From NCBI GenBank assembly GCA_963702565.1, contig CAVPDE010000011.1, forward strand, positions 40,918 to 104,917: a stretch of DNA of 64,000 bases, read 5' to 3'. Each line of letters starts with the position of its first letter. Positions within the stretch are counted from its first letter, which is position 1. Under the pieces are notes generated by a model, which saw nothing but the letters and a program-made list of their open reading frames with translations, had not been told where the DNA came from and did not search any database. The position numbers were made by a program, and so were the translations under genes. This document shows positions 1 through 64,000 of the stretch, in pieces. This DNA comes from an uncultured delta proteobacterium (lineage in GTDB: Bacteria > Desulfobacterota > DSM-4660 > Desulfatiglandales > HGW-15).

Positions 1-183
1 CTTCCGAATCAAGTGGATCTTGTCCAGATCCCACAGAGCCCACTGGCGCGAGGATCCATGCCCGCTCGCATCGCGTAAAGAAGGGCTGACGTGTCCTCTC
101 TCGATGTACGAGAGCAGTTTTCTCACGGGCATCCTGAGAATCTTTGCCACTTGGGGTGTGGTATATGTGTCTTTAGGGCTCAT
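1..183 (-). CDS. MerR/excisionase-type helix-turn-helix protein, 5' part only (gene continues beyond the left edge)
   Basis: Not in the ORF track because there is no stop inside the window. Reverse-strand ATG at 181-183, with 61 codons open to the edge: MSPKDTYTTPQVAKILRMPVRKLLSYIERGHVSPSLRDASGHGSSRQWALWDLDKIHLIRK. The pattern YTxxQVAKIL..R.L..Y.ERG..P...G.R....DL resembles MerR/HTH_17 N-terminal DNA-binding domains. Confidence 0.4.
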   Translation of the reverse strand, partial: MSPKDTYTTPQVAKILRMPVRKLLSYIERGHVSPSLRDASGHGSSRQWALWDLDKIHLIRK

Positions 184-377
184 CTTTCTATTTCCAGTAA
201 TAGAAACAGAATAATACTAATTGTCAAGAGAAATCGAGCGCCACTATCGAAATTATGAAGGCCGGCGAAACCATCAAAAGGGGACCCTAGCCCCCCAGGC
301 CCCCTCGAACATGAGATCGGAACGCGTGATAGGATCCACCCGCCCAAAACTCGACTAGCACTGTGTCCTGATGAACG

Positions 378-406
378 TTGACATATGCCGTCATTTCCTA
401 TAGTTT
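378..406 (+). promoter_or_regulatory. Sigma-70-like promoter candidate (TTGACA, 17 nt, TAGTTT)
   Basis: Perfect -35 TTGACA at 378-383, a 17-nt spacer, then TAGTTT at 401-406 (an alternative TATAGT at 399-404 gives a 15-nt spacer). It sits about 65 nt upstream of the hairpin+T5 at 473-507. Confidence 0.4.
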
Positions 407-472
407 GCTCACAGTCCTGAGCACATTACTCATCGCTTAGAAGAGGGTAGGATGGACACATTGAGCCTATAG

Positions 473-507
473 CCCCATTTCTCTGGTTCTGGAGAGATGG
501 GGTTTTT
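473..507 (+). terminator. Intrinsic-terminator-like hairpin with T5 tract, overlapping the RBS and first ATG of the downstream gene
   Basis: CCCCATTTCTC (473-483), loop TGGTTCTG, GAGAGATGGGG (492-502; 10 of 11 complementary), then TTTTT at 503-507. Confidence 0.6.
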
Positions 508-1297
508 GATGATATATGAGTTAACTCCTCAGGATGTTCCAATCCTTCCGGATGTGGAGCGCGATACTTTATCTGGCGCACGGTGTTTAAAGGAGCGACT
601 GACTTTGAGCACTATCTTGGACGCTTTAAGAGAAGTGGAAAGAGAAACAGCTCAACGGGCTCAACAGCCTAGCCCCTTGCCCGACAATTCTCTGGCGAGA
701 ATACTGGCCGAGAAGAGAAATAGAGAAGTATTTCGACGGCTGGTGATTGTCATTGCAATCCTTTTTCTTGCAGGAACGGGGGTGACGATCACCCTCGGTC
801 ATAGGCTCTTTTCCTCTAAAGACAATGTTTCACCGCCAAAGATTGCTGCGGTTCCGGGAAAGGGCAAGGAGATCAATCCTCCTACCGTTCCTATCAGACA
901 AAGAGAGGAAGCACCCAAGCCCTCAAACGTGGTGAACAATCCTGACTCTGAACCTCAAAGGTTGACCGAGAGAGAGGAACCAATCCCTTTCCCATCGAGA
1001 GATGAGACAGCTCTTTCTGTGATGGCGAAAGCGGTGCAGAAACCTGCTCCGCAGATCCCCACAAAACCATCCTCTGCAATTGAACCAAGGAGGAGTGAAG
1101 CAATTATCCCCGACTTGGAACTACAGGCCATTGTGTGGTCTGAGGACCCGAAAAGCTGCTCCGCGATGATCAATGGGCGCCTCGTTCCATTAGGAGGGGA
1201 GGTAGGGGGATTCACTGTTGATGAGATCGGGCGGAATTATGTCTCAGTGAAATCAGGGCTCCGGAGCGGAAGGCTAAGAATGATAGGGTCGAGATGA
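497..1297 (+). CDS. Membrane-anchored protein with a GspB-like (type II secretion protein B type) C-terminal domain
   Basis: ORF track. It has one central TM helix (LVIVIAILFLAGTGVTITL) and a Pro/Glu-rich linker. The C-terminus LQAIVWSEDPKSCSAMINGRLVPLGGEVGGFTVDEIGRNYVSV matches the GspB-type pattern. In-frame ATG 509 is the more likely start, because 497 lies inside the terminator stem. Confidence 0.5.
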   Translation: MGFLMIYELTPQDVPILPDVERDTLSGARCLKERLTLSTILDALREVERETAQRAQQPSPLPDNSLARILAEKRNREVFRRLVIVIAILFLAGTGVTITLGHRLFSSKDNVSPPKIAAVPGKGKEINPPTVPIRQREEAPKPSNVVNNPDSEPQRLTEREEPIPFPSRDETALSVMAKAVQKPAPQIPTKPSSAIEPRRSEAIIPDLELQAIVWSEDPKSCSAMINGRLVPLGGEVGGFTVDEIGRNYVSVKSGLRSGRLRMIGSR

Positions 1298-1365
1298 GAA
1301 CCTGCGGAGCACCTGCCTGTTATTTGGATCGGAGTTTTGGGTTGTTTAAAAGATGAGGTGAAACA

Positions 1366-1554
1366 ATGGAAACTGTTCTGGACGTTAAGATTAAGCTATC
1401 CATCCGGACTGACAAGAGAACCGTTGAGAAGGAGCTTGGGAACTTAGATGAGCTTAGATGGTTTATGAACGAATTCTTTTCATCCGTGGCGGAACGAAGA
1501 TCTTCCAAAAAGCTCCTTCGTTATGTGGGACCCGAGAGACGGATGCGACTTTGA
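1366..1554 (+). CDS. Hypothetical small protein (62 aa)
   Basis: ORF track. GAGGTGA lies 5 nt upstream of the ATG. No family recognised. Confidence 0.3.
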   Translation: METVLDVKIKLSIRTDKRTVEKELGNLDELRWFMNEFFSSVAERRSSKKLLRYVGPERRMRL

Positions 1555-1651
1555 ATTATCCTAGATCACATGCCCTCCTGGCTAGGGACCTGGAGGTTAC
1601 CAGTTCGCTTCTGGTGACGGTTTCAGCGTCTGCGCAGCCGAATAGGGTAAG

Positions 1652-2038
1652 GTGATCCGTGTCGTCGACGGAGACACAATAAAGATCAAGGGTGCTTCAG
1701 GCGAGATGACCGTCAGGCTTGTTGGCATTGATGCTCCTGAAGTCTCCCACAAGAAGAGAGAACCCGGACAGCCATTCAATCAGCAAGCAACAAAGCATCT
1801 CGCTGGATTGGTGCTCAACAAGACCGTAGATATCAAAGAGTATGGTCAGGACAGATGTGGCAGAATCCTTCACGTTGTGTCCCTCGCTGGAAAGAACATC
1901 AAGCTTGAAATGCTGGAGGAAGGATTTGCAGAGGTCTACCTTCGGGACTATGAGACAGTCCCTGCGCTCCACCAAGGTCTCAAAAGGTACTTCACTTTTT
2001 ACAACAGTGAGCGCCCGCATCAAAGCCTCGGCGAATAA
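1652..2038 (+). pseudogene. Thermonuclease (SNase-like) fragment fused in frame to the last ~30 codons of an IS3-family transposase
   Basis: Residues 1-96 (VVDGDTIKI...VRLVGIDAPE...GRILHVV...LEEGFAEVY) match the staphylococcal-nuclease fold pattern. From about nt 1940 the frame reads RDYETVPALHQGLKRYFTFYNSERPHQSLGE, the typical C-terminal YN..RPH..LG motif of rve/IS3 OrfB. No signal peptide is present, and a stop lies 2 codons upstream of the GTG start. Confidence 0.6.
1940..2038 (+). mobile_element. IS3-family transposase 3' remnant (C-terminal tail only)
   Basis: FYNSERPHQSLG motif. No catalytic DDE region, no OrfA and no recognisable inverted repeat are left. Confidence 0.55.
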
Positions 2039-2115
2039 TTGTGATGAAAAGCTGGCTAGAATGGTGAAAATGGGCCTTAAGACAGCCTGAACTGGGAAAG
2101 GAGGTTAATGGGGAG

Positions 2116-2238
2116 ATGAAGAAACTCATTCTTGTATTTCTGCTAGCCAGCATCTTCTCAGTGCCTCATTTGTCAAATGGGGCCTCTATTGATTTCACCA
2201 TACCAGGGGCACCGGGAAATCTCAGAGTTGAAGATTGA
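2116..2238 (+). CDS. Possible 40-aa signal-peptide ORF (or the 5' stump of a secreted protein gene)
   Basis: Below the ORF-track size cut-off. AAGGAGG lies upstream of ATG 2116. The peptide is MKKLILVFLLASIFSVPHLSNGASIDFTIPGAPGNLRVED, with TGA at 2236-2238. Confidence 0.25.
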   Translation: MKKLILVFLLASIFSVPHLSNGASIDFTIPGAPGNLRVED

Positions 2239-2294
2239 CAAGGTTTTTGGCTTTATTTCACCCACGTTCCGAAATATCCGATTCGGAGGATCGC

Positions 2295-2513
2295 ATGACC
2301 GCAGCCGTAGAAGTTCATGACAAGCGTTTCGGGGTCATAGCTGTTGAAAAAGGGTTTATCACCAAGGAAGAGCTTTTTGAAGCCCTGAAAATTCAGGTGG
2401 AGGAAGACCTATCGGGAGAGGCTCATAGCCTTATTGGGGTTATCCTCATCAAACTTGGCTATCTTACCCGTGAGGAAGCAGATGCTGTCCTTCTTGCTAT
2501 GAAGAGGAAGTGA
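2295..2513 (+). CDS. Small protein with two G-(I/V)-x-x-x-K-G-(F/Y)-(I/L)-T-x-E-E repeats (reminiscent of GspE/MshE N-terminal domains)
   Basis: ORF track 2235-2513. Internal ATG 2295 is preceded by GGAGGA (2285-2290). Repeats: FGVIAVEKGFITKEELFEAL and IGVILIKLGYLTREEADAVL. Confidence 0.4.
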   Translation: MTAAVEVHDKRFGVIAVEKGFITKEELFEALKIQVEEDLSGEAHSLIGVILIKLGYLTREEADAVLLAMKRK

Positions 2514-2619
2514 GTGAAGTGACTATGTATGATCAATTCAATTTTGGTGACTGGTGAGTACTCCCCAACAGAGTTCCTTCACAGAGTGTTGGGTAGGGCT
2601 TGCTTCAAAAGGAATCGAT

Positions 2620-3654
2620 TTACCGTCTTTCTATCCCTCTTAGAAGCTCCAGATCGTCTAAGGCTTTTCCCGCCCCAACAGCCACAGCAGTCATTGGGTC
2701 TTCTGCGACATTTACGGGAAGGTTTATGACCGACCTCAGGAAAGAACTCATGTTCTTGAGCAAAGCCCCACCGCCAGCCAGCATGATCCCTTTATCCAAA
2801 AGGTCAGCTGCGAGTTCAGGGGGTGTTCGTTCTAGGATTGTCAACACAGCTCCAGAAATAGCATTGAGTTGCTCTTCCATCGCTTCCCTAACCTCGCCAG
2901 AATCTATCGTTAAAGCCTTGGGGACACCACTGGCTAGATCCCTTCCTTTTACTTCAACCCTTTCCAAGCTACCATCGGGCTGTGCGTTACCAATGGACAT
3001 TTTTATAGCTTCTGCTGTGCCTAACCCTATCATTAGGCGGTATTTCCTTTTGATGTATTCCAGGATGGATTCATCCATTTTGTCCCCGGCAACCCGTAGA
3101 GAAATGCTGTCAACAATGCCGCCAAGTGAGAGGACAGCGACTTCGCTAGTGCCACCACCGATATCCACAATCATGCTGCCTCTGGCTTCAGATATTGGGA
3201 GCCCTGCTCCTATCGCAGCAGCCATCGGCTCCTCGATAAAGTGCACTTCTCTAGCTCCTGCCAACCCGGCTGATTCCAGAACCGCTCTCTTCTCCACTTG
3301 AGTGATACCGCTAGGCACCCCAATGATTGTTCTTGGTCTCACAAACCTGCGTCCGGCATGTGCCTTCCTGATAAAATAGCCGAGCATCGCTTCTGCGACT
3401 TCAAAGTCAGCTATCACTCCATCCATCATTGGACGGATCGCAGTGATATTTTCAGGCGTTCTCCCTAGCATCAATTTGGCTTCTTTGCCCACTGCAAGGA
3501 CTTTCTTGCCATTTCCGTTTCCATTTTTCATAGCCACAACAGACGGTTCGTTCAGTACAATCCCTTTCCCCTTCATGTAAACAAGGGTGTTGGCCGTACC
3601 TAAATCAATCGCCAAGTCATGGGAGAAGATCCCTAAGACAGATCGCAAAACCAT
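2620..3654 (-). CDS. mreB: Rod-shape-determining actin homolog MreB
   Basis: 344 aa. Motifs: DLAIDLGTANTLVY, NEPSVVA, IVDIGGGTSEVAV and LAGGGALL. No mreC/mreD follows it. Confidence 0.95.
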   Translation of the reverse strand: MVLRSVLGIFSHDLAIDLGTANTLVYMKGKGIVLNEPSVVAMKNGNGNGKKVLAVGKEAKLMLGRTPENITAIRPMMDGVIADFEVAEAMLGYFIRKAHAGRRFVRPRTIIGVPSGITQVEKRAVLESAGLAGAREVHFIEEPMAAAIGAGLPISEARGSMIVDIGGGTSEVAVLSLGGIVDSISLRVAGDKMDESILEYIKRKYRLMIGLGTAEAIKMSIGNAQPDGSLERVEVKGRDLASGVPKALTIDSGEVREAMEEQLNAISGAVLTILERTPPELAADLLDKGIMLAGGGALLKNMSSFLRSVINLPVNVAEDPMTAVAVGAGKALDDLELLRGIERR

Positions 3655-3723
3655 AGTTCTTCCTTTCTTCCTTGGAGTAGCTGTTGTGCTTCGATAGGGT
3701 GAGTCGTTGGACCATCTATCCTA

Positions 3724-3960
3724 TCATTCAGGAAAAGAAGTCCTCTTCTTGTTCAGCCATGGATTGAATCCAAGAACTTTCACTACTCTTCTTTTTGTGT
3801 CGAGCCGACAGGGTTTCCCAGCTTCTATTCTGCCCAAGGTGAGTAACGATACGCCAGCCCTTCTGGCCAGTTCGGACTTGCTGATCATCAATCTCTCTCT
3901 TGCTGCCTTCAGTGGGTTGCTGGTAGGAATTTTCACCACCCCTTTCAAATCGTGATGCAT
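3724..3960 (-). CDS. XRE-family helix-turn-helix transcriptional regulator
   Basis: LKAARERLMISKSELARRAGVSLLTLGRIEAGK is a Cro/C1-type HTH. I trimmed the track ORF (to 4059) to internal ATG 3958-3960. Confidence 0.75.
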   Translation of the reverse strand: MHHDLKGVVKIPTSNPLKAARERLMISKSELARRAGVSLLTLGRIEAGKPCRLDTKRRVVKVLGFNPWLNKKRTSFPE

Positions 3961-4082
3961 AATTATATTTACTTTCGATACTATTTGCAATAAAATAACC
4001 TCAATTATATTACCTAGGTGAGATAACAAGATGTTGGGTAAAAGAGAGAGATCCAACACAAAATGTAGACAACTTCGCCAAA

Positions 4083-4424
4083 GTGACCGCAGCTCAAGTT
4101 ATGGGACATCCGATGGACTATCTCTTGAACTCCAATAGGAACTCTCCCCGGTCATCACCAAAAGAGAGAAGAAAACATCCGAGGGAAGACTGTTTTATTG
4201 AAGTGAACTATATGGCACGGGACCGTTGGTATAAAGGCTCCATCCGAAATATCAGTGAAGGCGGCGCTTACATCCGAACCTTTCCGAGCAGGAAGTTTTC
4301 TTCGGGAGAGGATATCTTTCTGATTGCTCGAATCAGGGTTTTGCGTGAGCAACTCAGGGGCAGGATCGCTTGGATGGGTGCAAATGGTGTAGGGGTAGAG
4401 TTCCAGCCCACAGAGTGCATCTAA
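4083..4424 (+). CDS. PilZ-domain protein (putative c-di-GMP receptor)
   Basis: RRKHPRED (RxxxR) and NISEGGAYI (D/NxSxxG) occur at PilZ spacing. The start is uncertain: GTG 4083, ATG 4101 or ATG 4113. Confidence 0.8.
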   Translation: MTAAQVMGHPMDYLLNSNRNSPRSSPKERRKHPREDCFIEVNYMARDRWYKGSIRNISEGGAYIRTFPSRKFSSGEDIFLIARIRVLREQLRGRIAWMGANGVGVEFQPTECI

Positions 4425-4629
4425 GCTTTATCTGCACTAACCTGGGAACCCGATCAAATCTTCTTATCAAGTAAGATCAATTTCAAGACAGGGTCAGCAA
4501 TGGCTTCGTCTTTCTTTTCCCTTTTGAATTCCACTTACGTTTGCTAATCGCTTGCCGAGGAACGTCGGGAACACGGGATCCCACTTACAACTTCGATACG
4601 AAATCTAGCTCAGCCCCTCACTTCGCTAT

Positions 4630-4917
4630 TCAAAGAATCCTTCGCCCATAATACCTCAGGCGATATGGCGCAAGGCTCATAAACACGCAAGCCATGAATC
4701 CTATCGGATGCCTGATTGCGGCATGGATATTCGCCTTCACCTCCCTCCATACCCACCACTGGCTTCTATCCCCTAGGTGGTACAGTTCATGACGGATGAC
4801 GAACCTCTTTACACATCCCGGAAGGTCTTCTCTCACATGCACCCGCTGCTGGTCGGGCATGGCAAGCCCGAATCTAGGATACAGGTCCTCTTTGGTCCGA
4901 TAGATCACTTGTTGCAT
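4630..4917 (-). CDS. Hypothetical small protein with an HExxH motif (possible metallopeptidase-like)
   Basis: ORF track. It contains FVIRHELYHLGD. No further family assignment is possible. Confidence 0.4.
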   Translation of the reverse strand: MQQVIYRTKEDLYPRFGLAMPDQQRVHVREDLPGCVKRFVIRHELYHLGDRSQWWVWREVKANIHAAIRHPIGFMACVFMSLAPYRLRYYGRRIL

Positions 4918-5200
4918 AGTGAATTCCGATCATCTGCGGGGTTCGAAACATCACCTTATAACATAGGGCAGGTCTGACTGGATGTCACAGCCTTATTCCG
5001 GGACACCGTATAGAGGAGTGTTTTCACGGCTGACCGTTTGATTGCCGCTCGCGCGTTCTAGGCCTTTGTGGGCTCGGATACCGGCAATTGTGGCACGCTG
5101 GGCGACTGTAGCGTCCCCCATCCGTCGGAGACCTCCAGACCGGAGAATCCCGTTTGGGCACATTGTGCCCAAAATGAAAGAAAAAGGGATAAAACCAAAG

Positions 5201-5237
5201 AAAAAACCCCTTGACTCCACTATGGAAAATCAAGGGG
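5201..5237 (-). terminator. Intrinsic terminator downstream of the tRNA pair
   Basis: On the minus strand: CCCCTTGA, a 15-nt loop, TCAAGGGG, then TTTTTT (plus-strand arms 5207-5214 and 5230-5237, A6 at 5201-5206). Confidence 0.6.
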
Positions 5238-5249
5238 TTAAGTAGTTCT

Positions 5250-5325
5250 TGGCAGTCCCAAGGGGAATCGAACCCCTGTCTTCGCCGTGAGAGGGCGATA
5301 TCCTAGACCGCTAGACGATGGGACC
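5250..5325 (-). tRNA. tRNA-Glu (anticodon CTC), CCA encoded
   Basis: The reverse complement reads GGTCCCATCGTCTAGCGGTCTAGGATATCGCCCTCTCACGGCGAAGACAGGGGTTCGATTCCCCTTGGGACTGCCA. The cloverleaf folds, with anticodon stem TCGCC/GGCGA, loop CTCTCAC and T-loop GGTTCGATTCC. Confidence 0.9.
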
Positions 5326-5329
5326 GTTT

Positions 5330-5403
5330 TGGCTGGGGGAGAAGGATTCGAACCCTCGTAAACGGGGCCAGAACCCGTTGTCCTGCCGCTGAACGATCCC
5401 CCA
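5330..5403 (-). tRNA. tRNA-Gln (anticodon CTG), CCA encoded
   Basis: The reverse complement reads TGGGGGATCGTTCAGCGGCAGGACAACGGGTTCTGGCCCCGTTTACGAGGGTTCGAATCCTTCTCCCCCAGCCA. Acceptor TGGGGGA/TCCCCCA, anticodon stem ACGGG/CCCGT, loop TTCTGGC. Confidence 0.9.
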
Positions 5404-5438
5404 GCGCTGGTCGGTAATTTGGCTAAATCCAGGGGAAA

Positions 5439-5444
5439 TGTCAA
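5439..5444 (-). promoter_or_regulatory. Possible -35 box (TTGACA) of the tRNA-Gln/Glu promoter
   Basis: TTGACA on the minus strand lies about 35 nt upstream of the tRNA-Gln 5' end. The -10 region (AAATTA/CAAATT) is poor. Confidence 0.3.
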
Positions 5445-5548
5445 GGGGAAAAAGAGGAGATCACCGCAGAGAACGCTGAGAACGCGTAGAAATGATTGTG
5501 GATGTGGAGGAAGAAGGAAGGAAGAAACAGCCCGGGAACGGCAACCTG

Positions 5549-6868
5549 CTAAGGGGTGGGCGCAAGGTTGAAAGGCTTGGCGTAGCCTGTCATTTCTACA
5601 TAACCGACCCCAGAAACAGGGTTTTGCCCTGAGCGGCCGGAAACCATCACGCTCCCTTCCCAGTAAGTAACTCTTGTGGACTTTTCCGTGATCAGTTCCT
5701 GATCAGGCAAAGCTGGAACGATGGACAGTTCCAGGTTCAGGGGAGTGACCCGAATCCTCCAGCGGGCAGGATAGGTGGCTCCGCTGCGGGGGCTTTTCCA
5801 CCTCTCCAGGACTTCGACCTGGAAATCGCTGTTCGAAAGCCGGATGGCCTCCCCTGAAGCCTTCACGAAAGTGCCGCTTGAAGATGCGCTATTCGGGCCG
5901 GCCTTTTGCCGAAGGAGATAAATCATCAATTCCGTCCGGTCTTCCAACTGCAGGCTGAACCAGTCCCAACCCTCCAGATCGTCTTCTAAGGGAGCGCTGC
6001 TAAATTCGTGATCCATCCAGGCCGTGCCCCTTACAGGAACAGCCGTTCCACGCAGGGTGATCGATCCCTCGGCTTCGAGCCGTGTGGCGGAGTAATAGCA
6101 GCTCGCGCTCTCCCGTCTTTTGCCTTTGATGCTGTATCCTTCTTGACCATGAGCTGCAAGAGGTTTTGCGGCTTTGCAAAGAAGATCGAGAGAGAATTCT
6201 TTTGCCGAAGCATTTAGCCGGTGATGATCGAATTGAATCAGGGTGGACCAGTTCCCGATGAAGACGCGGGTGTCCTCCTGATCCTGAGTCATACCGGCAA
6301 GACCTGCGCCGCTTCGGGCCACGCGTTCGTCAAGGTGAAACCGTTTCGTCTCCAGGTCCGACAGGGCGGCGTGGGCAAGGAAAATATCCTTTGTTCTCCA
6401 TGCCGATGGGTTCTTGGGCCAGGTTTTCTCTGAACCGGGCTCTGCGATCTGGGTGCGGAAAAAGGTCAACTGAAATCCGTAGCGCTTCCCGGATGGAGTG
6501 CCCACATTGCCCGTGTAGTACCACCACTCTGTTCGAAAGTCAGGGTGAGCCCCGTGATCTCTCGGAAAAACAAAATCGCACGGTCCTGTCACGGACCTGA
6601 AGTCCGAGGCGCCGACGGGCGGCGTGAAATTGAGAAGGAAAAAGATGAAACAAGCGCCCAGAGATGCCGGGCTTCGCGCCGCGGCGCCCAAATCCGAAGC
6701 ACCCGCCTTCGCAGCGCCGCTACGGCGGGGCAGGCGAAATCCGAAATTCGAAACAAATTCAAATGACCAAAACACCAATGATTTAAACAAGCTCAAAACC
6801 AAAACAGAAACTTTGCTTAAGAGAATTCCGGTAATTTCAAAACGGGCCGTAAAGAACACTCCTTTCAT
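5549..6868 (-). CDS. AttH-like / CrtC-N-terminal (lipocalin-like) family protein, partner of the upstream ABC exporter
   Basis: The FPRDHGAHPDFRTEWWYYTGN hallmark is present. A signal-peptide-like SLGACFIFFLLNF follows TTG 6689-6691, which I consider the likely true start. Codons 1-59 of the track ORF translate a low-complexity repeat spacer. Confidence 0.8.
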   Translation of the reverse strand: MKGVFFTARFEITGILLSKVSVLVLSLFKSLVFWSFEFVSNFGFRLPRRSGAAKAGASDLGAAARSPASLGACFIFFLLNFTPPVGASDFRSVTGPCDFVFPRDHGAHPDFRTEWWYYTGNVGTPSGKRYGFQLTFFRTQIAEPGSEKTWPKNPSAWRTKDIFLAHAALSDLETKRFHLDERVARSGAGLAGMTQDQEDTRVFIGNWSTLIQFDHHRLNASAKEFSLDLLCKAAKPLAAHGQEGYSIKGKRRESASCYYSATRLEAEGSITLRGTAVPVRGTAWMDHEFSSAPLEDDLEGWDWFSLQLEDRTELMIYLLRQKAGPNSASSSGTFVKASGEAIRLSNSDFQVEVLERWKSPRSGATYPARWRIRVTPLNLELSIVPALPDQELITEKSTRVTYWEGSVMVSGRSGQNPVSGVGYVEMTGYAKPFNLAPTP

Positions 6869-6869
6869 T

Positions 6870-9461
6870 TCAATGCTCCTTGAGAACCAGGGCAGGGGAA
6901 GACTTCACTACGAGGCGGACAGCCGGAAGAGCCGCAACAAGGGCAGTTCCCAGAATGAGCGGCAGGGAAACAAGAAGCGCTTTCCAGTCCACCACATACA
7001 GGAAGGTCCAACCGAAGGACTGCAAGTTGATCACGTCAATCAGCAGGTGGGCCATGAGGAAGCCGCATACCAGCCCGACAGTTTCACCTGTGACCACCAT
7101 GAGAACCGCTTCCCAGAAAATCATGGAGCGGATCTGTCCGGATCCTGCGCCGATCGCTGCCAGTGTGTTCAGTTGCCGGATTCTTTCCAGGACAAGAACC
7201 GTGAGCGTGGTCGTGATGCCGAGCCCTGCAACGACAAGGGCGATCAGAAGCAGTACCGTGGTCACGGCAAAGGTTTGATCAAAGACCTCCAGGATTTCCT
7301 TCCTCAGTTCTACTCCCCCAATCATTTCGATAGGGTGCTCCCTGGCACAGCACCTGAGAACCTCGGCACGGAGGCGATCCGTGGCTTCCTTCAGATCCTT
7401 GGGAGGCTTGCTGAAAAAGAATCGCGCCCCGCTCCACGCCATGTCCCCGGTGACGGCCTGGAAGCGGGAAAGATCCGCATAGACAATACCGCCTCGGGTC
7501 CTGTAATCCCGAAAGACTCCCAGGATCGGAAGGTCAAGGGAGCCGGCTCCTAGTCCCACCTGGAAGCGCTGACCTCTGCCGAGGCCGGTCTGGTTCGTGA
7601 AGACCTCGGACACAAGCACCCCGTTTCCTCTAATGAGGTCAGCCGTGATCGCTCCCATGTCTCCATGCAACAAAAGGAAGTGAGCGTGACGGAGAAGGGA
7701 ATCAAAAGGAACCGCTTCGAACTCGAAGGGAACTTTTCCAAGACGGAGTTCAAGATGCCTGTAGGGCATAATCTCCGCGCCCTGGATCTGCTTGAGCCCT
7801 TCCACAGCCTTGGAAGGAAGAGGATCCTGGTAGAGATTAATTCCGGCCATCTTCGGCCGAAGGAAGAAATCGCCTGCCAGGGTTTGGTAGACCCACATGG
7901 AGACCGTGTGCCTGAAGCTGTGAACCATGATGACAAGAGCGACAAACAGAGCCATGGCAGTGACCAGGGCGCCCACGGAGATGGCGGTGCGGTTTCCTGC
8001 ATCGCGCATGTATCTTGCCGCAAGGAAGGCCGGCTCTCCGGCAATGCGACGAAGGAGAAACGGGAGTGAAGAGCCGATCCACCGAAGCACAGGCGTGCAG
8101 AGGAGAGAGAAGCCGATAACCAGGCAGAGGATAGACACGTACCCGGCCACAGGAAACCCCGGAAGCCCGGGCAGGTTTGCGAGGGGCCAGGAAAGTCCGA
8201 TCAGCATAAGCCCGAGAATAGGCCAGCGATAATCGCCTTGTGTCACCCCTGCGGCGGATTCATGGGTCATCATGGCTTCACGCGGCGCTATGCGGGTTGC
8301 CAGGAGGGCGGGTCTGGAAGCTGCAGCGCAAGCCACGAAAAGGGTGACACAGAAGGAGAGGAGGATCTCCCAGGGATCCAGAACCAGGTTCTCTACCCGG
8401 ACCCTCACAAACAGGTTGGTGATCGTACTGCTCACTCCCTGCACCAGGTAGTTGACGAGAAATGAGCCGATCGGGATGGCCATGAACCACCCCAGGAGCC
8501 CCAGAAGCAAACCCTCGCAGAGAACGATAGCAAAAATCATCCGGGAGGAAGCCCCTAGAGAGCGCAAAACAGACAGTTCTCGTCGCTGTGAGGCGGCGTT
8601 GAGAGAAACAAGACTGTACACCAGGAACATGCCTACAAAGAGAGAGACGAAGCTGAGCATGGACAGGTTGAGCTGATACGCGTGGATCATGTTCTGTCCT
8701 GATTCCCTGGTCTCGACCGGAGCCTCGAGACGGACGCTTGGGGGAAGAAGGGTCCGGAGATTGTCCAGGTCGTGCGGGGTTGCTCCGGCCTTGAGGCGAA
8801 GATCAATGCGGTCCACCCAGCCCTGTAAGCCGGTGAACTCCTGCATAGTGGCCAGATCCGCGATGGCCACATACCCTCCTTCGACCAGAGAGAGGCCATA
8901 TTCCTCCAGAATGCCGACGACCGTGAACTGAGAGATCTGGTTCACGTGCTCGAGGGTCACCGTTTGACCCGGGCCGAGACCCAGTTGACGGGCAAGGCGG
9001 TGGCTCAAGAGAAGGGTGTTGGGCGAAGTCACAACCTGGAGCCAGATGCGGGAGATATCGCCTGAAGACGACGCTATTTGCCAGGACCGGAGAGGGAAAT
9101 CCAGGATGGGATCAAGGCCGACCATGAGAAAAGGTTCTTCGTCCCGGCCGGCCATCGTGACATAGCTGGAAATGAGAGGCGAAGCCGTTTCCACCGCAGC
9201 ATGGGACCAAAGCGCTGCAACCAGATCCTCCTGGACCCGGCCGCCGGATCGCACCACGGTGCTGTCTGCGTGACCGCTCAGGAGATCAAAGGTTCTGGTG
9301 AAGGAATCCATGGAGGCGTCCACAGCGAGACGCACACTGGTGAACACCGCGGCACCGAGCGCAATACCCAATATCACCGCGAGAACACGCCAGGGATGAG
9401 TGAGCAGATGACGCCAGCTGAATCCCTTCAGGAGGCGGAGGAAAAAGATCAATCGTCGCAT
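6870..9461 (-). CDS. ABC transporter permease with duplicated FtsX-like domains (MacB/AttFG type)
   Basis: About 860 aa with two FtsX-type 4-TM blocks. The start was moved to ATG 9459-9461, which overlaps the upstream stop (TGATG). Confidence 0.9.
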
Positions 9462-10159
9462 CAAGGGGCCTCGGTGATCCTGCCGTCTCTCAGGCAGAGA
9501 CGAAGGGTGGCGCAATGGTCTGCCAGGGTACTGTGCGTCGCGAGAATGATGGTCCTGCCGAAACGGCGATTCAGTTCTGCAAGAAGTTCAATGACTGCTT
9601 GGCCGTTGCCGCTGTCCAGGTTCCCGGTCGGTTCGTCTGCAAGAATAATGGCCGGTTCGTTGATCAAGGCACGCACAATGGCCGTGCGCTGCATCTCACC
9701 GCCGGAGAGCTGGCTGGGGTAATGGGTAAGGCGGGAGGAAAGATTCAACCACTCCAACCATTCCAGGGCTTGCTTCTTGAATTCTTCATAAGGCCGGCCT
9801 GCCAGGAGGGCAGGAAGGCAGACATTCTCAATGACCGTCAGGGTGGGCAGCAGGTTGAAGGTCTGGAATATCATTCCCACCACTTTTCTCCGATAGTCGG
9901 TGAGCTCATGAGGGCTCGCTTTCTGGAGATCCTGGTTGGCGACTCTGAGCGTGCCTCTTGTGGGCTGGTCAAGGCCGCCGAGCAGGGCGAGCAAGGTGCT
10001 CTTGCCTGAGCCGCTGTTCCCTTTCAGGACGACCAGTTCACCGGGAGCAATGCGGAGGTCGATGTTCTCCACGCCGATGACCTCGGTGGATCCCAAAGGG
10101 TAGATGCGCGTGAGCCCTTCAGCAACGATGAGAGGATTTGTAGAAGGATCCGTCATCAT
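9461..10159 (-). CDS. ABC transporter ATP-binding protein (LolD/MacB-type)
   Basis: Walker [10 protein letters not shown], signature LSGGEMQR, Walker [12 protein letters not shown]. Confidence 0.95.
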
Positions 10160-10213
10160 ACGACCCCCATGGCCTCAGCCATCCGTTTCAAAAAGTTAAC
10201 GTGCTACGAGAAA

Positions 10214-11188
10214 TCAAGATTGACCGACCACTTTCCAGCACCGCACCCTGTGGTCATCCCCTACGGGATAGAACTTGATTTCTTCAATCCTGCAGCGATT
10301 TTCGACCAGAGGACATCTTCCCTGGAACTTGCAACCGGGCGGGGGATTGAAGGGGCTCGGCACATCCCCTGCAAGCTCTACAACCTCCAGAGAGCTTTCC
10401 TTTCCAGGAGCGGGCACAGCCGAGAGGAGCGCGAGGGTGTAAGGGTGAAGCGGTCGGTCGAACAATTCTTCAGTGGGTGCATACTCCATGATGTGACCGA
10501 GATACATGACGGCGACCCTGTCACTGATGTAGCTCACGACATGGAGGTCGTGGGAGATGAAAAGGTAACTGAGCCCAAGACGGCTCTGGAGTTCCTTGAG
10601 CAGGTTGATGATTTGGGCTTGGATGGAAACGTCCAGGGCTGAGACCGGTTCGTCGCAAATGATGAGTGAAGGCTCTACGCTGAGCGCCCTCGCAATGCCA
10701 ATCCTCTGCCTCTGACCGCCGCTGAACTCATGGGGATAACGATCCGCGGCAGAAGGAGCCATACCCACCATGTTTAGAAGGTTTTCGACCCGCATCCTTC
10801 GTTCAGCGCGATTCCCGACCCTTATCGTTCTCCGCCCCTCCTCGATCGACTGGCCGACTGTCATCCTGGGATTCAGGGAGCCGAAGGGGTCCTGGAAGAT
10901 GATCTGCATCTCTTTTCTGAGAGGCAACACTTCTTTTTGAGAGAGAGGGGCAATGTCGCGGCCTTTGTAAAAGATAGTCCCTTGATCGGGCTCCAGGAGC
11001 CTCAGGATAAGTCTGCCGATCGTCGATTTCCCGCACCCGCTTTCTCCGACCAGACCGAGGGTCTTGCCCTGATCGATGGCGAAATCAACGCCGTCCACGG
11101 CTTTGACCCAGCCGATGACCTTTTGCAGAAAACCTCGGCGAACGGGGAAATATTTTCGGAGACCTCCGACTTTGAGCATGATGGTCAT
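10214..11188 (-). CDS. Oligopeptide/dipeptide ABC transporter ATP-binding protein (OppF/DppF-type)
   Basis: GESGCGKST, FSGGQRQR, and the C-terminal oligopeptide-transporter extension (HPYT...C..RC). Confidence 0.9.
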   Translation of the reverse strand: MTIMLKVGGLRKYFPVRRGFLQKVIGWVKAVDGVDFAIDQGKTLGLVGESGCGKSTIGRLILRLLEPDQGTIFYKGRDIAPLSQKEVLPLRKEMQIIFQDPFGSLNPRMTVGQSIEEGRRTIRVGNRAERRMRVENLLNMVGMAPSAADRYPHEFSGGQRQRIGIARALSVEPSLIICDEPVSALDVSIQAQIINLLKELQSRLGLSYLFISHDLHVVSYISDRVAVMYLGHIMEYAPTEELFDRPLHPYTLALLSAVPAPGKESSLEVVELAGDVPSPFNPPPGCKFQGRCPLVENRCRIEEIKFYPVGDDHRVRCWKVVGQS

Positions 11189-11345
11189 TAGAAAGTGCCT
11201 AAAGTGAGCTAAAGTGTCTAAAGTTGAAACCCTAAAACCGTAAACACGAAAGCGCGAAAGTAGGAAAGCACGAAAGAAGAGGGGAGTTCTATTGAAAACA
11301 GGTCATTCCTTTTCGTGTTTTCGACCTTTCGTGTCTTTGTGGTTG
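11189..11345. repeat. Composite spacer element: CTAAAGTG-unit array (11194-11224) plus an NNNGAAAG / CTTTCGTG inverted-array hairpin (11245-11342)
   Basis: AGTGCCTAAAGTGAGCTAAAGTGTCTAAAGTT, then CACGAAAG CGCGAAAG TAGGAAAG CACGAAAG, a ~25-nt centre, then CTTTTCGTG TTTTCGAC CTTTCGTG TCTTTGTG. The right arm overlaps the last 13 codons and the stop of the upstream ATPase gene. Confidence 0.85.
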
Positions 11346-12322
11346 TCCCTTCTCGCATAAAGGACGGGACAGCGGCTCAAGTGGCCGTCGCCATAATCGC
11401 AAAGGTCCGGAAACTCGATGCGACATGTTTCTCTCGCGTATGCGCACCGGGGATGAAAAGGACACCCTGGGGGCCTGAAAGCCGCATCCGGCACAGTTCC
11501 CGGAATGCTATGCAGAGTCCCGCCCCTCTTGGAGCGATGAGGAAGGGAAGCGAGGAGTCCCATGGTATAGGGATGACGAGCGTCTCCGAAAATCGTTGCT
11601 GTTGCCCCCTGCTCCGCGATTAATCCCGCATACATGACGTAAATTCGGTCGGCAATGTTGGACACCACGTTCAGATCATGGGTGATGTAGAGCAGCGACA
11701 TGCCGCGCTTTTTTTGAAGTCTTGCGAAGAGATTGAGAATCTGCCGCTGAATGGTTACGTCGAGAGCTGTTGTCGGTTCATCGGCGATGACGAGATCCGG
11801 ATTGCATGCCAGGGCCATGGCGATCATGACTCTTTGTCGCTGGCCACCGCTCAATTGATGCGGGTAGTCGTTGATCCTCTCCTCAGGAGAAGGGATGCCC
11901 ACATCGCGCAAAAGCTGTAAACACCTCTCCTGAAGCTCCGCTTTTCCCATGTGCTCATGCACGAGAATCGCCTCTTTGATCTGATCACCAACCGTGAAGA
12001 CCGGATTGAGGGAAGTCATAGGTTCCTGGAAAACCATGGCAATGCGGCTTCCCCGGATCTTCTGCATTTCCTCTTCCCCGAGTTCTAACAGGTTTCTGCC
12101 ATGAAAGAGGATCTTGCCGCCGGCGATTTCGCCGGGAGGCCGGGGAATGAGGCCGAGAATCGTGAGGGCTGAGACGGTCTTGCCGCAACCCGACTCACCG
12201 ACGAGGCATACCGTCTCTCCCTTGCGGATGTCATAGCTCACTCCGTCCAGGGCGTGAGCCAAGGTCTCATCGCCCCGGAAGTGGACCTTCAGATCCTGAA
12301 CGGATAATAAGAGGTCTTTCAT
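11303..12322 (-). CDS. Oligopeptide/dipeptide ABC transporter ATP-binding protein (OppD/DppD-type)
   Basis: [17 protein letters not shown] and HPYT. The basic C-terminal tail [13 protein letters not shown] is encoded by the repeat arm. Confidence 0.9.
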
Positions 12323-12323
12323 T

Positions 12324-12364
12324 AGTGCCTAAAGTGTCTAAAGTGAGCTAAAGTGTCTAAAGTT
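12324..12364. repeat. CTAAAGTG-unit array (4 units), left inverted repeat of the 4HB cassette
   Basis: AGTGCCTAAAGTG TCTAAAGTG AGCTAAAGTG TCTAAAGTT. It abuts the ATG of the OppD-type gene. Confidence 0.85.
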
Positions 12365-12387
12365 ATAAAAACAAGAACCAGAAGAGC

Positions 12388-12741
12388 CTATCCAGCTTTC
12401 CCAATGGAAGTGAAAATTGCTAAGAGCTCGCTGCACTCATCGTGGTCAGCCTTCAGTTCCCCCCAAGGGATCCAACCTGTCTCTTTGATGACTTCCAGCC
12501 AATACTGTGTTTCGCTAGCCTCAGTCTCACATATGGAAATCCTATTCTTGAAATCAGCCCTGCTTCTTGCTCTATTTGCTTCACGGTAATTTGCCCCGAT
12601 TGATGTACCGGACCTGGTCATTTGGTTCTTGACGACTCTACCCTCTGGTGTGTTGGGTAGACGTGTTGACAGCCGAATAATCCGGACGCCGAACAGAAGC
12701 GTTCGACGCTCCAATTCCTTTGCGAATTCCTTATTCTTCAT
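12388..12741 (-). CDS. Four-helix-bundle protein (23S rRNA intervening-sequence protein / S23p family, Avd-related)
   Basis: 117 aa. SGTSIGANYREANRARSRADF and ETQYWLE are characteristic of this family. It is inserted between the permease and ATPase genes of the peptide ABC operon. Confidence 0.8.
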   Translation of the reverse strand: MKNKEFAKELERRTLLFGVRIIRLSTRLPNTPEGRVVKNQMTRSGTSIGANYREANRARSRADFKNRISICETEASETQYWLEVIKETGWIPWGELKADHDECSELLAIFTSIGKAG

Positions 12742-12755
12742 GTTTTGACCTTCAA

Positions 12756-12829
12756 TTTTAGCTCACTTTAGCCTCCGGCCTGTAGGGCCTACGGCCCGGA
12801 GGGACACTTTAGTTCACTTTAGGCACTTC
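12756..12829. repeat. Reverse-oriented CACTTTAG units split by a GC-rich hairpin, right inverted repeat of the 4HB cassette
   Basis: TTTTAGCTCACTTTAG (12756-12771), the GC hairpin CCTCCGGCCTGTAGGGCCTACGGCCCGGAGG, then ACACTTTAGTTCACTTTAGGCACTT (12804-12828). Confidence 0.85.
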
Positions 12830-13996
12830 TCAGTATCTTTCCCTCAGCTTCGGATTCAGAATGTCCCGCAAGCCTTCACCAAAGAGGTTGAAGGACAGGA
12901 CGACGATGAGAATGGCAAACCCGGGCACAAAGGTCAGCCACGGCGCATCGAAGATGAACCTCTTTCCATCGGATAGAATGTTGCCCCACGTCGCGTGGGG
13001 CGGCGGAACTCCGAAACCGAGAAAACTCAATCCAGCCTCGGTCAAAATCGCTCCTGCAATGCCGATGGTGGCGGAAACGAGGACAGGCGCGATTGCATTG
13101 GGAATCATGTGGCGGAAGATAATCCGCAGATCATTGACGCCCAGGGCCCTCGCAGCAGTGACAAAGTCCTGTTCCCTCAGGGAGAGAAATTCAGCCCGGA
13201 CAAAACGAGCTGTCCCTTCCCAGCTGGTGAGGCCAATGACGATCATGATGTTGTAGATGCTCGGTGGAAGCAGCGCGACCACGGTGAGGATCAGGAAGAA
13301 ACTGGGGAAGCAGAGCATGATGTCCACAAATCGCATGATCAGGGTGTCCACGGAAAAGGTTCCCGCAAAAAGAAAGCGGATCCACGGGTACCGGTGGAAA
13401 GTCCTATTTCTTGATAGGGCCACAAGGGCTAATGCAACAAAACACAGGATCACTCCGACAGGCAGATTTCCTGCGGCCAGGAATCCGCCTCCAATGAGGA
13501 GGAAGAAAGAGGCGAGCACGTGGTATACCCTGACAGGCCTTTCACCGTAATACCCTGAGAGGCCACCCATGAGGATTCCGACGAGTACAGAGATTCCTAC
13601 GGCAACGAAACCGACAGTCAAAGAAACCCAAGCCCCCTGGAGCATCCTTGCGAACACATCGCGACCCAGTTCATCGGTGCCAAAGAGATAAATTCCCAAC
13701 GCAGGAATTTCCTCCGGCCGCAGAACCGCTGCGATCGGGTTTGAAAGGGGAGGCCTCAACTTCTCAGGAAGGCGCACGAGCGATGGATCGATGGCAGGTT
13801 TTGTGCCCGATGTCAGCCACACCCCTGCGAGAGCGATGAGAAAGAAAAGAACAAAGATCAAGAATCCAGCCAAAGCGAGCTTGTTCTTCTTCAGCAGCCG
13901 CCAAGCTTCTTCCCAGCGCGAACGCCGAGGCATAAGAGGAGCTTCAGGGACAGAAGTTGTTTGAGGCGTGTTTTCGATCATGACGGTGAGCACCAA
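12830..13996 (-). CDS. Peptide ABC transporter permease (OppC/DppC-type)
   Basis: Binding-protein-dependent transport inner-membrane motif (EAARALG-like: TAARALGVNDLRIIFRHMIPN). The start is uncertain: TTG 13996 or ATG 13981. Confidence 0.9.
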   Translation of the reverse strand: MVLTVMIENTPQTTSVPEAPLMPRRSRWEEAWRLLKKNKLALAGFLIFVLFFLIALAGVWLTSGTKPAIDPSLVRLPEKLRPPLSNPIAAVLRPEEIPALGIYLFGTDELGRDVFARMLQGAWVSLTVGFVAVGISVLVGILMGGLSGYYGERPVRVYHVLASFFLLIGGGFLAAGNLPVGVILCFVALALVALSRNRTFHRYPWIRFLFAGTFSVDTLIMRFVDIMLCFPSFFLILTVVALLPPSIYNIMIVIGLTSWEGTARFVRAEFLSLREQDFVTAARALGVNDLRIIFRHMIPNAIAPVLVSATIGIAGAILTEAGLSFLGFGVPPPHATWGNILSDGKRFIFDAPWLTFVPGFAILIVVLSFNLFGEGLRDILNPKLRERY

Positions 13997-14011
13997 ACAT
14001 CAAGATGCAAC

Positions 14012-14135
14012 CATGAAAGCGCGAAAAGCAGAAAGCACGAAAGAAGAAGAGGGTTCTGCTGACAAAAGGTCATTCTTTTTCGTGCTTTTATCCTTTCGTG
14101 TTTTCGTGGTTCTCTTCTTGGCATTTTAGGCATTT
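14012..14135. repeat. Second copy of the NNNGAAAG / CTTTCGTG inverted-array hairpin (14012-14109) plus a degenerate reverse CATTTTAGGCA unit
   Basis: CATGAAAG CGCGAAAAG CAGAAAG CACGAAAG ... CTTTTTCGTG CTTTTATC CTTTCGTG TTTTCGTG. It aligns over its full length with 11245-11342, roughly four-fifths identical by eye. Confidence 0.85.
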
Positions 14136-15095
14136 CTACAGTCTTATCCTCGGGTCAACGACGAGATACAGAACATCCGAGATGAAAGTCCCGATAAGTA
14201 CCAGCACTGCCGAGATGAAGTTTACGGTCAGGATCACAGGATAATCCCTTGCAAGAATCGCCTCATAAGCCATCCGCCCCAGTCCGGGCCAGGAGAAAAT
14301 GGATTCGATGATGACTGAGCCTCCGATCAACCCGGGCAGGACAAGACCAAACATGGTGACAAAGGGCAAAAGGGCATTGCGAAGAGCGTGCTTGTAATGA
14401 ACCTGCTCTGCAGGGAGGCCTTTTGCCTTGGCCGTTCTCACATAGTCCTGACCCTCCACCTCGAGCATCTGCCCGCGCACATAGCGGGTGAGCACGGCAA
14501 TGCCGCCTACAGCACCCAGAACGGACGGCAGGAGCAAATGCCAGATCCGGTCCATGACCATTCGAACCCAGGACGTATCCCCCAAGCCGAAGGTCTCCAT
14601 GCCTATGACGGGGACTTGGAAGCGATTCACTACAATAATGATGAGAATGTAAGCAAAAAAGAATCCGGGAATAGAAATGAGGAGGTAAGAAAGAAAAGTC
14701 GTAGACCGGTCGTAAATCCCTCCTCTGTGAATGGCCGCACGGATCCCGATGGGGAAGGAAAGAGTCCATGTGAGAATGGTCCCGACAATGAAGAGGGGAA
14801 GACTGTTCAGAAATCGTTCCCAGATCTTGGTCAGTACAGGCTGGTTGTCTTTCCAGGATACCGTTCTGCCTGTAACAAGATCTCTGTGGTAGTAGAGATA
14901 TTGGATGTGGAGGGGTTTGTCGAGGTGGAAGGCTTTGCGGAAACGTTCCACGATCTCAGGAGTGAAGCGGGGGTTGAGAGGGTCTACCTGGCTCGGTTTG
15001 CCGGGCGCGAGATACACAATGAGAAAAGAGACGATGGAAACGAAGAAGAGGGTGACGATCTTCTGGATGATGCTTCTGCCGATGAAAGAAAGCAT
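14136..15095 (-). CDS. Peptide ABC transporter permease (OppB/DppB-type)
   Basis: 319 aa, six TM segments, and the YVRTAKAKGL motif typical of OppB/DppB. Confidence 0.9.
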   Translation of the reverse strand: MLSFIGRSIIQKIVTLFFVSIVSFLIVYLAPGKPSQVDPLNPRFTPEIVERFRKAFHLDKPLHIQYLYYHRDLVTGRTVSWKDNQPVLTKIWERFLNSLPLFIVGTILTWTLSFPIGIRAAIHRGGIYDRSTTFLSYLLISIPGFFFAYILIIIVVNRFQVPVIGMETFGLGDTSWVRMVMDRIWHLLLPSVLGAVGGIAVLTRYVRGQMLEVEGQDYVRTAKAKGLPAEQVHYKHALRNALLPFVTMFGLVLPGLIGGSVIIESIFSWPGLGRMAYEAILARDYPVILTVNFISAVLVLIGTFISDVLYLVVDPRIRL

Positions 15096-15100
15096 AACAA

Positions 15101-15231
15101 ATGCCTAAAGGGAGAAGAAGTGTCTAAAGTGAACTAAAGTGCCTAAAGTTAAAAACCGAGTGACGAGTCAAGCAAACAAGATACAACGGACAACGGACCA
15201 CTGACTGCGGACAACCGACAACGGACAACCT
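15101..15231. repeat. CTAAAGTG-unit array (15101-15150) plus seven direct heptamers ACAACGG-type (15183-15231)
   Basis: ATGCCTAAAGGGAGAAGAAGTGTCTAAAGTGAACTAAAGTGCCTAAAGTT, then ACAACGG ACAACGG ACCACTG ACTGCGG ACAACCG ACAACGG ACAACCT. Confidence 0.85.
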
Positions 15232-15265
15232 GTTAAAAGCTAGAAACCAAAGCTTCCATCTGAAA

Positions 15266-17416
15266 CTAGCCCTCCGGACTGAAGGAGGGCGCTTCCGGCA
15301 ATTTGATCCACCTGTTGAAATAAAAAGTGTAGTTGCCGGTCTTTGTGGGTGTGATCTTTCTGTATGCGACCTTGCCTTGGGAATCCACGTCCTTGATGAC
15401 GATGCGCTTGTCCAGGATGGCGCTCCACTTGCTTACGTAAAGAAACGTGTAGGGTTGCTCAAAGGCGATGATTTCATGAAGCCGATGGCAGAAAGAAGCC
15501 TGACGCTCATGGTCATATTCTTGTCTGATCCTGACAATGAGGTCATCGGCTTCCTGGTTCCTGAAGCCTACAAAATTGAGCTGATAGGGATTGGTCTGGC
15601 TGGAATGCCAGATCTGATAAAGATCCGGCTCAATCCCCATTTGCCAGCCCAAAATCAGCGCATCGAAATCGAACTTGTTGACTCGCTCCTTGATAAAGAC
15701 CGACCATTCAAACACAGCCGTCCGGACGTCGACTCCGATTTGTCTCCAGGCATCCTGAACAATGGTCATCACGGATTTGCGAATGTCATTCCCGCTGTTG
15801 GTAATCAGGGTGAACTGGAGCTTTTTCCCATTTTTCTCCAGCCAGCCTTCCCCATTCTTCCGCCAGCCCGCTTCTTCCAACAGCTTCAAGGCCCCTGCCG
15901 GGTCATAAGGTATGGGTTTCAGATTTTGATTGTAATAGTCCGTCTGCTTCACAAAAGGCCCTGTGATCTTTTCCCCTTGACCATAAAGCACGTACCGGAT
16001 GATCTTGTCCAAATCGACGGCCATGCTCAGGGCGGTTCGCACTCGACGGTCGTCAAAAGGGGCCCGGCGAAGATTATAGCCGATGTAAGAGTAGCCGAAA
16101 GAAAGCCCTGAGAAACTCTGGTACCGAGGATCATGCTCAAGGCGTTCCACCTGATGAGGTTGAACGCCGTATTCATCGGAGGTCCCGGCATAGAACTCCA
16201 TCTCCTGGGTCAGGAGATCGGGGATGACCCGAAATGCATAGCGCTCGTAGTTCGGAGCGCCATCCCAATACTCATTGAAGCGGTCCAGAGTGATGTACTG
16301 ATCGGATTTCCATTCGCGGAATACGAAAGGGCCGCAGCCAATGGGTCGGCGGTTGAACTGGCTATCTCTCATAGAAAACTTCGCGGGATCCGCACCCCGG
16401 CTCAGCGCCTCCTTTTTAAGCGCTTCGGCATTGAGGAGATGCTCGGGAAGGATATCCATGCCCCATGTTCCTATGGCAGGAGAGTAGAGGCGCTTGTAGA
16501 CAATGCGCACCGTCAGAGGATCAAAAACGTCGACCTGCTTGACCGGTTCGTAGTCCGGAACCCGGGGAGACAGGTTCCTGGGATCCATGATGGCTTCGTA
16601 GGTGAATTTCACGTCATCCGCTGTGAAGGGATGGCCGTCGTGAAACTTCACATTCGGTCTCAGACGGAAGAGGATGATAGGGTTGTGCTCAAGGGGGGGG
16701 AGGATTTCCTTTGCCCATGTTTTTAGGTTTTCCTGAGAAGGTTTAACCCTCTCATCCGGATCAGTACTGAGAAACATGTGTGAAGGAAGGGAACTGAAGT
16801 AGCTTTCTCCGAGAAGGCTGGAAAGGTTTACAAAAAGGTCTTGATCGACTTGATGCAGAACCAATTTAATCCTGCAAGGGGCCTGAACACGGATGGTAAT
16901 TTCACTGCCTTCGTCTCCCTCCTTGCCCTTTACAACTCGTTTGGTCTGGAACTCTTGGGGCGGAACAAAGGAAATCTCCTTGATGTTTTCAACTGAGGTT
17001 CGGAGTTTTGCGTTGCTCTGGATACCGCCTGACTTGGCTTGACGGAGCAACCCGATGACCTCATCAGGGCTTGCCTTCCCAAGGCTGGGAATCTCGGCCG
17101 TCTCATTACAGTAAAAGTATGCCTCCTCATAGATCTCCCAAGAGGTTGCAAGACGGCCTCTGAAACGAAGGTCTTGGTCTCGATCAATGAGACGGTCAAA
17201 GACAAGGTTTTCTATGGCGCTGCTGGCACTGTCCGATGAGAGAATCGGGTTCAGGATCGCGGCATCACCGATGGAAGCGGTGATGTATTCCTTGAGACGA
17301 TCCGGGTTCCCCCGGGTTTGGTCTTCGTAGGTAGGCACCCAGAAATAAGACTGGAGCAGAAGAAGGATGAGCAGAAGAGGAGCTAGGATCAAGATTGTAC
17401 GGACGGAGAACCGCAT
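15266..17416 (-). CDS. Peptide ABC transporter substrate-binding protein (family 5, OppA/DppA-like, unusually long at 716 aa)
   Basis: N-terminal signal/anchor LILAPLLLILLLL. The SBP_bac_5 pattern runs throughout (FHDGHPFTADDVKFTY, ITLDRFNEYW). Confidence 0.85.
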   Translation of the reverse strand: MRFSVRTILILAPLLLILLLLQSYFWVPTYEDQTRGNPDRLKEYITASIGDAAILNPILSSDSASSAIENLVFDRLIDRDQDLRFRGRLATSWEIYEEAYFYCNETAEIPSLGKASPDEVIGLLRQAKSGGIQSNAKLRTSVENIKEISFVPPQEFQTKRVVKGKEGDEGSEITIRVQAPCRIKLVLHQVDQDLFVNLSSLLGESYFSSLPSHMFLSTDPDERVKPSQENLKTWAKEILPPLEHNPIILFRLRPNVKFHDGHPFTADDVKFTYEAIMDPRNLSPRVPDYEPVKQVDVFDPLTVRIVYKRLYSPAIGTWGMDILPEHLLNAEALKKEALSRGADPAKFSMRDSQFNRRPIGCGPFVFREWKSDQYITLDRFNEYWDGAPNYERYAFRVIPDLLTQEMEFYAGTSDEYGVQPHQVERLEHDPRYQSFSGLSFGYSYIGYNLRRAPFDDRRVRTALSMAVDLDKIIRYVLYGQGEKITGPFVKQTDYYNQNLKPIPYDPAGALKLLEEAGWRKNGEGWLEKNGKKLQFTLITNSGNDIRKSVMTIVQDAWRQIGVDVRTAVFEWSVFIKERVNKFDFDALILGWQMGIEPDLYQIWHSSQTNPYQLNFVGFRNQEADDLIVRIRQEYDHERQASFCHRLHEIIAFEQPYTFLYVSKWSAILDKRIVIKDVDSQGKVAYRKITPTKTGNYTFYFNRWIKLPEAPSFSPEG

Positions 17417-17420
17417 AAGA

Positions 17421-17680
17421 AGTGCCTAAAGGGAGAAGAAATGTCTAAAGTGCCTAAAATAGAAAACCAAAACCACAACCACGAAAACACGAAACTATGA
17501 AAACACGAAAAAAAGAAATGCCTAAAGTGAGAAAACCAGTGACAAGTGACAAGTAACAAGTGACAAAACGAGCGAAAAATAAGAACAACTAAAAAAGGAC
17601 TACTTGTCACTCGTTACTTGTGACTTAAAGATCAACGGACAACTGACCACTGATAACGGTGAACCGTGAACGATGAGCAG
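17421..17680. repeat. 260-bp composite element upstream of the SBP gene: CTAAAGTG units, a CACGAAAA half-array, a GTGACAA/TTGTCAC hairpin and seven ANAACNG heptamers
   Basis: Modules: 17421-17460 units; 17477-17515 CACGAAAA x3; 17538-17572 AGTGACAAGTGACAAGTAACAAGTGACAA facing 17600-17626 CTACTTGTCACTCGTTACTTGTGACT (about 20 of 22 complementary); 17632-17680 TCAACGG ACAACTG ACCACTG ATAACGG TGAACCG TGAACGA TGAGCAG. Confidence 0.85.
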
Positions 17681-17757
17681 CCTTTGGCTCTCAGTCTATC
17701 AGAAAATTGAAATCATGCAATTGGTAAAGTCAGGGAATTGTGGTATGAGGCTCTGTT

Positions 17758-18720
17758 ATGTTTGAAGTTCTTGAGACAGCCTGGAATGTGGCCGCAAAGA
17801 GCCGCCATGTCCGGATCAACCATGAGGCGCTGGAGAAATTCAGTCAGGAATTGGCGGAGGGCGGTCTTCCCGGACCGAACTGGGATGCGGAGCATCACTT
17901 TAAGGGAAGCGATGAAGAGACGGTCGCCTATCTCCTTGCGGTGGACACCGTCAATTTCTGTTTCTGGCCTCCTCCTGGGCAGAAGAAATGGGAAATCTTG
18001 TATAAAGGGAAACCCTATTCGGGATACTACGGACTGGCTGTCTCGTTCAAGAAAGCGCTTGAGTCAGGGATTCCTCTCGGCGACTCCTCTTTCCTGGCTG
18101 CTCTAACCTTAAAGCAACTCGATGACATTTTCTCAGGAAAAGGGGTTTTGCAGCTTCTGGACGAACGCCTGGCAAACCTGCGGGAGCTGGGCAGGGTGCT
18201 CCTCAGCGAATACAGGGGGCAGGCTTGCGAATTGGTGGCAGCCGCCGGGGGTTCGGCAATCAGGCTGGTGCAGATGCTTGGCAGGGATTTCCCCTCTTTC
18301 CGCGACCAGGCGACCTACGAAGGCGAGAGCGTGTTCTTTTATAAAAGAGCCCAGTTATTTGCCGCTGACCTGCACGGAACCCTTGGCGGCAAAGGGCTGG
18401 GGAGTTTCACCGACATGAAAGAACTCACGGCCTTTGCAGACTACAAGCTGCCTCAGGTGCTTCGCCACGTTGGGGTGTTCGAATACGCTCCTGTCCTTAT
18501 GGAGAAGGTGGACCGCATGATATACCTCGAGCCGGGGAGCGAGGAAGAGGTCGAGGTCCGGGCCAACACGATCTGGGCCGTGGAGCTCCTTCGCCGGGAG
18601 ATGAATCGTCTCGGGAAAGAGGTTCATGCGAGCGAGATCGATTGGCTTCTGTGGAATCTGGGGCAAGACGACCGATTCAGAGCAAAGCCGTACCATCGGA
18701 CAGTGACGATATTCTACTGA
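17758..18720 (+). CDS. Queuosine-salvage family protein (DUF2419 / Qng1-like)
   Basis: DTVNFCFWP, FFYKRAQLFAADLHG and LTAFADYKLPQVLR match the DUF2419 pattern as I remember it. Confidence 0.6.
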   Translation: MFEVLETAWNVAAKSRHVRINHEALEKFSQELAEGGLPGPNWDAEHHFKGSDEETVAYLLAVDTVNFCFWPPPGQKKWEILYKGKPYSGYYGLAVSFKKALESGIPLGDSSFLAALTLKQLDDIFSGKGVLQLLDERLANLRELGRVLLSEYRGQACELVAAAGGSAIRLVQMLGRDFPSFRDQATYEGESVFFYKRAQLFAADLHGTLGGKGLGSFTDMKELTAFADYKLPQVLRHVGVFEYAPVLMEKVDRMIYLEPGSEEEVEVRANTIWAVELLRREMNRLGKEVHASEIDWLLWNLGQDDRFRAKPYHRTVTIFY

Positions 18721-18722
18721 GC

Positions 18723-18948
18723 GCCTAAAGGGAGAAGAAGTGTCTAAAGTGAACTACGCGCAGCGCAGGCGCTTGCGCCGCGTGAAGTGCCCAAAGTTGG
18801 AAGAAAGGTAAGAACAACCACGAAAACACGAAAAGAGGAAAGCACGAAAAAAGAAGAGAGGTGGCACGGGCAAGCTGTGCTTGCCCGTGGTATAGAGTAG
18901 TGGACGGGAGGAAGAAAACACGGATAAGCAAGGCTTGTCCGTGCCACC
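18723..18948. repeat. Composite element in the convergent gap: CTAAAGTG units, a GC hairpin, a CACGAAAA half-array and two related 11-bp hairpins
   Basis: Modules: 18723-18755 units; 18756-18785 GC hairpin; 18826-18870 CACGAAAA units; CACGGGCAAGC-TGT-GCTTGCCCGTG (18873-18897); CACGGATAAGC-AAG-GCTTGTCCGTG (18920-18943). Confidence 0.8.
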
Positions 18949-18992
18949 AGAACAAGGCTTAGGGTCCGTTTACCGTGCGCCGTGTCCCGATT

Positions 18993-20333
<1,341 letters not shown>

Positions 20334-20340
20334 TCACTCC

Positions 20341-20447
20341 CTGAAATCGGATGGAATCCGATTTCAGATAACGCTCCCAGTCTGCGGGAGCTAGAAGTCC
20401 TGCCTTCGGCAGGACGTTTTATGAAATCCGCCACGGGCGGATTTCAT
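20341..20447. repeat. Array of four consecutive perfect hairpins in the metK-ahcY spacer
   Basis: Hairpins: 12-bp CTGAAATCGGAT/ATCCGATTTCAG (20341-20367); 6-bp GCTCCC/GGGAGC (20373-20391); GTCCTGC-C(TTCG)G-GCAGGAC (20397-20415); 12-bp ATGAAATCCGCC/GGCGGATTTCAT (20421-20447). Confidence 0.85.
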
Positions 20448-21637
20448 TATTTCACCGCTTTCTTCAGATCTGCTACCGCGTCCAGTTTCTCCCAGGTGAA
20501 TTCCGGGAGCTCTCGGCCGAAGTGACCATAGTTGGACGTCTTTCTGAAAATAGGTCTCAAGAGGTCGAGCCGCTCGATGATCGCTCTGGGCCGAAGGTCG
20601 AACACCTTCTTGACCACCTGCGTCAACTCCGCATTGGACAAAACGCCTGTGCCGTAAGTCCCGACCATGACAGAAACCGGTTGGGCGCGGCCGATGGTGT
20701 AGGCCACCTGGATTTCGCACTTCTCAGCCAGACCGGCGGCGACGATGTTCTTGGCAATGTAGCGGCACATGTAGCAGGAACTCCGGTCCACCTTGGAAGG
20801 ATCCTTTCCCGAGAAGGCGCCTCCCCCGTGGTATCCAAAGCCGCCGTAAGTGTCCATGATGATTTTTCTGCCGGTCAACCCGCAGTCTCCCAACGGCCCT
20901 CCAACGACAAAACGGCCGGTGGTATTGATGAAGAACTGGGTCTCCTTGTCCAGCATGGATGCGGGAATGACCTTCTTGATGACCTCTTCGATAATGGATT
21001 CCCGCAGCGTGTCGTAATCCACTTCCGGGTTGTGCTGAGCCGCGATGACCACAGCGTGCGCCCTGAGCGGCTTTCCGTTGATGTACTCCACAGTGACCTG
21101 GGATTTTCCGTCCGGTCTCAGCCAGGGCAGCTTGCCGGACTTGCGCACGTGGGCCAACCTCTGGGTCAACCCGTGGGCGAGAAAGATGGGCATGGGCATC
21201 AGGGGTTGGGTGTCCCTGCACGCATATCCGAACATAAGCCCCTGGTCACCGGCTCCCTGGTCTTCTTTATAAAGGCCGGCACCGTTGACGCCGATGGCAA
21301 TATCCGGCGACTGCTTGTCAATGGAAGTGATCACTGCGCAGGTCTCCCAATCAAATCCCATAGAGGAGTTCTTGTAGCCGATCTCCTTGATCGTCTGGCG
21401 AACGATCTCGGGCATCTCGACGTAAGCGTTGGTGGTGATCTCGCCTGCAATCACGGCCATGCCCGTGGTCACGAGGGTCTCGCAGGCCACTCGGGCCTTC
21501 TTGTCCTGTTCCAGAATGCTGTCCAGGATGTGGTCGGAAATCTGATCCGCCACTTTGTCCGGGTGACCTTCTGTCACGGACTCGGAAGTGAACAGAAAAG
21601 TCTCGGACTTGGGATCGGTTTTGCTTTCAATGGTCAT
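20447..21637 (-). CDS. metK: S-adenosylmethionine synthase
   Basis: [19 protein letters not shown] and GGGAFSGKD. The start was moved to ATG 21635-21637, which has GAGAGAGGA upstream; the track ORF extends 19 codons further. Confidence 0.95.
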
Positions 21638-21674
21638 AGTCTTGTCCTCTCTCAAATTAAGTTTTCTATCGCTT

Positions 21675-22523
21675 CTATCCCTTGCCAAGCACACAGTTGT
21701 CTATGAGCCGTGTCTTTCCCACTCTGACGGCAAGGGCCAACAAGGTTTCACCTCTCAAAGTATCCACGTCGTCCAGGGTAACAGGATCGCAGAGACTGAC
21801 GTAGTCGATCTGGGTGTAAGGGTGGCTTCGAACCAACTCCTCGATGGCTTCCTTGATCGTGGCCGACCGAGTCTCCCCCTTGCCCAGCATTTCCTGCGCA
21901 AGGTCCATGGATTTCTTGAGACAGAGGGCCGACTTTCTTTCTTCGCTGTTGAGGTAACTGTTGCGGGAGCTCATGGCCAGGCCGTCCGATTCCCGGTAGG
22001 TGGGCACCCCCAAGATTTGGAGGTCCATGTTCAGGTCCCTGACCATGCGGCTGATGACCGTGAGCTGCTGGTAATCCTTCTGGCCGAAGACAGCCAGGTG
22101 AGGCTTTGTGATGTTGAAGAGCTTGGCAACAATCGTGGTCACCCCGTCAAAATGGGTCGGTCTGGAGAGGCCGCAAAGATGCTTTGTCACCTTCTCGACA
22201 GACACTCTGCTTTCAAAACCCTCCGGGTACATCTGGTCAACGGCCGGAACAAAAGCGATGTCCACACCGACCTGCTGTGCTTTTGCCAGGTCTCCTTTCA
22301 GATCCCGGGGATACGCGGCCAGGTCTTCTTTGGGACCGAATTGCATGGGATTCACAAAGATACTGATGATCACGACGTCGCAGTGCTTTCTGGCGACTCT
22401 CATCAGTTCCAGGTGCCCTTCGTGGAAGAAGCCCATGGTGGGGACGAACCCGAGAACCTTTCCGGCCAGTCTCAGTTCTTCTGCCTTTTGCTGCATCAAC
22501 TCCGTTTTTTCAATAATCTCCAT
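21675..22523 (-). CDS. panC: Pantoate--beta-alanine ligase
   Basis: [15 protein letters not shown] and FGQKDYQQ. Confidence 0.95.
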
Positions 22524-22546
22524 TCGCTTTAACCTCGGCGAGGCGA

Positions 22547-23188
22547 TCAGCTCTTCCTGGAACCGGCAGGGACATAGTACTGGACCCCTGATTTCATGGT
22601 GAGAATCTGTTGGACCAGGTCTTCGAAGTCCTCGGGCACATGAACGAAATCGATTTCCGAGGCATTGATCACGAGCAGAGGGGAATCGTCATAGTGAAAG
22701 AAGAACTCGTTGAAGGCCTGGTTGATCCGATCCAGATACTTGAAACTCACGGCCTTCTCGTATTTCCTTCCCCTTTCGCTGATCCGCTCCATCAGGGCGT
22801 CGGTCGTTGCCTGAAGAAAAATGACCAGGTCAGGCGGAGTGACTCTCTTCTTAAGAATCCCGAACAACTGCTCGTAGAGCCAGTAGTCGCTGTCTTCCAA
22901 GTTCACTCGCGCAAAGATCCTGTCTTTGTCAAAAAGAAAATCCGCTACGGTGACTCTGCTGAAAAGATCGATCTGGGCCAGGTCTGAAGCCAGATGGTAT
23001 CGCCTGAGAAGGAAGAAAACCTGGGTCTGAAAGGCGAACTTTTTGGGATTCTGATAAAAATTGATGAGGAAGGGATTCTCATCCACATCCTCAAGCAGAG
23101 CCTGGCCGTTCATTTTTTCGGCGAGCATTCTAGCAAAGCTCGTCTTGCCGACCCCAAGAGGTCCTTCGATGGCAATATACTGGTGCAT
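22547..23188 (-). CDS. Deoxynucleoside kinase family protein
   Basis: IAIEGPLGVGKTS P-loop, DENPFL..FY and FQTQVFFLLRR (dNK family pattern). Confidence 0.8.
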   Translation of the reverse strand: MHQYIAIEGPLGVGKTSFARMLAEKMNGQALLEDVDENPFLINFYQNPKKFAFQTQVFFLLRRYHLASDLAQIDLFSRVTVADFLFDKDRIFARVNLEDSDYWLYEQLFGILKKRVTPPDLVIFLQATTDALMERISERGRKYEKAVSFKYLDRINQAFNEFFFHYDDSPLLVINASEIDFVHVPEDFEDLVQQILTMKSGVQYYVPAGSRKS

Positions 23189-23277
23189 CTTGACGTCGCC
23201 CGAATCCTTCTAAAAGACTGGCGCTCTCACATGGAAGCGCCCGCCGTGTCGCATTTGACAAATTTTGTATGTTATTC

Positions 23278-24132
23278 CTAACCGGAAGATTTGTCAAGAA
23301 GCGGGCGGACAGCTTCAGTGAGGCTGATAAAATCGTCCATGCTGAGTGTCTCGGCTCTTCTCTGAGGGTCTATGGCACAGTGCTCCATGGCGTTCAGAAG
23401 GCTCTGAACTCCCCAGGATGGGAACGTGCCTCTCAGGGAGTTGAGGAGGGTTTTCCGCCGATGAGCGAAAGCCGCGCGAACCACCTTCCTCAAGGAATCT
23501 TCTGAATCCACCCTTCCGGGAAAAGGTCTTGAGAATTCAAACTGCACGACCGTGGAACTGACTTTCGGTTTGGGGAAGAAGGCTTGCCTGGGCACTTCAA
23601 GAAGCGGTGAAAGGCGGGCATGATACTGAATGAGAACAGTGAGAGCGCCGTACTGCTTGTTTCCCGGAGAGGCGGTCAGCCTGGCGGCCAGTTCGTGCTG
23701 AAGGGTGAGGATGGCTCTGGGAATAAACTCCCGGTTGCGGATCAGCATTTCAATGAGGGGGGAAGAAATATTGTACGGAATGTTCCCGATGACTTCGATC
23801 TTTTCTTCCGAAAGCGGGGCCAAGTCCAGTTTAAGGATGTCTTCGTGAATCAGGGTGACGTTCCCTATCCCTTCGCGGCGGAGATCGGCTCTGAGCTTCT
23901 CGGCAAGAGTTCCATCTTTTTCAACAGCGATCAGGTGCCGGACACAGGACGCGAGAGGAAAGGTCAAGGCTCCCGTCCCCGGCCCGATCTCGAGGACCGT
24001 GGAGCTCTTGTCGAACTTGGCACTGGACAGGATCCGTTCGATGAGGAGCGGGTCTCTCAGGAAATGCTGGCCGAGGCTCTTCTTGGGCCTGAAGGGGCTG
24101 GAGCGCCTCGGGGAGTAGCGTTTCTTGTTCAT
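23278..24132 (-). CDS. rsmA: 16S rRNA (adenine1518/1519-N6)-dimethyltransferase
   Basis: KKSLGQHFL and [12 protein letters not shown]. The start was moved to ATG 24130-24132, which overlaps the tsaD stop (ATGA). The 116 upstream codons of the track ORF run through tsaD out of frame. Confidence 0.9.
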
Positions 24133-25151
24133 AGGATGGGAATGTCTTCTATTGGATATCTGGACTTCACATCCAGGGACAACTCCGCACGCTCTCCCCT
24201 GGAAATCCTGTGATAGCCGGCAAGAGCGATCATGGCGCCGTTGTCGGTGCAATAGGCCGGCCGGGGGGTGTAGAAGGCCATTCCACACTGGGAGGCCAGA
24301 TCCTTCACCCTGTCCTTCAGAGCCTGATTGCACGCCACTCCGCCGGCGACCACGATGGAGCGCACCTTGGTTCTCTCTGCGGCGGCGATGGTTTTTTCCG
24401 AAAGGACGTCGATCACCGCTTCCTGAAAGGATGCGGCGATATCCGCCATGGACACTTCTTTCCGCCCGTTCTCCTGCCATTTCTTGACATAGAGCGCCAC
24501 GGCGGTCTTGAGCCCGCTGAAGCTGAAATCCAGGGAATCAGGCCCCAGGTAAGCCCTGGGGAAACGGATCCGGTCCTTGTTCCCGGACCGGGCGAGATTT
24601 TCAATTACCGCCCCACCGGGATATCCCAGGCCAAGGATTTTAGCGACCTTGTCAAAGGCTTCGCCCGCGGCATCGTCCAGGGTTTGGCCCAGAGGGGTGT
24701 AACGACCGATGCCTTCCACGTGGTACAGGGTGGTGTGGCCGCCTGAAACGGTGAGGACCACGAAAGGGAAAGACGGGGTTCTTTCTTCCAGGAAAATAGA
24801 GAGGATGTGGCCTTCGAGATGATTGATCCCGACGTAGGGGATTTTCAGAACGTAAGAGAAAGCTTTGGCAAAATAGAGACCCACCAGCAGAGACCCGATC
24901 AGACCCGGGCCGACGGTGACCGCGATGCCGTCGAGAGCTTTTCGGGTGATGCCGGCTTGATCGAGCGCCTGATGGACGACAACGTTGATCTTCCCCAGGT
25001 GTTCCCGCGAAGCGAGTTCAGGAACGACTCCGCCGTAAGGGTGATGAAGCTGCACCTGCGAGTGGACGACACTGGACAGAACTTTGCTCCCGTCCATCAT
25101 CACTCCTGCGGAGGTGTCATCGCATGAGGTGTCAATGCCGAGGATCATCAT
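24129..25151 (-). CDS. tsaD: tRNA N6-adenosine threonylcarbamoyltransferase
   Basis: [17 protein letters not shown] and SGGHT. Confidence 0.95.
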
Positions 25152-25187
25152 GGGTGCTCGCCGTTCACACGCTGAGGCATGGCGGTT

Positions 25188-26000
25188 TCATCCCGCATTC
25201 TTGGATTTGAGTTTTCTCTTGAGCTTGCCCCACGTCCCTTCCTTTGTGACTTCCAAAAGGATGACCGTAATGTTGTCTCCTCCGCCTCCGCGATTGGCCT
25301 CGTCGATCAGAACCTCCGCTTTTCTTTCAAGGGAAATGGAGAAATCGTCCAGAATGGTCTTGATGGAGGGTTGAGGGACGAAATTCGTGAGTCCGTCGGT
25401 GCACATGAGGAGAAGGTCCCCCGCCTCAGGACGGATGGGGCTGACGAACACGTTGACCTTCTGAGTCAGGCCGAGCACTCTCGTCAGGATATTCTTGATC
25501 AGGGGGTTGCTTTCTTCAGATTGACCGATCAACCCGATGCTCTTTTGCTCCGCCTCCATGGAGTGTTCCTCGGAGACCTGGATCAGCCGGCCATGATCGA
25601 AAAGATAAACCGGGCTGTCGCCTACATTGGCGACCCAGAGGACATCCTTGTCCACAAGCAGAGCCGATACCGTGGACCCCATGCGATGATACTGGGGCTT
25701 CTTTTGACCCTCATGGATCAGCATGTTGCACAACACAATGGAGTTGATCAGGTGCTTGGCGTTGTCGGAGATGTCCCGGTCGATCGGGGACAGGAAGGGC
25801 GGAAAATTCCCGCTGCGCACTTTCCGCCAGTAGTCGGACATCGTGTGGACCACCATCCGGCTCGCCACTTCCCCAGCCTTGTGGCCGCCCATTCCGTCGG
25901 CCACCACGTAGAGATCAAGAGCCGGATCAACGAAGAAGCTGTCTTCATTGATCTTGCGTTTGAGACCCTTGTCCGATTTCCCTATGGTTTCGATCTTCAT
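25188..26000 (-). CDS. PP2C-family Ser/Thr protein phosphatase (Stp-like)
   Basis: RKINEDSF, VADGMGGH, and GGGDN in the C-terminal part. Confidence 0.9.
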   Translation of the reverse strand: MKIETIGKSDKGLKRKINEDSFFVDPALDLYVVADGMGGHKAGEVASRMVVHTMSDYWRKVRSGNFPPFLSPIDRDISDNAKHLINSIVLCNMLIHEGQKKPQYHRMGSTVSALLVDKDVLWVANVGDSPVYLFDHGRLIQVSEEHSMEAEQKSIGLIGQSEESNPLIKNILTRVLGLTQKVNVFVSPIRPEAGDLLLMCTDGLTNFVPQPSIKTILDDFSISLERKAEVLIDEANRGGGGDNITVILLEVTKEGTWGKLKRKLKSKNAG

Positions 26001-26033
26001 ACAATCAACTGCAGGCAGAAGCCTCCATTTGCA

Positions 26034-26604
26034 TTACAACGTGAGATAGGGTTTCATCCTCGCGTAGAACTTGGGACCGATGCCGGGGATTCCCATGATC
26101 TCGTCCAGGCTTTTGAAGCCCCCGCGCTTCGCTCGTTCCTCCACAATGGCCTTTGCCGTGTTTTTCCCTATGCCCGGCAGAGCCGTGAGCCCCTCCTCGG
26201 ACTCGGTGTTTACCGAGATGGGAAGCCCAAGCGTGATTTTGTAGAAAGAAGGGATCTCATGGGGCTGAACCCTCAGGGCTCCTCCCTCCTTTGTCACGGA
26301 GATCCCGGAATTGGGGATGAGGGGCAGATCCGGGGGCGGAAGTTTCCCTTCCCGAAGCCCCCCGGCCTTCTGGATCAACTCGCCAAGGGTGGGGGCGTCA
26401 CAAAAGGAATAGACGCCGGGGTGACCTGATCTCTCCTTCGATATGGACATAGACAGGGGACAGGCAAGGAAGAGTCTCCGCCCCATGCCTGTAAGGCGCA
26501 GGCTTCAGCAAGTGAAGCAGGAAAAGGATCAGGAGAAGAACCCATAGCCCTGGGGTTCCGTCACCGATCCTCTGTGGGGCCGTTTTCCAGCTCAAAGGCT
26601 TCAT
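26034..26604 (-). pseudogene. comEA: ComEA-like DNA-binding protein (TM + SLBB + tandem HhH), interrupted by a 1-nt frameshift
   Basis: Track ORF 26398-26643 carries the TM helix and VYVHIEGEIRSP. Track ORF 26034-26486 carries HPGVYSF...AGGL and LPGIGKNTAKAI...IPGIGPKF. The two frames join as GEIRSPGVYSF if one C of the CCCC run (plus-strand GGGG 26417-26420) is removed. Confidence 0.7.
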
Positions 26605-27793
26605 GAAGAACGCGCACCGCCAGCTCCGTGTATTTTTCTTCAAGGATGCAGGATATCTTGATTTCCGAGGTGGTGATCATGAGGATGTTGATGTTTTCCT
26701 TGGCCAGGATGTGAAACATCTTCTGCGCGACGCCCGCGTGGTTTCTCATGCCCACACCCACGATGGAGACCTTGGAAATATTCTCATCGCCCAGAACCTT
26801 CTCCGCCCCGATCTGCCTGGCCACTTCGCTCACGAGCTTCATGCTCTTCTGGAAATCCGGTTTGGGCACGGTGAAGGTCAGGTCCGTGCTTCCGTCCTCG
26901 CTCGTGTTCTGGACGATCATGTCGACAATGACGCCCGCTTTGAATATGGGCTCGAAAACCCGAGCTGCGGTGCCCGGCCGGTCCGGCACCCTTTTCACGG
27001 TGATCCGCGCTTCATTCTTGTTGTAGGCGACTCCTGAAACCAGAACCTTTTCCATATCCTTTGTTTCTGCTACCACCATCGTACCCCTTTCTTGCGTAAA
27101 GGTTGATCGGACATGAATGGGCACATTGTACTTCTTGGCGAACTCCACCGAACGGATCTCAAGCACCTTGGCCCCGAGGCTGGCCAGCTCGAGCATCTCG
27201 TCATAGGAGATGGCATCCATCTTCCGGGCCCTGGGGCAGATGTTGGGGTCGGTGGTGTAGACGCCCTTCACGTCGGTGTAGATCTCGCACACGTCCGCAT
27301 GAAGAGCGGCGGCCAGGGCCACGGCCGTGGTGTCTGAGCCGCCCCGGCCCAGGGTCGTGATGTTCCCCTTCTCATCCAGCCCCTGAAAACCGGCCACCGC
27401 CACAATGCGGTTTTTCTCCAGCTCCTTGAAGATCCTTGTGGCATCGATCTCCTGGATTCTCGCTTTGCCGTAGAGCTGATCCGTGCGGATCGCCGCCTGG
27501 AACCCGAGAAGAGACCGCGCATCAAACCCCATGGACTTCAGGGCCATGGCGAAGAGCGCCACGGTCACCTGCTCGCCCGTGGCCATGAGCACGTCCAGCT
27601 CCCTCGGATCCGGCTCCTCGCACATCTCCTTGGCCAGGCGAATCAGGCCGTCGGTCTGGCCGGCCATGGCGGAGAGGACCACCACCATGCGGTTGCCCTG
27701 TTTGTAATCCTCCAGAACCCTCTTGGCCACATTCCGGATCTTCTCGATGCTGCCGACCGATGTTCCTCCGTACTTCTGAACGATGAGTGCCAT
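26561..27793 (-). CDS. lysC: Aspartate kinase
   Basis: [21 protein letters not shown] and C-terminal ACT domains. The start was moved to ATG 27791-27793. Confidence 0.95.
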
Positions 27794-27967
27794 AACCCCC
27801 CTCGGTACATCCCGTAATCCCGGGGCGGGCCGACAAGGTGCAGCGGCAAGAGCCCCAAAAACAATTGTCGCAATATACACAATGATGGAGACGGAAACAA
27901 GCCCTCAGTGTCAGGGCTACCGCTCAGGGGCAAGGCCCGCCAAAAACACGGCGGGTAAATGCACGGT

Positions 27968-28471
27968 TCAAGGGGAGGTGGGGCAGGAATGAAAACTTGA
28001 AAGCGTTAGGTGCGCCATGATTTCAAACGCTCTGGTATGGCGGCCGGAGAGGATGAGGGTGCGGCGATGATCGTCAAGGATGAGCAGCTTGACCATGAGA
28101 GTCTGTTCAGGAAGGATTTCCGGCCACCGGTCGGCCCACTCCAGGACGACCACCCCGCCGCTGTAAATCATTTCTTCAATGCCTGCGGCGAGCGCTTCAT
28201 CCAGGGTTCCCAGCCGGTAGACGTCCATGTGAAACAGGGCGGCCCTGCCCTGGTACTGGTTGACGAGAGTGAAGGAAGGGCTGGTCACGATCGTTTTGGG
28301 GTTCACTCCGAGGCCAAGGGCAATCCCTTTGGTGAGCCAGGTTTTGCCGCTTCCCAATTCACCCACGAGGCCGACCACATCGCCCTCCAGGAGGAGACGC
28401 CCTATCTCTTGACCGACTCGAATCGTGTCCTGATCCGACTCCGTCGTGATCGTGAAAGTCTTTTCTTCCAA
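27968..28471 (-). CDS. tsaE: tRNA t6A37 biosynthesis ATPase TsaE
   Basis: GELGSGKTWLTKG, SPSFTLVNQY and EWADRW. Confidence 0.9.
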   Translation of the reverse strand: MEEKTFTITTESDQDTIRVGQEIGRLLLEGDVVGLVGELGSGKTWLTKGIALGLGVNPKTIVTSPSFTLVNQYQGRAALFHMDVYRLGTLDEALAAGIEEMIYSGGVVVLEWADRWPEILPEQTLMVKLLILDDHRRTLILSGRHTRAFEIMAHLTLSSFHSCPTSP

Positions 28472-28538
28472 ATCCGTGATAAGGGGTCCTTTTCAACTAA
28501 GCGTTCGAATGCAGTCCTGTGGCCGTGGCACCATGAAT

Positions 28539-28613
28539 AAGCAGTATGAAGTAGGCCGTATGCAGTAAGGAGGAAGCTCGCGGGCTAACTGCCTACTGCT
28601 TACTGCGTACTCC
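28539..28613. repeat. Inverted arrays of GCAGTA-type / TACTGC-type heptamer units
   Basis: AAGCAGTATGAAGTAGGCCGTATGCAGTAAGGAGG, the centre AAGCTCGCGGGCT, then AACTGCCTACTGCTTACTGCGTACTCC. Confidence 0.7.
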
Positions 28614-28675
28614 CTATTGGAGCACTGCGGATCAGCCCTAGCTCAAATGTTTCTAAACATCATGCAGTGAGATTC

Positions 28676-30292
28676 TCACCGGGGACTCCAAAGAGGCTGG
28701 TGAAAGTCTTGTTCCATGGGGGGCTGCTTGAGCGGCCATTCGGCCCGTGCCAGAGAAGAAGCCAGCCCAGGGATGACATCGAGAAGTTCACCGGCCAGGA
28801 TGCCGGACTGTCCCATGTCCTCGGAAAGCCGATCGGCAGCCAGCCCGTGAAGGTAGGCCCCGGCAGCAGCAGCTTTGGCCGGGGGCCATCCTCTTGCGAG
28901 AAACCCGCCGATGAGCCCTGTCAGCACATCTCCGGAACCGCCGCTGGAGAGAGCAGGATTCCCTGTGGGGTTGATGTGGATCTGCCCCTCGGGCTCAGCA
29001 ATGACCGTACGAGCCCCCTTCAAGACAAGACAGCACCTATGCTTCTGAGCAAAAGCTTCTGCGACGCCGATTCGATCGGCTTGAACCTCGGAGTTGCTGA
29101 TCCCGGCCAGCCTTGCCATTTCACCAGGGTGAGGGGTCAGGACCACTCGGCCCCTGCACTTGTCCAGGACGCCCAGATCAGAGGAAAGGGCATTCAATCC
29201 GTCCGCGTCAATCACCATGGGTAAAGGGCACCCGGCCACGATTCTCCTCACGAGTAAGCTTGTCTCCGCGTGAGTCGAAAGCCCGGGCCCGATAGCCACC
29301 GCTGTCTTGCCCTTCATAAGTCTGAAGATTTCTTTCTCCGCTTCCAGGGAGAGACTGGATTCCGCAGTCTCGGGCAGGGGGAAGGTCATGGCCTCGGTCA
29401 GCTTGTTTTCCAGAATGGGATTGAGACTTCGAGGGATGCCGAGAGTCACGAGGCCTGCTCCGGCCCTGAGAGCGCCGAGGGAGGTGAGGGTTGCGGCTCC
29501 TGTTTTCCCTGTCGATCCTGCGAGAACGAGCAGGTGACCCCTGTTGCCCTTGTGGATGTCCGGTTTTTCTGAAGCGATGAGATCATGGAAATCCCCGGCT
29601 CCGATCAAACGGTAACGGCCGGGGATTCGTTCGACTACCGCGTCAGGGATTCCGATGTCGATTTGAACCAGTCGGCCCACCAGACCGGCACCCGGGAAAA
29701 CCAGTTGCCCAACCTTGGGGAGACCGAAGGTGATAGTCAGGTCGGCCTGGACAGCGACCCCCATGACCTGCCCGGTGTCGGCATTCAAGCCGGACGGGAT
29801 ATCGATCGCTGTCACGGGTTTGTTCGCCCTGTTGAGGTCGTCTATAACCCGGGCATAGAACCCTCGGACCGATGAATTGAGCCCTGTGCCCAGAAGGCCG
29901 TCGATGATGAAGTCGCAATCTTTAAGCAGGCGCCGCTGCTTTTTCCATTGCGCCTCAGAGGTCACTTCCAGAAGGTCCAGGCCCATCCGCCTGAGGATTT
30001 GGAGATTGATGAGGGCATCCCCCGCTATTTTACTGAATTCCGCAAGAACCAGGACCGTCACCTTGAGCCCGGCTTCGGAGAGAACCCTCGCCATCACGTA
30101 ACCGTCCCCACCGTTGTTCCCTCGACCGCAGAGAATGAGCACTCGGGAATGAGGGGGTGGAGCAAAGTGAGCCAGAAACACCCTGCTGGCTCCCCTGGCA
30201 GCGTTTTCCATGAGGACCACACCGGGGATGCCGATTTCCTCTATCGTGAGGCGGTCCATCTCTTGCATTTCAGAGGCTTTGACCAATCTCAT
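28676..30292 (-). CDS. nnr: Bifunctional NAD(P)H-hydrate repair enzyme (epimerase + ADP-dependent dehydratase)
   Basis: The YjeF-N pattern (GRGNNGGDG) and the YjeF-C carbohydrate-kinase pattern (GGSGDVLTG) are both present. The start was moved to ATG 30290-30292. Confidence 0.9.
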   Translation of the reverse strand: MRLVKASEMQEMDRLTIEEIGIPGVVLMENAARGASRVFLAHFAPPPHSRVLILCGRGNNGGDGYVMARVLSEAGLKVTVLVLAEFSKIAGDALINLQILRRMGLDLLEVTSEAQWKKQRRLLKDCDFIIDGLLGTGLNSSVRGFYARVIDDLNRANKPVTAIDIPSGLNADTGQVMGVAVQADLTITFGLPKVGQLVFPGAGLVGRLVQIDIGIPDAVVERIPGRYRLIGAGDFHDLIASEKPDIHKGNRGHLLVLAGSTGKTGAATLTSLGALRAGAGLVTLGIPRSLNPILENKLTEAMTFPLPETAESSLSLEAEKEIFRLMKGKTAVAIGPGLSTHAETSLLVRRIVAGCPLPMVIDADGLNALSSDLGVLDKCRGRVVLTPHPGEMARLAGISNSEVQADRIGVAEAFAQKHRCCLVLKGARTVIAEPEGQIHINPTGNPALSSGGSGDVLTGLIGGFLARGWPPAKAAAAGAYLHGLAADRLSEDMGQSGILAGELLDVIPGLASSLARAEWPLKQPPMEQDFHQPLWSPR

Positions 30293-30671
30293 CGTTTCCC
30301 TCAAGGACCACCACAGCCATACCGTAGCGGCCTTCATCGGAAAGGCTCAGGTGAAAACGGGTGATCTGTTTTTCACGGCAGATCTCCGAGGATCTGCCCT
30401 GAAGTCTCAGGGCGGGCCGCCCTCCAGGGTGGTGGAAGACCTCAATGTCCCGCCACCGGATCCCTCTCCGCATTCCAAGCCCGATGGCTTTGGAAAAGGC
30501 CTCCTTGGCTGCGAATCGAAGAGCCAAAGGAGAGGCCGGGTACGCTCTTTTGAAGCAAAACTCCGCTTCCTGGTCCGTGAAAACTCTCTTCACGAAACGA
30601 TCTCCCCACCTCTGGAGCACCGTTTCCAGGCGCTGGATATTCACGAGATCAATGCCCACACCAAAGATCAT
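30270..30671 (-). CDS. acpS: Holo-[acyl-carrier-protein] synthase
   Basis: MIFGVGIDLV, FAAKEAFSKA and LSLSDE. Confidence 0.9.
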   Translation of the reverse strand: MIFGVGIDLVNIQRLETVLQRWGDRFVKRVFTDQEAEFCFKRAYPASPLALRFAAKEAFSKAIGLGMRRGIRWRDIEVFHHPGGRPALRLQGRSSEICREKQITRFHLSLSDEGRYGMAVVVLEGNDEIGQSL

Positions 30672-30677
30672 TGAAGA

Positions 30678-30882
30678 AGTGCCTAAAGTGTACTAAAGTG
30701 TCTAAAATGCCTAAAGTTGAAAAAGAGAATACAGAATCAAAAGAATGGAGTGTTGGAGTAGTGGAGTGATGGAGTATTGGGTTTAAACCAGTACTCCAGT
30801 GCTCCAACGCTCCATTACTCCATGCTATTAACAGCAACGGACAACTGACTATTGATCACGGACTCCAGGCAACAAGCAACCT
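30678..30882. repeat. Composite spacer element: CTAAAGTG units, a TGGAGTNN / NNACTCCA inverted arrays hairpin and seven heptamers
   Basis: Modules: 30678-30718 units; 30745-30780 ATGGAGTG TTGGAGTA GTGGAGTG ATGGAGTA TTGG; centre GTTTAAA; 30788-30823 CCAGTACT CCAGTGCT CCAACGCT CCATTACT CCAT; 30834-30882 GCAACGG ACAACTG ACTATTG ATCACGG ACTCCAG GCAACAA GCAACCT. The element ends one nucleotide before the pdxJ stop codon. Confidence 0.85.
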
Positions 30883-30883
30883 G

Positions 30884-31603
30884 CTAAAAACCCTTCACCA
30901 GTTCCACCATCTCCCTGACGGCCCGGTCAAAGCCGACGTAGATCGCTCTGGCCACAATGCTGTGCCCGATGCTGTACTCCTCGACCTTGGGCAGGGCTTT
31001 GAATCTCTGCACGTTGACGTAGTTGAGACCATGTCCTGCGCTGATGCCCAAGTCAACTCTCGCGGCGGTTTCGGCAGCCCTTGCAATCCTGTCGAATTGC
31101 CTGCGGGCCTCTGACTCGGATCGGGACTCGGCATAGTGCCCCGTGTGTATCTCCACAATATCAGCTCCAATAGCGTGACTGACTTCAATCTGCGCCGGAT
31201 CAGGGTCCACGAAGAGGCTCACTTCAATCCCTTTCTGCTGGAGCTGACGAATCACCTTCTTGTAGAGACCTGCCTTGGCTTTGACGTCCAACCCGCCCTC
31301 TGTGGTGAGTTCTTCTCTTTTCTCAGGGACCAGGGTGACGAGATCCGGTTGGATCCTGCGCGCAATCCGAACCATTTCAGAGGTTGCCGCCATTTCCAGG
31401 TTCAGTTTGGTCTTGACGACCTGGCGAAGCAGGAGCACATCTCTGTCCTGAATGTGACGCCGATCCTCTCTCAGGTGACAGATGATTCCAACGGCACCGG
31501 CCAGCTCTGCGATTCCTGCTGCTATGACCGGGTCAGGCTCGGTAATCCCCCTTGCCTGCCGAACCGTAGCCACATGATCCACATTGACGGCTAAACGCGC
31601 CAT
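30884..31603 (-). CDS. pdxJ: Pyridoxine 5'-phosphate synthase
   Basis: LAVNVDHVATVRQARG, HLREDRRHI and IEIHTG. Confidence 0.95.
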   Translation of the reverse strand: MARLAVNVDHVATVRQARGITEPDPVIAAGIAELAGAVGIICHLREDRRHIQDRDVLLLRQVVKTKLNLEMAATSEMVRIARRIQPDLVTLVPEKREELTTEGGLDVKAKAGLYKKVIRQLQQKGIEVSLFVDPDPAQIEVSHAIGADIVEIHTGHYAESRSESEARRQFDRIARAAETAARVDLGISAGHGLNYVNVQRFKALPKVEEYSIGHSIVARAIYVGFDRAVREMVELVKGF

Positions 31604-31654
31604 AGCTTCCCTCCCGTCTTGAAAAGCCCCCTCTCCTCGTGCTTTGAAAGAAAA

Positions 31655-32095
31655 TCAATCCTCCATCACAAGGGTCATGAGCCTGTTTTCTTCCCTTCTC
31701 ATCCGAAGTGCTTGTTTCGAAGAACCCTCGTGATCATGCCCCAGCAAATGGAGAATGCCGTGGATCAGGAGCCGGTCCACGGTGCGCTGGAGAGGTTCCC
31801 CCAACTCCCGGGATTCTGAAAGGGCTGTGTCCATGGAGATGACCACATCCCCGAGCATGCCTGACGGGAGGTGAGGGGAGGAGCCGGAGAGCATGGGAAA
31901 TGCCAGGACGTTGGTCGGGCCCTGTCTCTTGAGGTACTGTTGATTGAGCTCCGCGATCCTTTTATCATCGGTGAACAGGACGCTCAGCTCACCCTCATGA
32001 AAGTCCAAGTCTTCTAAGAGTCTCCTCAACTTCCGCTTTATCGTCCGGCTTGCGAGTCCCGGAATCTTCCGCTGGAACGTGATCTGAACTTCCAT
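31655..32095 (-). CDS. ybeY: rRNA maturation endoribonuclease YbeY
   Basis: HGILHLLGHDHE metal-binding motif. It overlaps the upstream gene's 3' end by about 100 nt if ATG 32095 is used. Confidence 0.9.
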   Translation of the reverse strand: MEVQITFQRKIPGLASRTIKRKLRRLLEDLDFHEGELSVLFTDDKRIAELNQQYLKRQGPTNVLAFPMLSGSSPHLPSGMLGDVVISMDTALSESRELGEPLQRTVDRLLIHGILHLLGHDHEGSSKQALRMRREENRLMTLVMED

Positions 32096-34520
32096 TTTTT
32101 GCCTTCTTGACTTGGCCTGGGACCGTCTCAGGATACTCGATGCGATGATGAAAAATACCGCTCAGGGTCTTGTTGAAGCCCTTGGCGATCTCGTGAAGAT
32201 CCTTCAGGGTGAGTTCGCAGGCGTCCAGCTGCCCGTCGGAAAAGACCTTGTTGATGATCTTTTGCACCATGCCCTGGATGCGGGCCGGGGTCGGGTCAAC
32301 CAGAGATCTTGAGGCGGCCTCGACCATGTCGGCCAGCATGACAAGACCGGCTTCTTTGGTTTGGGGCTTCGGGCCGGGGTAACGGAAATCCTCTTCTTTG
32401 ATTTCAGTGACCTTTCCACTCTTGGAAAGCTGCCGCTCCTGAGCCTTGTGATAAAAATAGGAGATCAGGCTGGTCCCGTGATGCTGCTGGATGATATCGA
32501 TAATTTCTCTCCCCAGCTTTTGTTCCTTGGCGAGCTCCACGGCATCTTTGACATGGGAGATCAGGATCAGGCTGCTCATGGAAGGGGCGAGCTTCTCGTG
32601 CTTGTTCTCTGCCCCGGCCTGGTTTTCGATGAAGTAGAGGGGCTTTTTCATTTTTCCGATGTCATGGTAATAGGCGCTCACCTTGGCCAGAAGCGGATTG
32701 GCATGAACGGCTTTGGCCGTCGCCTCCACCATGTTGCTGATCACCACGCTGTGATGGTAGGTCCCCGGAGCCTGCACCATGAGCTCTCTCAGCAAAGGCT
32801 GATCCATGTTGCTCAGTTCGAGCAGCTTGATGTCCGTCGTGAAACCGAAAGCAATCTCCACGAGAGGCAGCACGCCGGTGGCGACGATACCCGCCAAAAG
32901 GCCTCCCATGAATCCTGTCAGGGAGGCAACGACGGCATCCAGCGTGTAGAGCCTTCCGTAGATCATCTGAACGGCAAGGCTCAAGATGATATTGATCAAT
33001 CCCGTCATGAGTCCGGCTTTGATCAGGATGACCCGCTCGGTACAATGTCTCACCCCGTAGGCCGCGACCAGGCTGCTGACAAAGAAGTAGACGAAAAGCT
33101 CCACCCTTGCGCCGGTGGCAAGGGAGGCAAAGACCGAGATGATCAGTGCAAAGGATGCGGCCGCTCCTACGCCCTGAAAGATGGAAATGAGCATGGCCCC
33201 AACCGCCACGGGCACTCCAAAAAGGAGAGCCTGAGAGGAGAGGTACGGGAAGCCCCGCTCGATCTCTCCGGCCACGAAATTGTAAGTCCAGGTGATCAGG
33301 AAAAGAGAAAGGAAGACCGAGGCGTCGAACAGAAGGTCTGCCGTGGATTTCGTTCTCATGAGCCCGACAAAATAGATGGAGGCAAAAAGAATCCCGATCA
33401 GGATGGCCATGGCCGGGATGCGGCCGATCAGGTCGATAGGGCGGAAGGTCTTGGTCTCCGCTTCGAGTTTCAGGACGTGCTCCGGGCCGATTCTCTCGCC
33501 CTCACGGACGATCATTTCCCCTTTCTTGATTTTGAAGAAGACTGGTTTCACAGTCTCTCTGGCAATCTCTCGTCTGGCTTCGGTCTCTCGCTGGTTAAAG
33601 GTGAGGTTGGGTCTGACCAGCGACTGGGCAAGTTTAATAGCCGCTTCAGCGATTTCAGCAGGGACTGCTTTGTCCTGCAGAACCTTGCTCTGATTTCTGA
33701 TGTAATTCCGTGCGGCCTGAAGATCAAAGAACCGGTCAAGATCCGTGACGGTGCTTTCCTTCTTGGAATAGATCTCGTGAAGAACAATGCCGCCCCGGTC
33801 CATGTGGGTTTTCATGGCCGTCTTACTCGTCACCACTCCCCGTTCCGAGATCTCGGTCACGAGGGTGATGACGCTTTCCTCTAAGGCAGAAGAAAACCCG
33901 AGGCGGGCGAGATGGTCAAATAGCCGATCGTCTACAGGGATCTCCATGATCCCGAAGAAGCGGTCTCTCGCCAGCACGTAAGCCTCGGGCTTTGGAGAAA
34001 GAGCCCTGTCCGGGGAAGTGCTGCTGCCGGCCCCCTGCCCGTTTTGGGCAGCGGCGTTCTTGAGACTATCCCTGGCCAGGTCAAAGGCTTCCCGGATGGA
34101 GGGGATCAGGTTCAGGGCAGAACCGTCAAAGTCGTAAACCATCTGGACTTCACGGCTTGCCTTTTCTCTGTCTTTTTCAGTCAGATCTTTGTTTTCCACG
34201 AGGAAGTCTTGAGACGCCTTGATCCCCCTGCTGGCCACATCCCCGACCTTGTAGGAGGGCGATCTAGTCAGCACATTTGGGGAAAGTAGTACGGCAACCA
34301 CCAGGCTGATGAAAATCAAGGTGATCCATCGGAGCCTCGCAGGGTTGACTTGCTGCCCCAGAAAAGCCCTCAGTTTCGCCCTGAGGTTGGCCTCCTGCTC
34401 GGGTTTCTTTCGAGGATTCAAACCTGAAATCGGTCTAACTTTTAATTTATCTGGCATACTCTTTTTAAAATACCCCGCAATCTGGAGGCCGGGGAAGAAA
34501 ACCGGGTGCGAAACCGTCAA
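31995..34520 (-). CDS. 7TM-receptor HD-domain phosphohydrolase (PgpH/YqfF type)
   Basis: 841 aa with an extracytoplasmic domain, a 7-TM block and a cytoplasmic HD domain (HHSVVISN...YYHDIGK). Confidence 0.85.
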   Translation of the reverse strand: MTVSHPVFFPGLQIAGYFKKSMPDKLKVRPISGLNPRKKPEQEANLRAKLRAFLGQQVNPARLRWITLIFISLVVAVLLSPNVLTRSPSYKVGDVASRGIKASQDFLVENKDLTEKDREKASREVQMVYDFDGSALNLIPSIREAFDLARDSLKNAAAQNGQGAGSSTSPDRALSPKPEAYVLARDRFFGIMEIPVDDRLFDHLARLGFSSALEESVITLVTEISERGVVTSKTAMKTHMDRGGIVLHEIYSKKESTVTDLDRFFDLQAARNYIRNQSKVLQDKAVPAEIAEAAIKLAQSLVRPNLTFNQRETEARREIARETVKPVFFKIKKGEMIVREGERIGPEHVLKLEAETKTFRPIDLIGRIPAMAILIGILFASIYFVGLMRTKSTADLLFDASVFLSLFLITWTYNFVAGEIERGFPYLSSQALLFGVPVAVGAMLISIFQGVGAAASFALIISVFASLATGARVELFVYFFVSSLVAAYGVRHCTERVILIKAGLMTGLINIILSLAVQMIYGRLYTLDAVVASLTGFMGGLLAGIVATGVLPLVEIAFGFTTDIKLLELSNMDQPLLRELMVQAPGTYHHSVVISNMVEATAKAVHANPLLAKVSAYYHDIGKMKKPLYFIENQAGAENKHEKLAPSMSSLILISHVKDAVELAKEQKLGREIIDIIQQHHGTSLISYFYHKAQERQLSKSGKVTEIKEEDFRYPGPKPQTKEAGLVMLADMVEAASRSLVDPTPARIQGMVQKIINKVFSDGQLDACELTLKDLHEIAKGFNKTLSGIFHHRIEYPETVPGQVKKAKNGSSDHVPAEDSGTRKPDDKAEVEETLRRLGLS

Positions 34521-35548
34521 GAACCCGTCTGAGCGGGTAGAATTTTTCGCTTTACCGCTGATTTCTTCTGGCTTTCCAGCTTGTCGTAAGCGTCTATGAT
34601 TTCCTGTACCAGGGGGTGGCGGACAACGTCTTCCCTGGAGAAATTGATAAATTTTATTCCTCCGATTCCATGCAGAATCTCCCTGGCTTCGATCAATCCC
34701 GACGTTTTCCCTTCGGGGAGGTCTGTCTGGGTCACATCCCCTGTGATCACCGCTTTTGAGCTGAATCCTAGTCGGGTGAGAAACATCTTCATTTGTTCCG
34801 TGGTCGCGTTCTGCGCCTCATCGAGAATCACGAAAGAGTCATTGAGGGTTCGGCCTCTCATGAAGGCCAGAGGAGCCACCTCGATGACTCCTTTCTGCAG
34901 GAGCCGGGAGGCGTCTTCAAAATCCATCATGTCGTGGAGAGCATCATAGAGAGGCCGGAGGTAGGGATTTACCTTCTCGTAGAGATCGCCGGGCAAAAAT
35001 CCCAGGTGTTCTCCTGCTTCGACGGCAGGTCTCGTGAGCACGATTCGCTTCATCTCTTTCTTGACCAGGGCTGCCACAGCCATAGCCATGGCAAGATAGG
35101 TCTTTCCTGTGCCGGCAGGCCCGATTCCAAAGACGATATCATAGGCCCGAATGCTGTCGATGTAGGCTTTCTGATTGATGCTCTTTGGCGCGATGACTGT
35201 TTTTCCTGATCCCACATAAACCCGGTCCATGAAGATTTTCTTGAGGCTGGCGGATTGATCGCTGCTCAGGATCCGGATCGCATATTCCACATCGTTCCGG
35301 TAAATGGGGTAATTCTGGTGAATGAGGTCGTAGAGCTGATTGAGGATATTCTCAGCCATCTCGATCTCCCAGTCCCCGCCTTCCAAAATCACCTCGGTAC
35401 CCCGAACGTTGGCGGAGAGCCCGATTTTGTTTTTCAGGGCCTGAAGGTGAGCATTTTGCTCGCCACAAAGTAGCCGGACCAGATCCGGATCAGGAAAGGA
35501 AAGTTTCTTCACCATCCTGGACGCCTGTTTCGCCGAATGACCTCCCAA
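34517..35548 (-). CDS. phoH: PhoH-family ATPase (YbeZ-like)
   Basis: GPAGTGKTYLAMA, ILDEAQN and an N-terminal KH-like region. An alternative start is ATG 35515. Confidence 0.9.
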   Translation of the reverse strand: MGGHSAKQASRMVKKLSFPDPDLVRLLCGEQNAHLQALKNKIGLSANVRGTEVILEGGDWEIEMAENILNQLYDLIHQNYPIYRNDVEYAIRILSSDQSASLKKIFMDRVYVGSGKTVIAPKSINQKAYIDSIRAYDIVFGIGPAGTGKTYLAMAMAVAALVKKEMKRIVLTRPAVEAGEHLGFLPGDLYEKVNPYLRPLYDALHDMMDFEDASRLLQKGVIEVAPLAFMRGRTLNDSFVILDEAQNATTEQMKMFLTRLGFSSKAVITGDVTQTDLPEGKTSGLIEAREILHGIGGIKFINFSREDVVRHPLVQEIIDAYDKLESQKKSAVKRKILPAQTGS

Positions 35549-35624
35549 TCGAGTCTCCTATTCAGTGACCTCTGATGACTTCCTTTCAGCGTTTGGTGAT
35601 GCATGGGGCGGCATGTCAAAGAGC

Positions 35625-35652
35625 ATCTTAATACCACGAGGCCGTATTTCAA
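35625..35652 (-). promoter_or_regulatory. Weak sigma-70-like promoter candidate for the phoH-pgpH-ybeY operon (TTGAAA, 16 nt, TAAGAT)
   Basis: On the minus strand: TTGAAA (35647-35652), a 16-nt spacer, then TAAGAT (35625-35630). The AT island lies directly upstream. Confidence 0.3.
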
Positions 35653-35680
35653 GCAAGAAAATCCGGTGGCCATTTCACAA

Positions 35681-35782
35681 ACTTAGAATAAAAATTAATA
35701 TTTTAAAATAAAAAACATTATTTTAACTAATTTTATAATATGTCATTAAGTAATAATATAATAGAATTCAATATTATAAATT
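35681..35782. other. ~100-bp extremely AT-rich island in otherwise GC-rich DNA
   Basis: ACTTAGAATAAAAATTAATATTTTAAAATAAAAAACATTATTTTAACTAATTTTATAATATGTCATTAAGTAATAATATAATAGAATTCAATATTATAAATT. By eye it has very few G/C. Confidence 0.9.
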
Positions 35783-35809
35783 CCGCTAGCACAAAAGCAT
35801 GGAGGGTCA

Positions 35810-36261
35810 TCAGGGCAAACGAGTCTTACCCCTCACCATGGAGGCGAATATTCCGCCGAAGCACAGGGTGCAGAAAAGAAGAAAAAGAACTCCGAAGCTT
35901 TTGACGAGAGCCGGGTAAGTGACTTCGCTGATCTCAACCCGGCCGATGAAAAGCGCGAACACGACCGTGGCCGTGCCCATGCTGATCATCATTCCCAGGA
36001 GCCGCATGGTCCGAACCGCCCCGAAAGCGAAAACCTTTTTCTGCCGTAGAAGAGGTCCGCAAGCCTCCCAAAAGGCACGAGGCAAACGGCTGAGGCCAGG
36101 AGATAAGCCGTAGGAATCCAGGTCAGGATCACCGCGTCGATCTTAAACTCCCTGGCTATGGCCGGGAGAGCCAGGTTGATGGACGATCCCATGAAAGGGG
36201 TCATGAAAGAGCTGAGGATGGCGATGATCAGCGCAGCGCGTCGTAGGCTCGGTGGATACAT
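35810..36261 (-). pseudogene. MFS transporter remnant (N-terminal ~70 aa joined out of frame to the C-terminal ~85 aa, with the middle deleted)
   Basis: Track ORF 35989-36318 (from internal ATG 36261) reads MYPPSLRRAALIIAILSSFMTPFMGSSINLALPAIAREF...PFGRLADLFYGRKR, an MFS TM1-TM2 pattern. Track ORF 35810-36085 reads like the last two or three TM helices. The total is far shorter than a 12- or 14-TM MFS protein. Confidence 0.65.
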
Positions 36262-36449
36262 GAAGCCAATGTAATAGAGGATTTGCCGTCTGTAAATCAG
36301 TTTCCCTTTGCACCCCAATCAAGACAGCGAAAAAGGCATATCCCTTGCCCTGTGAGATGTACTGGTTCCTCCTAACGCGACGAGCGGAGGCGCCTCCTCT
36401 TGACAAGAATCATATTGCACCCCATGGAGTTGTGCGATATGAGTTTCTT

Positions 36450-39072
<2,623 letters not shown>

Positions 39073-39132
39073 TCGGAGCATAAACGTCTTGGAGGGCTTC
39101 TGACAGGGCGACAAAAAACGGTCCCATAATCC

Positions 39133-39169
39133 CCGGTTCAGCGGCGGTGATACGCCGCCGCTGAACCGG
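39133..39169 (+). terminator. 15-bp perfect hairpin after katG (no U-tract)
   Basis: CCGGTTCAGCGGCGG, loop TGATACG, CCGCCGCTGAACCGG. Confidence 0.45.
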
Positions 39170-39487
39170 AACGTTATGCTAGTCATAGACTAAGGTAACT
39201 CTTCTGCTTTTCATTCGCCTTCGCCAGGATACTCTGCAGCTTGCTGCAGAGAGGATCGGCCTTCGCCAAAGGCTTCGGCCCGATAAAATGGCGAGGCGAC
39301 CGCGCTGTAGCTCGTGAGAGCGAAGGCGGGTGGGGCTTCGGCGCAATTCCGCTCCAGAGATACCCCGCAGCAACACCCTCATTCCATGGTAAATCCAAGG
39401 CAGACCAGACACGGCAAACCGCAGATTAGGGAGAAGATCGAACTCTTTGCGGGGTGAGCCTCTTTTGTAAATAAAACTTAGAGGCCC

Positions 39488-39534
39488 TTGACAAAGTTTG
39501 GCTGCTCATATTAAGTTAGCCGTACCTAACTTAA
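39488..39534 (+). promoter_or_regulatory. Promoter (TTGACA 39488-39493) overlapped by a DtxR/IdeR-box-like palindrome TTAAGTTAG-CCGTAC-CTAACTTAA (39511-39534)
   Basis: Perfect 9-bp inverted arms lie 14 nt upstream of the dtxR-family ATG. They resemble the iron-box consensus TTAGGTTAGCCTAACCTAA. Confidence 0.6.
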
Positions 39535-39547
39535 TGGGGAAAATGCC

Positions 39548-40003
39548 ATGGCTTCGAAAACAAATCTCACCTCACAGATGGAAGATTATCTGGAAGCCAT
39601 CTACCATCTTTGCAGGGACGAGGGCGTGGCTCGAGTCAAAGCCATTGCTGATCGACTCGAAGTGACAACTCCGAGTGTTGTCGGCGCTATCAGAAAGCTC
39701 AAAGATCGCAATCTCGTGATTCAGGAGCCCTACGGTTATGTGCGGCTCACAATGGAAGGCGAGGAGATCGGAGGTGCGATCAGCCACAATCATGAAGTTT
39801 TGAGCGACTTTCTAAAGGAGATTCTGGGGTTGGACCATGAGACGGCTTCAGTGGATGCCTGCAAGATTGAACACGCCGTGAGCGCTGAAACCGTGAGGCG
39901 TCTGCGTGCGGTTGCGGAGTTTATCAGGCAAGAACCCCAAATCAACGTGGACTGGGAAAAGGAGTTCAAGCGCTTTTACCGCGAGTACCTGAGGAGGCTC
40001 TAG
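39548..40003 (+). CDS. DtxR/MntR-family metal-dependent transcriptional repressor
   Basis: EDYLEAIY, RVKAIADRLEVTTPSVVGAIRKLKDRNLV (winged HTH), and a dimerisation/metal-site region HNHEVLSDFL...CKIEH. Confidence 0.85.
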   Translation: MASKTNLTSQMEDYLEAIYHLCRDEGVARVKAIADRLEVTTPSVVGAIRKLKDRNLVIQEPYGYVRLTMEGEEIGGAISHNHEVLSDFLKEILGLDHETASVDACKIEHAVSAETVRRLRAVAEFIRQEPQINVDWEKEFKRFYREYLRRL

Positions 40004-40005
40004 AG

Positions 40006-40245
40006 TTGATCACGACGCTGGAAAAAGTCAAAGAAGGAATGTCCGCCGTGGTGAAGCAGGTCCATGGGGGTCACAAAATCCGTCAGAGGCTTGGCGGCCT
40101 GGGCATCCACGTAGACGACAGCCTGAAAGTTCTTCGCACGGGCTTTCTGGGAGGACCTGTCTTGATTGAGGTTCATGGGACTGAGGTTGGGATCGGTCAA
40201 GGCATGGCTGAGAAGATCGAAGTGGAAGTAATGGAAGAAGTATGA
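40006..40245 (+). CDS. feoA: Ferrous iron transport protein A
   Basis: 79 aa with the FeoA SH3-like pattern (L..V..G....V..V.GG...R.RL..LGI..G..L.V). TTG start with GAGGAGG 8 nt upstream. Confidence 0.85.
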   Translation: MITTLEKVKEGMSAVVKQVHGGHKIRQRLGGLGIHVDDSLKVLRTGFLGGPVLIEVHGTEVGIGQGMAEKIEVEVMEEV

Positions 40246-42164
40246 GAATCGCTCTTGTTGGACAACCGAATTGCGGAAAAAGCGCTCTCTTCAACAGCGT
40301 GGCCGGATACAAGACCATCGCCTCCAACTTTCCGGGCACCACAGTGGATTGTGTTATGAGCCCGGTCAAATTGAACGGGGACAGCTTCACGCTAGTCGAT
40401 TTGCCTGGGATTTATTCTGTTTCCTCTTCAGAAAGAGAGGAGATCTTGGCTCGCCGGTACCTCATCAAGGAGAGACCGGATTTGGTGATCAATATCCTGG
40501 ATGCGTCCGTGCTGTCCAGGAGCCTCGAACTGACCCTTGAGCTTCTGGAACTCAAGATTCCTCTGGTCATATGCCTGAATATGATCGACGAAGCAGAAAA
40601 GAAGGGCGTGGAGATCGACGTGGGCCACCTGTCCCAGGAGTTAGGAGTCCCTGTGATTCCTACCATCGCGATTCGAGGGCAAGGAGTTCCGGAGCTCTTC
40701 CAGTCAGCCCTGGAGACGGCGAAAAGAGGAACTGCAGGCACGATTCATTTTCTGTCCCTGGATGTGGAGCGCGTGATTTCAGAACTTGCGGATCTTCTTG
40801 GGGTTGCCACAGCAAGGAGGCTGGGAGTGCCCCAGAGGTTCCTGGCCATTAGGTTGCTTGAACAGGACGAGGAGTTCGAGCAAGCCGTGCGAGAAATCAA
40901 CCCCGGTATCATGGGCGACGTCGAACGTTTACGAAGCATGCTATCCGAGTGCCACGGAAGGCCTTCCGATATGGTGGTGTCGTCGGAACGGCATTCCCTG
41001 GCCATGAACCTTTTTGAGCACGTGGCCAAAGTCAAACCACGAGGTGCAAAGCCTTTCAGGGAGCAAATCGACAAATACCTCATGCATCCTTACCTGGGGT
41101 ATGTGTTACTTGGGGGGATTCTCTTCTCCTTTTTCTGGATGGTTTTCAGTCTTGGCAAGCACATCGAAGAACCGATCCTCTCCTTGTTTGAGCAATTCGC
41201 AGCTTACCTGGGTGTGCACCTCAGCAAGGAGTCCCTTCTGTTCACCGTCGTTAACGGTTTGATCCAGGGCTTTTCGGGGGGCATTGGAATCGTCTTGCCT
41301 TACCTGATCCCATTTCTCTTTGGACTTTCCCTGCTGGAAGACATTGGATACCTTCCAAGGGCCGCTTTCCTCATGGATTCCATTATGCACAGCATCGGGC
41401 TCCACGGGAAATCCATCATCCCCTTTGTGCTGAGCTACGGCTGCAATGTTCCTGCGATCATGGGCGTGAGAATCATGGAAAGGGCCAGGGACCGTTTTAT
41501 CACCGCCGTTCTCGTCACCCTCATTCCCTGTGCTGCGCGGACGACCGTCATCTTCGCCCTGGTGGCTTTTTATCTCGGACCTCTTAAGGCCCTCTTGCTT
41601 TATGTTCTCAACGTCGTGGTCATCGCAGCGTCAGGCAAGATCCTTTCACGCTTCATGCCCGAGGTCTCCCCGGGGATGATCCTCGAAATGCCGAGCTACA
41701 GGTTACCGCAGTTCTCAGCCGTGATGCGGAAGGTTTGGTTTCGCCTGCGGGAATTTATCCTGATCGCCTGGCCTATTCTGATTGCGGGAAGCGTCATCCT
41801 GAGCCTCCTGGAATATTTTCATCTTGCCGATCGCATCAACGGGATCCTCTCTATTTTCACCAGCGGGCTGCTGGGCCTTCCCTCAGCCGTAGGCATTACC
41901 CTTATTTTCGGCATCTTGAGAAAGGAGCTGGCCATCATCATGCTGGTCCAGGCTCTGGGGACAAGCAACTTCTCTTCCGCCATGACAGGGGAACAGATGA
42001 TGGTTTTCACGGTCTTCAGCCTCTTCTACATCCCCTGCCTTGCCACTCTGGGCATGCTGCGATCCACCATCGGGAACCGCGGCATGCTCTTCACCCTCTT
42101 TTTTACCACCGCCATCGGCACGCTGATGGCCCTGGCCATGCGAGTTCTTTACTGGGCCTACTGA
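40242..42164 (+). CDS. feoB: Ferrous iron transporter B
   Basis: An N-terminal G-domain (GQPNCGKSALFN, DLPG) followed by a polytopic membrane domain. ATGA overlap with feoA. Confidence 0.95.
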   Translation: MRIALVGQPNCGKSALFNSVAGYKTIASNFPGTTVDCVMSPVKLNGDSFTLVDLPGIYSVSSSEREEILARRYLIKERPDLVINILDASVLSRSLELTLELLELKIPLVICLNMIDEAEKKGVEIDVGHLSQELGVPVIPTIAIRGQGVPELFQSALETAKRGTAGTIHFLSLDVERVISELADLLGVATARRLGVPQRFLAIRLLEQDEEFEQAVREINPGIMGDVERLRSMLSECHGRPSDMVVSSERHSLAMNLFEHVAKVKPRGAKPFREQIDKYLMHPYLGYVLLGGILFSFFWMVFSLGKHIEEPILSLFEQFAAYLGVHLSKESLLFTVVNGLIQGFSGGIGIVLPYLIPFLFGLSLLEDIGYLPRAAFLMDSIMHSIGLHGKSIIPFVLSYGCNVPAIMGVRIMERARDRFITAVLVTLIPCAARTTVIFALVAFYLGPLKALLLYVLNVVVIAASGKILSRFMPEVSPGMILEMPSYRLPQFSAVMRKVWFRLREFILIAWPILIAGSVILSLLEYFHLADRINGILSIFTSGLLGLPSAVGITLIFGILRKELAIIMLVQALGTSNFSSAMTGEQMMVFTVFSLFYIPCLATLGMLRSTIGNRGMLFTLFFTTAIGTLMALAMRVLYWAY

Positions 42165-42189
42165 GAAAAGGCTGCCCAGGGGCGAATGA

Positions 42190-42695
42190 ATTTTGCCGAG
42201 CCACCTCAGAAATCCGGTGCACCTGGAATTTGCCGAGGTGAACGTGAATGAATTGCTGAAACGAAGCCTCATGTTGAGCCAGCACAAAATGACACTTCAG
42301 AACATCCAGGCGAAGACAGAGCTGGATTCCAAGATCCCCTGATCCAAGGGGACTTCAATCAGCTGCAGCAGGCCGTCATCAACCTGCTATTCAACGCTAT
42401 TGACGCCATGCCGGACGGAGGGACCCTTGTCCTTGCCAGCGCTTTCAACCCCAAGCTGAACGTCGTGGAAATCAGAATCAGCGACACGGGCTGCGGCATT
42501 TCCAAGGAAAGCCTGCCTCACATTTTTGAGCCTTTTTTTACCACCAAGACCGAGGGCAAGGGACTGGGCTTGGGCCTTTCCACGGTCTTCGGGATCGTAG
42601 ACAGGCACAAGGGCACCATTGAGGTGAAAAGTGAGATCGCTCAAGGCGCAGCGTTTATCACCAGGGTGCCCGTGGGTCCCAAAGGTCCGGTCTAA
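42190..42695 (+). pseudogene. Histidine-kinase 3' remnant (catalytic ATPase domain only, plus a frameshift in a C-run)
   Basis: One frame reads FAEVNVNELLKRSLMLSQHKMTLQNIQAKTELDSKIP then a stop. The next frame reads LIQGDFNQLQQAVINLLFNAIDAMPDGG...DTGCGI...FFTTK...GLGLGLS (N, G1, F and G2 boxes). No HisKA or sensor region remains. It starts right after the feoB stop. Confidence 0.75.
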
Positions 42696-42949
42696 AAGGG
42701 CCTTTTCCCGCAGCAGCTCCCCGGGCCGCTGCAACCGGCGGCCTGGCCAGGGGATGATCCGCAGCAGGCCGTATCACCGGGACCCGGCATGCTGTTTCGC
42801 GCCGTACCCGATAAGGAAGATGGCGCCGAAAGAAGTCTCTTCACGTTGCGGCTTCCGCAGGCCCGGCACTCCGGCTGGTCAGAGGAACTGGCTACAAGGA
42901 TTTCGCTCACCTTTCCGCAATCAATGCACAGAAAATCAAAAAGAGGCAT
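42692..42949 (-). CDS. FmdB-family zinc-ribbon protein with a Cys/Gly-rich tail
   Basis: MPLFDFLCIDCG...CRACGS (CxxC...CxxC), with the tail ACCGSSPGQAAGCSGPGSCCG. Confidence 0.8.
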   Translation of the reverse strand: MPLFDFLCIDCGKVSEILVASSSDQPECRACGSRNVKRLLSAPSSLSGTARNSMPGPGDTACCGSSPGQAAGCSGPGSCCGKRPF

Positions 42950-42960
42950 CTCCTCCTCCT

Positions 42961-43434
42961 TTATGCCGCTTTGTCCGGCCGTGCTTCCTCGTACTCCTTG
43001 ATGGCCTTTTCCAGGGTTTTGACAGCTAGCCGGATGCAGTGCTGCTTCTGATCCGGAATTTGAACCAGTCGCCGAAAGACGTCCCGGTCCTTGACTTCCA
43101 AGGCCTCGGAAAGAGTCTTCCCCCTGACGAGATCGGCAAGGGCCATGGCAGCGGAAACAGCGCCCGGGCAGCCAAGGACTTGGTATTTTGCGTCGGCAAT
43201 TCGGCCCTTATCCACTTTGATGAAGCACTTCATGGTGTCTCCGCAGGGGCCGGTTAGTTCCGTGACATGATTCGCCCCTTTCAGGGGCCCAAGGTTTGGC
43301 TTTTTCAGAAAATAGTTAATGGCTTCCTCCGCGTATCCGGAAGAAGAAAGCATTTCACGAATGCTGGCAATCTCATTCTGATTAGAAAGTGTCTCCTGCT
43401 CCATGGTCGTATCCCTGTCTAGTGATGCGCGCAT
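42961..43434 (-). CDS. IscU/NifU-N-terminal-like iron-sulfur cluster scaffold protein
   Basis: GPCGDTM, LGCPGAVSAAMALA and QKQHCIRLAV (three conserved Cys). The likely start is ATG 43404. Confidence 0.75.
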   Translation of the reverse strand: MRASLDRDTTMEQETLSNQNEIASIREMLSSSGYAEEAINYFLKKPNLGPLKGANHVTELTGPCGDTMKCFIKVDKGRIADAKYQVLGCPGAVSAAMALADLVRGKTLSEALEVKDRDVFRRLVQIPDQKQHCIRLAVKTLEKAIKEYEEARPDKAA

Positions 43435-43802
43435 CCGCCCTGGCCTTGGTGTCCAGCACAGGTCATATTCACGGAAAACTCGGGGAGCTTACCGGATTTC
43501 ATGTATTCGAGATTCTGTTTCACGCTTCCCTCCACTGCCCTGAAGACGCGGACCCCTTGAGCCTGAAGCCTCATGAGGGCGCCGCCCCCTATCCCGCCCA
43601 CAACAATCGCATCCACAGGGTTGCCGGCGAGGGCCTTCATGGGCTGACACTGACCATGCGCATGGTGGGCGTCTCTGTTGCCGATGGTTTCGAACTCTCC
43701 GCTCGTGCTGTCGAGAATCACAAAAGAAGGAGCTGAGCCGAAATGTCCATAGACCTGGCTTTCAAGTCCTTGATCCACTTGAACCGGAAAAGCAATCTTC
43801 AT
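43419..43802 (-). CDS. NifX/NifB-C-terminal-like (dinitrogenase FeMo-cofactor-binding domain family) protein
   Basis: MKIAFPV...HFG.AP.F...D and VDAIVVGGIGGGA. The start was moved to ATG 43802. Confidence 0.75.
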   Translation of the reverse strand: MKIAFPVQVDQGLESQVYGHFGSAPSFVILDSTSGEFETIGNRDAHHAHGQCQPMKALAGNPVDAIVVGGIGGGALMRLQAQGVRVFRAVEGSVKQNLEYMKSGKLPEFSVNMTCAGHQGQGGCAHH

Positions 43803-43878
43803 ATACAATTCCCTCCGTAGCAATTTTCAGATTATTAAACTAAAAAAACCATCCCCTCCTGTCAAGAGAGGGGTGCCC

Positions 43879-44382
43879 TTAATCATCTCTTCTGAAGCGA
43901 TCATCGGACTTCTTCGCTTTGGCCATTCCTCGAACCTGTTCCAGCCAGCCGATTCGACAGTTCTCCTGATGGTCGAATTCAGGGACATAGGGTTTGATGT
44001 CCAGCAGAGGCGTACCGTCGAGGATGTCCACGTTCTCAATGTCCAGAGTGTATCCTCTGACTTGGACAAGCCGGACGATGGAGAGCCCGATCGGATTGGG
44101 CCGCTTTGGGGCTCGTGTGGCAAAGACGCCTCTTGGCTCGGAATCAAGGAAAGGAGTAACAATAAGCTTGTACCCGCGGCTCTCATGAAAGTGGTAAAGA
44201 AGAATGAGGTGGGAGAAACCGTCAAGATCCTTCAGCCCATCAGCAAATTCCTGAAAGAGTTCCACGGTGCCGCGGATTCCTGCTGCGCCCGAAGGCTGGA
44301 TGGGCATGTTCTCCAATTCTTTAAAGGGCGTGCGAATGATACCGATGGAACGATAGACAATGCCTTCAATTTTCTTTTCCAT
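43879..44382 (-). CDS. trmO: TsaA/YaeB-family SAM-dependent methyltransferase (TrmO-like)
   Basis: IGIIRTPF, FSHLILLYHFH, RPNPIGLS and DGTPLLDIKPY. Confidence 0.75.
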   Translation of the reverse strand: MEKKIEGIVYRSIGIIRTPFKELENMPIQPSGAAGIRGTVELFQEFADGLKDLDGFSHLILLYHFHESRGYKLIVTPFLDSEPRGVFATRAPKRPNPIGLSIVRLVQVRGYTLDIENVDILDGTPLLDIKPYVPEFDHQENCRIGWLEQVRGMAKAKKSDDRFRRDD

Positions 44383-44400
44383 GATCGCTTGATCCTTGTT

Positions 44401-44871
44401 TCACGAGCGAAGCGTCGCAGTCAGCCTCAGAGCATGAAGCAGGAGATCCAGGGCTTCCAGGATGCTGCGGGTCGCAATGTCCGCCGCCATGAGCGTTTCA
44501 ACCGTGGCTCCCTCCTCCTGAATCACGGCGATCCCCAGAACCGTCTCCTTGAGCATCAGGGCATCGTTGCGGCCATTCCCCACGCTGACGGTTTTCTGCA
44601 ATCCCAGCTGCCGGACATAGTCTGCCTTGGCTCGGGTCTGATTTTCTTTCCCGATGACCACAACCTCACACGGGATGCCGGTCATTTCTTTCTGAACACT
44701 TCCGAAAGTGTCCGCCGTGAGGATGTGGATCGACAAACTCTTTGAAAGCTTTTCTAACCGTTCCCTCACCCCGTTAATCAGACGACCGTCACAGGCAATG
44801 GTCCCGTTGTAGTCAAGCACCAGATGGGAGAGAAAAAGCGTCTTGTAGCCTGGGATCGCTTCTTCCAGCAT
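44401..44871 (-). CDS. HAD-superfamily hydrolase (soluble P-type-ATPase-like)
   Basis: LVLDYNGT (DxxGT-like), and VGNGRNDALM (GDGxND-like). Confidence 0.7.
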   Translation of the reverse strand: MLEEAIPGYKTLFLSHLVLDYNGTIACDGRLINGVRERLEKLSKSLSIHILTADTFGSVQKEMTGIPCEVVVIGKENQTRAKADYVRQLGLQKTVSVGNGRNDALMLKETVLGIAVIQEEGATVETLMAADIATRSILEALDLLLHALRLTATLRS

Positions 44872-44917
44872 AGGAGCACGTCTCCTGAAGTGATTTGGCC
44901 TTGGAGCGTATCAGTCC

Positions 44918-45859
44918 TTATTGCTGCACGCAAGGTGTGACTCCAATTTCGGTTTTCTCCTCTGAATCATCCTTTTTCATCGGAGTGACATCCTTCGCGG
45001 TTTTTTGAATGATGGTTTTCACAACGTTCTCAAATTCCTTGTTAAAGGGATTGCTTTTTCCCATCAGGTCGTCGAGTCTGCCCAGATCCCCTCTTTGAAC
45101 CACCTCCGGCTCAATGGGCAGGCTTCCGAGGAGAGTCAGGTTTTCTTTTTCCGCTGTGAGCTGCCCTCCCCGGCTCTTGAACAGATCGATCCGCTTTCCG
45201 CAGTGAGGGCACTCGAGGCCGCTCATGTTCTCCACGAGGCCAAGGATCTCCATTTTTACCAAACGGCAGAAGTTGATGGATTTCCTGACGTCCGCAAGAG
45301 AGATTTCCTGCGGCGTGGTGACGATCACTGCCTTGGCATCAGGGATGGTCTGGGCTACCGTCAGCGGTTCGTCTCCGGTGCCCGGAGGAGAGTCAATGAT
45401 CAGATAGTCGAGATCCGACCAGTCAATGTCGGATATGAACTGGCGGATCACGCCGATCTTGATCGGGCCTCTCCAGATGGTGGCCAGGTCTTTATTCTCG
45501 CCCATAAGGGATTCGATTGAAATCACCTCTAGGTTACTCAGAAACTGGACAGGAACAGCCTTGCCTTGGCGCCCCGAAGGTTGGAGACCTCCTTTGAGGC
45601 CGAGTAGTCTCGGAATGCTGGGACCATGGAGATCCACATCCATGAGTCCGACTTTGTACCCCTTGGTTGCCAGAGAAACAGCGAGGCAGGCGGCGATGCT
45701 GCTTTTCCCCACTCCCCCTTTTCCACTCATGACAAGGATTTTATTTTTGATATGCGCAAGACGCTCTTTAATCTCCTGATCCTGCATGGAGTGCTTGTCT
45801 TCTTGTTCTTTGTGCATCGGAAAATGATCTTTTTGTCCCATACTGCTATAACCCTCCAA
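44918..45859 (-). CDS. Mrp/NBP35/ApbC-family Fe-S cluster carrier ATPase
   Basis: SGKGGVGKSS deviant Walker A, and CPHCG in the C-terminal half. Confidence 0.9.
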   Translation of the reverse strand: MEGYSSMGQKDHFPMHKEQEDKHSMQDQEIKERLAHIKNKILVMSGKGGVGKSSIAACLAVSLATKGYKVGLMDVDLHGPSIPRLLGLKGGLQPSGRQGKAVPVQFLSNLEVISIESLMGENKDLATIWRGPIKIGVIRQFISDIDWSDLDYLIIDSPPGTGDEPLTVAQTIPDAKAVIVTTPQEISLADVRKSINFCRLVKMEILGLVENMSGLECPHCGKRIDLFKSRGGQLTAEKENLTLLGSLPIEPEVVQRGDLGRLDDLMGKSNPFNKEFENVVKTIIQKTAKDVTPMKKDDSEEKTEIGVTPCVQQ

Positions 45860-46276
45860 TCATGAATCTTTATTGAATTTTGTTTTTTCCCCAAAGGGTT
45901 TCTTAGAATCCATCGGCTTCAGTCGATCATGGAATTCGGCCGTGTTCGAACCGGGCATCAGGTATTTTGAATGGGCCAGTGTTCCATCCAGGTAGGCGTT
46001 CAGCACCGCTTCCGGCTGACCTGAAATGCCCTGGATGAGCTCGATTCCGGAAGCTTTCAGCAAATCGGAGAAATGGCGGGTCACTGCGCCGCAGATCAGC
46101 GTATCGACGCAGAGATCCTGAATTCTCAGACACCGCTGGGACAAGTCCCTCTCATCCAAATAGATCTCGAAGCGGGACGTCGGGCTCTTTTCATTCAACT
46201 CAACGACCATGAGCCTCGATGCCGTGTCCAAGACGGGCGACACTTTGTTTTCCCAGACCGGTATGGCTATTTTCAT
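45860..46276 (-). CDS. NifX/NifB-C-terminal-like domain protein (second copy)
   Basis: MKIAIPVWENKVSPVLD... and ICGAV. Its stop abuts the Mrp start. Confidence 0.7.
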   Translation of the reverse strand: MKIAIPVWENKVSPVLDTASRLMVVELNEKSPTSRFEIYLDERDLSQRCLRIQDLCVDTLICGAVTRHFSDLLKASGIELIQGISGQPEAVLNAYLDGTLAHSKYLMPGSNTAEFHDRLKPMDSKKPFGEKTKFNKDS

Positions 46277-46324
46277 TGGAAAGCACCCCTTGAGTTTCTT
46301 TTCCTGGCTTTGCCCTCTCTATAC

Positions 46325-46681
46325 CTAGTGGCCTTCCACGTTTGCTTCCGTGGCTTCACCGTATTTCCCGTTCATGAAGGCGGCTATGGCATCACCGATT
46401 TTGCCTTTCACACCTACAACGACCTTGACCCCTGCGGCCTTAAGCACTCTAAAGGCCTTGGGGCCGCAGTTTCCCGTGAGGACCACATCGGGCTTGTGAA
46501 CCAGGACATTTTGAGCCGACTGGATTCCTGCACCCTGGGCGAGGTCCAAGCTTTGACTGTTCGCGGCCACATCGAAGCTCATGGTTTCGGTATCCACGAC
46601 AAGAAACTTGGGCGCCCTTCCAAGCCTGGGATCGATCTGAGCATTCAGATCATCGCCCTCGGTGGTGACTGCAATTTTCAT
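46325..46681 (-). CDS. NifX/NifB-C-terminal-like domain protein (third copy)
   Basis: MKIAVTTEGDDLNAQIDPRLGRAPKFLVVD and VVLTGNCGPKAF. The start was moved to ATG 46681. Confidence 0.75.
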   Translation of the reverse strand: MKIAVTTEGDDLNAQIDPRLGRAPKFLVVDTETMSFDVAANSQSLDLAQGAGIQSAQNVLVHKPDVVLTGNCGPKAFRVLKAAGVKVVVGVKGKIGDAIAAFMNGKYGEATEANVEGH

Positions 46682-46750
46682 CTCTCTTGTCTGTCCTCCT
46701 TTGACCATACTCGCGCGCATTCCACTTGCACCATCGCTATCCTTTGCTAG

Positions 46751-46766
46751 AGCACCTTTCGTGCCA
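46751..46766 (-). promoter_or_regulatory. Sigma-54 (-24/-12) promoter candidate TGGCACG-AAAG-GTGCT
   Basis: The minus strand reads CTGGCACGAAAGGTGCTC, with GG and GC at the canonical 10-nt spacing, about 70 nt upstream of ATG 46681. Confidence 0.7.
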
Positions 46767-46872
46767 GTTTAGGAAGAAATGTGCCTAGGCTGGCAACAAG
46801 CTGAAATTTCATTTGAAATTGTTTATGTGTTGCAAAGGAGGAAAGGAGACGTGGTTTGGGATACTTCAATTA

Positions 46873-46899
46873 TGCAATACGGGAAACTCCATTATTGCA
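46873..46899. promoter_or_regulatory. Possible enhancer (UAS) palindrome TGCAATA-N13-TATTGCA
   Basis: Perfect 7-bp inverted arms lie about 110-150 bp upstream (minus-strand sense) of the -24/-12 element. Confidence 0.35.
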
Positions 46900-46952
46900 G
46901 AAGTGCAGTGTGTTATGGGGCTGTTTTCTTTCGATCACCGCCAAGCCCTAAC

Positions 46953-48299
46953 TCATGACAGAACCTGTTTTTCGGGAGGCTCGATGTGGAGGCGTTTCAT
47001 TTTGCGCCACAGGGTCGTCGGGTGGATGCCCATCTCCGCAGCCGTTGCGGCTCTGTTCCACTGATTGCGCTTGAGGACCTCTCGAATGTAACTACTTTCC
47101 ATCTCACCCAAGGAGGACGGCCTGGTTTCCGGGGGTCGGTTCATCCTGCTCTCCTCCGAGTTCCTGAAGAAATCCGGGAGGTGTTCAATACCGATCGTTC
47201 CGTTCTTGCAAACGACCGTGGCGTACTCGATGATGTTTTCCAGCTCCCGGACGTTTCCTGGAAAATCATGGGACATGAGGATGGGGAATGCTTCGGGGGA
47301 GAGGCCCTGGATCTCCTTGCCGCTCAGACGGCAGAATTTCCGTATGAAGTGTTCCACCAGGATGGGGATGTCTTCTCTCCTGTCGCGCAGAGGAGGAAGA
47401 ACGAGCTTGACCACGTTGATGCGATAGTAGAGGTCCTGTCTGAACTTTCCTTCTTCCACCAGGCTCTGGAGGTTTTTGTTTGTAGCGGCAACGATCCGGA
47501 CATCCGTTTTCAGAAACTTCGTGCTTCCAAGGGGCTCATAGGTCTTATCCTGAAGCACTCGAAGGAGGCGAACCTGCAGGGCAGGAGAAATGTCTCCGAT
47601 TTCATCGAGAAAGAGGGTCCCTCCATTGGCCACGGCTAGCCGACCGGGCTTGTCTTTGAAGGCCGTGCTGTGGGCGCCTTTTTCGTAGCCAAAGAGCTCC
47701 GATTCCAAAAGGGTGTCAGGCAGAGACCCGCAGTTGATCGTGATTAGAGGCCCTGTCTTCCTCGGGCTCAGCGCGTGAATCGCCTTGGCGAACAGCTCCT
47801 TGCCCGTGCCGCTTTCGCCCTCCAACAGAATCGTGGCGTCGCTTTCTGAAATCTGCTCCAGGATCCCGAAAAGCCTGCGCATTTCTTTGTTCTTGCTGAT
47901 GATGTCCTGGAAAGAGTGACGCTTTGTAAGCTCTTTGCGAAGTTCTTCGACCACGCTCAAGTCTCGAAAGGTTTCCACCCCCCCGATGACGGAATCCTGT
48001 TCATCTCTTAGCAGGGCCGTGGAAATGCTGACAGGGACTCGTTCTCCGTGAAGGTTGACGATGTAAATGGATTGATTCAGAACGGGGTGGCCTGTAGCCA
48101 TGGTGTGTTTCAGAGAGCAGCGATTTTCGCAAATACTGGCTCTGAACACTTCCCAGCATTGACGGCCGATGGCTTCTTCTTTCTTAATCCCTGTAATTTT
48201 TTCTGCAGAGCGGTTGAAAGAAGTGATCTTCAAATTCGAGTCCACCGTAAAAACGCCATCTGCGATGCTGTCGAGGATGATCTGCGTCCGGTTTTCCAC
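46953..48299 (-). CDS. PAS-domain sigma-54-dependent (NtrC/Fis-family) transcriptional activator with an atypical GAFTGA loop
   Basis: It has a PAS domain (SFNRSAEKITG) carrying CWEVFRASICENRCS, an AAA+ domain (GESGTGKE, RIVAATN, R-finger RREDI) and a C-terminal Fis-type HTH (AAAEMGIHPTTLWRKMK). The GAFTGA position reads GAHSTA. Confidence 0.85.
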   Translation of the reverse strand: MENRTQIILDSIADGVFTVDSNLKITSFNRSAEKITGIKKEEAIGRQCWEVFRASICENRCSLKHTMATGHPVLNQSIYIVNLHGERVPVSISTALLRDEQDSVIGGVETFRDLSVVEELRKELTKRHSFQDIISKNKEMRRLFGILEQISESDATILLEGESGTGKELFAKAIHALSPRKTGPLITINCGSLPDTLLESELFGYEKGAHSTAFKDKPGRLAVANGGTLFLDEIGDISPALQVRLLRVLQDKTYEPLGSTKFLKTDVRIVAATNKNLQSLVEEGKFRQDLYYRINVVKLVLPPLRDRREDIPILVEHFIRKFCRLSGKEIQGLSPEAFPILMSHDFPGNVRELENIIEYATVVCKNGTIGIEHLPDFFRNSEESRMNRPPETRPSSLGEMESSYIREVLKRNQWNRAATAAEMGIHPTTLWRKMKRLHIEPPEKQVLS

Positions 48300-48318
48300 A
48301 TCCTATCCTCTTTAGGCC

Positions 48319-49626
48319 CTATTCTCCCTCATCATCTTCTTCGTCAAAGACGATCTCGTCCCTCTCGTATTGGGCATCCCGCAGGGCATGGGCTTTTTCC
48401 ACTTCCTCTTCGCTCCAGGGCTCCACAATGAGCGAATCAGCCACTAGCTCCCACAAGTACTTGGTCTCAATGTCCAAGCCGAATTCTTTGGTCAGGCCTT
48501 TCATGATCTGGTCACGGCAATTGTGGCAGGGGGTAATGACCAACTTTGCTCCTGTGTCCCTGATCTGTTGCGCCTTAACCCTTCCGTAGTAAATTCTTTC
48601 GTCCGAGTAAGGCATGGCCCATGCGCCGCCGCCGGCGCCGCAGCAGTAGTTGTTCATCCGGTTGGGGTACATTTCCACATAATGCTCGCAGCACTGCTGG
48701 GTGATCCACCGGGGCTCTTCAAAGTAGCCATGGCCGAAAGCCTTCTGGCCTTTCCTTCCGTAATTGCACGGGTCATGCACGGTCGTGAGTTCTTCGTGGA
48801 TGGTTTTGTCCAGTTTGATTCTTCCCGTCTCGATGTATTCTTTCAGGAGATCGTGGACCGATACGACCTTGTATTTCTTGAAAACTTCGGGAAACCAGTT
48901 TTGCAGACCAAGCCTGGTCGCGTAGTAAGCGTGCCCTCACTCGGGCAAAAGGAGCGTCTTACACTCCAGCCTCTCCATGTGCTCGACGATACGACCCACG
49001 AGCGTCTTCATGGACTCATCATCTCCTGAGAAGAGCCCCCAATTGACTCCTTCCCAGTTGTACGAAGGTACGGTCCAGTCCTCCTTGGCCGCATAAAAGA
49101 TGCGCCACCAGAACTTCATGTCATCCGGCTCCCCAAAGGGTTCTTTGGAGTTGATTGTGACGAGGACGTTGGCTCCCTTTTTATCCACAGGCACATAGAA
49201 CCCAGGGAAACCATCCGCTTCGAGCTCTTTACCGAGGTCAGCGAGGAGGAAGAGAAAATCCGGTTTGGGAATGCCGAGGTTGTTCCCTCTTTGAAGGTCC
49301 ATGACCACGCCCTTGTGGATGGGGCCCGGGACCTTGTCTCTTTCGCGAAGGGTTCTGGCTCTTCGCATCATCTTGAGGATTTCCACTCCCTGAGGGCACG
49401 CGTATTCGCAACGGCCGCAGAGGGTGCAGATCCAGGGGAACCTCGAATCAATGAGTTCCTGGTCTAATCCCAGCGCAGCCATGCGGACAGCCTTTCTGGG
49501 GTCCATGTTGTCAACGCCTGTGACTGGGCAACCGCTCGCGCAGGTGCCGCAGGTGAAACAGACATCCGCCCACTCAGGGGACACTCTCAGTTTGCTCTCT
49601 TTTCGGTTAATGACCAAAGGTTCCAT
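48319..49626 (-). CDS. HdrD/GlpC-like Fe-S oxidoreductase (2x[4Fe-4S] + CCG domain), selenocysteine-containing (in-frame TGA 48937-48939)
   Basis: Track ORFs 48937-49626 and 48319-48780 are in the same frame and are separated only by a TGA plus 52 open codons. The read-through sequence is ...LLLPE-U-GHAYYATRLG...DPCNYG...NYCCGAGGG...PCHNC (C-x40-CC-x37-C-x2-C). The hairpin GACCA-GGCT-TGGTC lies 18 nt after the TGA. Confidence 0.75.
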
Positions 49627-49723
49627 TCAATTTCTCCTTTACGTATTAACATCCTGGGCCTGCAAACACTCTACGCCTTCATTCCGCCGTGTCTCTTGAG
49701 GGCGTGGAGCAAAAACCAGCATT

Positions 49724-50113
49724 TCAACGGCTCAGGAATTCCTTGATCTTCGCGAGAAGTTTTTCTTTGTCCACGGGTTTGTCAAAAAAAGCGTCAGGGC
49801 TGAAGTACTCCTGGTCTCTCTCTTTTTCATATCGGACCCCCAATTCGTCCGCCATGCCCGAAATCCCGATGATTGGCGTCTTCTTGAGATCCGGGTCTGT
49901 TTTGATCCGCTTGCACACTTCAAAGCCCGAATACAGGGTCTCCATCATCACGTCGAGCAGAATGAGGTCCGGATGCTCTTTTTGAGCCAATTCCACGCCC
50001 TTTTTCCCGTCTTGTGCCGTCAGCGTGCCGAACCCATTTCGTTTCAAGAACGTTTCAGTGGTGAAAAGGTAATCGGGGTTGTCATCGATGATCAATATCT
50101 TCTTGGATCCCAT
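49724..50113 (-). CDS. Stand-alone response-regulator receiver protein
   Basis: KKILIIDDNPD, ILLDVMM and PIIGISGM (CheY-like fold signature). Confidence 0.9.
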   Translation of the reverse strand: MGSKKILIIDDNPDYLFTTETFLKRNGFGTLTAQDGKKGVELAQKEHPDLILLDVMMETLYSGFEVCKRIKTDPDLKKTPIIGISGMADELGVRYEKERDQEYFSPDAFFDKPVDKEKLLAKIKEFLSR

Positions 50114-50152
50114 GTTCTTACCTCTCTTTTTTCAATACAGGCAACGAAAGTC

Positions 50153-50995
50153 CTAATATTCGGGAGGCATTTGTTTAAGTTGAGCCAGTGAGAAAACAGG
50201 TCCATCCTTGCACACATACTGGTCTCCGATGTTGCAGCGACCGCAAATGCCGATGCCGCACTTCATACGCATTTCCAGAGAGAGAATGATCCTGTCCGGG
50301 GGAAACCCCAGTTTCTCCAGCACCGGTTGAGTGAACTTGATCATGATCGGAGGTCCGCACACAATGGCTATGGCATTGTCTGCGCTCTTGATTTTCTGCT
50401 CCGTAATCGTGGGCACAAATCCGGTGTTGTATTTCCAGCTCGGATCGTTCGTGCTGTCCACGGTGATGTGCATGTGAATATCGTCCCTCCGCTCCCAAGC
50501 GGCGAGTTCCTCCTTGTAAAGGAGCATTCCCGGGCTTCGGGCTCCGTACACCACCGTGATGTCCTTGAATCGCGACCGGTTGTCCGGATGAAGCATGTAG
50601 ACAATGCTGGAGCGAAGGGTGGTGAAAGCGAAACCGCCGCCGACGATGACCACATTCTTTCCCTCCATCTCCTCCCAGGGGTACCAGTTTCCCAGAGGGC
50701 CGCGGATCCCCATCACTTCGCCCTCTTTCATGTTGTGAAGGTAGGTGGTCACCTGGCCGACCTTGTTCACCGTAAAGGTGACAAATCCTTTTTCCGTAGG
50801 GGAAGAGGCGATGCCGATCGGGATCTCTCCTTTCCCTGCTATGGAGAGCTCTGCAAACTGACCCGGAGTATAGGCGAACTTCCTTTCGTCCTCAGGATCA
50901 AGGAAAACGAACCTGAAAGTCTTCAGGTTTTTGTCTTCGGTCTCCGTGACGATCTTGTCGATTCGGACCGGGTAAGGAAGATAGGGATTTTGCAT
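50153..50995 (-). CDS. FAD/NAD(P)-binding oxidoreductase with C-terminal [2Fe-2S] (AsrB / sulfhydrogenase-gamma / FlxA-like)
   Basis: PGQFAELS, GEIPIGIAS, GPLGNWY, VVIVGGGFAF, and C-terminal RMKCGIGICGRCNIG...VCKDGPVF. The start was moved to ATG 50995, since upstream codons translate a repeat. Confidence 0.8.
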   Translation of the reverse strand: MQNPYLPYPVRIDKIVTETEDKNLKTFRFVFLDPEDERKFAYTPGQFAELSIAGKGEIPIGIASSPTEKGFVTFTVNKVGQVTTYLHNMKEGEVMGIRGPLGNWYPWEEMEGKNVVIVGGGFAFTTLRSSIVYMLHPDNRSRFKDITVVYGARSPGMLLYKEELAAWERRDDIHMHITVDSTNDPSWKYNTGFVPTITEQKIKSADNAIAIVCGPPIMIKFTQPVLEKLGFPPDRIILSLEMRMKCGIGICGRCNIGDQYVCKDGPVFSLAQLKQMPPEY

Positions 50996-51018
50996 CAGAC
51001 TCACACTCCTTCTCCAAG

Positions 51019-51104
51019 TTGGAGTAATGGAGTACTGGAGTAGTGGAGTGTTGGGAATCGCAGTTCTGTTCACTCCATTACTCCATTACTCCATCATTCC
51101 ATCC
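51019..51104. repeat. TGGAGTNN / NNACTCCA-type inverted arrays (8-nt period)
   Basis: TTGGAGTA ATGGAGTA CTGGAGTA GTGGAGTG TTGGG, a centre, then CACT CCATTACT CCATTACT CCATCATT CCATCC. Confidence 0.85.
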
Positions 51105-51107
51105 TTA

Positions 51108-52142
51108 TTATCCGTTCATCAATTCAAATACTTTTCGAATATCGATGTTGACGGGGCAGAACTGGACACATCGCCCGCACCCGACGCATGCTGGCCCGTT
51201 CCCGTACTTGTCCACGTAATACTTCAGCTTGTGCATAAACCGCTGCCTGACCCTCTGAAGCTTCTTGTCCCGGGGATTGTGGCCGGACCCATGAAGGGTG
51301 AAGAGCGGGAACATGCAGGCATCCCAATTCCGGATCCTGTCCCCTTCTTTTCCTGACACTTCGTCCTGGATGTCAAAGCACCAGCAGGTGGGACAGAGAA
51401 ATGTGCAGGTTCCGCAGTTGATGCACGCAAAAGAGACTCTCTCCCAGAAAGGGGCGTTGAAAAGCTCATTGACCGCTTTCTCCCGGAGGTGATCCACGTG
51501 CACCCTGGAGGAGTTTTTTTTCTCCGCTGCTTTTGGAAGGCTTAGCGCCTTCTTGAAGAGGGAGTCGGCTGCCTCTGAACCCAGCTCGACCTTTTCCAGG
51601 AAAGCCTCGCCTTTGGGCGTGAGGCTTCTCACCAGGAAGCGGTCGCCCAGGTCGACCATGAGCGCATCCAGACCTTTCTCGCTGAAGGGGCCGCTTCCCA
51701 CAGAGGTGCAGAAGCAGGAGGCGCAAGGGTCGTTGCATCCGAAGCCGACAAGGGTGGTGGTTTCCATGCGGCGGACCCACCACGGGTCCTGGAACTGAGG
51801 ATTGTCGAAATTGATCCTCACCAACTCAAAGGCAAAAGCGTCGCAAGGCCTTATTCCCACGATCACCTGGGGAGAAAAGTCCTTCGGTGCCTCCTTGACG
51901 ACGTGCGCGTCCCCTTTGCTCTCGTCCAGAGTGTACTCGAACATCCGCTCTGACTGCGGAAGCATAACCGATTTCGGGGAAAGCCTGGTGTTCTGGAATT
52001 CAAAATTGGGTTTGCGGCCTGTTTCCAGAAGCCTGAAGTTGTGGAAGTCCCCCTCCTTCACAGGGACATACACTTTGTAAACGCCTTGCAGCCTTTGTAG
52101 TGCCTCAGTCCATTGTTCCTTGCTGAATGATTTTTTAAGCAT
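51108..52142 (-). CDS. 4Fe-4S dicluster protein (AsrA / sulfhydrogenase-beta / FlxB-like)
   Basis: CINCGTCTFLCPTCWCFD and CVGCGRCVQFCP. 344 aa, paired with the AsrB-like subunit. Confidence 0.75.
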   Translation of the reverse strand: MLKKSFSKEQWTEALQRLQGVYKVYVPVKEGDFHNFRLLETGRKPNFEFQNTRLSPKSVMLPQSERMFEYTLDESKGDAHVVKEAPKDFSPQVIVGIRPCDAFAFELVRINFDNPQFQDPWWVRRMETTTLVGFGCNDPCASCFCTSVGSGPFSEKGLDALMVDLGDRFLVRSLTPKGEAFLEKVELGSEAADSLFKKALSLPKAAEKKNSSRVHVDHLREKAVNELFNAPFWERVSFACINCGTCTFLCPTCWCFDIQDEVSGKEGDRIRNWDACMFPLFTLHGSGHNPRDKKLQRVRQRFMHKLKYYVDKYGNGPACVGCGRCVQFCPVNIDIRKVFELMNG

Positions 52143-52154
52143 AGCATGAATCCT

Positions 52155-52264
52155 TAGGAGTATTGAATGCTGGAGTAATGGAGTACTGGAGCGCTGGAGT
52201 AATGGTGGAATAAAGAAAAAGAGGATACCCAGTACTCCAAGACTCCATCACACCATCACTCCAT
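52155..52264. repeat. TGGAGTNN / NNACTCCA-type inverted arrays (third copy)
   Basis: TAGGAGTA TTGAATG CTGGAGTA ATGGAGTA CTGGAGCG CTGGAGTA ATGGTGGA, a centre, then CCCAGTACT CCAAGACT CCATCACA CCATCACT CCAT. Confidence 0.85.
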
Positions 52265-53215
52265 TTATTTGACAAACTCGTTATAGTCGTCCACTCGATA
52301 AACATCCAGAGGCGGCCGCTGATCCATGCGGGTCCCTGCCTCCCAGCCGAAGAGCTCAAAAGCATCCTTGTTCAGCTTCTTGGTGAACTGCCTCATGGAG
52401 ATCCCCACGGGGCAAACCCTCTCACAAGCACCGCAGTCCGTGCACCTCCCGGCACAATGATAAGCCCGCAAAAAATGAAAGGTCATGGTATCCACGGGAT
52501 CCGTGCTTTTCCCTACCCACTGGGGCCGCGACTCATCGACGAAGCAAGTGGGGCAGTAGCAGAGCGGGCAAACGTTTCGGCATGCGTAGCACCGTAGGCA
52601 GGATGAAATAAGCTGGGTGAAAAACTTCCGCTTTTCTTCGGGGCTCTTCTTTTCCAACACCTCAATGTCTTTGAAGGGGTTGACGCCCTCCTGTTCAGGA
52701 ACCGGGTCAGCGACCATCTCGTCGTATTCGACGGGATTTCGATGAAGGCAAGTGGCGCAATTGGTCCTCAAGAAATCCTTTTTCTTAAAGGTCTCCTGAA
52801 AACCGTTTCCGCTCACCGTGAAGGAGTCATTGGTTTCAGTGACATCGAGAATCTCCTTGTTCCCCATCGTTCTCTTCACCGCTCGGTGGTCGATCATGCC
52901 GGTGCAGGGAAGGCCCACGATGTAGAGCTGTTCCCGCTTAATCTGGTTTTCGATGATGTGGGTCACGATGTTCCTGGAATTGCATCCATTGGCGACAATC
53001 CCGACGCGGTCGGTCCGCTTGGTCAGGTAATTGCAGAGGTTCAGACCGCAGTGGCTGTCCCAGTGAAGCAAGTCGACCTCCGCAGGATTCTTGACCAGCA
53101 CTGGTTCATTCATCATGGGCACTGAGCCCTTCCGGTAGCCGATGAAAACGTCGACCGTTCCCTTTTCCAGGAGCTTTCGAGCGATGTCTCTGATTTTCTG
53201 GGTATACTCAAGCAT
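52265..53215 (-). CDS. Fe-S cluster-binding oxidoreductase subunit (FlxC-like)
   Basis: CLRCYACRNVCPLCYCPTC and CTDCGACERVCP. The ATG at 53213-53215 overlaps the mvhD stop (TGATG). Confidence 0.65.
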   Translation of the reverse strand: MLEYTQKIRDIARKLLEKGTVDVFIGYRKGSVPMMNEPVLVKNPAEVDLLHWDSHCGLNLCNYLTKRTDRVGIVANGCNSRNIVTHIIENQIKREQLYIVGLPCTGMIDHRAVKRTMGNKEILDVTETNDSFTVSGNGFQETFKKKDFLRTNCATCLHRNPVEYDEMVADPVPEQEGVNPFKDIEVLEKKSPEEKRKFFTQLISSCLRCYACRNVCPLCYCPTCFVDESRPQWVGKSTDPVDTMTFHFLRAYHCAGRCTDCGACERVCPVGISMRQFTKKLNKDAFELFGWEAGTRMDQRPPLDVYRVDDYNEFVK

Positions 53216-53658
53216 CAAACCACCTCAGCTCTTCTCTTAACAAGATAAGTTGCCTGACCGGTCTCCTTGACCGCCTTGATGACTTCGGTGGCAACCTCCA
53301 CGAACTTGGTTGCTTCGGCAGAGGAAATCCACGAAAAGTGCAGTCTTCCCGGTTCCAGCCCCACATGCTCGATCAGATTCTTGAACAGTGCGAACTTGCG
53401 TCTTGCGAAGTAATTACCTTCCAGGTAATGGCAGTCGCCGGGGTGTCAGCCGGAAACCCAAACACCGTCGGCGCCGTGTCGGAACGCGGCGAGGATGAAT
53501 TTGGGGCTCACCCGGGCAGAGCAGGGCACCCGGATAACCCGGATATTGGACGGGTACTGGAAGCGGCTGACCCCTGCCAGGTCTGCCGCTCCGTAGCTGC
53601 ACCAGTTGCACAAGAATGCGGTTATCTTAGGCTGCCAGTCGTTCATAGCTCTCTCCAA
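53215..53658 (-). CDS. mvhD: MvhD/FlxD-like [2Fe-2S] electron-transfer subunit, selenocysteine-containing (in-frame TGA 53446-53448)
   Basis: Track ORF 53446-53658 ends ...[12 protein letters not shown]. The same frame stays open for 76 more codons: [51 protein letters not shown]...; G-U-HPGDCHY is the Cys/Sec position of MvhD. The hairpin ATTACC-TGGAA-GGTAAT lies about 20 nt after the TGA. Confidence 0.8.
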
Positions 53659-53732
53659 CGCACTCGAATAATATCACCAAAAGTTTTCTTCCCGTCGGCA
53701 CTTGGTTGAATCTCTTCAATCGGAAGTCGCTT

Positions 53733-53813
53733 GTTGCAGGTCGCAGGTCGCAAAAGCAAATCCAGAAAATCCTTTCCATCACCACGGGCAACGTGCAACG
53801 CGCCACCTGCAAC
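53733..53813. repeat. Heptamer-period inverted arrays in the hdrA-mvhD spacer
   Basis: GTTGCAGGTC GCAGGTC GCAAAAG, a centre, then GCAACGT GCAACGC GCCACCT GCAAC. GTTGCAGGT (53733-53741) and ACCTGCAAC (53805-53813) are perfect complements. Confidence 0.75.
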
Positions 53814-56800
53814 TTACATTTCGTTAATCATCGCCATGATCTGCCCTTCCTCGAATCCCTTGAGGTTGAGCGCTCCTGAGCGGCAGGAAGCCACGCAAAG
53901 ACCGCAGCCTTTGCAGAGCACCGGGTTGACCTCCGCCTTACCCGCGAAAGGCCCCTTCTGAATAAAAGAGGGCGCCGAGTAGGGGCAAATCTCCACACAG
54001 ACCCCGCAGCTGCTGCAGACGGCAGGGGTCGTGTAGGCGACCATGCCGCTCACAGAGATAGTCTTTCTGGCCAGCAGAGTGACCGCTCTGGAGGCGGCTG
54101 CCTGGGCGTGGGCCACCGACTCATCGATGGGCTTTGGATAGTGCGCCATACCGCAAAGGAAGACCCCGTCCGTGGCAAACTGGGATGGGCCCAGCTTGGC
54201 GTGAGCCTCCACAAAGAACCCGTCCTCGCTCACGGGGACCTTGAAGAACTGGGCAAGCTTTTCGTCCTTGTAGGGAACGATGGCCGAGGCCAGGGCAACC
54301 AAACCCGCCTTGATCAGGATGGGCCGCTGGAGCACATGATCCATCACCTCGATCTCAAGTCCCTCTGTACCGGCGGAGACTTTCGGTTTCTGAGAAACAG
54401 AGAACCGGATGAAGAGAATCCCCGCTTCTCGCGCCTTCCTGTAAAGGAGTTCCCGCTCGCCGTAGGTTCGGATGTCCCGGTTGAGAATGTAAACATCCAT
54501 GGCTGGGTTCAGCTCTTTGAGGTGGAGGGCGCTTTCAATGGAGTGGGTGCAGCAGACTCTCGAACAATAGGGTCTTTGCGGTTCGCGCGAGCCCACGCAC
54601 TGGATGAACACGGCGGTTTGAACCTTCTTGAGCGATGGGTCGTGATCGATGAATCTGCGGTCCAACTCCTGGTGAGTCACCACCAGGGGATTTTTCCCAT
54701 AAAGGTACTCCTCGGGCTTGTACTCACAGCATCCCGTGGCCAGCACGGCGATTCCGTGGTCAATGGTTCCCTGGAGGGTACTGGACTGAAACGTGGACTT
54801 GAAGTTTCCGACGAACCCTTCGACCTGGGTCAGCTCGGCTCCGAGGTGGACGCGGATGTTTTTGTCACCCTGGACCGACTGCACAAGGTCCCCCAGGTTT
54901 TTCTGGATATCTTCTCCCTGCCACGTCCTGTAAAGGTTTAGGGCCTGACCGCCGAGCACGCGGGATTTTTCGATGATGTCCACCTCATAGCCCTGGTCGC
55001 TCAAGGTCTTTGCCGCCACCATCCCGGAGATGCCGCCACCGACCACGAGCGCCCGCTGGTTGATATCCAGGACAGCCTCAGGGAGGGATTCCATGAGAGC
55101 CACCTTGGCCACGGCCATGCGCACGAGGTCTTTGGCTTTGTTCGTGGCCTCCTGAGGATTGTCTTTGTGGACCCAGGAGTCCTGGTTGCGGATGTTGGTC
55201 ATCTCGAAGAGGTACTTGTTCAGCCCGGCGTTGACAAGGGTTTCCTGAAAGAGAGGCTCGTGGGTCTTGGGCGTGCAGGCCGCCACCACGATCCGGTTGA
55301 GGGCGTTCGCCCTGATCACCTGGGCCATGGTGTCCTGAGTGTCCTGCGAGCAGGAGTAGAGGTTGTCCGCTACGTACTCGACGTAGGGAAGCTTCTTCGC
55401 ATAGTCGCGCACAGCCGGTACATCCACCACGCCGCCGATGTTGATGCCGCAATTGCAGACAAAGACGCCGATGCGAGGCCGCTCCCCCCGAATGTCTATC
55501 TGCTCGGGCACCTCTTTCGCTTTGGTCAGCGTATTGCGCGCGCTACTCAAAAGGCCTCCTGCTTGGGCAGCCGCCGAACTCGCTTCGATCACGGACTGGG
55601 GAATGTCCTTGGGTCCCTGGAAAGCCCCGCACACGTAAATGCCTTCCCTGGAGGTAGCCACTGGAGCAAAAGAACCGGTGCGGCAGAATTGCGATTCGGT
55701 GAGGTCGATGTCGAGCTTGTCGGCCAATTCCACGACCTCCGGCGAGGTCTCCATCCCTACGGAAAGGACGACCATGTCAAAAGCCTCTTGGCGCAATTCA
55801 CCGTTTTCAGTGGCATACTTGACGCTGAGATCTTCGGACTGCGAGACGGCCTCCACGGAGTGAACGCGGGACCGGATGAAGCGAACGCCGTGTTTTTCCC
55901 GGGCCGCGTCATAGTACCTTTCGAACTCCTTTCCGTGGGTCCTCATGTCCATGTAGAAGATGGCGCAATCGAGATCAGATCCTGAATGCTCCTTGGCGAT
56001 GACCGCCTCTTTGATGGCATACATGCAACAGACGGAAGAACAATAGGGATGGTCACACTGATGCATGTCCCTGGACCCGACGCACTGGAGCCACGCGATT
56101 TTCTTGGGCTCCTTGTGATCGGACATGCGGGCGAGATGCCCCAGGGTAGGACCGGACGCTGAAAGGATCCTCTCGAACTCCATGGAGGTGACCACGTTCG
56201 GAAGCTTGGAGTAGCTGTAAGTATCGTACTTGGAGGGGTCAAAGGGCTGAAAGCCCGGTGCAAGGATGATGGCCCCTACTTGTACCGTCGTCCTTTTTTC
56301 CTGGTCATCAAATTTGATAGCTCCTGAGGAACAGAATTTCTCGCAAGCTTTGCACTTACCTTTTTCGAAGAAAATGCAGTTATCTTTGTCGATGGCATAT
56401 TTCAGAGGCACGGCCTGGGCGTAAGGGACATAAATGGCTTTCCGCTTGATCAAGCCTTCATTGTAATCGTCTTCAACCTTTTTGGGACATTTCTCAGCGC
56501 AGGTACCGCAACCAATACACTTCTCAGGGTCCACGTATCGCGGATGCTGCAGAATGTCCACTTGTAGATTTCCGGGCTCTCCCCTGACATTTAGAACTTC
56601 TGAAAGCGTAAGCAATTCGATGTTTAGGTGCCGGCCGACCTCGACCAGTTTGGGGGAGATAATTCACATCGCACAATCATTAGTGGGAAACGTCTTATCC
56701 AGTTGGGCCATGACCCCGCCTACAGACGGGGACTTCTCAACGAGGTAGACGTGGTAGCCGGAATCTGCCAGGTCAAGCGAGGCTTGCATCCCTGCAATAC

Positions 56801-56846
56801 CACCGCCGACGACCATTACTGATCCTGTGGGTTTATGGGACATCAT
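53814..56846 (-). CDS. hdrA: Large HdrA-like flavoprotein (HdrL-type, two FAD/NAD dinucleotide-binding regions), selenocysteine-containing (in-frame TGA 56664-56666)
   Basis: Track ORFs 56664-56846 and 53814-56615 are in the same frame. The read-through sequence is VVGGGIAGMQASL...KTFPTNDCAM-U-IISPKLVEVGRHLNIELLTLSEV, the known Cys/Sec site of HdrA. There is a second GGGISGMVAA motif mid-protein, several CxxCxxCxxxCP ferredoxin motifs, and about 1010 aa in total. Confidence 0.85.
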
Positions 56847-56891
56847 TCTGCTCCTTGAAATTGTTTGAGACGCGGAGGGCTCAGCTTGTGA

Positions 56892-56920
56892 AACATAGTT
56901 CTGAGGCGGAGAGTTGTCAA
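56892..56920 (-). promoter_or_regulatory. Sigma-70-like promoter candidate for the hdrA operon (TTGACA, 17 nt, TATGTT)
   Basis: On the minus strand: TTGACA (56915-56920), a 17-nt spacer, then TATGTT (56892-56897). AAGGAG lies 5 nt upstream of the ATG at 56846. Confidence 0.5.
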
Positions 56921-57120
56921 CCGAAATATCCGTGAAACTACCTGAAAAACTTAAGGATTCATACTCATAGGGTAGTAATCAGGATATCATCCGAGCCGTC
57001 TGGAATTAAGTCTCTTCCAAATGTTTGATGATGATAGAAAGGCCAAATCATCGAGAAGGCATTCCGGGATTGGTCGTGCGATGAGGGCTGGAATTCGGGT
57101 TAAGAAAAAGGCAAGAGGCT

Positions 57121-58188
57121 CTAAGATTGCGGAAGAGGTAATATGATTCTGAACGTGCTTCCCTTGCCGGGGCTGCTGAGGACCTCGATTCTGCCGTCGT
57201 GCTCCTTCACGATTTCATGAACCACCATGAGCCCGAGGCCGGTGCCGTCGGTTCCCTTTGTGGAGAAGAAGTGGGTGAAGATTTTCTCACAGGTGGTGTC
57301 GTCCATCCCAATCCCGTCATCGACCACCTCCAACATGAGATGGCGACGGTCATAGAAATCGGCTTTCAAAGTGACGGCGTGAGAGTCTTTTCCTTTGTCC
57401 CTGCGGCACGCTTCCAGCGCATTGGAAAGTAGGTTGATCAACATCCGGCGCATGGCCCCGGGATCCATATGAACCACAGGAAGGCGTGGGTTGGAGTTTG
57501 CTCTCAGTTTGCACTCGATGGACTGAGCTTTTTCGTAAAAAAACGCAATGGACTCCATGAGCATTTTATCAAGGACAACTGCTTCATAGACCGGCTTTCT
57601 TTTCTTGGTGGAATAAAGGATATTCTGGACCAGGCCGGAAATCTCCTGGATGTTTTTCTTGACCACAGACCATCCTTTCTTCATCAGTTCCTGATCTTGG
57701 TCCTTCAGCGCTTCATCCACCACATAGGCGCCCCCCTGGAGACCCTCCAAAATGTTCTTGATATCATGGGAAAGGATCGCCACAGACTGGCCGAGGAGAG
57801 TGAGTCCCTTCTGGGCCTCTTTCACTTTGCTGATGTTGGACGACAGCTCCAGAACAGCGACTACATTGCCCAGGGCATCCGTAATGGGGGAAGAGTAAAT
57901 CACCACGTGGACGGGTTCCCTTCCGCCCAGATGCACGACCTCTTCGCTTACGTGGGCCTTCTTGTCCTGAAAGGTTTCCCAGACCGGGCAGGAAGAGCAA
58001 CGGACGGAACTCCTTAAATAGACTTCATGGCACTTCTTGCCGATTGCCTCGCCGAAGTCATTCCGAAAGGTCTGGTTGGTTTGCAGGATGGTGAAAGATC
58101 GGTCTTGAATGGAGACATAGCATGGGAGCAGATCGACAATCGCCTTGTACCCAAGGTCAAGGAGTGTGGGATGGCTATTCTCGCCCAT
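57121..58188 (-). CDS. Cytoplasmic sensor histidine kinase with a Cys-rich PAS domain
   Basis: PAS domain with PCY...C-x10-C-x2-CP, HisKA (LSHDIKN) and HATPase_c (DDGIGM, FFSTK, GTGLGL). Confidence 0.9.
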   Translation of the reverse strand: MGENSHPTLLDLGYKAIVDLLPCYVSIQDRSFTILQTNQTFRNDFGEAIGKKCHEVYLRSSVRCSSCPVWETFQDKKAHVSEEVVHLGGREPVHVVIYSSPITDALGNVVAVLELSSNISKVKEAQKGLTLLGQSVAILSHDIKNILEGLQGGAYVVDEALKDQDQELMKKGWSVVKKNIQEISGLVQNILYSTKKRKPVYEAVVLDKMLMESIAFFYEKAQSIECKLRANSNPRLPVVHMDPGAMRRMLINLLSNALEACRRDKGKDSHAVTLKADFYDRRHLMLEVVDDGIGMDDTTCEKIFTHFFSTKGTDGTGLGLMVVHEIVKEHDGRIEVLSSPGKGSTFRIILPLPQS

Positions 58189-58235
58189 TGTCCAGCAGTC
58201 TCCAGAAGGTGTAAACGAGGAAAACTTGTCCTGCG

Positions 58236-58628
58236 CTATTTCAAGGCGTTCCGTATTGCTTCCAGGATCTCATCAGGCTCAGGCGGTTTCTCGATGTAGG
58301 CCGCGGGCTCGGGGATTTTCTCCCCCTTGTATTCATCCAGCACTTTCTGGGAGTGGAAAAAGGTTTTCTTGGAGAGCGCCGAGAGCATGATCACAGGAAT
58401 CCCCTTCAGTTCAGGGTCGTTCCTTAACTCGCGATAGAGGTTGATCCCGCTCTCTTTGGGCATCATGATGTCCAGGATAATGAGAGCCGGCCTGCTCTTG
58501 CGGGCCACTTCCAGCCCCTGGAAACCGTCTTGAGCCGTGAGAGGCTTAAAGCCGTTGGTTTCCAGCAGGGTGGTGATGAAGGTTCTCATGTCCAATTCAT
58601 CATCAACGACAAGGACTTTCTTCGCCAT
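58236..58628 (-). CDS. Stand-alone response-regulator receiver protein
   Basis: KKVLVVDDELD, IILDIMMP and PVIMLSA. Confidence 0.9.
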   Translation of the reverse strand: MAKKVLVVDDELDMRTFITTLLETNGFKPLTAQDGFQGLEVARKSRPALIILDIMMPKESGINLYRELRNDPELKGIPVIMLSALSKKTFFHSQKVLDEYKGEKIPEPAAYIEKPPEPDEILEAIRNALK

Positions 58629-58693
58629 CTTTAGACTCCTTCCAAAATGGGGTCAGATTATCTCTCTGCTCATTCGAACACCGAGGATGCCCC

Positions 58694-59197
58694 CTAGTAC
58701 ATGCTTCCAGGCAGAGTGAACTGTTTTGCCGGATTGCGGATCGCGATGACATGGCAATGGGCGTATTTGGAGACATTGCCCACCGTGCTTCCGTGAACCA
58801 TGCGATCCTGTTCAGCTTTGCCGAGGGCCCCCATGACGATCACATCAATGCCGTTTTTCTTCGCATAACGGATGATTTCCACATCGGGCGACCCGCTCTT
58901 GACAACGAACAAGTAGTTCTTGAAATCTCCGAGCTTCTTCTCGTACTCTTTCTTGAGCGCCTCTCTGGCCCGCTTCTCCACGTCTTCGTCATAGAAGGCC
59001 TCGCCGCCGGGAGCCCCTGAAGGAACATGTTCGTCAACCACATTCCTCAGATAGGAATAGGAGGAGTGGGGAACATGAAAGATGTGGAGCTTGGCGCCAT
59101 GCTTCTTCGCAAGGTCGAAGGCGTGCAGGAAAGCGATGTTGGCGTCCTCTGAAAAATCCGTGCAAAAAAGGATGTTTTTGTACTCTATCATAGTCAA
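58694..59197 (-). CDS. Universal stress protein (UspA family)
   Basis: ILFCTDFSE, and VIVMGALGK...GSTVGNV (an ATP-binding G-2x-G-9x-G(S/T) type motif). Confidence 0.85.
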   Translation of the reverse strand: MTMIEYKNILFCTDFSEDANIAFLHAFDLAKKHGAKLHIFHVPHSSYSYLRNVVDEHVPSGAPGGEAFYDEDVEKRAREALKKEYEKKLGDFKNYLFVVKSGSPDVEIIRYAKKNGIDVIVMGALGKAEQDRMVHGSTVGNVSKYAHCHVIAIRNPAKQFTLPGSMY

Positions 59198-59220
59198 CCC
59201 CTCTCAGAAGTAATGATGTG

Positions 59221-60366
59221 TCATGCGGAGGGCTTCTTATCGGGAAGCCTCACCCTGAAGACCGTCCCCTTCCCTTTTTCGGACGAGACGTCAATGACCC
59301 CTCCGTGCTCATCAACGATTTTCTTGGCGATCATCAAGCCAAGGCCCGTGCCCCTCGAACCCTTTGTGCTGAAAAAAGTCTGAAAAATTTTCTTTCTCGT
59401 CTCTTCATCCATGCCGCAGCCATTGTCCGTCACCTGGTATTCCACGGCCCACCCCTCGGGCTTTAACGTCCGGAGGGACACCTCGCATGTTTTTGAAGCG
59501 CAGGAAATGTCCGTGCATGCATCAATCGCGTTGGTCACCAGATTGAGGAGAACCCGGTGAATCCCTTCGCGGTCAAACCACGCGTGTGCTAAACCCTGAT
59601 CCGGTGCGATCTTTAACGCAACACCCGTCTCTGAGGCACGGGAAAGCATTAGATCATAAACCTCCTTGGCAGGTCCATTCGGATCGCAGAGTTGCACCTC
59701 AGGCTCCCTCTCCTTGGCGTAGTTCAGGAGATCCACCGCCATGCCTTTGATCTTTTGAACGTTCCCCTTGATCATTTGCCAGCCCTGGCTGAGATAGGTC
59801 CTGTTCTCCAGATCAATGCCTTTTTCAAGGACGTACATCCCACCCGTCAGACCGGCGGTGATATTCTTGATGGCGTGGGCCAACCCTGCCACGGTCTGGC
59901 CCACAGCCGCAAACCTTTCCGCTTCCACAAGCTTCCGGCTCTTTTCTTCAACCAGCGTCTCCAGGTTTTCCGTGTACTCCCTGAGCCTCTTTTTGTATGA
60001 AAGCTTCTCCAGTGCCCTTCGAAGGGCAATGTCGAGCGTTTCATCGTGGATGGGCTTTGTGATGAAATCAGACGCATCGTACTTGAGACTCTGTATGGCA
60101 AGCTCCATTTCGCCGTGTCCTGTGATCATGATGACTTCGGTGTTGGGGCTTTCTGCCTTAATGCGCTTGAGCAGTTCGATCCCATCCATCCCGGGCATCT
60201 TAATGTCGGTGAGAATGACCTCGGGACCCGCTTCATGGAAAACCCGAAGCGCCTCTTCACCGTTTTCAGCGGTCAGCACCCGGTAGCCCCGGTCGGCCAG
60301 AGAGATGCCCAGGACTTTGAGAATGCCCGGTTCATCATCCACAAGGAGCAATTGCTTTTCCATCAA
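59221..60366 (-). CDS. Hybrid response regulator-histidine kinase (REC + HisKA + HATPase_c)
   Basis: LLLVDDEPG and ILTDIKMPGMDG, then GLAHAIKN, then DNGCGM, FFSTK and GTGLGL. Confidence 0.9.
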   Translation of the reverse strand: MMEKQLLLVDDEPGILKVLGISLADRGYRVLTAENGEEALRVFHEAGPEVILTDIKMPGMDGIELLKRIKAESPNTEVIMITGHGEMELAIQSLKYDASDFITKPIHDETLDIALRRALEKLSYKKRLREYTENLETLVEEKSRKLVEAERFAAVGQTVAGLAHAIKNITAGLTGGMYVLEKGIDLENRTYLSQGWQMIKGNVQKIKGMAVDLLNYAKEREPEVQLCDPNGPAKEVYDLMLSRASETGVALKIAPDQGLAHAWFDREGIHRVLLNLVTNAIDACTDISCASKTCEVSLRTLKPEGWAVEYQVTDNGCGMDEETRKKIFQTFFSTKGSRGTGLGLMIAKKIVDEHGGVIDVSSEKGKGTVFRVRLPDKKPSA

Positions 60367-61850
60367 GCCTCGTGAATCCGGGGAAACCTGATGATAAAGG
60401 TCGCCCCTTCCCCTTCCTTGCTTTCCACCTTGATCGTGCCGTCATAATCCTGCACAATGCCGTAACTGATGGAGAGACCGAGCCCTGTCCCCTTGCCCAC
60501 CTTCTTGGTCGTGAAGAAAGGTTCGAATATCCTGTCGAGAAGGGGTTCAGGGATTCCGATGCCGGTATCGGTCACTTCAATGGCGACCATCTCATCTTCA
60601 ACCTTTGTTTTCAAGATGATCCGTTTCACTTCTTCCTTCGGGGCTCTTTGCTCCCCTTTCTTCTCGATGGCGTCTCTGGCATTGATCAGGAGGTTGACGA
60701 AAACCTGCTCCAGCCGGTTGGGATCAGCCAGAACCGCGGGAACATTCTCATCAAGGTCCTCCACGACCTCGATTTCCCGCAACTTCAGTTGCTGCTTGAA
60801 AAAGTCAACCGCCCGTCTCAGGACGTTGTTGACCTGGACCTTCTCCTTTGCCACGTCTGATTTCCGGCCGAACTCCCTCATGTGGCCGATGATTTTGGAT
60901 GCCCTGTCCACGTGGGTGTCAATCTCTTCGGCCATGGTCCTGAGAATGTCTGTCCTCATCGGCTCCCCGTTGTCGGCCTTTCTTCGCAAGAAGCTGCTTG
61001 CCGTCTTAATGACCGAGAGGGGCTGATTCAACTCGTGGGCAACGCCCGTGGCCATCTCTCCCAGGGTGGCCATTTTGCTCGCCTGGATCAAGTGCTGCTC
61101 GGCCATCAAACGCACCGTGATGTCGCTGGCGGTCACAAGAAGAACCTTCCAGCCGTTGAATTCAGAGGAAGAAATGTGAATGCTGACATAGATGACCTTC
61201 CCGTCCTTGCGTACCTGTCTTGCCCGGTCGATGATGTTGGTGGTTTTGAGACTGACCTCATAGCTCTTCCGATCGTTGCCCTCGAATAGATCAAGGAAGG
61301 AGGTCATATAAATCTCCTCTTTGGAGAACCCATACACGGCTGCAACGCTTTCATTGCAGTCGAGGACCTTGAGGTTCTGCGCGTTCAAAACAAAGACCGG
61401 GTTCGGGATCGTGTTGAAAATGATCCGGTATTTCTCTTCTGATTTTCTTGCCTCCCTTTCGAGGGACTTCATCTGCGTCAGATCGAGGCTCATTTCCATT
61501 GCCGCGATCACCTCCCCTTTATCGTTCTTGAGGGGGGAGGTCTTCACCAGCCAGTAGGTCTCGGTGCCCTCCTTGGTCACGGCCTGTTCTTCGCTCACAT
61601 GGGGTCGTCCGTCTTCAAAGGTCTTGAGGACAGGGCAGTTAGGGCATTTTTCGGAACGGCCTTTGTAAGCCTTGAAGCAGAAATCCCCCGGTTCTGGTGA
61701 GAACATCTTTTCGAACTCCCGGTTGTATCTCAGGAGCTTCAGATCCCGATCCTGGACCGTGATGTAGCAGGGAGACTCCTCAAAGAGGGTCTGGTATTCG
61801 TTCTGGTGGCGATTGGATGATTCTTGTTTAGCCTTGATCAAAGGGTCCAT
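60363..61850 (-). CDS. Sensor histidine kinase with two PAS domains, the first Cys-rich
   Basis: PAS1 with PCY...C-x11-C-x2-CP (paralogous to 57121-58188), then PAS2, HisKA (GVAHELNQP) and HATPase_c (DTGIGI, FFTTK, GTGLGL). Confidence 0.9.
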
Positions 61851-61916
61851 CGAATTGATCGCATCCTTTTTTTTCGATTCCGCCCTCGCCTGGGGTAACG
61901 CTCTCCGGTCGCCCTC

Positions 61917-63200
61917 TTACTCCTCTTCTTCGTCCTCCTTGGGGAGCATATGTTCCGGGATCACCATGTGTTCGGAAATCACTTCCTTGAAGTGGACGGC
62001 CTTGATGTCGAGCTTGTGCTCCTTGGCCAGGTCCCGGATCTGGTCGATGCAGTTGTGGCAGGGGACGAGAACCAACTTGGCGCCTGTTTCGCGGATCTGG
62101 TCGGCTTTGACTTTCCCCGAGGCCAGGCGATACTTCTTCATTTCGCCGCCCATGGGCATGGCACCGCCGCCGCCGCCGCAGCAATAGTTGTAGTTGCCCT
62201 GGTATTTCATAGGGCGAAAATCCTCGGAGACCAGTTCAGCCAAATGCCGGTTCTTTTCTGCAAGCCCTCCGCTCCGGATGACATTGCAGGGGTCCTGAAC
62301 CGTTGTGGGCACTTTGATCTTCTCTTTGAGCTTGATCCGGCCGTCCCGGAGGTAGTCGTGAAAGAGCTCCACGGAGTGAATCACTTCCTGTTTCGGCTCG
62401 TATCCCAACCAAATGGGCGCTTCGTACCGAAGCGCTCGATAGGCGTGGCCTCACTCGGTTACGGCGACTTGTTTCACCTCCAGTTCCTCGGCTCGCTTGA
62501 AGGTGTTCTCCACGATCATGCGGGCGGTAGGCGCATCATTGATGAACATGGCCAGGTTCGTGTCGTCCCATCCCTTCTCGCTCGGGACCGTCCAGTCCTC
62601 ACCGGCCACCGCGAAAATCTTGGCCACCTCCATGATGTCCTGGGGATAGAACTTGGGCTCCCTGGCGTTGACCGTGTACATGATCTTGGCCCCCTTCTTG
62701 TCGATGGGGATCTTGAGACCTACCACTTCAGCCGCAGCTTCCTCCTCGCACCACTGGATGGTTTCGACCCAGTCCTCCTTGGACACGGCCATCTGGTTGC
62801 CGGTCAGCTTGTAGTTTTCAACGGCTTTCTTGAGACCTTCGGGAGCGATTCCCAGAGAGGTCAGCAGGCCCCTCAGGGTGGAGATGAGGAAGCCGATATC
62901 AATGCCAAAGGGGCAGTAAAGCGTGCAGCGCCTGCACATGTTGCACTCGTAGTAAATGGTCTTGTAAATCTCTTGGAGATACGCCTTGTCCACCCGGCCT
63001 TTTTTCTTGAGCAGGTCTCTCAAAAATCTCACTTTGTAGGCGGGGATCATTTTGGGATCTTTCCCGCTCGCCAGATAGAAGTGGCAGGTGTCGGCGCACA
63101 TGCTGCAGTGGGTGCAGGTTTCGATCCACGTCTTCAAACGGGCACCCAATCGGGGTTTGAGGAAATCCATGATCGCTTTCGGGTTCACGTCTTCAGTCAT
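61917..63200 (-). CDS. DsrK/HdrD-like Fe-S oxidoreductase (2x[4Fe-4S] + CCG domain), selenocysteine-containing (in-frame TGA 62451-62453)
   Basis: Track ORFs 62451-63200 and 61917-62408 are in the same frame. The read-through sequence is ...QVAVTE-U-GHAYRALRYE...DPCNV...NYCCGGGGG...PCHNC. The hairpin GCGCTTCG-GTA-CGAAGCGC starts 15 nt after the TGA. AAAGGAG lies upstream of ATG 63200. Confidence 0.8.
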
Positions 63201-63246
63201 AGAACAACTCCTTTAACCAGGAAAATCTCTTTCAAAACCCACCAGG

Positions 63247-63912
63247 CTATATTGAGTATCCTCTTCTTCCGAATTCGATGCCGCTGGCTGCCCGGGAGAA
63301 GAAGAAAAGCACGGAGTGGGAGAGTCTTGTAAAAGGGATCAGGATGAGCATGAGCTCTGCGGAGAGAACATGAAAGAGCCTCATGTTGTCACCGAGAAAC
63401 TTGATGCTGTCCACGGTCCCGTGAGTGAGGAAATAGCCGGTCAGGAAAGGGAGGACCGTCACCACGATGAGGAGGTAATCGCCAGCCGTGGTAAGGAGGC
63501 GGAGATCGGGCAAGAGTGCCCTTCTCAGGATGAAAAAAATGGCGATCGCAAGAAGGAGCAGCGTCATCCAGTCCGCCCATTTATCGGGGATAGAGGACCA
63601 GGACCACCCGAAACGCGATTCTTCCCAAAGGGAGACATGGCCTGCCAGCCAAATGGGCACCACAATGAGGCAGATGTGAAAAAGGTAGACACAGATAATG
63701 AAAACAGGGTTTTTTTTCACTGTCACATTGAGAGGCAGCAGCCACCGGGCCAAGGTGGCGAGAATGTATTTCACGCTGAAATAATTGTAGAGGGGCTTAT
63801 CCTTTGTCCGGGCGACAAAGATGAATTGGGCCATGCGGATCAGTGTTCCCATGATGAAGACAAGAAAGGCGATCCACAATAGGGGTCCTTCTGCGAACGA
63901 GCTCAAGTCCAT
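63247..63912 (-). CDS. NarI-family membrane cytochrome b-like subunit (DsrM/HdrE/HmeC-like)
   Basis: 221 aa with five or six TM helices and conserved His in TM2/TM5 positions (FHICLIV, FHVLSAE). It lies immediately upstream of the DsrK-like gene. Confidence 0.65.
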   Translation of the reverse strand: MDLSSFAEGPLLWIAFLVFIMGTLIRMAQFIFVARTKDKPLYNYFSVKYILATLARWLLPLNVTVKKNPVFIICVYLFHICLIVVPIWLAGHVSLWEESRFGWSWSSIPDKWADWMTLLLLAIAIFFILRRALLPDLRLLTTAGDYLLIVVTVLPFLTGYFLTHGTVDSIKFLGDNMRLFHVLSAELMLILIPFTRLSHSVLFFFSRAASGIEFGRRGYSI

Positions 63913-64000
63913 AGTCTTGTCACTCTCCTTCCTTCAAACGGCGTGTCGTTGCAATCTTTCCATTTCGTGGGAGCAAGAAACCCTTGGTTAGACGGGCAAG

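Follow-up and report, generated by a model that had tools for sequence, protein, structure and literature searches.

Arrays of short tandem units between the opp genes of an uncultured delta proteobacterium probably derive from foldback gene cassettes

The spacers of the minus-strand opp operon in the window, i.e. the whole stretch of 64,000 nucleotides of uncultured delta proteobacterial DNA analysed here, contain arrays of 7-9-nt tandem units, which raises the question of whether these arrays are part of the operon's own design, comparable to REP/BIME as in the original prediction, or belong to elements residing in it. We report that a gene at 12388-12741, overlooked in the first reading, lies between two inverted CTAAAGTG arrays, and that the arrays are very probably gene cassettes, ORF-less derivatives of cassettes and remnants. 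The fuller reading, in which foldback gene cassettes of one superfamily, together with what remains of them after decay, occupy the spacers and work in a particular manner, is favoured with moderate confidence.

All of the arrays listed earlier are present at the positions given for them, and their intergenic placement is supported since 20 of the 21 arrays detected by TRF (period 6-9) fall in non-coding DNA, which makes up 12% of the window. Exact matches to CTAAAGTG number 15 (0.8 expected from shuffles) and CACGAAAR occurs 19 times (5.5 expected). The data support one recurrent arm-centre-arm architecture carried by several unit sequences, the unrelatedness of which was overstated: an AGTG core is common to CTAAAGTG, TGGAGTG and CAAGTGA units, and cassette arms in other loci mix CTAGAGT and TTTGGAGTG units. 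The octamer hairpins at 11245-11342 (CACGAAAG/CUUUCGUG arms, GxxExxY type, see below; z -3.8) and 14012-14109 (same type, oppB-oppC spacer; z -6.7), judged by eye to be four-fifths identical, are 82% identical end to end. Moreover, the half copies at 17477-17515, which has no partner arm, and 18819-18870 are genuine single arms of CACGAAAA type, and an isolated CTAAAGTG unit (17522-17529) is positioned near the former. Folding better than dinucleotide shuffles was seen for the inverted-array hairpins (z -3.8 to -8.4), including those at 17538-17626 (GTGACAA/TTGTCAC heptamer arms, z -6.1), 30742-30830 (minus strand, pdxJ-acpS spacer, TGGAGT units at 30746-30826, z -7.4), 51020-51102 (TGGAGTAA/ACTCCATT octamer arms, z -8.4) and 52171-52264 (TGGAGTAA-type octamer arms, z -7.3), but not for the direct heptamer arrays (z ≈0). 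As anticipated for arms in which only a 5-nt core is complementary, the hairpin at 30742-30830 is composed of 5-bp helices with 3x3 loops between them.

The three direct arrays, all on the minus strand and each described as exactly seven heptamers, are located at 15183-15231 (z -0.1), 17632-17680 (z -0.5) and 30834-30882 (pdxJ-acpS spacer); the first alone is clean (seven NAACNGR heptamers in plus-strand reading, unfolded; period 7, 6.7 copies), and the three represent diverged copies of one dispersed repeat of ≈49 nt with NAACNGR units. Solo CACUUUAG arrays (minus strand) adjoin the ATG codons of oppF (11194-11224), oppB (15101-15150, with a CUUCUUCUCCCUUUAG compound unit) and oppA (17421-17460), and a further CACUUUAG array (30678-30718) adjoins the acpS ATG (30671). 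The proposed module order, heptamer array, hairpin, CACUUUAG array and AUG, is complete upstream of oppA and of acpS (whole series at 30678-30882, minus strand) and partial between oppA and oppB. On the plus strand, CTAAAGTG-type units flanking a small GC hairpin (18723-18800) are found directly 3' of the stop codon of a queuosine-salvage gene. The suggestion that unit number varies by slippage agrees with a one-unit, 10-nt indel between strains, seen for the array next to oppF. As presumed, the arrays match no Rfam family, and our literature search found no paper describing these array-flanked cassettes.

The sole complete cassette of the window (12323-12829, minus strand) is situated between oppC and oppD and encodes a TIGR02436 protein between CTAAAGTG/CACTTTAG arms. 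The 117-aa product of its ORF (12388-12741), a 23S rRNA intervening-sequence/four-helix-bundle protein (IVP), matches PF05635 (E 1.3e-18), TIGR02436 (E 1.4e-23) and PDB entry 2rld (E 2.8e-20), which is the closest solved homologue and was deposited with five chains. The 5' purine-rich arm (12742-12829, CUAAAGUG units) starts directly after the oppC stop codon and is interrupted by a 32-33-nt GC hairpin (~12772-12804) that is absent in a sister species, while the 3' pyrimidine-rich arm (12323-12387, four CACUUUAG units in transcript sense) ends 1 nt from the oppD ATG (12322); the 26-nt arm segments 12332-12357 and 12803-12828 are 92% complementary. Compared with the orthologous cassette of the sister species (locus L127), the 3' arm is 91% identical, the IVP dN/dS is 0.076 and dS equals that of the host genes. 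At oppC-oppD, the IVP cassette has remained stable since the two species diverged and shows no visible mobility.

At this same oppC-oppD site, conspecific contigs from six independent assemblies hold an alternative cassette, in which a GxxExxY ORF (TIGR04256, PD-(D/E)XK-like) is placed between CACGAAAG/CTTTCGTG arms. The GxxExxY protein shows weak similarity to Cas4-like nucleases, and no relative was found in PDB. CACGAAAR...YTTTCGTG flanks are present in all five independent contexts of GxxExxY cassettes (L001, L207, L322, L325 and L327). Two cassette types are thus represented here, CTAAAGTG arms with IVP/TIGR02436 and CACGAAAG arms with GxxExxY/TIGR04256, and both have the same composition: 3-5 tandem 8-9-nt units form a purine-rich array, which is followed by a small ORF with no promoter of its own and then by a complementary pyrimidine-rich array. 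The cassettes lie in sense between cistrons and extend from the upstream stop codon, which they adjoin or overlap, to the downstream start codon.

The arm-centre-arm hairpins appear to be cassettes minus their ORF, i.e. internal-deletion derivatives. Specifically, the hairpin at 14012-14109 corresponds to the L001 cassette (7905-8462) without the ORF, both arms and the pre-ATG segment being in common; the L207 oppD-oppF hairpin retains the first ORF codons; and the centres of short CTAAAGTG hairpins consist of the 5' mini-hairpin and 3' motif of IVP cassettes. The oppD gene owes its stop codon and the 13 codons before it to the 5' arm (11303-11342, transcript sense) of the hairpin at 11245-11342. 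Likewise, the solo array at 11194-11224 has its orthologue (92% identity) in the 3' arm of a second IVP cassette, which is still intact in the sister species (L127, 2441-2931), and the solo and half arrays appear to be leftovers after further deletion or replacement.

For type 1, 600 candidate stretches were listed, in which at least 569 relatives were identified. Two or more CTAAAGTG-like units upstream of the ORF, combined with two or more CACTTTAG-like units downstream of it, were found at 43 of 66 testable metagenome IVP loci and at 2 of 585 controls, and inverted-repeat flanks at 78% of 77 IVP-like ORFs compared to 0.4% of 2191 other small ORFs. Of 120 genome loci, 59 had the purine-rich arm first and one had the reverse order. 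The cassettes lie in sense within co-directional gene strings: in 34 of 40 loci the IVP gene had the orientation of both neighbours, and in none was it antisense to both. Hairpins with CTAAAGTG units occur in Desulfobacterota, Planctomycetota, Bacteroidota, Patescibacteria and MAGs labelled archaeal, and between ORF-less copies from these groups identity is 80-98% (92% for copies on two contigs of one MAG); the apparent cross-domain spread could be inflated by MAG binning errors.

Cassettes nest and pass between strains. Over 9 kb compared between strains that are 97-99% identical, each structural difference falls within a module; in orthologous spacers modules are swapped or missing, likewise in L214, and at the site of the 15183-15231 heptamer array conspecific contigs hold another module. 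Both the cassette ORFs and the arms are conserved: dN/dS is 0.089 for GxxExxY and 0.07-0.08 for the opp genes, similar to the IVP value given above, and arms are 91-96% identical between species compared to 55-72% at fourfold sites. For GxxExxY, dS is 0.99 vs >2.3 for the genes flanking it, in keeping with spread of the cassette. A search for target-site duplications at 22 cassettes was negative, the longest shared flank word being 3.4 nt (3.07 in shuffled pairings), a weak negative because the cassette boundaries are fuzzy, and no transposase or other mobility machinery was found adjoining any cassette. The strong conservation of arms and ORF is compatible with host benefit as much as with selfishness.

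How the cassettes work is a more tentative matter, and we regard the following proposal as quite possible, falling somewhat short of probable. The cassette ORF would be expressed through read-through from the host operon, and the arms would pair in the transcript, as in the ORF-bearing intervening sequences (IVSs) of 23S rRNA, and so bring the stop and start codons on either side close to each other; for this reason the operon would tolerate the insertion. Slippage would generate the tandem units, which may keep the arms pairable in several registers or provide the cassette protein with repeated binding sites. Spread and turnover might proceed by horizontal transfer together with recombination or gene conversion via dispersed arrays, and GxxExxY, a putative nuclease, may assist the spread. 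On the sense strand the stem mismatches comprise 89 G:U and 88 A:C, and this lack of an excess of G:U over A:C gives no support to transcript pairing as the selected property.

The same symmetry of mismatch types between the two strands fits a reading that we consider doubtful, where the tandem units would be binding sites of the cassette's own protein and an arm-protein interaction at the DNA level would be selected and drive copying or homing. In the apparent cognate pairs, CTAAAGTG-type units go with IVP and CACGAAAG units with GxxExxY, which recalls transposase-bound subterminal repeats and RAYT-bound REPs: CACGAAAR accompanies GxxExxY in 5/5 contexts, the IVP subfamily has CTAAAGTG units in most of the 66 loci and distant IVPs have other units (GCAAGACN in L021, GTGAAAAA in L023). 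The five chains of 2rld beside the 3-5 units of an arm, and the Cas4-like similarity of GxxExxY, also point this way. However, co-inheritance of ORF and arms accounts for the pairing without recognition, IVPs 66-69% identical to the window protein bear quite different units (GGAGT-type in L156, AAGTTAWA in L165), and the units drift gradually; the lack of target-site duplications and of a PDB relative of GxxExxY in our searches also counts against it.

The REP/BIME-like design of the original prediction fares less well. According to this unlikely alternative, the host selects the arrays as intercistronic RNA elements that determine the stability of mRNA segments, the CACUUUAG arrays are Shine-Dalgarno-independent translation leaders and the ORFs are incidental. 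Hairpin folding far better than shuffles and arm conservation far above that of fourfold sites are in its favour, as are five genes whose ATG adjoins a CACUUUAG array without any SD-like sequence, for which the TAACTGA repeats just 5' of start codons in Beggiatoaceae provide a parallel (PMC4679880). Against it, the arms belong to cassettes with small genes, the gene-less hairpins and solo arrays appear to be their deletion derivatives and remnants, the same kinds of cassette, with the same units around the same ORF family, are found in unrelated operons across many phyla, and modules are exchanged between nearly identical strains. Moreover, the wobble-pairing test on the sense RNA was negative, and solo CACTTTAG arrays in other genomes have no specific placement before start codons (25 after stops, 12 before starts). 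Because purifying selection on the ORFs is strong and they are oriented in sense, never antisense to both neighbours, they are not passengers. Finally, neutral, microsatellite-like slippage in relaxed intergenic DNA, without element identity, would account for whole-unit changes between strains and for the very long arrays at L036, L109 and L188, but is effectively refuted by the arm conservation relative to neutral sites, the fixed polarity (59 vs 1), the inverted-repeat flanks, the specific association with two protein families and the near-identical non-coding copies in distant taxa.

Among known systems, the foldback cassettes that we favour appear to be relatives of the 23S rRNA IVSs, a link made because of the shared protein family and the stem-ORF-stem layout; no locus examined is in an rRNA gene (Rfam finds no rRNA in the window, and there is no conserved 23S/16S motif in any locus examined). 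ORF-bearing IVSs, e.g. in Leptospira and Coxiella (S23p/IVP), have the PF05635/TIGR02436 protein in common with the cassettes, and in both, terminal inverted repeats pair into a stem that encloses a short ORF without a promoter, within the transcript of the host. The IVS distribution is sporadic, suggesting horizontal transfer, and RNase III cleaves the terminal stem (PMC4990558); the distribution of the cassettes is similar. In contrast, the cassettes are positioned between protein-coding cistrons and not in 23S helix 25 or 45, their arms are tandem 8-9-nt arrays where IVSs have a unique 28-bp stem, GxxExxY is the protein of a second cassette type, copies without an ORF and remnants abound, and the ORF is under strong purifying selection while that of Coxiella is reported as decaying. 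It is conceivable, although we would not call it probable, that the IVP and GxxExxY cassettes are an unrecognised class of autonomous, promoterless, operon-riding elements, each protein acting on its own arms. If so, CTAAAGTG-IVP and CACGAAAG-GxxExxY would be cognate pairs in which the protein copies, homes or processes its cassette, the class would span many bacterial phyla and MAGs labelled archaeal, and the classical 23S rRNA IVSs would be merely an rRNA-resident minority.

The ORF-less hairpins also resemble bacterial MITEs (Correia, Chunjie, Nezha and ERIC) in being short, intergenic, hairpin-forming and multi-copy, with terminal inverted repeats and a stable hairpin, and in being non-coding derivatives that arose by internal deletion from a longer element with an ORF; Chunjie is cited in PMC3184786 as tolerated inside operons, which it does not break. 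Unlike MITEs, the cassettes have no transposase parent and no target-site duplication that we could find, the parent encodes a 117-135-aa protein and the arms are arrays of tandem sub-units. Similarly, REP/BIME and REPIN-RAYT of proteobacteria are extragenic palindromes between cistrons, in inverted pairs and with proposed roles in mRNA stability, and the RAYT gene, which encodes a small protein, lies between repeats of its own. REPs are single GC-rich palindromes of 20-40 nt with GTAG/CGTC heads (PMC3733652), whereas the arms here are arrays of purine-rich 7-9-mers lacking such heads, and the flanked protein is not a Y1 transposase (none among ten window proteins scanned against Pfam) and its gene is multi-copy. 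A CRISPR array was ruled out, as the units are 7-9 nt, head-to-tail and 0-2 nt apart compared to 24-47-nt repeats with unique spacers. In Drosophila, foldback (FB) transposons have long terminal inverted repeats built of short tandem sub-repeats, and copies exist with and without an internal coding segment; these are eukaryotic, of kilobase scale and with unrelated proteins, such that the likeness is one of architecture only.

The direct heptamer arrays fall outside the cassette model. They resemble the STRR of cyanobacteria and the TAACTGA repeats, i.e. tandem direct heptamers that are intergenic and often end beside an SD-less start codon. TAACTGA repeats are known from Beggiatoaceae, Cyanobacteria and Bacteroidetes, and the survey found one inverted repeat among 170 sets (PMC4679880); most arrays here are inverted octamer/nonamer pairs around an ORF, absent from that study. 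Unlike TAACTGA units, which stand in forward orientation 5' of start codons, the NAACNGR units of the window read on the plus strand, antisense to the downstream minus-strand genes. The two groups are alike in their patchy cross-phylum distribution, and the window heptamers CAACTGA, CAACGGA and TAACGGT are 1-2 mismatches from TAACTGA.

The spacer architecture that the original prediction ascribed to selection is real, yet it is not the operon's own: it is that of hairpin gene cassettes, a family found across phyla, in which a small ORF stands between a purine-rich array and a complementary pyrimidine-rich array. The minus-strand operon encodes an oligopeptide/dipeptide ABC transporter and comprises oppA (15266-17416), oppB (14136-15095), oppC (12830-13996), a 117-aa ORF (12388-12741), oppD (11303-12322) and oppF (10214-11188). 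Using TRF, arrays of period 7-9 were recovered wherever they had been predicted, and the non-coding 12% of the window holds 20 of the 21 short-period arrays. Moreover, CTAAAGTG occurs 15 times in the window (0.8 expected) and CACGAAAR 19 times (5.5 expected). Rfam searches, over the full 64 kb at gathering thresholds and over 11000-19100 at E <= 1, gave two tRNAs, two matches attributable to chance and nothing else, and thus no family for any array.

Folding better than in shuffled controls was seen for the inverted arrays, i.e. the seven main hairpins (z -3.8 to -8.4) and, more weakly, the GCAGTA hairpin (z = -2.3), whereas the three direct heptamer arrays do not fold. In the stems, 5-7-bp helices alternate regularly with loops of 1x1 to 3x3. 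The two octamer hairpins (11245-11342 and 14012-14109), judged by eye to be about four-fifths identical, share 82% identity.

Reading the region as spacers had overlooked a gene. The 117-aa ORF between two of the arrays was identified as a 23S rRNA intervening-sequence protein (IVP; PF05635; TIGR02436 four-helix bundle; PDB 2rld). In transcript sense, CUAAAGUG units run from the oppC stop codon to this ORF and CACUUUAG units from the ORF to the oppD ATG, and the arms are 92% complementary across 26 nt. Exact look-up of the protein gave no record, and blastn of the cassette against plasmids gave no match. A GC-rich hairpin of 32-33 nt (TCCCTCCGGGCCGTAGGCCCTACAGGCCGGAGG; 12772-12804) is inserted in the 5' arm; it is missing from the orthologous position in a sister species (L127) and may represent another small repeat of REP-like kind. 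In six conspecific contigs from different samples, with identical encoded OppB and 97-99% DNA identity, the oppC-oppD spacer carries a 135-aa GxxExxY protein (PD-(D/E)XK-like; PF13366/TIGR04256) in place of the IVP; its ORF is enclosed by CACGAAAR and YTTTCGTG octamer arrays, themselves nested within degenerate CTAAAGTG-like units.

Hairpins without a gene are cassettes that lack the ORF. Specifically, hairpin 14012-14109 matches the GxxExxY cassette of the conspecific contig L001 in its two arms, in the segment before the ATG (GAATGA..TTTTGTCA) and in the one after the stop, and the counterpart hairpin of a more distant relative (L207) retains the first codons of the ORF. The short CTAAAGTG hairpins of other genomes have as their centre a GCGCTTTCAGCGC mini-hairpin, which elsewhere stands before IVP start codons, and a GGAGCGAAGCGAC motif, which stands after IVP stop codons. 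Solo arrays are likewise cassette remnants. In L127 (84-88% DNA identity) the oppC-oppD and oppD-oppF spacers each contain an IVP cassette; the seemingly solo CACUUUAG array upstream of oppF in the window aligns at 92% to the 3' arm of the second of these, and hairpin 11245-11342 has taken the place of the remainder of that cassette in the window. The last 13 OppD codons are encoded by this hairpin, and the OppD C-terminus (19 residues of the window protein, not spelled out here) compares with ...LYARRSV* in L127. The oppD stop codon has been shifted by the hairpin insertion (window 11303-11342; L127 2360-2455), and in window and L127 alike repeat units encode the C-terminal residues as well as the stop codon.

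The unit sequences, taken to be unrelated in the original prediction, are in part connected. Because units drift (from CTAAAGTG through CTAGAGTG to CTTAAAGTA), arms mix (in certain arms CTAGAGT units alternate with TTTGGAGTG units) and an AGTG core is shared, the TGGAGT hairpins and CAAGTGA heptamers of the window are tied to the CTAAAGTG family; the CACGAAAG family is distinct from it. The direct heptamer arrays, which the cassette model leaves unaccounted for, are similar to the TAACTGA/STRR class (PMC4679880). In 'Candidatus Desulfacyla euxinica' (L026, 6084-6172) a CTAAAGTG hairpin has a direct GAACATC-type heptamer array in its loop, a hint that a physical link between direct arrays and foldback cassettes exists elsewhere as well.

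Beyond the window, a scan seeded from its IVP with a two-sequence alignment (a five-sequence alignment was too divergent as seed) yielded at least 569 relatives among the 600 candidate metagenomic stretches listed. Where the flanks were long enough, 43 of 66 IVP loci were preceded by two or more CTAAAGTG-like units and followed by two or more CACTTTAG-like units, compared with 2 of 585 controls. Inverted-repeat flanks were present at 78% of 77 IVP-like ORFs vs 0.4% of the others (2269 small ORFs, all fetched loci), and the non-IVP ORFs having them were mostly antisense ORFs inside the same cassettes. Distant IVPs show the same layout with different units, GCAAGACN and GTGAAAAA, and CACGAAAR...YTTTCGTG flanks recur around GxxExxY homologues in three additional, unrelated contexts; the GxxExxY family is large (7,928 of 8,000 scored candidates at E <= 1e-10). 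At 34 of 40 loci the IVP shares the orientation of its two neighbours, and at none is it antisense to both, and among 120 genome loci with CTAAAGTG arrays an inverted pair comes purine arm first in 59 and in the reverse order in one.

Carriers of CTAAAGTG arrays are mostly Desulfobacterota, Planctomycetota and Bacteroidota; Patescibacteria, others and a few archaeal-labelled MAGs (ANME-2, Woesearchaeota) are rarer, with MAG binning errors as a caveat for these rarer taxa. By our own estimate about 555 matches are expected by chance in the genome contigs, where the raw count, taken over the matches listed, is uninformative alone; the signal lies in how taxa are skewed, in the numbers of units and in the presence of inverted partners. 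Identity among ORF-less copies from Desulfobacterota, Planctomycetota, Bacteroidota, Patescibacteria and archaeal-labelled MAGs is 80-98%, and it is 92% between copies on two contigs of one MAG. Phages do not stand out as carriers, since the 105 viral stretches matching the CTAAAGTG array pattern include inverted pairs in only two and an IVP in none; the GxxExxY protein query found no relative in viral contigs.

Between the window and the conspecific contigs, all structural differences across 9 kb fall within modules, i.e. the cassettes, hairpins and arrays of the spacers: a one-unit indel, the IVP/GxxExxY cassette swap, a replaced oppA-oppB module and a 21-nt heptamer array. The latter, three CACGGNN heptamers, lies just 3' of the ahcY stop in L001 and L003 and is missing at window 18971. 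The cassettes are nevertheless maintained units and not decaying junk, as their ORFs and arms are conserved. The window IVP and its orthologous-site counterpart in L127 give dN/dS 0.076 and dS 0.80, similar to oppD (0.082 and 0.83), and arm identity is 91-96% vs 55-72% at fourfold sites of adjacent genes. For GxxExxY (dN/dS 0.089) the dS of 0.99 is below that of the flanking genes (> 2.3), which points to copies with a more recent shared ancestry than their host genes. Maintenance could reflect either selection or homogenisation by conversion among copies. Among strains of a related species (L207-L214), one (L214, 3030-3180) has a wholly different oppD-oppF spacer, composed of TGGAAGAG octamers and GCTGANN heptamers, and has in common with the others just the final pair of CACTTTAG-like units ahead of the ATG.

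These comparisons establish the anatomy, ORF-less derivatives, remnants, sense orientation, conservation, turnover and wide distribution of the cassettes. As to how they work, ORF-bearing 23S intervening sequences (IVSs), in which RNase III cuts the terminal stem (PMC4990558), offer a precedent: the cassette arms would pair in the operon transcript, which is possibly processed, and pairing would bring neighbouring stop and start codons together. Stem mismatches on the sense strand gave no sign of selection for RNA wobble pairing (89 G:U vs 88 A:C), a balance that would equally fit a constraint at the DNA level or one symmetric between strands. The ATG abuts a CACUUUAG array in five genes (oppF, oppD, oppB, oppA and 30270-30671) that have no SD-like sequence, while many other window genes have one, given an assumed anti-SD. 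A start-codon-specific role of CACTTTAG arrays was unsupported outside this lineage.

Among known elements, the cassettes resemble ORF-bearing 23S IVSs in their workings, but are not located in rRNA: no fetched locus contained a conserved 23S or 16S motif. They also resemble MITE/parent pairs, but no target-site duplication was detected and no transposase found. As in REPIN-RAYT systems, a protein gene is flanked by its own repeats; the cassettes differ in lacking a REP-type palindrome, which also rules out membership of REP/BIME, named in the original prediction as the nearest analogue. CRISPR and integron cassettes were likewise excluded by their defining features, and PADLOC assigned no defence system, GxxExxY having only weak Cas4-like similarity. 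We found no published description of tandem-unit hairpin cassettes with these ORFs; most subscription journals lay outside the search and an earlier description is possible. A figure legend of a large CRISPR-discovery screen (PMC10910872) includes '23S rRNA IVP' in its list of proteins linked to CRISPR or to divergent direct-repeat arrays, and we speculate that tandem-unit arms may have triggered this association.

Two very large families without assigned function, TIGR02436/PF05635 and TIGR04256/PF13366, thus have a defined setting as hairpin-delimited operon cassettes, which suggests that the long unexplained 23S IVSs represent one habitat among those of a far broader class of elements. This opens the hypotheses that RNase III processes operon mRNAs, that the proteins recognise their cognate repeats and that initiation after CACUUUAG arrays is SD-less. 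The arrays are hotspots of strain-level structural variation among otherwise near-identical genomes, and they matter for annotation in that they can alter host C-termini (OppD), may look CRISPR-like to automated screens and make gene callers lengthen ORFs. Many GxxExxY homologues (proteins P0002-P0036) are annotated at 160-170 aa vs 135, apparently because gene callers read through the purine-rich 5' arm, the repeats thereby lengthening the annotated N-termini.

Two further repeats of the window stand apart. An island between two genes, at 35683-35783, is strongly AT-rich, in contrast to the 54% G+C of the rest of the window, and contains a palindrome and tandem repeats of 15 and 20 nt. The other, of about 90 nt (18860-18948; L001 ~5400-5490; z -9.2), has CACGGACAAGC/GCTTGTCCGTG motifs alternating in orientation, is closed by GGTGG...CCACC and is a separate dispersed repeat family that is not built of tandem units; in the conspecific contigs, the heptamer array between oppA and oppB gives way to a paralogue of this element.

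Follow-up and report, generated by a model that had tools for sequence, protein, structure and literature searches.

Cyanobacteria harbor short tandemly repeated repetitive (STRR) sequences, which are heptamer arrays found in intergenic regions and in transcripts, with several families per genome. Direct repeats of another heptamer, TAACTGA, occur in marine Beggiatoaceae as well as in Cyanobacteria and Bacteroidetes, and a function in translational control has been proposed for them (MacGregor 2015, PMC4679880). Intervening sequences (IVSs) of 23S rRNA can carry an ORF of the S23p/four-helix-bundle family, for example in Coxiella, where RNase III cleaves the rRNA stem (PMC4990558). Bacterial MITEs and mosaic repeats include Correia, ERIC, BIME/REP, BOX and the Chunjie element of Geobacter (PMC10969869, PMC3184786). 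Here we describe a repeat that resembles a few already described families. It came to attention as a box before five start codons in a 64,000-nucleotide stretch of DNA (the window) from an uncultured delta proteobacterium. Rather than a dedicated ribosome-binding signal, the box is the unit that ends the pyrimidine-rich arm of a widespread interspersed repeat, and this end unit leaves the five genes without a normal ribosome-binding site.

Box units and arrays in the window

We counted 11 exact copies of the box TTTAGGCAY across the window, where 0.50 are expected, and none of 100 shuffled sequences reached that number. All 11 copies are intergenic, lying outside ORFs of at least 100 aa (chance 6e-10). 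The genes read on the minus strand, as do nine of the copies; the two on the plus strand (12818 and 14125) are inverted copies located on either side of oppC. The genes in question form an opp-type ABC operon, identified by Pfam (oppA, oppB, oppC, oppD, and oppF), together with acpS. The first-pass annotation had described the box as adjoining five start codons, and the junctions proved to be as it quoted them: oppF (11188), oppD (12322), oppB (15095), oppA (17416), and acpS (30671). The OppD start was set by alignment of eight orthologues, and typical N-termini support other starts (the signal peptide of OppA, MLSFIGR of OppB, and MIFGVGIDLV of AcpS). For oppC, the TTG given by the ORF lister was rejected, and the start is the ATG at 13981. 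The arrays and their accompanying elements are as follows.

11189–11225, minus strand: array of three CACTTTAG units (AC, CTC, and GC variants) with a CACTTTCTA tail, up to the oppF ATG (11188)
11232–11343, minus strand: CACGAAA/TTTCGTG hairpin element, with its 5′ arm within the 3′ end of oppD
12323–12364, minus strand: four-unit array that stops one base short of the oppD ATG (12322); 3′ arm of the four-helix-bundle ORF cassette
12388–12741, minus strand: small ORF of 117 aa between oppC and oppD, 23S-rRNA-IVS protein/four-helix-bundle family (PF05635, 1.3e-18; TIGR02436, 1.4e-23)
12757–12828, minus strand: 5′ arm of the cassette, with inverted units AGTGCCTAAAGTGAACTAAAGTG, a GC-rich hairpin (12772–12804), then inverted units CTAAAGTGAGCTAAAA
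13982–14135, minus strand: oppB–oppC spacer, with inverted box units AAATGCCTAAAATGCC directly after the oppB stop, then a long CACGAAA...TTTCGTG hairpin (−50.8 kcal/mol, z = −4.3)
15096–15150, minus strand: array of four units, including a CACTTCTTCTCC variant, up to the oppB ATG (15095)
17417–17459, minus strand: array of three units, up to the oppA ATG (17416)
17480–17640, minus strand: modules upstream of oppA, namely TTTCGTG three times, an isolated box (17518–17526), and a TGTCACT/AGTGACA hairpin
18721–18798, minus strand: array 3′ of ahcY with no start after it, broken by a GC-rich hairpin
30672–30718, minus strand: array of four units, up to the acpS ATG (30671)
30745–30822, minus strand: hairpin GGAGTAATGGAG.../...CTCCATCACTCC in the pdxJ–acpS spacer, 5′ of the acpS array

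Five of the six sense arrays in the window stop 6–11 nt ahead of a start codon (P ~1e-8 if arrays fell at random within the 9.3 kb of intergenic sequence). The spacer ahead of oppC (13982–14135) contains no sense array. As had been noted before, the association with starts is not absolute: no start codon follows the array at 18721–18755, which lies with a degenerate unit (18786–18798) in the 3′ region of ahcY and directly adjoins the stop of a convergent, plus-strand queuosine-salvage gene.

Shine-Dalgarno (SD) strength was scored as the best duplex with the canonical anti-SD. The five genes indeed lack a canonical SD, as the first-pass annotation had maintained, the best duplex being −2.4 kcal/mol (AGG only) in every case as compared with a median of −5 to −6 for the window, where clear SDs do precede other genes (for example, aaaggagg at 36877 and aaggaaggag at 63912). 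We found no sigma-70 promoter signal in the arrays and no Rfam family that matches them. The start regions of the five genes are slightly more unpaired than other window starts (0.53 versus 0.45; one-sided P = 0.02), a small difference that comes from five genes.

Architecture, spread, and turnover of the repeat

The unit has the consensus CACTTTAG (N1-2)C, with spacings of 9 and 10 nt in nearly equal numbers (215 versus 232), 2–12 units per array, and a UUUAG core that is invariant across units. In the full element, a variable centre separates the purine arm, (GTGCCTAAAGTG)n, from the pyrimidine arm, (CACTTTAGGCAC)n; this centre can be a small selfish ORF (four-helix-bundle "IVS protein" or GxxExxY), a hairpin of another short repeat, or simply a loop. 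A 25-nt array pattern matches at least 120 stretches of MAG contigs, mainly from Desulfobacterota, and six stretches only in the viral collection. One contig that carries an array element (L052) is Bacteroidota by RecG homology; there, a single element fills a divergent spacer, its arms adjoining both start codons. The earlier reading stood insofar as the arrays adjoin starts, an SD is missing, and the association is not absolute, but the box is not a signal specific to the five genes.

An inverted partner (at least two inverted units within 200 nt upstream) accompanies 125 of 208 arrays (60%). Among 122 paired elements, 40 have the purine arm no more than 40 nt past an ORF stop, 32 have the pyrimidine arm no more than 40 nt ahead of an ORF start, and 13 meet both descriptions. 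Many arrays are found between divergent or convergent genes, and in these genomes elements frequently span an entire spacer from stop codon to start codon. Because the foldback is identical on both strands, its pyrimidine arm always faces the downstream gene and its purine arm the upstream gene. For 67 of 216 sense arrays, an ORF of at least 80 aa begins in the 60 nt that follow downstream, as compared with 13 of 216 in the antisense control. Given that roughly 30% of arrays, or about one-third, are this near an ORF start, a role in initiation is excluded for most copies. Elsewhere, in other genomes, solo arrays exhibit no orientation bias with respect to flanking genes (18 versus 17, with crude gene calling). 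The genes downstream of arrays (opp transporter subunits, acpS, recG, tatD-like, mrp-like, and others) share no functional theme. We saw neither a transposase nor a target-site duplication, an autonomous partner, or any other sign of mobility.

Arrays gain and lose whole units, and in syntenic relatives the number of units spans 0 to 8 or more. The oppF array has three units in the window and two in L121, whose OppD is 97% identical; the oppD array has 0.5 to 8 or more units across syntenic loci; and the oppB array has 4, 1, or 0 in orthologues. Centres are swapped fast: that of the oppA–oppB spacer is wholly different between strains with 97% identical OppD, and at the oppC–oppD site of L121 a GxxExxY gene (PF13366/TIGR04256) replaces the four-helix-bundle ORF of the window. 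All eight small ORFs of the opp spacers are flanked by complementary short-repeat arms.

What persists is the start-proximal unit, which is retained across 77–100% protein identity: at oppB in the window, L121, L124, L128, L131, and L133; at oppD in all eight lineages, including the compact operon of L133 (TAGgcgCTTTAGgcacttttcATG) and L124 (TAGgcatttATG); and, as the box, at acpS in the window and L140–L142. The acpS gene of L143 has a 13-nt spacer, TAATGGCACATCTCTC-ATG, and the oppB gene of L126 has a canonical SD, GAGGTGAT, in place of an array (0 units). The AGG of the unit is TGG at oppD in L121 and L130 and at acpS in L143, AGT at oppD in L128/L129, AGA at oppD and oppF in L131 and at oppF in L126, and AGC at oppF in L129. 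Concerted repeat evolution or the mechanics of insertion, instead of selection, could account for the retention of this unit.

In the oppC–oppD spacer the inverted units AGTGCCTAAAGTGAACTAAAGTG start 2 nt past the oppC stop. Both the MFE and the centroid fold pair the arm at 12757–12828 with 12323–12364 (z = −3.95), looping out the ORF at 12388–12741 within a predicted stem of 13 + 15 bp. The oppD–oppF spacer folds no better than shuffled sequence (z = −1.25); there, the 5′ arm of the hairpin at 11232–11343 encodes a 13-aa C-terminal extension of OppD that was seen only in the window and P0001.

Proposed initiation, coupling, and processing at the junctions

We give a probability of about 60% to an explanation that joins the identity of the box as part of a widespread foldback repeat with SD-independent initiation and with coupling or processing between oppC and oppD. 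Judging from sequence, we infer that initiation most likely takes place independently of an SD on an unstructured, U/C-rich leader: 20–45 nt of G-poor, U/C-rich array would provide a landing site for the 30S subunit, which would probably make contact through ribosomal protein S1, with the AGG of the last unit contributing little. Where both arms are present, their pairing may add translational coupling or RNase III processing. The purine arm after the oppC stop would pair with the pyrimidine arm, loop out the inserted ORF, and bring the oppC stop beside the oppD start, which a ribosome terminating on oppC could then unmask. The same stem would be a candidate substrate for RNase III, like those of the rRNA intervening sequences.

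The first-pass annotation had offered the AGG core as a minimal SD at 5–10 nt spacing. On this reading the AGG of the last unit, paired to CCU in the 3′ end of 16S rRNA, would be the functional ribosome-binding site, and the rest of the array would be irrelevant. All five last units in the window are the GGC variant, their AGG-to-AUG spacings (5, 8, 8, 9, and 10 nt) fall in the SD range, and many orthologues keep AGG at equal spacing (five lineages for oppB and four for acpS). However, pairing amounts to only −2.4 kcal/mol, relatives have TGG, AGA, AGT, or AGC before the same genes, GGC is the last unit in 16 of 28 start-adjoining arrays (57%) and likewise in 100 of 188 elsewhere (53%), and arrays ending in TC or AC units adjoin starts as well, without any SD. 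An equivalent arrangement exists in the Bacteroidota genome (L052), and Bacteroidota largely do without SD pairing. The frequent replacement of AGG and the lack of enrichment of GGC units at starts argue against a selected minimal SD, which we regard as improbable. We hold just as improbable a trans-acting platform, on which the units would bind a sequence-specific RNA-binding protein (of the S1, CSP, or RRM type) or an antisense RNA that controls translation of a regulon. The repeats are periodic with an invariant UUUAG core, they overlie the ribosome-binding region, the start-proximal unit is kept in orthologues (77–100% protein identity), the leaders have slightly less structure than other window starts, inverted copies exist that could pair in trans, and the TAACTGA repeats offer a literature precedent, as a hypothesis only (PMC4679880). 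Yet the downstream genes lack a common theme, most arrays are away from starts (about 30% within 60 nt), unit number varies even between near-identical strains, and the absence of orientation bias in solo arrays (18 versus 17) speaks against a general function of the sense-strand RNA. No candidate binder is encoded near the arrays, and a tblastn search with the RRM protein of L143 gave nothing else.

Somewhat less doubtful, though still unlikely, is an RNA-processing module that would cut polycistronic mRNA into segments and stabilise these differentially: the long stems would be targets of RNase III, the single-stranded AC↓UUU of each unit would be a site for RNase E, and upstream hairpins would protect 3′ ends. 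Strong hairpins do lie directly 5′ of arrays (−50.8 kcal/mol, z = −4.3), a long predicted stem surrounds the inserted ORF, and the ACUUU present in each unit agrees with the RN↓WUU preference of RNase E. Correia and ERIC are known RNase III/RNase E targets in mRNAs (PMC10969869), and RNase III excises rRNA IVS elements with the same ORF family (PMC4990558). Processing would, however, be irrelevant for the many arrays between divergent or convergent genes, would leave the array flush with a start codon unexplained, and is compatible with SD-independent initiation on the foldback repeat, not exclusive of it. Finally, it is possible, though not probable, that the repeat is purely a DNA-level selfish or structural element that does nothing for expression, be it MITE-like or foldback or a site for recombination or protein binding. 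Its position at starts would then reflect only that other intergenic sites are all filled already, or tolerance. Its crossing of phyla, its palindromic architecture, the fast turnover of its presence, absence, and cargo, the intrusion of an arm on a coding end (the OppD extension), the unbiased solo arrays, and the fact that stop codons are adjoined as often as start codons all point this way. Against it, translation of genes such as oppA, oppB, oppD, and acpS must still begin at these junctions, and the start-proximal unit outlasts the turnover of everything 5′ of it. Nor did we see a transposase, a target-site duplication, or an autonomous partner, and the viral collection holds only the six matching stretches.

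Relation to described repeat families

The closest precedent for the foldback repeat is the TAACTGA repeats of Beggiatoaceae. These, too, are short tandem direct repeats in intergenic DNA, in copy numbers of 2–6, whose downstream genes have no common function and whose cross-phylum distribution suggests horizontal spread by a vehicle that is not evident (PMC4679880). The unit here is 9–10 nt (CACTTTAG N1-2 C) instead of a heptamer and is hosted by Desulfobacterota and other sediment anaerobes, and the elements carry small ORFs and sit within operons. Moreover, 60% of the arrays here have an inverted partner with which they form foldbacks, whereas the Beggiatoa genome has one inverted set among 170 (PMC4679880).

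With the 23S rRNA IVSs the repeat shares the character of a selfish insertion whose complementary ends form a stem, here a predicted one, around an optional PF05635 ORF (PMC4990558). It differs in occupying intercistronic spacers of operon mRNA, not helix 25 or 45 of 23S rRNA, and in having arms of tandem short repeats that are common to hundreds of ORF-less copies. MITEs and mosaic repeats are likewise small, mostly non-coding, multi-copy, and intergenic, with inverted ends; they are transcribed together with genes, can be RNase III/RNase E targets, and can alter expression, Chunjie can sit in operons without breaking them, and BOX and BIME are modular (PMC10969869, PMC3184786). The arms here, in contrast, are variable numbers of 9–10-nt tandem units and not unique terminal inverted repeats, they lie flush with start and stop codons, and neither a target-site duplication nor a cognate transposase was identified. 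The STRR sequences differ in unit length, sequence, and phylum and are not defined by a relation to start codons, but they share with the repeat described here the build of a short tandem repeat family and the occupation of intergenic regions.

Array-start junctions and the Shine-Dalgarno question

The window has 11 copies of the motif TTTAGGCAY, as compared with 0.5 expected from dinucleotide shuffles; all 11 lie outside ORFs, and nine have the same sense as the local genes (minus strand). Five of the six sense arrays end 6-11 nt upstream of a start codon (P ~1e-8 for random placement). The first-pass annotation had described five genes whose AUG is reached directly by the last array unit, and reading of the minus strand matches all five junctions as they were quoted. 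The genes are oppA, oppB, oppD and oppF of an opp operon, and acpS; they are listed here with oppC and with an array that no start codon follows.

15266-17416, minus strand: oppA, opp-type ABC operon
14136-15095, minus strand: oppB, opp-type ABC operon
12830-13981, minus strand: oppC, ATG at 13981, 383 aa, placed by comparison with the gene calls of two relatives' opp loci, L121 and L124 (the ORF lister had TTG at 13996)
11303-12322, minus strand: oppD, start fixed by an eight-sequence alignment
10214-11188, minus strand: oppF, opp-type ABC operon
30270-30671, minus strand: acpS, downstream of pdxJ, with PdxJ/ACPS assigned on the syntenic pair
18721-18755: array without a start codon, downstream of ahcY

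The N-termini of the oppA, oppB, oppF and acpS products are the canonical ones. That the association between array and start is not absolute, as had also been remarked, is borne out by the array downstream of ahcY.

None of the five genes has four or more consecutive bases within AGGAGGU, AGG alone being available for pairing, and their most stable duplex with the anti-SD reaches -2.4 kcal/mol in every case, the median for the window being -5 to -6 (with a canonical 16S tail assumed rather than that of this organism). The absence of a canonical Shine-Dalgarno (SD) sequence at these genes, noted at first pass, is thus upheld; clear SDs are present at other genes in the window. The further proposal that the AGG of the last unit serves as a minimal SD was not supported. 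The AGG-to-AUG gaps of 5, 8, 8, 9 and 10 nt fall inside the SD spacing range of ~4-13 nt. AGG is not, however, a conserved core of the orthologous leaders: TGG, AGA, AGT or AGC takes its place before oppD, oppF and acpS in relatives. In a set of 216 arrays, 57% of those abutting a start and 53% of the others end with the GGC variant, and arrays with a TC or AC last unit abut start codons equally well. Arrays whose end is more than ~15 nt away from the start mostly leave room for an ordinary SD in the gap, and so the family need not replace the SD. A Bacteroidota genome shows the same array-at-start arrangement, in a phylum that largely does without SD pairing. On sequence comparison, then, the evidence speaks against the AGG being a selected SD.

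An in-frame TAG in the last unit was considered and dismissed, as three of the five genes have it in the reading frame of their ATG, which does not differ from chance. A putative complementarity of the box to nt 42-49 of 16S rRNA (GUGCCUAA) was given no weight; neither the window nor any fetched locus contains a 16S gene.

The repeat family and its foldback architecture

The tandem unit to which the box belongs as one variant reads CACTTTAG followed by N1-2 and C, and recurs every 9 or 10 nt. When one genome per species was searched for CTTTAGRCACTTTAGNNCACTTTAG, at least 120 stretches matched. Most of the matches listed are in Desulfobacteraceae/Desulfobacterales MAGs; other labels among the matches listed are Planctomycetota, Nitrospirota, Poribacteria, Patescibacteria, ANME-2 archaea and Bacteroidota, the last being the label that was checked. 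The RecG gene adjoining the array of that locus (L052) has homologues that are 90-93% identical, every named one from Prolixibacteraceae or Marinilabiliales, and hence the cross-phylum spread is real for at least Bacteroidota.

The genome-wide count of starts proposed at first pass was approximated with 143 loci from relatives and array-bearing genomes. An inverted partner, at least two CTAAAG units no more than 200 nt upstream, accompanies 125 of 208 arrays in the array-bearing loci; thus, the typical element is a foldback consisting of a purine arm, a centre and a pyrimidine arm. Because a foldback is identical on both strands, its pyrimidine arm always faces the downstream gene and its purine arm the upstream gene. 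This orientation rule explains the excess of ORF starts within 60 nt downstream of sense arrays (67/216, as against 13/216 in the antisense control). It likewise explains why inverted units follow closely on stop codons: here they lie 2 nt past the oppC stop and directly past the oppB stop, and in other genomes the purine arm is within 40 nt after a stop codon in 40 of 122 paired elements. On the Prolixibacteraceae-type contig (L052, positions 893-1067) a single foldback spans a 175-bp divergent spacer, with each arm against a start codon. The promoters of both divergent genes would have to sit in the 75-bp centre of that element.

No transposase or common neighbor gene was seen beside the arrays in the fetched loci, and comparison of filled with compact spacers left any target-site duplication unrecognizable, the element ends being repeats themselves. 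Rfam returned nothing for the arrays at gathering scores and only chance-level matches at E up to 1. Two neighboring tRNA genes (5253-5403, minus strand) are the sole Rfam matches in the window. The repeat sequence was not found in any paper, the search yielding unrelated primers only, and nothing came of a literature search on Desulfobacteraceae repeats. We are dealing, then, with a widespread, interspersed and apparently undescribed family of foldback tandem repeats, an arm of which is the leader of five cistrons.

The array spacers also hold at least four further families of short repeats (TTTCGTG/CACGAAA, CCGTTGT, TGTCACT and GGAGTAA/TTACTCC). Many of these form long hairpins, in all of which the 5' arm is rich in purines and the 3' arm in pyrimidines.

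11232-11343, 14015-14112, 15183-15229, 17480-17640, 18819-18850, 30745-30822, 51020-51102 and 52171-52264: other short-repeat families in the window

Composite flanks of 150-300 nt around the array are common to different MAGs, in the groups L015/L047/L066/L100 (with others), L002/L075/L098 and L014/L037/L039/L107; they contain the hairpin GGAGCGAAGCGACWCC, GCGCTGAAAGCGC, CCTGGTCCTCTGGGCCAGG and an AT-rich TTATATAAAA core. Such sharing suggests that the element is a mosaic assembled from modules that recur. A separate AT-rich stretch at 35683-35783, the lowest-GC part of the window, carries a 20-nt tandem repeat (TTAAAATAAAAAACAATATT, 2.2 copies) and an adjacent 15-nt repeat.

Turnover and small ORFs in the opp operon

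We compared opp orthologues (OppD 79-97% identical) and pdxJ-acpS regions (PdxJ 77-93% identical). The oppF array has three units in the window versus two in L121, whose OppD is 97% identical; the oppB array has four, four, one or no units across lineages; and the oppD array ranges from half a unit in L124 (TAGgcatttATG, where the TAG of the box is the oppC stop) to at least eight in L130. Unit number thus varies freely among the relatives compared. The oppA-oppB spacers of the window and L121 are wholly different save for the first 18 nt and the array. Amid this turnover the start-proximal unit persists in the aligned leaders: GGCAYTT(N2-5)ATG stands upstream of oppD in all eight lineages, of oppB in six, of oppA wherever the region is covered in relatives, and of acpS in four, the most distant pdxJ-acpS relative, L143, having TAATGGCACATCTCTC-ATG. 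In L126, oppB has no array and a canonical SD (GAGGTGAT) instead. The last 13 codons of oppD, an extension absent from six orthologues, are formed by the 5' arm of a CACGAAA hairpin element (11303-11343, minus strand).

Spacers of the operon also carry small ORFs.

12323-12829, minus strand: cassette with a four-helix-bundle "23S rRNA IVS protein" ORF (PF05635/TIGR02436), oppC-oppD spacer
L121, 7443-8000: GxxExxY gene (PF13366/TIGR04256) at the same oppC-oppD site, OppD 97% identical
L126, 8988-9632: IVS-protein ORF

The opp relatives L126, L128, L129, L130 and L131 each have one or two IVS-protein genes, between oppC and oppD and/or between oppD and oppF. L126 retains in addition an IVS-protein remnant between oppC and oppD, L124 has only a 56-aa IVS-protein fragment between oppD and oppF, and L133 has compact spacers and no small ORF. 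In all eight cases, as read from the sequences, complementary short-repeat arms surround the small ORF: CTAAAGTG/CACTTTAG, CACGAAA/TTTCGTG or AAAGG/CCTTT. For the oppC-oppD spacer of the window, RNAfold predicts that the ORF is looped out by a stem of 13 + ~15 bp (MFE and centroid, z = -3.95), the predicted foot of which is 2 nt away from the oppC stop and 1 nt away from the AUG of oppD. The spacer ORFs look like rRNA intervening sequences moved into mRNA spacers. A general link between arrays and IVS-protein genes was discarded, as 819 kb of array-bearing loci contained only three of these genes; it applies to this lineage's opp operon and not to the family.

Readings of the arrays and comparison with known systems

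The 20-45 nt in front of the five starts are G-poor array with little self-complementarity, and strong hairpins lie just upstream of the arrays. Around these five starts the RNA is predicted to be a little less paired than around the other starts (unpaired 0.53 vs 0.45, P = 0.02, n = 5). Initiation at these cistrons would most likely be SD-independent, with the 30S subunit and protein S1 landing on the unstructured U/C-rich array, an arrangement described for SD-less genes in general. A ribosome that terminates on oppC would open the purine arm and so expose the box beside the oppD AUG, and this melting could keep oppC and oppD translationally coupled despite the inserted ORF. A bolder reading, to which we give roughly one chance in eight, holds the element to be a portable, SD-free module for initiation and control: its CACUUUAG units would be recognized by a dedicated trans-acting factor, either an RNA-binding protein or the ribosome itself; it would have spread horizontally across phyla; unit number would tune the downstream cistron; and the foldback would let selfish ORFs enter operons, with arm pairing rejoining stop and start so that coupling survives. 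The first-pass interpretation is supported in part, its translation-control platform being one candidate.

Each unit contains ACUUU, which fits the preference of RNase E, and a role for the arrays and stems in RNA processing is therefore a live rival, one that is compatible with the initiation model. The predicted oppC-oppD stem would be an obvious substrate for RNase III, by analogy with rRNA intervening sequences (PMC4990558) and Correia elements (PMC10969869). It is also plausible that the family is purely selfish: solo arrays in other genomes have no bias in orientation (18 versus 17), and most copies elsewhere are not near starts. As to other functions, a promoter was rejected (one unconvincing sigma-70-like match in 9.2 kb, with 4.6 expected), and a phage vehicle has weak support, with only six stretches, on four viral (IMG/VR) contigs. 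An RRM-type RNA-binding protein as binder was set aside, since one occurs only in L143 and is unlinked to the arrays. Nor do the arrays behave as CRISPRs (they have no spacers), as plasmid iterons or centromere repeats (there are hundreds of dispersed copies), or as DNA-uptake sequences (they are tandem and common to several phyla), and the same arrays appear in too many independent assemblies to be an assembly artefact.

Should initiation really depend on the arrays for support, we would have in them a natural, mobile, SD-free leader working in at least two phyla, which would bear on the manner in which the numerous SD-less genes of bacteria are translated; if they are only selfish DNA, they are a catalogue entry for a repeat family of which we found no description in the literature. 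The foldback cassettes show how small selfish genes may reside within essential operons, and the four-helix-bundle and GxxExxY families have until now been tied mainly to rRNA intervening sequences. Because arrays fill spacers, lengthen reading frames (OppD by 13 residues) and displace SDs, they can mislead gene callers and start prediction in Desulfobacterota MAGs.

Among known systems the family comes nearest to the TAACTGA direct repeats described from marine Beggiatoaceae; these are also present in Cyanobacteria and Bacteroidetes, end a few nucleotides from start codons, precede ORFs without an SD and are of unknown function (PMC4679880). Like them, the window arrays are intergenic, forward and tandem, end a few nucleotides before a start (5/6) and are followed by ORFs mostly without an SD. 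Unlike that heptamer, the unit here is 9-10 nt long (CACTTTAG + N1-2 + C), and the present family resides in other hosts, is mainly foldback and carries ORFs. Were the initiation reading true, the arrays would provide a second, independent test case for the TAACTGA puzzle. With MITEs the family shares inverted ends and high copy number (125/208 arrays paired; at least 120 stretches), some copies having a small ORF. As in rRNA intervening sequences, the oppC-oppD insert has an S23p/four-helix-bundle ORF (PF05635, TIGR02436) and complementary termini that form a predicted stem enclosing it, whereas it lies in an mRNA operon and not in 23S helix 25 or 45, the window being without rRNA. REP/BIME elements are imperfect palindromes of ~35 bp with a GTAG head and a RAYT transposase; the arms here are tandem 9-10-nt units without that head. 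The present family thus shares traits with MITEs, mosaic repeats and rRNA intervening sequences, yet departs from each of them in one or more defining features.

Follow-up and report, generated by a model that had tools for sequence, protein, structure and literature searches.

A four-helix-bundle gene between inverted octamer arrays: a candidate IVS-type cassette at operon junctions

Our analysis of a 64,000-nt stretch of DNA from an uncultured delta proteobacterium (the window) points to positions 12324-12828, minus strand, as a copy of an invasive element, a small cassette of the intervening-sequence (IVS) type, with the transcript processing and protein role proposed below. We hold this reading with moderate confidence. 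The 505-nt cassette consists of a four-helix-bundle (4HB) gene framed by inverted CTAAAGTG arrays with a period of 9-10. Its host operon has the gene order SBP, permease, permease, ATPase, ATPase, and a profile search places an OppC-like permease on one side of the cassette and the first ATPase gene on the other. The position of the 4HB gene between the permease and ATPase genes had been noted in a first-pass annotation, and the open reading frame (12388-12741), the PF05635/TIGR02436 matches and the operon annotation agree on it. The features at this site are as follows.

12830-13996, minus strand: OppC-type permease, host gene upstream of the insertion (ORF and Pfam)
12757-12829, minus strand: 5′ arm of the cassette (coding strand), CTAAAGTG units (repeat search, inverted repeats)
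12772-12802, no strand: GC-rich palindrome of 31 nt within the 5′ arm (inverted repeat)
12388-12741, minus strand: 117-aa 4HB gene, PF05635/TIGR02436 (profiles, PDB match, AlphaFold2, dN/dS)
12324-12364, minus strand: 3′ arm of the cassette (coding strand), CACTTTAG units (repeat search, inverted repeats)
11303-12322, minus strand: Opp-type ATPase 1, host gene downstream of the insertion (ORF and Pfam)

The cassette fits tightly between its host genes. The CTAAAGTG units of the 5′ arm begin right behind the permease stop TGA (12830-12832) and put stops into all three frames within 21 nt, and a single nucleotide separates the end of the 3′ arm from the ATPase ATG. The annotation had counted four units on the left and four reverse units on the right, which holds if one imperfect unit per flank is accepted: the left flank (12329-12364) has three exact CTAAAGTG units and one with one mismatch, and the right flank has three exact reverse units (12764, 12805 and 12815) and one degenerate unit. 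Exact matches to the unit number 15 in the window against 0.8 expected, and none of 100 shuffles had as many. The nested complementarity that had been claimed for the flanks is also perfect, with 100% identity in both the 13-nt outer pairing (12324-12336 with 12815-12827) and the 15-nt inner pairing (12338-12352 with 12757-12771), and an alternative register pairs 12332-12357 with 12803-12828 (26 nt, 92%). The longest perfect complement between the flanks is 15 nt; in shuffles it averaged 6.1 nt with a maximum of 12, and 0/2000 reached 13.

The GC hairpin described between the right-hand blocks is present (arms 12772-12786 and 12788-12802), but it is a 31-nt insertion found in the window copy alone and missing from the orthologous arms of three related loci (L001, L082 and L083). 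It does not belong to the conserved cassette, and a terminator scan gave it no terminator likeness on either strand. Within the cassette as a whole, the scan found no promoter or terminator signals above chance. Rfam returned no RNA family in or near the cassette, and in the window it detected two tRNAs only and no rRNA.

The PF05635/TIGR02436 family is named ‘23S rRNA intervening sequence protein’, and its many thousands of members are annotated merely as ‘four helix bundle protein’. The ORF matches PF05635 with an E value of 1.3e-18 and 67.6 bits (cut-off 33.8) and TIGR02436 with 1.4e-23 and 83.2 bits (cut-off 24); it is the sole ORF of the cassette and its product has no second Pfam domain. 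The 117-aa protein matches PDB entry 2rld (BT_0352) in sequence (E 2.8e-20), and its AlphaFold2 monomer model has four helices (pLDDT 95.9). Foldseek searches with this model found 2rld at a TM of 0.82-0.89, 2gsc (Xcc0516) at 0.70-0.83, and Avd structures (4dwl, 8ub7, DGR ribonucleoprotein structures) at about 0.65, the sequence identity with Avd being about 10%. The deposited structures of 2rld and 2gsc contain five chains each, and the latter is described as an assembly of five four-helix bundles in the work of Lin et al. (2006), as cited in PMC3936711. The family motif is quoted in PMC3936711 as GxxRxxxSxxxNxxE. Of its residues, S47, N51 and E54 do not vary among 30 relatives; at position 43 this protein has R and the consensus K, and an invariant Q40 stands in place of the first G. 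The dN/dS of the 4HB gene is about 0.08 (range 0.07-0.11), so that the protein is under strong purifying selection, and dS is saturated for most gene pairs.

Comparison of orthologous operons shows that the cassette is an insertion into a former TGATG stop/start overlap of the permease and ATPase genes, because about 25 related lineages have an empty junction with this plain overlap and close relatives show both filled and decayed states at the same place. In these close relatives the junction carries an intact cassette, a frameshifted one (L086) or an internally deleted one (L081 and L109). The first-pass suspicion that the 4HB gene is foreign to the operon is thereby strengthened by the empty-site comparison that it had called for. 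No target-site duplication is visible between filled and empty junctions, although remodelling of the ATPase start codon blurs the precise limits of the insertion. Several cassettes can occur per operon.

The association between gene and arrays extends well beyond this locus. Our census covered 84 relatives of the 4HB protein (63-86% identity) under five phylum labels, which are those of metagenome bins and may include binning errors. Forward units occur upstream of the 4HB genes at 2.85 per 120 nt and reverse units downstream at 2.74 per 120 nt, each against a background of 0.08, so that correctly oriented units are about 35-fold enriched beside these genes. At least two units on both sides, in the same arrangement as in the window, were found in only 51/84 relatives. 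With these figures, the expectation that 4HB genes of this subfamily would generally be flanked by inverted CTAAAGTG arrays is borne out. Neighbouring array pairs run forward-then-reverse in 94 cases and reverse-then-forward in 3. The 4HB gene is co-oriented with its upstream neighbour in 74/79 cases and with its downstream neighbour in 67/77.

The identity of the repeat unit goes with the protein. In each of the five phylum groups, CTAAAGTG ranks first among the 8-mers of the arms, and at the same locus in L035, L067 and L070 a distant paralogue is accompanied by a different repeat unit. Divergent paralogues have the same architecture with other units, which, when cyanobacterial plasmid copies are included, are mostly heptamers. 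These plasmid copies have heptamer arrays with perfect inverted repeats of 30 nt in Nostoc flagelliforme and 44 nt in N. punctiforme, and two of eight have direct rather than inverted flanks. The repeat unit therefore tracks the protein subfamily rather than the host genome. Since the octamer is conserved although synonymous sites are saturated, it is likely that the 4HB protein recognises the repeat arrays. The longest perfect run between arms is 13.5 nt for cognate and 10.2 nt for non-cognate pairs, and RNA duplex energies of cognate arms show a modest excess only, which is small because the consensus is common to all arms.

At dozens of gene junctions that are unrelated to one another, under five phylum labels, the subfamily stands with its octamer in this same arrangement and points the same way as the flanking genes, and the cassette looks like a widespread invader of operon junctions in several bacterial phyla. 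We do not claim recent horizontal transfer behind the cross-phylum identity of 65-75%, which is no proof of it because dS is saturated. Clustering of 579 ORFs revealed no conserved neighbouring gene of the cassettes. No relatives of the 4HB protein were found in viral contigs, and therefore no phage vector was identified. Literature searches on the family, its structures, the repeats and the cyanobacterial short tandemly repeated repetitive (STRR) arrays turned up no account of 4HB genes being associated with arrays.

Could the association be a coincidence, with slippage filling intergenic spaces with short tandem repeats and a small intergenic gene becoming flanked by chance? Many different intergenic tandem-repeat families do exist in the window and its relatives. 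Against this stand the orientation-specific enrichment of the units, the order of the array pairs, the match of unit type to protein clade, seen inside a single locus as well as from phylum to phylum, and the leader and tail sequences of the cassette that are kept in deletion derivatives. We consider chance flanking barely credible.

The window also contains arrays and palindromes that have no gene, listed here.

11192-11225, minus strand: solo array immediately before the start codon of ATPase 2, with CACTTTAG on the coding strand (repeat search, relatives)
15105-15150, minus strand: solo array immediately before the start codon of permease 1 (repeat search)
17426-17529, minus strand: leader of the substrate-binding-protein gene, with solo array units (repeat search)
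18725-18751, no strand: solo array between the convergent queuosine-salvage protein and AdoHcy hydrolase genes (repeat search)
30677-30718, minus strand: solo array at the pdxJ/acpS junction, immediately before the start codon of acpS (repeat search)
11242-11347, no strand: gene-less palindromic element, unit CACGAAAG ... CTTTCGTG (self-comparison)
14009-14114, no strand: CACGAAAG palindromic element, second copy, located at the permease 1/permease 2 junction (self-comparison)

The annotation had linked the 4HB cassette to such gene-less arrays, and three lines of evidence connect them: the internally deleted copies in L081 and L109, leftover pieces of full cassettes in 17 of 43 gene-less interiors, and the array at 11192-11225. 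At the ATPase 2 junction, where this last array lies, a second cassette is intact in L001, L082 and L083 and truncated in L081, and the solo array is the relic 3′ arm of that second cassette. Gene-less forward-then-reverse pairs number 40 in 1.07 Mb of loci. Frameshifts and internal deletions turn decaying cassettes into palindromic or solo arrays without a gene, like those of the window. The two CACGAAAG elements are 80% identical over 106 nt and are duplicated within the operon, and the final 14 codons of ATPase 1 (11303-12322) consist of CACGAAAG repeat array. The left array of the 4HB cassette is also of the type that usually forms the leader of the downstream ATPase gene, and arrays in its orientation also precede four other start codons in the window.

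The proximity of arrays to start codons bears on a different explanation, in which the cassettes are a regulatory module that benefits the host. The arrays would then be operon-internal signals for RNA processing or translation, and the 4HB protein an RNA-binding regulator that tunes the downstream segments. Gene-less reverse-orientation arrays stand 1-10 nt ahead of start codons in 29/105 cases, compared to 3/105 in the opposite orientation, and a Shine-Dalgarno motif is absent from all five array-led genes in the window; the strong co-orientation of cassettes with operons and the purifying selection on the protein are also what such a module would predict. However, cassettes are patchily present in close relatives, decayed and deleted copies are common at the same junction, the host operons are unrelated (transporters, kinases, defence systems), and the ancestral junction functions as a simple stop/start overlap. 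A regulatory module strikes us as rather unlikely, and we return to the invasive IVS-type cassette.

The long nested stem that had been claimed to enclose the 4HB ORF in RNA is reproduced by structure prediction. The minimum free energy fold of the sense strand closes both stems round the whole ORF (-173.5 kcal/mol, z = -3.7), and the stem is also present in the centroid fold. Among arm mismatches, sense-strand G·U (36) is no more frequent than A·C (37), and there are 67 transversions. Because there is no sense-strand G·U excess, the stem may be a by-product of a DNA inverted repeat and not a selected RNA structure. A selected RNA stem was considered and dropped for want of G·U bias in the arms, and we keep the physically expected duplex alone.

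The same divergence pattern would suit a DNA palindrome moved in trans by an enzyme of the host or of another mobile element, such as a RAYT or an IS200/IS605-type single-strand transposase, or by array recombination, with the 4HB protein as a passenger or accessory DNA-binding factor and the RNA stem irrelevant. So would the strict forward-then-reverse arrangement, the duplication of gene-less copies along with their non-repeat interiors, and the presence of several unit families within one genome. Yet neither the window nor the 5 kb around the cassettes encodes such an enzyme, and the tracking of the unit with the 4HB clade goes against a mere passenger. We judge movement of this kind unlikely.

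Neither in nor near the cassettes is a nuclease, transposase or reverse transcriptase encoded, which, together with the unrecognised target-site duplication, counts against the invasive cassette. A reverse transcriptase-like recurrent neighbour was absent within 5 kb at 80 loci, and the 36 annotated ORFs of the window include no reverse transcriptase or transposase. These results also weigh on a retro-element, in which the protein would be an Avd-like cofactor of a reverse transcriptase encoded elsewhere, with the short tandem repeats arising by reiterative reverse transcription and the excised RNA serving as intermediate. The fold similarity to Avd, the naming of Avd as PF05635 in DGR surveys (PMC10053308) and arms made of arrays of 7-10-nt units speak for it. 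Besides the missing reverse transcriptase, the low sequence identity with Avd speaks against it, as does self-comparison of the window, which showed intergenic repeat elements only and no TR/VR pair or TR/VR-like repeats. Such a retro-element is improbable in our view. The relation to Avd and DGRs drawn in the first-pass annotation therefore survives as fold-level homology only, because no reverse transcriptase (80 loci and the window) or TR/VR pair (the window) lies nearby.

We propose that the invasive IVS-type cassette would work as follows. Transcription of the operon would read through the cassette, which seems to have neither promoter nor terminator, and its arms would pair in the operon transcript, either over 26 bp with 2 mismatches or as nested stems of 13 and 15 bp, to enclose the ORF in the manner of a 23S rRNA intervening sequence. 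Cleavage of this duplex by RNase III would free the 4HB mRNA as a monocistronic piece and divide the operon mRNA in two at the junction. The 4HB protein, probably an Avd-like nucleic-acid-binding pentamer, would recognise its own repeat arrays and be needed for the persistence or spread of the element, as RAYT is for REPINs.

A far broader proposal is possible, although we think it doubtful: PF05635 proteins might be the hallmark of a vast and so far unrecognised class of mobile elements built as palindromes of short tandem repeats, of which 23S IVSs and STRR would be special cases or debris, with each clade recognising its own 7-10-nt repeat and being needed for the element to be copied or kept at operon junctions. 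The ORF of 23S rRNA intervening sequences has puzzled workers since 1993, and to our knowledge the 4HB element has long been known solely from inside 23S rRNA genes. As far as we know, accounts of STRR treat them as orphan repeats whose origin is unknown and report no connection with a protein family. A shared anatomy, in which a 4HB gene amid inverted clade-specific short-repeat arrays at operon junctions decays to gene-less arrays, would join three puzzles: the IVS ORF, the ‘four helix bundle protein’ family and the origin of STRR. Cassettes of this kind break up operons, reshape start codons and C-termini and take the place of Shine-Dalgarno regions, and they can be mistaken for functional partners of the operons they invade, one example being the reported association of the 4HB family with cas genes (PMC3936711). 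If the broader proposal were true, such cas and defence-operon associations would be plain invasions of gene junctions, and the class would be a transposase-less counterpart of the RAYT/REPIN relationship.

Among known elements, MITEs resemble the gene-less derivatives in being short products of internal deletion that keep the terminal inverted repeats of a longer coding element; unlike theirs, the parent cassette has no transposase, and a target-site duplication was not recognised. The cassette protein has a four-helix-bundle fold of the same superfamily as Avd, and its relatives 2rld and 2gsc hold five chains each, but in contrast to Avd of DGRs it has no adjacent reverse transcriptase, template or variable repeat and is only about 10% identical in sequence. 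Cyanobacterial STRR are likewise intergenic and are tandem heptamers, and such arrays, inverted, flank examined cyanobacterial plasmid 4HB genes, whereas the window unit is an octamer with a 1-2-nt spacer.

RAYT genes are flanked by inverted copies of dispersed REPs, whose type co-varies with the protein clade. The cassette likewise has its own inverted repeats at its protein gene and, gene-less, as dispersed intergenic palindromic doublets, and its repeat type also changes with the protein clade. It differs in that its protein is a 117-aa helical bundle without an HUH/Y1 (IS200/IS605-like) catalytic domain, its arms are tandem 8-mer arrays where a REPIN has single REP hairpins, and several cassettes are possible per operon.

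The closest comparison is with 23S rRNA IVSs that carry a PF05635 ORF, such as those of Coxiella burnetii and Leptospira. The Coxiella IVS is 428 nt long with a 28-bp stem of terminal inverted repeats, and it has tandem GACAGAT heptamers upstream of the S23p ORF, with the RNase III cut at the first repeat (PMC4990558). The cassette is of similar size (505 nt) and shares a terminal inverted-repeat stem of about 26-28 bp round a 4HB ORF of about 120 aa, 7-8-nt tandem repeats in the stem arm ahead of the ATG, and the apparent lack of its own promoter, with transcription as part of the host RNA. Unlike these IVSs, it lies between protein-coding genes in an mRNA rather than in 23S rRNA helix 25 or 45, its arms are whole arrays of 3-5 units, and it has many gene-less derivatives. 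Its ORF is under strong purifying selection, whereas that of Coxiella is reported as decaying and probably not expressed (PMC4990558). RNase III processing is established for the Coxiella IVS and is predicted for the cassette from its anatomy. The analogy is stronger than the first-pass annotation knew, for in the Coxiella IVS too, whose processing has been shown by experiment, tandem heptamers lie in the stem arm, where RNase III cuts.

The cassette region holds the gene set of a peptide/oligopeptide ABC operon on the minus strand.

Genes of the cassette region
15266-17416, minus: substrate-binding protein
14136-15095, minus: permease 1
12830-13996, minus: permease 2, OppC-type
12388-12741, minus: 117-aa 4HB ORF, matching PF05635 (E 1.3e-18), TIGR02436 (E 1.4e-23) and PDB 2rld (E 2.8e-20)
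11303-12322, minus: ATPase 1
10214-11188, minus: ATPase 2

On the coding strand, the permease TGA is followed by an F arm of (CTAAAGTG)n, a short purine-rich leader and the 4HB ORF, and then by a short tail, an R arm of (CACTTTAG)n, one base and the ATG of ATPase 1. The window contains 15 exact copies of CTAAAGTG, compared to 0.8 expected. The F arm also supplies the stop codons TAA, TGA and TAA, which cover all three frames within 21 nt (12808-12829, minus, and in equivalent arms elsewhere), so that an upstream ORF entering the element ends at once.

The first-pass annotation described two nested stems around the 4HB gene, and both are real: 12324-12336 is complementary to 12815-12827 over 13 nt (outer), and 12338-12352 to 12757-12771 over 15 nt (inner). 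An alternative register pairs the arms over 26 nt at 92%. Perfect complements of at least 13 nt arose between shuffled cassette flanks in 0 of 2000 shuffles, and in the structure predicted for the sense RNA (-173.5 kcal/mol, z = -3.7) both stems form, with the entire ORF inside them. The GC hairpin noted earlier is likewise present at 12772-12802 (CCTCCGG...CCGGAGG), as a 31-nt palindrome inserted within the 5' arm of the cassette and private to the window. In L001, L082 and L083, which are loci from other genomes, the orthologous F arms are uninterrupted at this point, and neither the window nor the fetched loci hold a further copy.

Scanning metagenomes with ATPase 1 gave 80 orthologous operons, and sequence comparison shows that the cassette at the permease 2/ATPase 1 junction is an insertion. 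The annotation had suggested looking for empty sites, and these were found in about 25 lineages, where permease stop and ATPase start overlap (TGATG or similar). An intact cassette at this junction occurs only in the window and in L001, L082, L083 and L133.

Other states of the permease 2/ATPase 1 junction, by compared locus
L086: frameshifted cassette copy
L081: both arms, leader (ATG to ATA), first codons and tail kept; remaining ORF lost
L109: F arm, last ~25 codons and R arm kept
L091, L097, L098: gene-less F...R elements
L092, L100, L138: solo arrays
Further lineages: arrays of unrelated units

A second cassette lies at the ATPase 1/ATPase 2 junction in L001, L082, L083 and L084; it is truncated in L081, and in the window only its R arm is found (11192-11225). 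Where other lineages have a CTAAAGTG cassette, L086 has a truncated 4HB gene that belongs to another, more canonical subfamily (MAMRFEDLQVWKRS..., ~2628-3016) and is flanked by AAAGG / CCTTT-type arrays; this points to repeated and independent invasion of this junction.

The arrangement is general. A protein scan of one genome per species gave 545 relatives, and the best 80 loci (63-86% identity) are labelled Desulfobacterota, Planctomycetota, Bacteroidota, Calditrichota and Acidobacteriota. For the 84 genes with usable flanks, counted over 120 nt per side, forward units averaged 2.85 upstream and reverse units 2.74 downstream, whereas units in the wrong orientation averaged 0.14 and 0.43 (background 0.08); 51 of the 84 had at least two units on both sides. 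Neighbouring arrays paired as F...R in 54 cases with a 4HB gene and 40 without, and as R...F in only 3. The spacing of successive units is 9 nt in 427 cases and 10 nt in 291, and most runs comprise 2-4 of them. Clustering of 579 neighbouring ORFs revealed no recurrent second gene beside the 4HB gene.

The repeat unit goes with the protein. In all five phylum groups the top 8-mer of the arms is CTAAAGTG. Synonymous sites are saturated for most pairs of 4HB genes from CTAAAGTG cassettes, yet the octamer is kept. More distant 4HB paralogues lie between inverted arrays of other units, namely CTAAACTC (L035), GATTGCGGA (L067), TCCAAAAT (L070) and AAGTTGGC (L006), and the first three of these loci contain a CTAAAGTG cassette as well. 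Relatives with 35-50% identity occur on plasmids of cultured organisms (L161-L168; Planktothrix, Pseudanabaena, Nostoc, Gloeocapsa, Chlorohelix, Bernardetia and Treponema), again between co-oriented genes, in defence and other operons (for example drmD/MmeI, csx2/cas1, DUF1156/HEPN helicase). In six of the eight plasmid copies examined the flanking repeats are inverted and mostly form heptamer arrays of STRR type; the exceptions, with direct-orientation flanks, are L165 (Bernardetia) and L162 (Pseudanabaena).

Opposed arrays at plasmid 4HB genes
Nostoc flagelliforme: (AATTCAA)4 opposite (TTTTGAA)4, a perfect 30-nt match
N. punctiforme: (GGTCGGA)n opposite (TCCGACC)n
Planktothrix: (AATCGTA)n opposite (CGATTTA)n

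Strong purifying selection acts on the 4HB protein (dN/dS 0.07-0.11). In combination with the conservation of the non-coding unit, this suggests that the protein probably recognises its repeats in a sequence-specific way. Its AlphaFold2 model (pLDDT 96) best matches 2rld and 2gsc, and then Avd (TM ~0.65). We infer the role of the protein from its conservation, clade-specific units and fold.

The annotation also linked the gene-less arrays to the 4HB cassette, and recognisable cassette sequence is indeed found in 17 of 43 gene-less F...R interiors; the gene-less arrays evidently include cassette debris. Those of the window are R-type, and most end 6-10 nt short of a start codon, namely that of ATPase 2, permease 1, the substrate-binding protein or acpS. 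Whole gene-less elements are copied too: the CACGAAAG palindrome, with arrays around a non-repeat core, occurs at two junctions of one operon (14009-14114 and 11242-11347), and the two copies share 80% identity over 106 nt. Arrays related to these are present at 17480-17518 and 18819-18850. ATPase 1 takes its final 14 codons (11303-11345, minus) from the forward arm of a CACGAAAG element, and this tail is absent in relatives whose match stops near residue 325; in L001, the ATPase 1 stop codon comes from the first CTAAAGTG unit.

A third family forms (TGGAGTAA)n ... (ACTCCATT)n palindromes at 51020-51102, 52171-52264 and 30746-30826, in Fe-S/flavoprotein oxidoreductase operon junctions and the pdxJ/acpS spacer, with no cognate protein gene in the window. 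At 15103-15136, 17421-17452 and 18720-18756 the ordinary units are preceded by a variant, CCTAAAGGGAGAAGAAGTG, with 34 nt identical between the sites at 15103 and 18723. Its plus strand resembles a Shine-Dalgarno sequence followed by GTG or ATG, and its operon strand an anti-Shine-Dalgarno. All five genes directly after a CACTTTAG-type array (...TTTAGGCAC(T)TNNNNATG; start codons at 11188, 12322, 15095, 17416 and 30671, minus) lack a Shine-Dalgarno-like motif, which about half of the other checked genes have. One possibility is that array-led genes are initiated from the short leader that processing would leave behind. Rfam matches in the window are confined to two adjacent tRNA genes (5253-5403, minus).

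In 74 of 79 cases the 4HB gene shares its strand with the gene upstream, and in 67 of 77 with the gene downstream. Because of this co-orientation, and because no promoter-like or terminator-like signal in the cassette exceeds chance, read-through from the operon is the simplest source of its expression. In the operon transcript, the arms would pair into a ~26-bp duplex, and RNA duplexes of this length are RNase III substrates. Given this size and the same anatomy in the experimentally studied Coxiella 23S IVS, RNase III would be expected to excise the 4HB mRNA and split the operon mRNA at the junction. Arm mismatches gave no sign of RNA-level selection on the stem (sense-strand G·U 36 versus A·C 37), and transversions were as common (67); the arms look like a DNA inverted repeat whose two copies are diverging. 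Neither a transposase nor a reverse transcriptase was found near cassettes or in the window; there was also no TR/VR pair in the window self-comparison, no 4HB relative in viral contigs and no definable target-site duplication at the cassette. Taken together, the analysis confirms the features described and supports the reading as an IVS-like cassette, with putative RNase III processing and a putative mechanism of mobility.

In published work, our literature search met the 4HB family only in IVS studies, in surveys of DGRs, where PF05635 is the family name given to Avd (PMC10053308), and as a gene within cas operons, such as between cmr3 and cmr2 (PMC3936711). The reported cas association may reflect junction insertions like those of the plasmid copies. 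We found no paper on 4HB genes between inverted short-tandem-repeat arrays or on an STRR link, although coverage was partial and an earlier description is possible. The Coxiella IVS is 428 nt long, with a 28-bp stem from terminal inverted repeats, and its S23p ORF is preceded by three tandem GACAGAT heptamers and one degenerate copy; heptamer number differs among strains, and the 5' RNase III cut falls at the first repeat (PMC4990558). The cassette would work in the manner of an rRNA IVS and is organised similarly to RAYT/REPIN, but it is neither, because it lies outside rRNA and has no HUH transposase. What appears to be new here is an IVS-type cassette whose arms are arrays, placed at operon junctions in mRNA and accompanied by gene-less derivatives.

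Follow-up and report, generated by a model that had tools for sequence, protein, structure and literature searches.

The window analyzed here is a stretch of 64,000 nt from an uncultured member of the Desulfobacterota. In it, the genes pdxJ (30884-31603, minus strand; 239 aa, ORF list and Pfam PdxJ on an identical protein) and acpS (30270-30671, minus strand; 133 aa, MIFGVGIDLV..., ORF list and Pfam ACPS) are separated by a spacer of 212 nt (30672-30883). Among related Desulfobacterota MAGs, the distance from pdxJ stop to acpS start is no more than 10 nt (stop included) in 26 of 46 cases, some of which are overlaps of the TAATG type. The locus raises the question of what the spacer consists of, how it came to lie between these two genes, and what it does there.

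Repeat modules of the pdxJ-acpS spacer

Read on the minus strand, to which all features below belong, the spacer starts with a degenerate array of seven heptamers of the NNGTTGY type (module H, 30834-30882), 1 nt past the pdxJ stop TAG (30884-30886). From 30882 to 30834, the sequence following TAG and a single C is AGGTTGC TTGTTGC CTGGAGT CCGTGAT CAATAGT CAGTTGT CCGTTGC. A 10-nt linker, TGTTAATAGC (30824-30833), separates module H from a pair of inverted octamer arrays (module P, 30745-30823), in which (TGGAGTNN)x4.5 and (NNACTCCA)x4.5 enclose a loop in a predicted beaded hairpin. The 5' arm reads A-TGGAGTAA-TGGAGCGT-TGGAGCAC-TGGAGTAC-TGG from 30823 and is followed by the loop TTTAAA; the 3' arm, ending at 30745, reads CCA-ATACTCCA-TCACTCCA-CTACTCCA-ACACTCCA-T. 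Module U (30719-30744) is a linker of 26 nt, rich in T (TCTTTTGATTCTGTATTCTCTTTTTC), and represents a (TTCTGTN)n array in short form. It is followed by module S (30678-30718), four CACTTTAGN units that read AACTTTAGG-CATTTTAGA-CACTTTAGTA-CACTTTAGG-CACT from 30718 to 30678, one of the four 9-mers being CATTTTAG. The last unit ends 6 nt ahead of the acpS ATG, with TCTTCA (30672-30677) in between.

An earlier note on this DNA had described the spacer as completely filled by three modules. Its module coordinates and unit counts were reproduced, and the modular element is real, but modules H, P, and S cover 169 of the 212 nt and module U is a fourth, of which strains L005 and L094 carry longer (TTCTGTN)n versions. 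The order that the note had called canonical, with a heptamer array first past the stop, inverted arrays in the middle, and a CACTTTAG array last against the ATG, recurs at 15096-15265 and 17417-17757 as well as in strains L001, L005, and L094.

The arrays of the spacer are tandem long simple-sequence repeats of the 5-11-nt class and are far beyond chance. Lag-8 identity in the octamer arms of module P was 70-71% (z 4.4-5.9), lag-9 identity in module S 59% (z 4.4), and lag-7 identity in module H 57% (z 4.7), a value reached by 0.24% of 49-nt windows. Tandem Repeats Finder called periods 8 and 9 in the spacer and made no call for the degenerate module H at score 30; a paralog of module H at 15183-15229 is better preserved. 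In the window, TGGAG-N3-TGGAG-N3-TGGAG was found nine times and ACTTTAG-N3-ACTTTAG six times, as compared to 0.00 and 0.02 matches expected from shuffles. Small ORFs within the spacer (e.g., 30649-30837, 62 aa) were dismissed, as they span modules that are swapped among strains.

The predicted hairpin of module P has a dG of -37.6 kcal/mol (z -7.1) and consists of 5-7-bp helices with 2x2 or 3x3 loops between them, closed by a loop of 6-8 nt. Predicted folding energies of all eight hairpins of the family range from -23 to -46 kcal/mol (z -3.7 to -7.4). Complementarity restricted to the unit cores, as previously described, holds for the pdxJ-acpS copy and not for its paralogs, a second and a third TGGAGT/ACTCCA hairpin (51016-51106, dG -43.5, and 52168-52266, dG -45.7), in which mismatches are mostly single nucleotides; the exact protein of the window gene at 51108-52142 is not on record. 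An Rfam search at gathering thresholds, covering the window and 20 array-bearing loci, returned only tRNAs.

Placement of S arrays relative to start codons was similar at different loci. The last TTTAGG lies 5-11 nt ahead of an ATG in approximately 15 distinct cases in the window and near-identical strains. GGAG, GAGG, and AGGA are absent from the 25 nt ahead of the acpS ATG, and none of the five window genes behind an S array has any of these motifs within that distance. Initiation of acpS would take place 10 nt past the last UAGG and would not involve a canonical Shine-Dalgarno sequence. Since direct arrays cannot self-pair, the acpS leader is expected to be unstructured and pyrimidine-rich, with TAG stop codons. 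Three exact tandem S units were found in at least 120 metagenome contigs, in which distances to the next gene were broader; many CACTTTAG arrays of this sample do not lie close to start codons, which counts against the explanation preferred below. The first S unit, TTAACTTTA, presumably resembles the 'epsilon' enhancer of phage T7 gene 10, a lead to which no weight was given; a literature search for the string was uninformative on this resemblance.

Hairpin and S array could also be read as transcription punctuation, the hairpin and T-rich tract forming an intrinsic terminator for pdxJ and CACTTTAG a promoter for a short-leader or leaderless acpS mRNA. A T-rich run 3' of several hairpins and ahead of every S array is consistent with such a role, and a missing Shine-Dalgarno sequence would suit a leaderless mRNA. 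However, the consensus scan of 30200-31700 yielded neither minus-strand promoters nor terminator-like sites, which require a G+C-rich stem with an immediate U tract. Moreover, the stems are interrupted and consist largely of A and U, the T runs of the pdxJ-acpS spacer are not next to the stem, and the last S unit, 6-11 nt from the ATG, does not have the spacing of a leaderless start. Sigma-54 and sigma-70 readings of the CACTTTAG array were rejected by eye on spacing and hexamer content: the GG-N8-GC spacing is unlike the sigma-54 consensus and the S units contain no TAnnnT -10 hexamer. Punctuation of transcription is very improbable on this evidence.

Insertion at the junction and turnover among strains

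Comparison with related pdxJ-acpS junctions, which the earlier note had proposed, revealed no repeat-free spacers of the same length. The outcome favours that note's reading of the spacer as a true element. The short junctions of the 26 relatives indicate that the pdxJ-acpS element is an insertion into a junction that originally spanned a few nucleotides. Any insertion into an ancestral junction of 2-10 nt must abut both the pdxJ stop and the acpS start, and the element is flush with both codons because the junction in relatives overlaps or spans at most 10 nt. The proposal that the element supplies or targets a stop codon was not upheld: the PdxJ stop is at its ancestral position (...K-G/D-F-stop in relatives). 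The junction between element end and stop codon, CAACCTGCTA, does recur at 5542, at the stop of a CrtC/lipocalin gene (5549-6868). Neither a target-site duplication nor defined termini of the composite were found, and no flank is duplicated at the pdxJ or acpS side. The ancestral stop/start coupling of acpS to pdxJ would have been lost, with a presumed effect on translation.

As a separate observation, heptamer arrays begin 0-1 nt past a stop codon in four of approximately seven cases, an oddity of a small sample.

Identical PdxJ proteins were encoded by eight contigs, six of which were compared (coding DNA 98.8-99.9% identical). The five that reach the spacer carry five different versions of it. 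Across strains with identical PdxJ, the number of CACTTTAG copies ranges from one to five and the heptamer count varies, with an expanded array in L005. In strain L001, an AGTGACA/TGTCACT hairpin occupies the place of the TGGAGT hairpin, and strain L005 has no hairpin in the spacer, with PdxJ 100% identical in both. The L001 module aligns over ~165 nt with the window's own copy at 17500-17700. Other junctions showed similar turnover. The spacer between the SBP and permease genes, which in the window holds an H array (15183-15233) and an S array (15118-15149), has at least four module compositions among strains with identical permease, and the nnr-tsaE spacer, with a GCAGTAN/NTACTGC hairpin in the window (28535-28625), contains other modules in L001 and L002. 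Such variation in copy number and presence among near-identical strains implies that no module is required for acpS and, as most relatives lack the spacer, the function of the modules may be nil.

These alleles bear on the interpretation, built on the earlier note, that the TGGAG/CUCCA array is a regulatory RNA whose spaced Shine-Dalgarno-like or CsrA-type GGA(G) motifs titrate 30S or CsrA/RsmA and thereby control acpS. The module does present four to five GGAG motifs at 8-nt spacing opposite CUCC motifs, ahead of a gene that has no Shine-Dalgarno sequence of its own. However, in the predicted minimum-free-energy structure the GGAG cores are base-paired and not exposed in loops, and the module is exchanged in L001 and missing in L005. 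The same hairpin type also occurs at the unrelated junctions 51016-51106 and 52168-52266, and hairpins of entirely different units stand in equivalent places. The L001 and L005 alleles, together with unrelated units in the same architecture elsewhere, show that the unit sequence is not what the locus needs, and control of acpS by these motifs is extremely improbable.

The same variability could reflect neutral slippage, that is, local simple-sequence expansion in tolerant non-coding DNA, without function or any relation to cassettes, in which module order and position are merely what selection fails to remove. Extreme variation in copy number and presence among strains with 99% identical coding DNA, the sporadic distribution among relatives, and the absence of the spacer from most of them all agree with it. 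Long simple-sequence repeats of 5-11 nt are, moreover, known to be phylogenetically patchy, according to the introduction of PMC4679880, which cites Mrazek (2007). Against slippage, S arrays have a fixed terminal unit and a fixed placement, and the same units occur at many loci, also in organisms whose PdxJ is only 58-70% identical. Modules at different loci furthermore have non-repetitive loops and flanks in common, which makes them paralogs and not independent products of slippage.

Tandem arrays as arms of small gene cassettes

Unit types of the element family are present in ~13 of the ~45 intergenic regions of the window and in none of its coding DNA, and at least eight unrelated unit families occur within the 64 kb. 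A composite spacer at 17417-17690 combines an H array, an AGTGACA/TGTCACT hairpin (17535-17645) paralogous to the L001 pdxJ-acpS module, a solo arm of TTTCGTG units (17480-17518), and S units that extend to the ATG at 17416. A further TTTCGTG solo arm (11245-11276) is combined with an S array (11192-11224) 10 nt ahead of the ATG at 11188, and inverted GTTGCAN/NTGCAAC heptamer arrays (53730-53813) directly follow a TAA stop. Short units in both orientations look like iterons, and the arrays might be double-stranded binding sites for a nucleoid, replication, or recombination protein; an iteron-like region of ACTCCAAC units, unrelated to the elements, was found in two phage-labelled contigs (L252 and L279). 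The number of unrelated unit families, periods of 7-9 bp that are out of phase with the DNA helix, and the strict placement of arrays relative to start codons, stop codons, and the direction of genes make a role as protein-binding DNA arrays very unlikely.

One relative of the element carries a gene (12324-12829, minus strand). In this cassette, a four-helix-bundle/23S_rRNA_IVP gene (PF05635; 12388-12741) is flanked by a 5' arm of (CTAAAGTG)n with an embedded G+C-rich palindrome (12742-12829) and, directly ahead of the ATG of the following opp gene, by a 3' arm of (CACTTTAG)x4 (12324-12363). Homologs of the four-helix-bundle gene lie between inverted CTAAAGTG/CACTTTAG arrays at eight further junctions, five of which came from a scan for S arrays and three of which were picked by protein homology only. 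Genes of the GxxExxY family (PDDEXK_3 nuclease-fold; PF13366) sit between CACGAAA and TTTCGTG arrays at five junctions. Matched inverted array pairs enclose two gene families at 13 of the 13 Desulfobacterota junctions examined, a regularity that speaks against slippage. In Bacteroidota, GxxExxY genes are flanked by arms built from different units, CACAGAG(G)A/TCTCTGTG. Cassette genes are co-directional with their neighbours in every case in which neighbours were seen, gene and replication direction being confounded in the window.

Gene-less forms could be traced to such cassettes. The hairpin at 14012-14112 (minus strand) has the same arms and loop ends as a loaded CACGAAA/TTTCGTG cassette and represents a deletion derivative of the GxxExxY type, and an empty derivative in L227 (3040-3200) retains the Shine-Dalgarno sequence, ATG, and first codons of the gene. 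In 52 of 96 pairs of inverted arrays the gap is 0-200 nt (gene-less hairpins), and a separate group with gaps of 395-447 nt encloses a gene. Different modules also occupy the same site. At oppC|oppD, the window has the four-helix-bundle gene, sister strains of 97-99% nucleotide identity have a GxxExxY gene, and L093 lacks both. At Fer4|oxidoreductase, L301 carries a four-helix-bundle cassette where the window has the TGGAGT hairpin (51016-51106).

Module S of the pdxJ-acpS spacer shares unit, orientation, and terminal TTTAGGCAC with the 3' arm of the four-helix-bundle cassettes. The TGGAGT pair, the heptamers, and TTCTGTN were assigned to the class of cassette arms because they have the same architecture, are interchangeable, and use the same insertion sites. 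No gene-carrying version of these three was found in 2 Mb of loci and 47 viral-labelled contigs, in which TGGAGT/ACTCCA hairpins were only empty (L251, L284, and L289), and of the inverted-array pairs detected by a search across the examined loci, only those of the CACTTTAG and CACGAAA families were loaded. In 819 kb of loci from PdxJ relatives, HMMs of close homologs detected no additional genes of the four-helix-bundle or GxxExxY type.

On balance, we favour, with modest confidence, an interpretation of the spacer as a gene-less mosaic of short-tandem-repeat arrays of the cassette-arm type, inserted at a junction of a few nucleotides. Such arrays would be of the kind that forms both inverted arms of small, operon-riding cassettes of the intervening-sequence type, common in this Desulfobacterota lineage, with four-helix-bundle genes placed between (CTAAAGTG)n and (CACTTTAG)n and GxxExxY genes between (CACGAAA)n and (TTTCGTG)n. 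An internal deletion that removes the gene would leave an 'empty' hairpin and loss of one arm a solo direct array. The pdxJ-acpS spacer may comprise three solo arrays and, in the TGGAGT/ACTCCA hairpin, one complete arm pair. Array copy number would shift, presumably by replication slippage, and whole modules would be traded among copies at different sites, for which ectopic recombination or gene conversion is the presumed mechanism; these two processes together would give different mosaics in near-identical strains. S-unit arrays of opposite orientation, as in the 5' arm at 12742-12829, count against this explanation. Slippage alone, set against the paralogous modules and the matched pairs around two specific gene families, appears unlikely.

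A more speculative extension, to which we give clearly less than even chances, is that the 7-9-nt arrays are recognition or homing sites of the proteins they flank, with GxxExxY nucleases of the PD-(D/E)XK fold matched to CACGAAA and four-helix-bundle proteins to CACTTTAG; the other unit families would then have partners that await discovery.

Relation to known repeats and implications

Direct repeats of TAACTGA in marine Beggiatoaceae occur as two to six forward copies that end a few nucleotides ahead of start codons, precede housekeeping genes without a recognisable Shine-Dalgarno sequence, and have a patchy phylogeny, with the same unit across distant taxa (MacGregor, 2015; PMC4679880). The CACTTTAG array is likewise forward, close to the start codon, and without a Shine-Dalgarno sequence. 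Its 9-10-nt unit CACTTTAGN and its phylum differ from those of the 7-nt TAACTGA repeats, of which a single inverted case and no gene link were reported (PMC4679880), whereas the array described here forms one half of an inverted pair that encloses a four-helix-bundle gene and occurs together with other modules.

Intervening sequences in the 23S rRNA of Coxiella burnetii carry an S23p/four-helix-bundle ORF, and their excision by RNase III has been shown (PMC4990558). The elements resemble them as small selfish elements with complementary, stem-forming flanks and a possible PF05635 ORF, of which ORF-less or decaying versions exist and which rely on host transcription. The pdxJ-acpS copy, with its short hairpin loop, has no PF05635 or PF13366 ORF between its flanks. 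Unlike 23S rRNA intervening sequences, the elements lie at mRNA junctions of protein genes and not in helix 25 or 45 (the window contains no rRNA), and their stems are tandem 7-9-nt units with variable positions. Excision by RNase III, shown for Coxiella, is only inferred here. By analogy to this excision and to mRNA protection by E. coli REP/BIME elements, the arm-pair hairpin probably acts as an RNA processing or stability element. With an internal 3x3 loop after every 5 bp, the pdxJ-acpS hairpin would be a poor substrate of RNase III, which counts against this role.

Cyanobacterial STRR heptamers and 5-11-nt long simple-sequence repeats (Mrazek, 2007, as summarised in PMC4679880) are, to the extent covered by that summary, comparable in being tandem, of the heptamer class, intergenic, strain-variable, and phylogenetically sporadic. 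Ordered modules, inverted pairs, and two unit families with dedicated gene partners distinguish the arrays described here. STRR units of heterocystous cyanobacteria are CCCCAGT, TTGGTCA, and CAACAGT; those in the window (NNGTTGY, TGGAGTNN, and CACTTTAGN) are different, as is the host phylum.

Modular intergenic operon mosaics with RNA hairpins and variable module numbers are also formed by E. coli REP/BIME (Gilson, Higgins, Newbury) and pneumococcal BOX elements (Martin, 1992). REP/BIME are classically located 3' of genes for ABC-transporter binding proteins, and elements are present in the opp operon here. Their unit is a 35-45-nt palindrome or box; REP/BIME units are imperfect palindromes of 35-40 nt with a conserved head, and REP is tied to RAYT transposases. 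In contrast, the units described here are 7-9-nt tandem repeats without a REP-like GTAG head, and no RAYT/Y1 transposase was noticed among the annotated genes. As in MITEs, gene-less CACGAAA/TTTCGTG hairpins retain both the terminal arms and the ends of the loop from a parent that carries a gene; the TGGAGT/ACTCCA hairpin, unlike this family, has no known parent. Unlike MITEs, the parent has no recognisable transposase, target-site duplications were not found, and the termini are tandem arrays instead of unique terminal inverted repeats. Literature searches, confined to one collection of papers, retrieved no paper linking GxxExxY or 23S_rRNA_IVP genes to tandem-repeat arms and no description of these repeats in Desulfobacterota, which is not proof of novelty.

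Tandem 7-9-nt intergenic repeats (STRR, TAACTGA, long simple-sequence repeats) have appeared in catalogues for decades, their origin and function unexplained. Two unit families now have a concrete gene partner and gene-less forms traced to gene-carrying parents, which turns 'unexplained repeats' into a testable mobile-element hypothesis. It also offers a handle on two very large uncharacterised protein families: the GxxExxY and four-helix-bundle searches each gave >7,900 matches at E <= 1e-10 among the 8,000 candidates scored. In practice, the arrays break metagenome assemblies and serve as hypervariable strain markers. Junctions of tightly coupled genes, as the data show, are open to colonisation and quick remodelling while the flanking genes are kept, and genes may start behind repeat arrays without a Shine-Dalgarno sequence. 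If the arrays were indeed recognised by the proteins they flank, they would belong to a class of mobile, operon-riding gene cassettes that has not been described before, in which a specificity code links units to proteins. Gene-less hairpins, solo arrays, and the whole pdxJ-acpS mosaic would then represent non-autonomous derivatives subject to cutting, copying, and reshuffling in trans, an activity that would drive module swapping among strains and leave start-proximal arrays in place of Shine-Dalgarno sequences.

Architecture and origin of the pdxJ-acpS spacer

The genes pdxJ (30884-31603, minus strand) and acpS (30270-30671, minus strand) are separated by a 212-nt spacer (30672-30883; sense strand minus). 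Its sense strand starts with TAG, C and seven heptamer frames (AGGTTGC TTGTTGC CTGGAGT CCGTGAT CAATAGT CAGTTGT CCGTTGC), followed by a 10-nt linker, 4.5 TGGAGTNN units, a TTTAAA loop, 4.5 NNACTCCA units, a 26-nt T-rich linker and four CACTTTAGN units (S units), the last of which is directly followed by TCTTCA and the acpS ATG. Tandem Repeats Finder called both the octamer and the 9-mer arrays. It did not call the heptamer array, whose lag-7 identity of 57% (z 4.7) was reached in only 0.24% of windows. Repeat-pattern counts were 9 observed versus 0.00 shuffled and 6 versus 0.02. The octamer arms were predicted to fold at -37.6 kcal/mol (z -7.1) into a hairpin whose 5-7-bp helices alternate with 2x2 or 3x3 loops. 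Layout, repeat statistics, shuffle counts and predicted fold thus confirmed the three-module repeat architecture described in the earlier note.

A PdxJ scan of one genome per species, a set from which the window's own species was absent, yielded 80 Desulfobacterota relatives (best identity 79%). In 26 of the 46 relatives having both genes, the distance from the last pdxJ sense codon to the acpS ATG, stop codon counted, was at most 10 nt, and overlaps of the TAATG or TGAAATG type occurred at many junctions. The window's PdxJ stops at the ancestral position. These sequence comparisons indicate that the spacer is an insertion in a tight gene junction. An insertion in such a junction necessarily runs from the stop codon to the start codon, which most simply explains a geometry that begins 1 nt after TAG and ends 6 nt before ATG. 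No target duplications were found for the element. Enlarged spacers in other relatives (60-415 nt) carried analogous inverted arrays of different units (for example CACGGAGG, GGTTTAMG, GTTGCGA and GATTGAA), and CACTTTAG arrays immediately 5' of the acpS ATG were also present in the closest relatives.

Heptamer arrays started 0-1 nt past a stop codon in four of about seven cases, a sample too small to judge the role of stop-codon context (sites: window 5532-5551, 15231-15245, 30876-30886 and 53811-53816; about 1189 in contig L207). The array at 15233 follows TAA-C, in frame with the real stop and 11 codons beyond.

Module turnover and the repeat family in the window

The exact PdxJ protein was found on eight contigs, six of which were compared; five of these six extend into the spacer. 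Coding DNA of the six was 98.8-99.9% identical to that of the window. The window spacer combines the heptamer array, a TGGAGT hairpin, a TTCTGTN-type linker and four S units. Strain contig L003 has the same arrangement with one S unit, and L002 has the window's hairpin with one S unit and one CTTCTTCTGACTTTAGGCAC unit. L001 carries heptamers, an AGTGACA/TGTCACT hairpin and 4-5 S units, and L005 a long heptamer array, CTGTCTT units and three S units, with no hairpin. The L001 hairpin module aligned over about 165 nt, loop included, with a copy at window 17500-17700, indicating that modules are exchanged between dispersed paralogs. Spacer contents between nnr and tsaE were replaced in L001 and L002, and in strains whose permease is identical the SBP-permease spacer (opp operon) occurred in four or more compositions. 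Such hypervariability, here and at other spacers, removes the basis for the earlier reading, in which the GGAG cores are Shine-Dalgarno or CsrA sites specific to this locus.

Of the window's roughly 45 intergenic regions, about 13 contained repeat arrays. Their unit types were NNGTTGY heptamers, TGGAGTNN/NNACTCCA, CACGAAAN/NTTTCGTG, AGTGACA/TGTCACT, GCAGTAN, GTTGCAN, TTCTGTN and CACTTTAGN. Where several modules co-occurred, their order was constant: heptamers after the stop codon, inverted pairs in the middle and CACTTTAG last, at the ATG. Good folds were obtained for each of the eight inverted pairs tested (-23 to -46 kcal/mol, z -3.7 to -7.4). Most of the 'variable' positions are paired in the paralogous TGGAGT hairpins (51016-51106 and 52168-52266), so the 3x3 loops of the pdxJ-acpS hairpin represent decay in that copy and not family design.

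Two paralogous blocks (17417-17520 and 18721-18860) flank a plus-strand Q_salvage gene (17758-18720; Pfam). Each comprises a TTTCGTG solo arm and then a CACTTTAG array ending in CTTCTTCTCCCTTTAGGC, and the 18721-18860 block abuts the gene's stop codon, not a start codon. This arrangement suggests array-mediated duplication or rearrangement. Tandem repeats of 20 nt and 15 nt (TTAAAATAAAAAACAATATT x2.2) occur in an A+T-rich island (35683-35783) within the 440-nt spacer upstream of a phoH-like/7TM-HD/ybeY/pdxJ gene string; the island is a possible promoter or regulatory region. An HdrA-like flavoprotein/ferredoxin gene (53814 to about 56950, minus strand) extends upstream of its listed TTG start across an in-frame TGA near 56660 (TNDCAM-[TGA]-IISPKL), and its upstream part matches FAD/NAD Rossmann domains; the TGA is probably a selenocysteine codon.

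Repeat arrays as probable arms of small gene cassettes

The opp operon of the window holds a 117-aa four-helix-bundle gene (12388-12741) whose product has matches to TIGR02436 and to PF05635 ('23S rRNA-intervening sequence protein' family). Upstream of the gene lies a 5' arm of (CTAAAGTG)n (12742-12829), while the 3' arm, (CACTTTAG)x4 (12324-12363), abuts the ATG of the next gene. In metagenomes, at least 120 contigs matched a run of three exact CACTTTAG units. Within 797 kb of these CACTTTAG-matched loci, homologs of the gene occurred at six, versus none in 819 kb of PdxJ-relative loci, and at each of the five inspected the gene lay between the two inverted arrays. Homologs picked by protein similarity alone had the same arms at three further junctions. 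At the Fer4|oxidoreductase junction, the window has a TGGAGT hairpin and the ortholog L301, whose flanking genes are 71% and 87% identical in amino acids to those of the window, has a four-helix-bundle cassette.

The oppC|oppD junction (window 12324-12829, minus strand; L087 6240-6850; L093 2560-2860) occurred in three states. In sister strains (97-99% nucleotide identity) a GxxExxY (PDDEXK_3) gene replaces the four-helix-bundle gene of the window, and its arms, (CACGAAA)n on one side and (TTTCGTG)n on the other, are nested in degenerate S units; L093 has neither gene. Both alleles were also present at this junction in related species (L294, L227), and CACGAAA/TTTCGTG arms surrounded GxxExxY genes at four other junctions. 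On plasmids from other phyla, the inverted arms of Bacteroidota copies consisted of different units (CACAGAGA in Bernardetia, CACAGAGGA in Bacteroides). The Gemmatirosa copy adjoined a CGCGGAT/ATCCGCG hairpin, the one in Treponema had a simple inverted repeat, and direct repeats accompanied two others.

Gene-less derivatives were also found. The hairpin at 14012-14112 shares its arms and loop ends with the loaded GxxExxY cassette, and a derivative in L227 (3040-3200) retains the Shine-Dalgarno sequence, ATG and first codons of the gene. Gaps between paired inverted arrays clustered at 0-200 nt, with a separate gene-enclosing group at 395-447 nt. Taken together, these comparisons identify the repeat arrays as probable arms of small gene cassettes. 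No gene partner for TGGAGT, heptamer or TTCTGTN units was found among the loci examined. Cassette genes were co-directional with their neighbours in every case seen; the window confounds gene and replication direction.

Several further loci were recorded. In L195 (10200-11050, minus strand), a four-helix-bundle gene between two methylmalonyl-CoA mutase subunit genes retains CTAAAGTG/CACTTTAG arms and is interrupted by a GIY-YIG gene (Pfam E 2.9e-13), a nested selfish element. A G+C-rich palindrome, CCCTCCGGGCCGTAGGCCCTACAGGCCGGAGG, lies within the 5' arm of the window's four-helix-bundle cassette (12770-12801), recurs between reversed S units in L093 (about 1115-1150) and may be a separate REP-like element. 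GxxExxY genes co-directional with their neighbours lie between radA and a FAD-dependent gene on a Bacteroides plasmid (L309) and between fabD and fabG on a Sphingomonas plasmid (L311); the latter carries an array on its 5' side alone (CGCGAAGG-type), and 2 nt separate its stop codon from the fabG ATG.

A conserved leader was common to 18 metagenome contigs of a different organism group (L095, L097, L113, L120, L125, L130, L131, L146, L159, L161-L163, L175, L176, L179, L181, L204, L213). It opens with other tandem arrays such as AACCATTTACC and GAATTTAGAATTGAG, continues through ATCGAGAATCCAACTTTAG, an array of CACTTTAG and a hairpin of CTCTACAnnTGTAGAG to ATGCAAAACAAACCCAAT, and precedes an ORF itself rich in AAACCCAAT repeats; Rfam gave no match for it. 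In the viral-labelled contigs L252 (6040-6500) and L279 (1920-2380), units of ACTCCAAC/GTTGGAGT in both orientations are dispersed through about 400 nt of non-coding, A+T-rich DNA, which, unlike the hairpin family, looks like an iteron-type replication origin.

Known systems and consequences for acpS

The S array closely resembles the TAACTGA repeats of MacGregor in being forward-oriented, start-adjacent and without a Shine-Dalgarno sequence; for those repeats, no inverted-pair or gene link was reported (PMC4679880). In the literature searched, about ten papers mention the GxxExxY or four-helix-bundle families, and none of them deals with repeat arms. The element was filed as drawing on simple-sequence repeats, intervening-sequence-type selfish elements and mosaic intergenic elements, and as a member of none alone.

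S arrays in the window and its strains terminate in TTTAGGCAC, with the final UAGG placed 5-11 nt upstream of the ATG (about 15 distinct cases). GGAG, GAGG and AGGA were absent within 25 nt of the start in all five S-array genes of the window, and one of these motifs was present near the start of many other window genes. The ancestral coupling of acpS to pdxJ would have been lost, and acpS initiation presumably proceeds from a pyrimidine-rich, unstructured leader, given that direct repeats cannot self-pair and that every S unit includes TAG. A scan detected no promoter or terminator in the pdxJ-acpS region. In the transcript, the hairpin may have a role in processing or stability. One analogy is with REP/BIME elements, which follow binding-protein genes; another is with rRNA intervening sequences, which RNase III excises (PMC4990558). 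Given the natural allele series, no spacer module is needed for viability.
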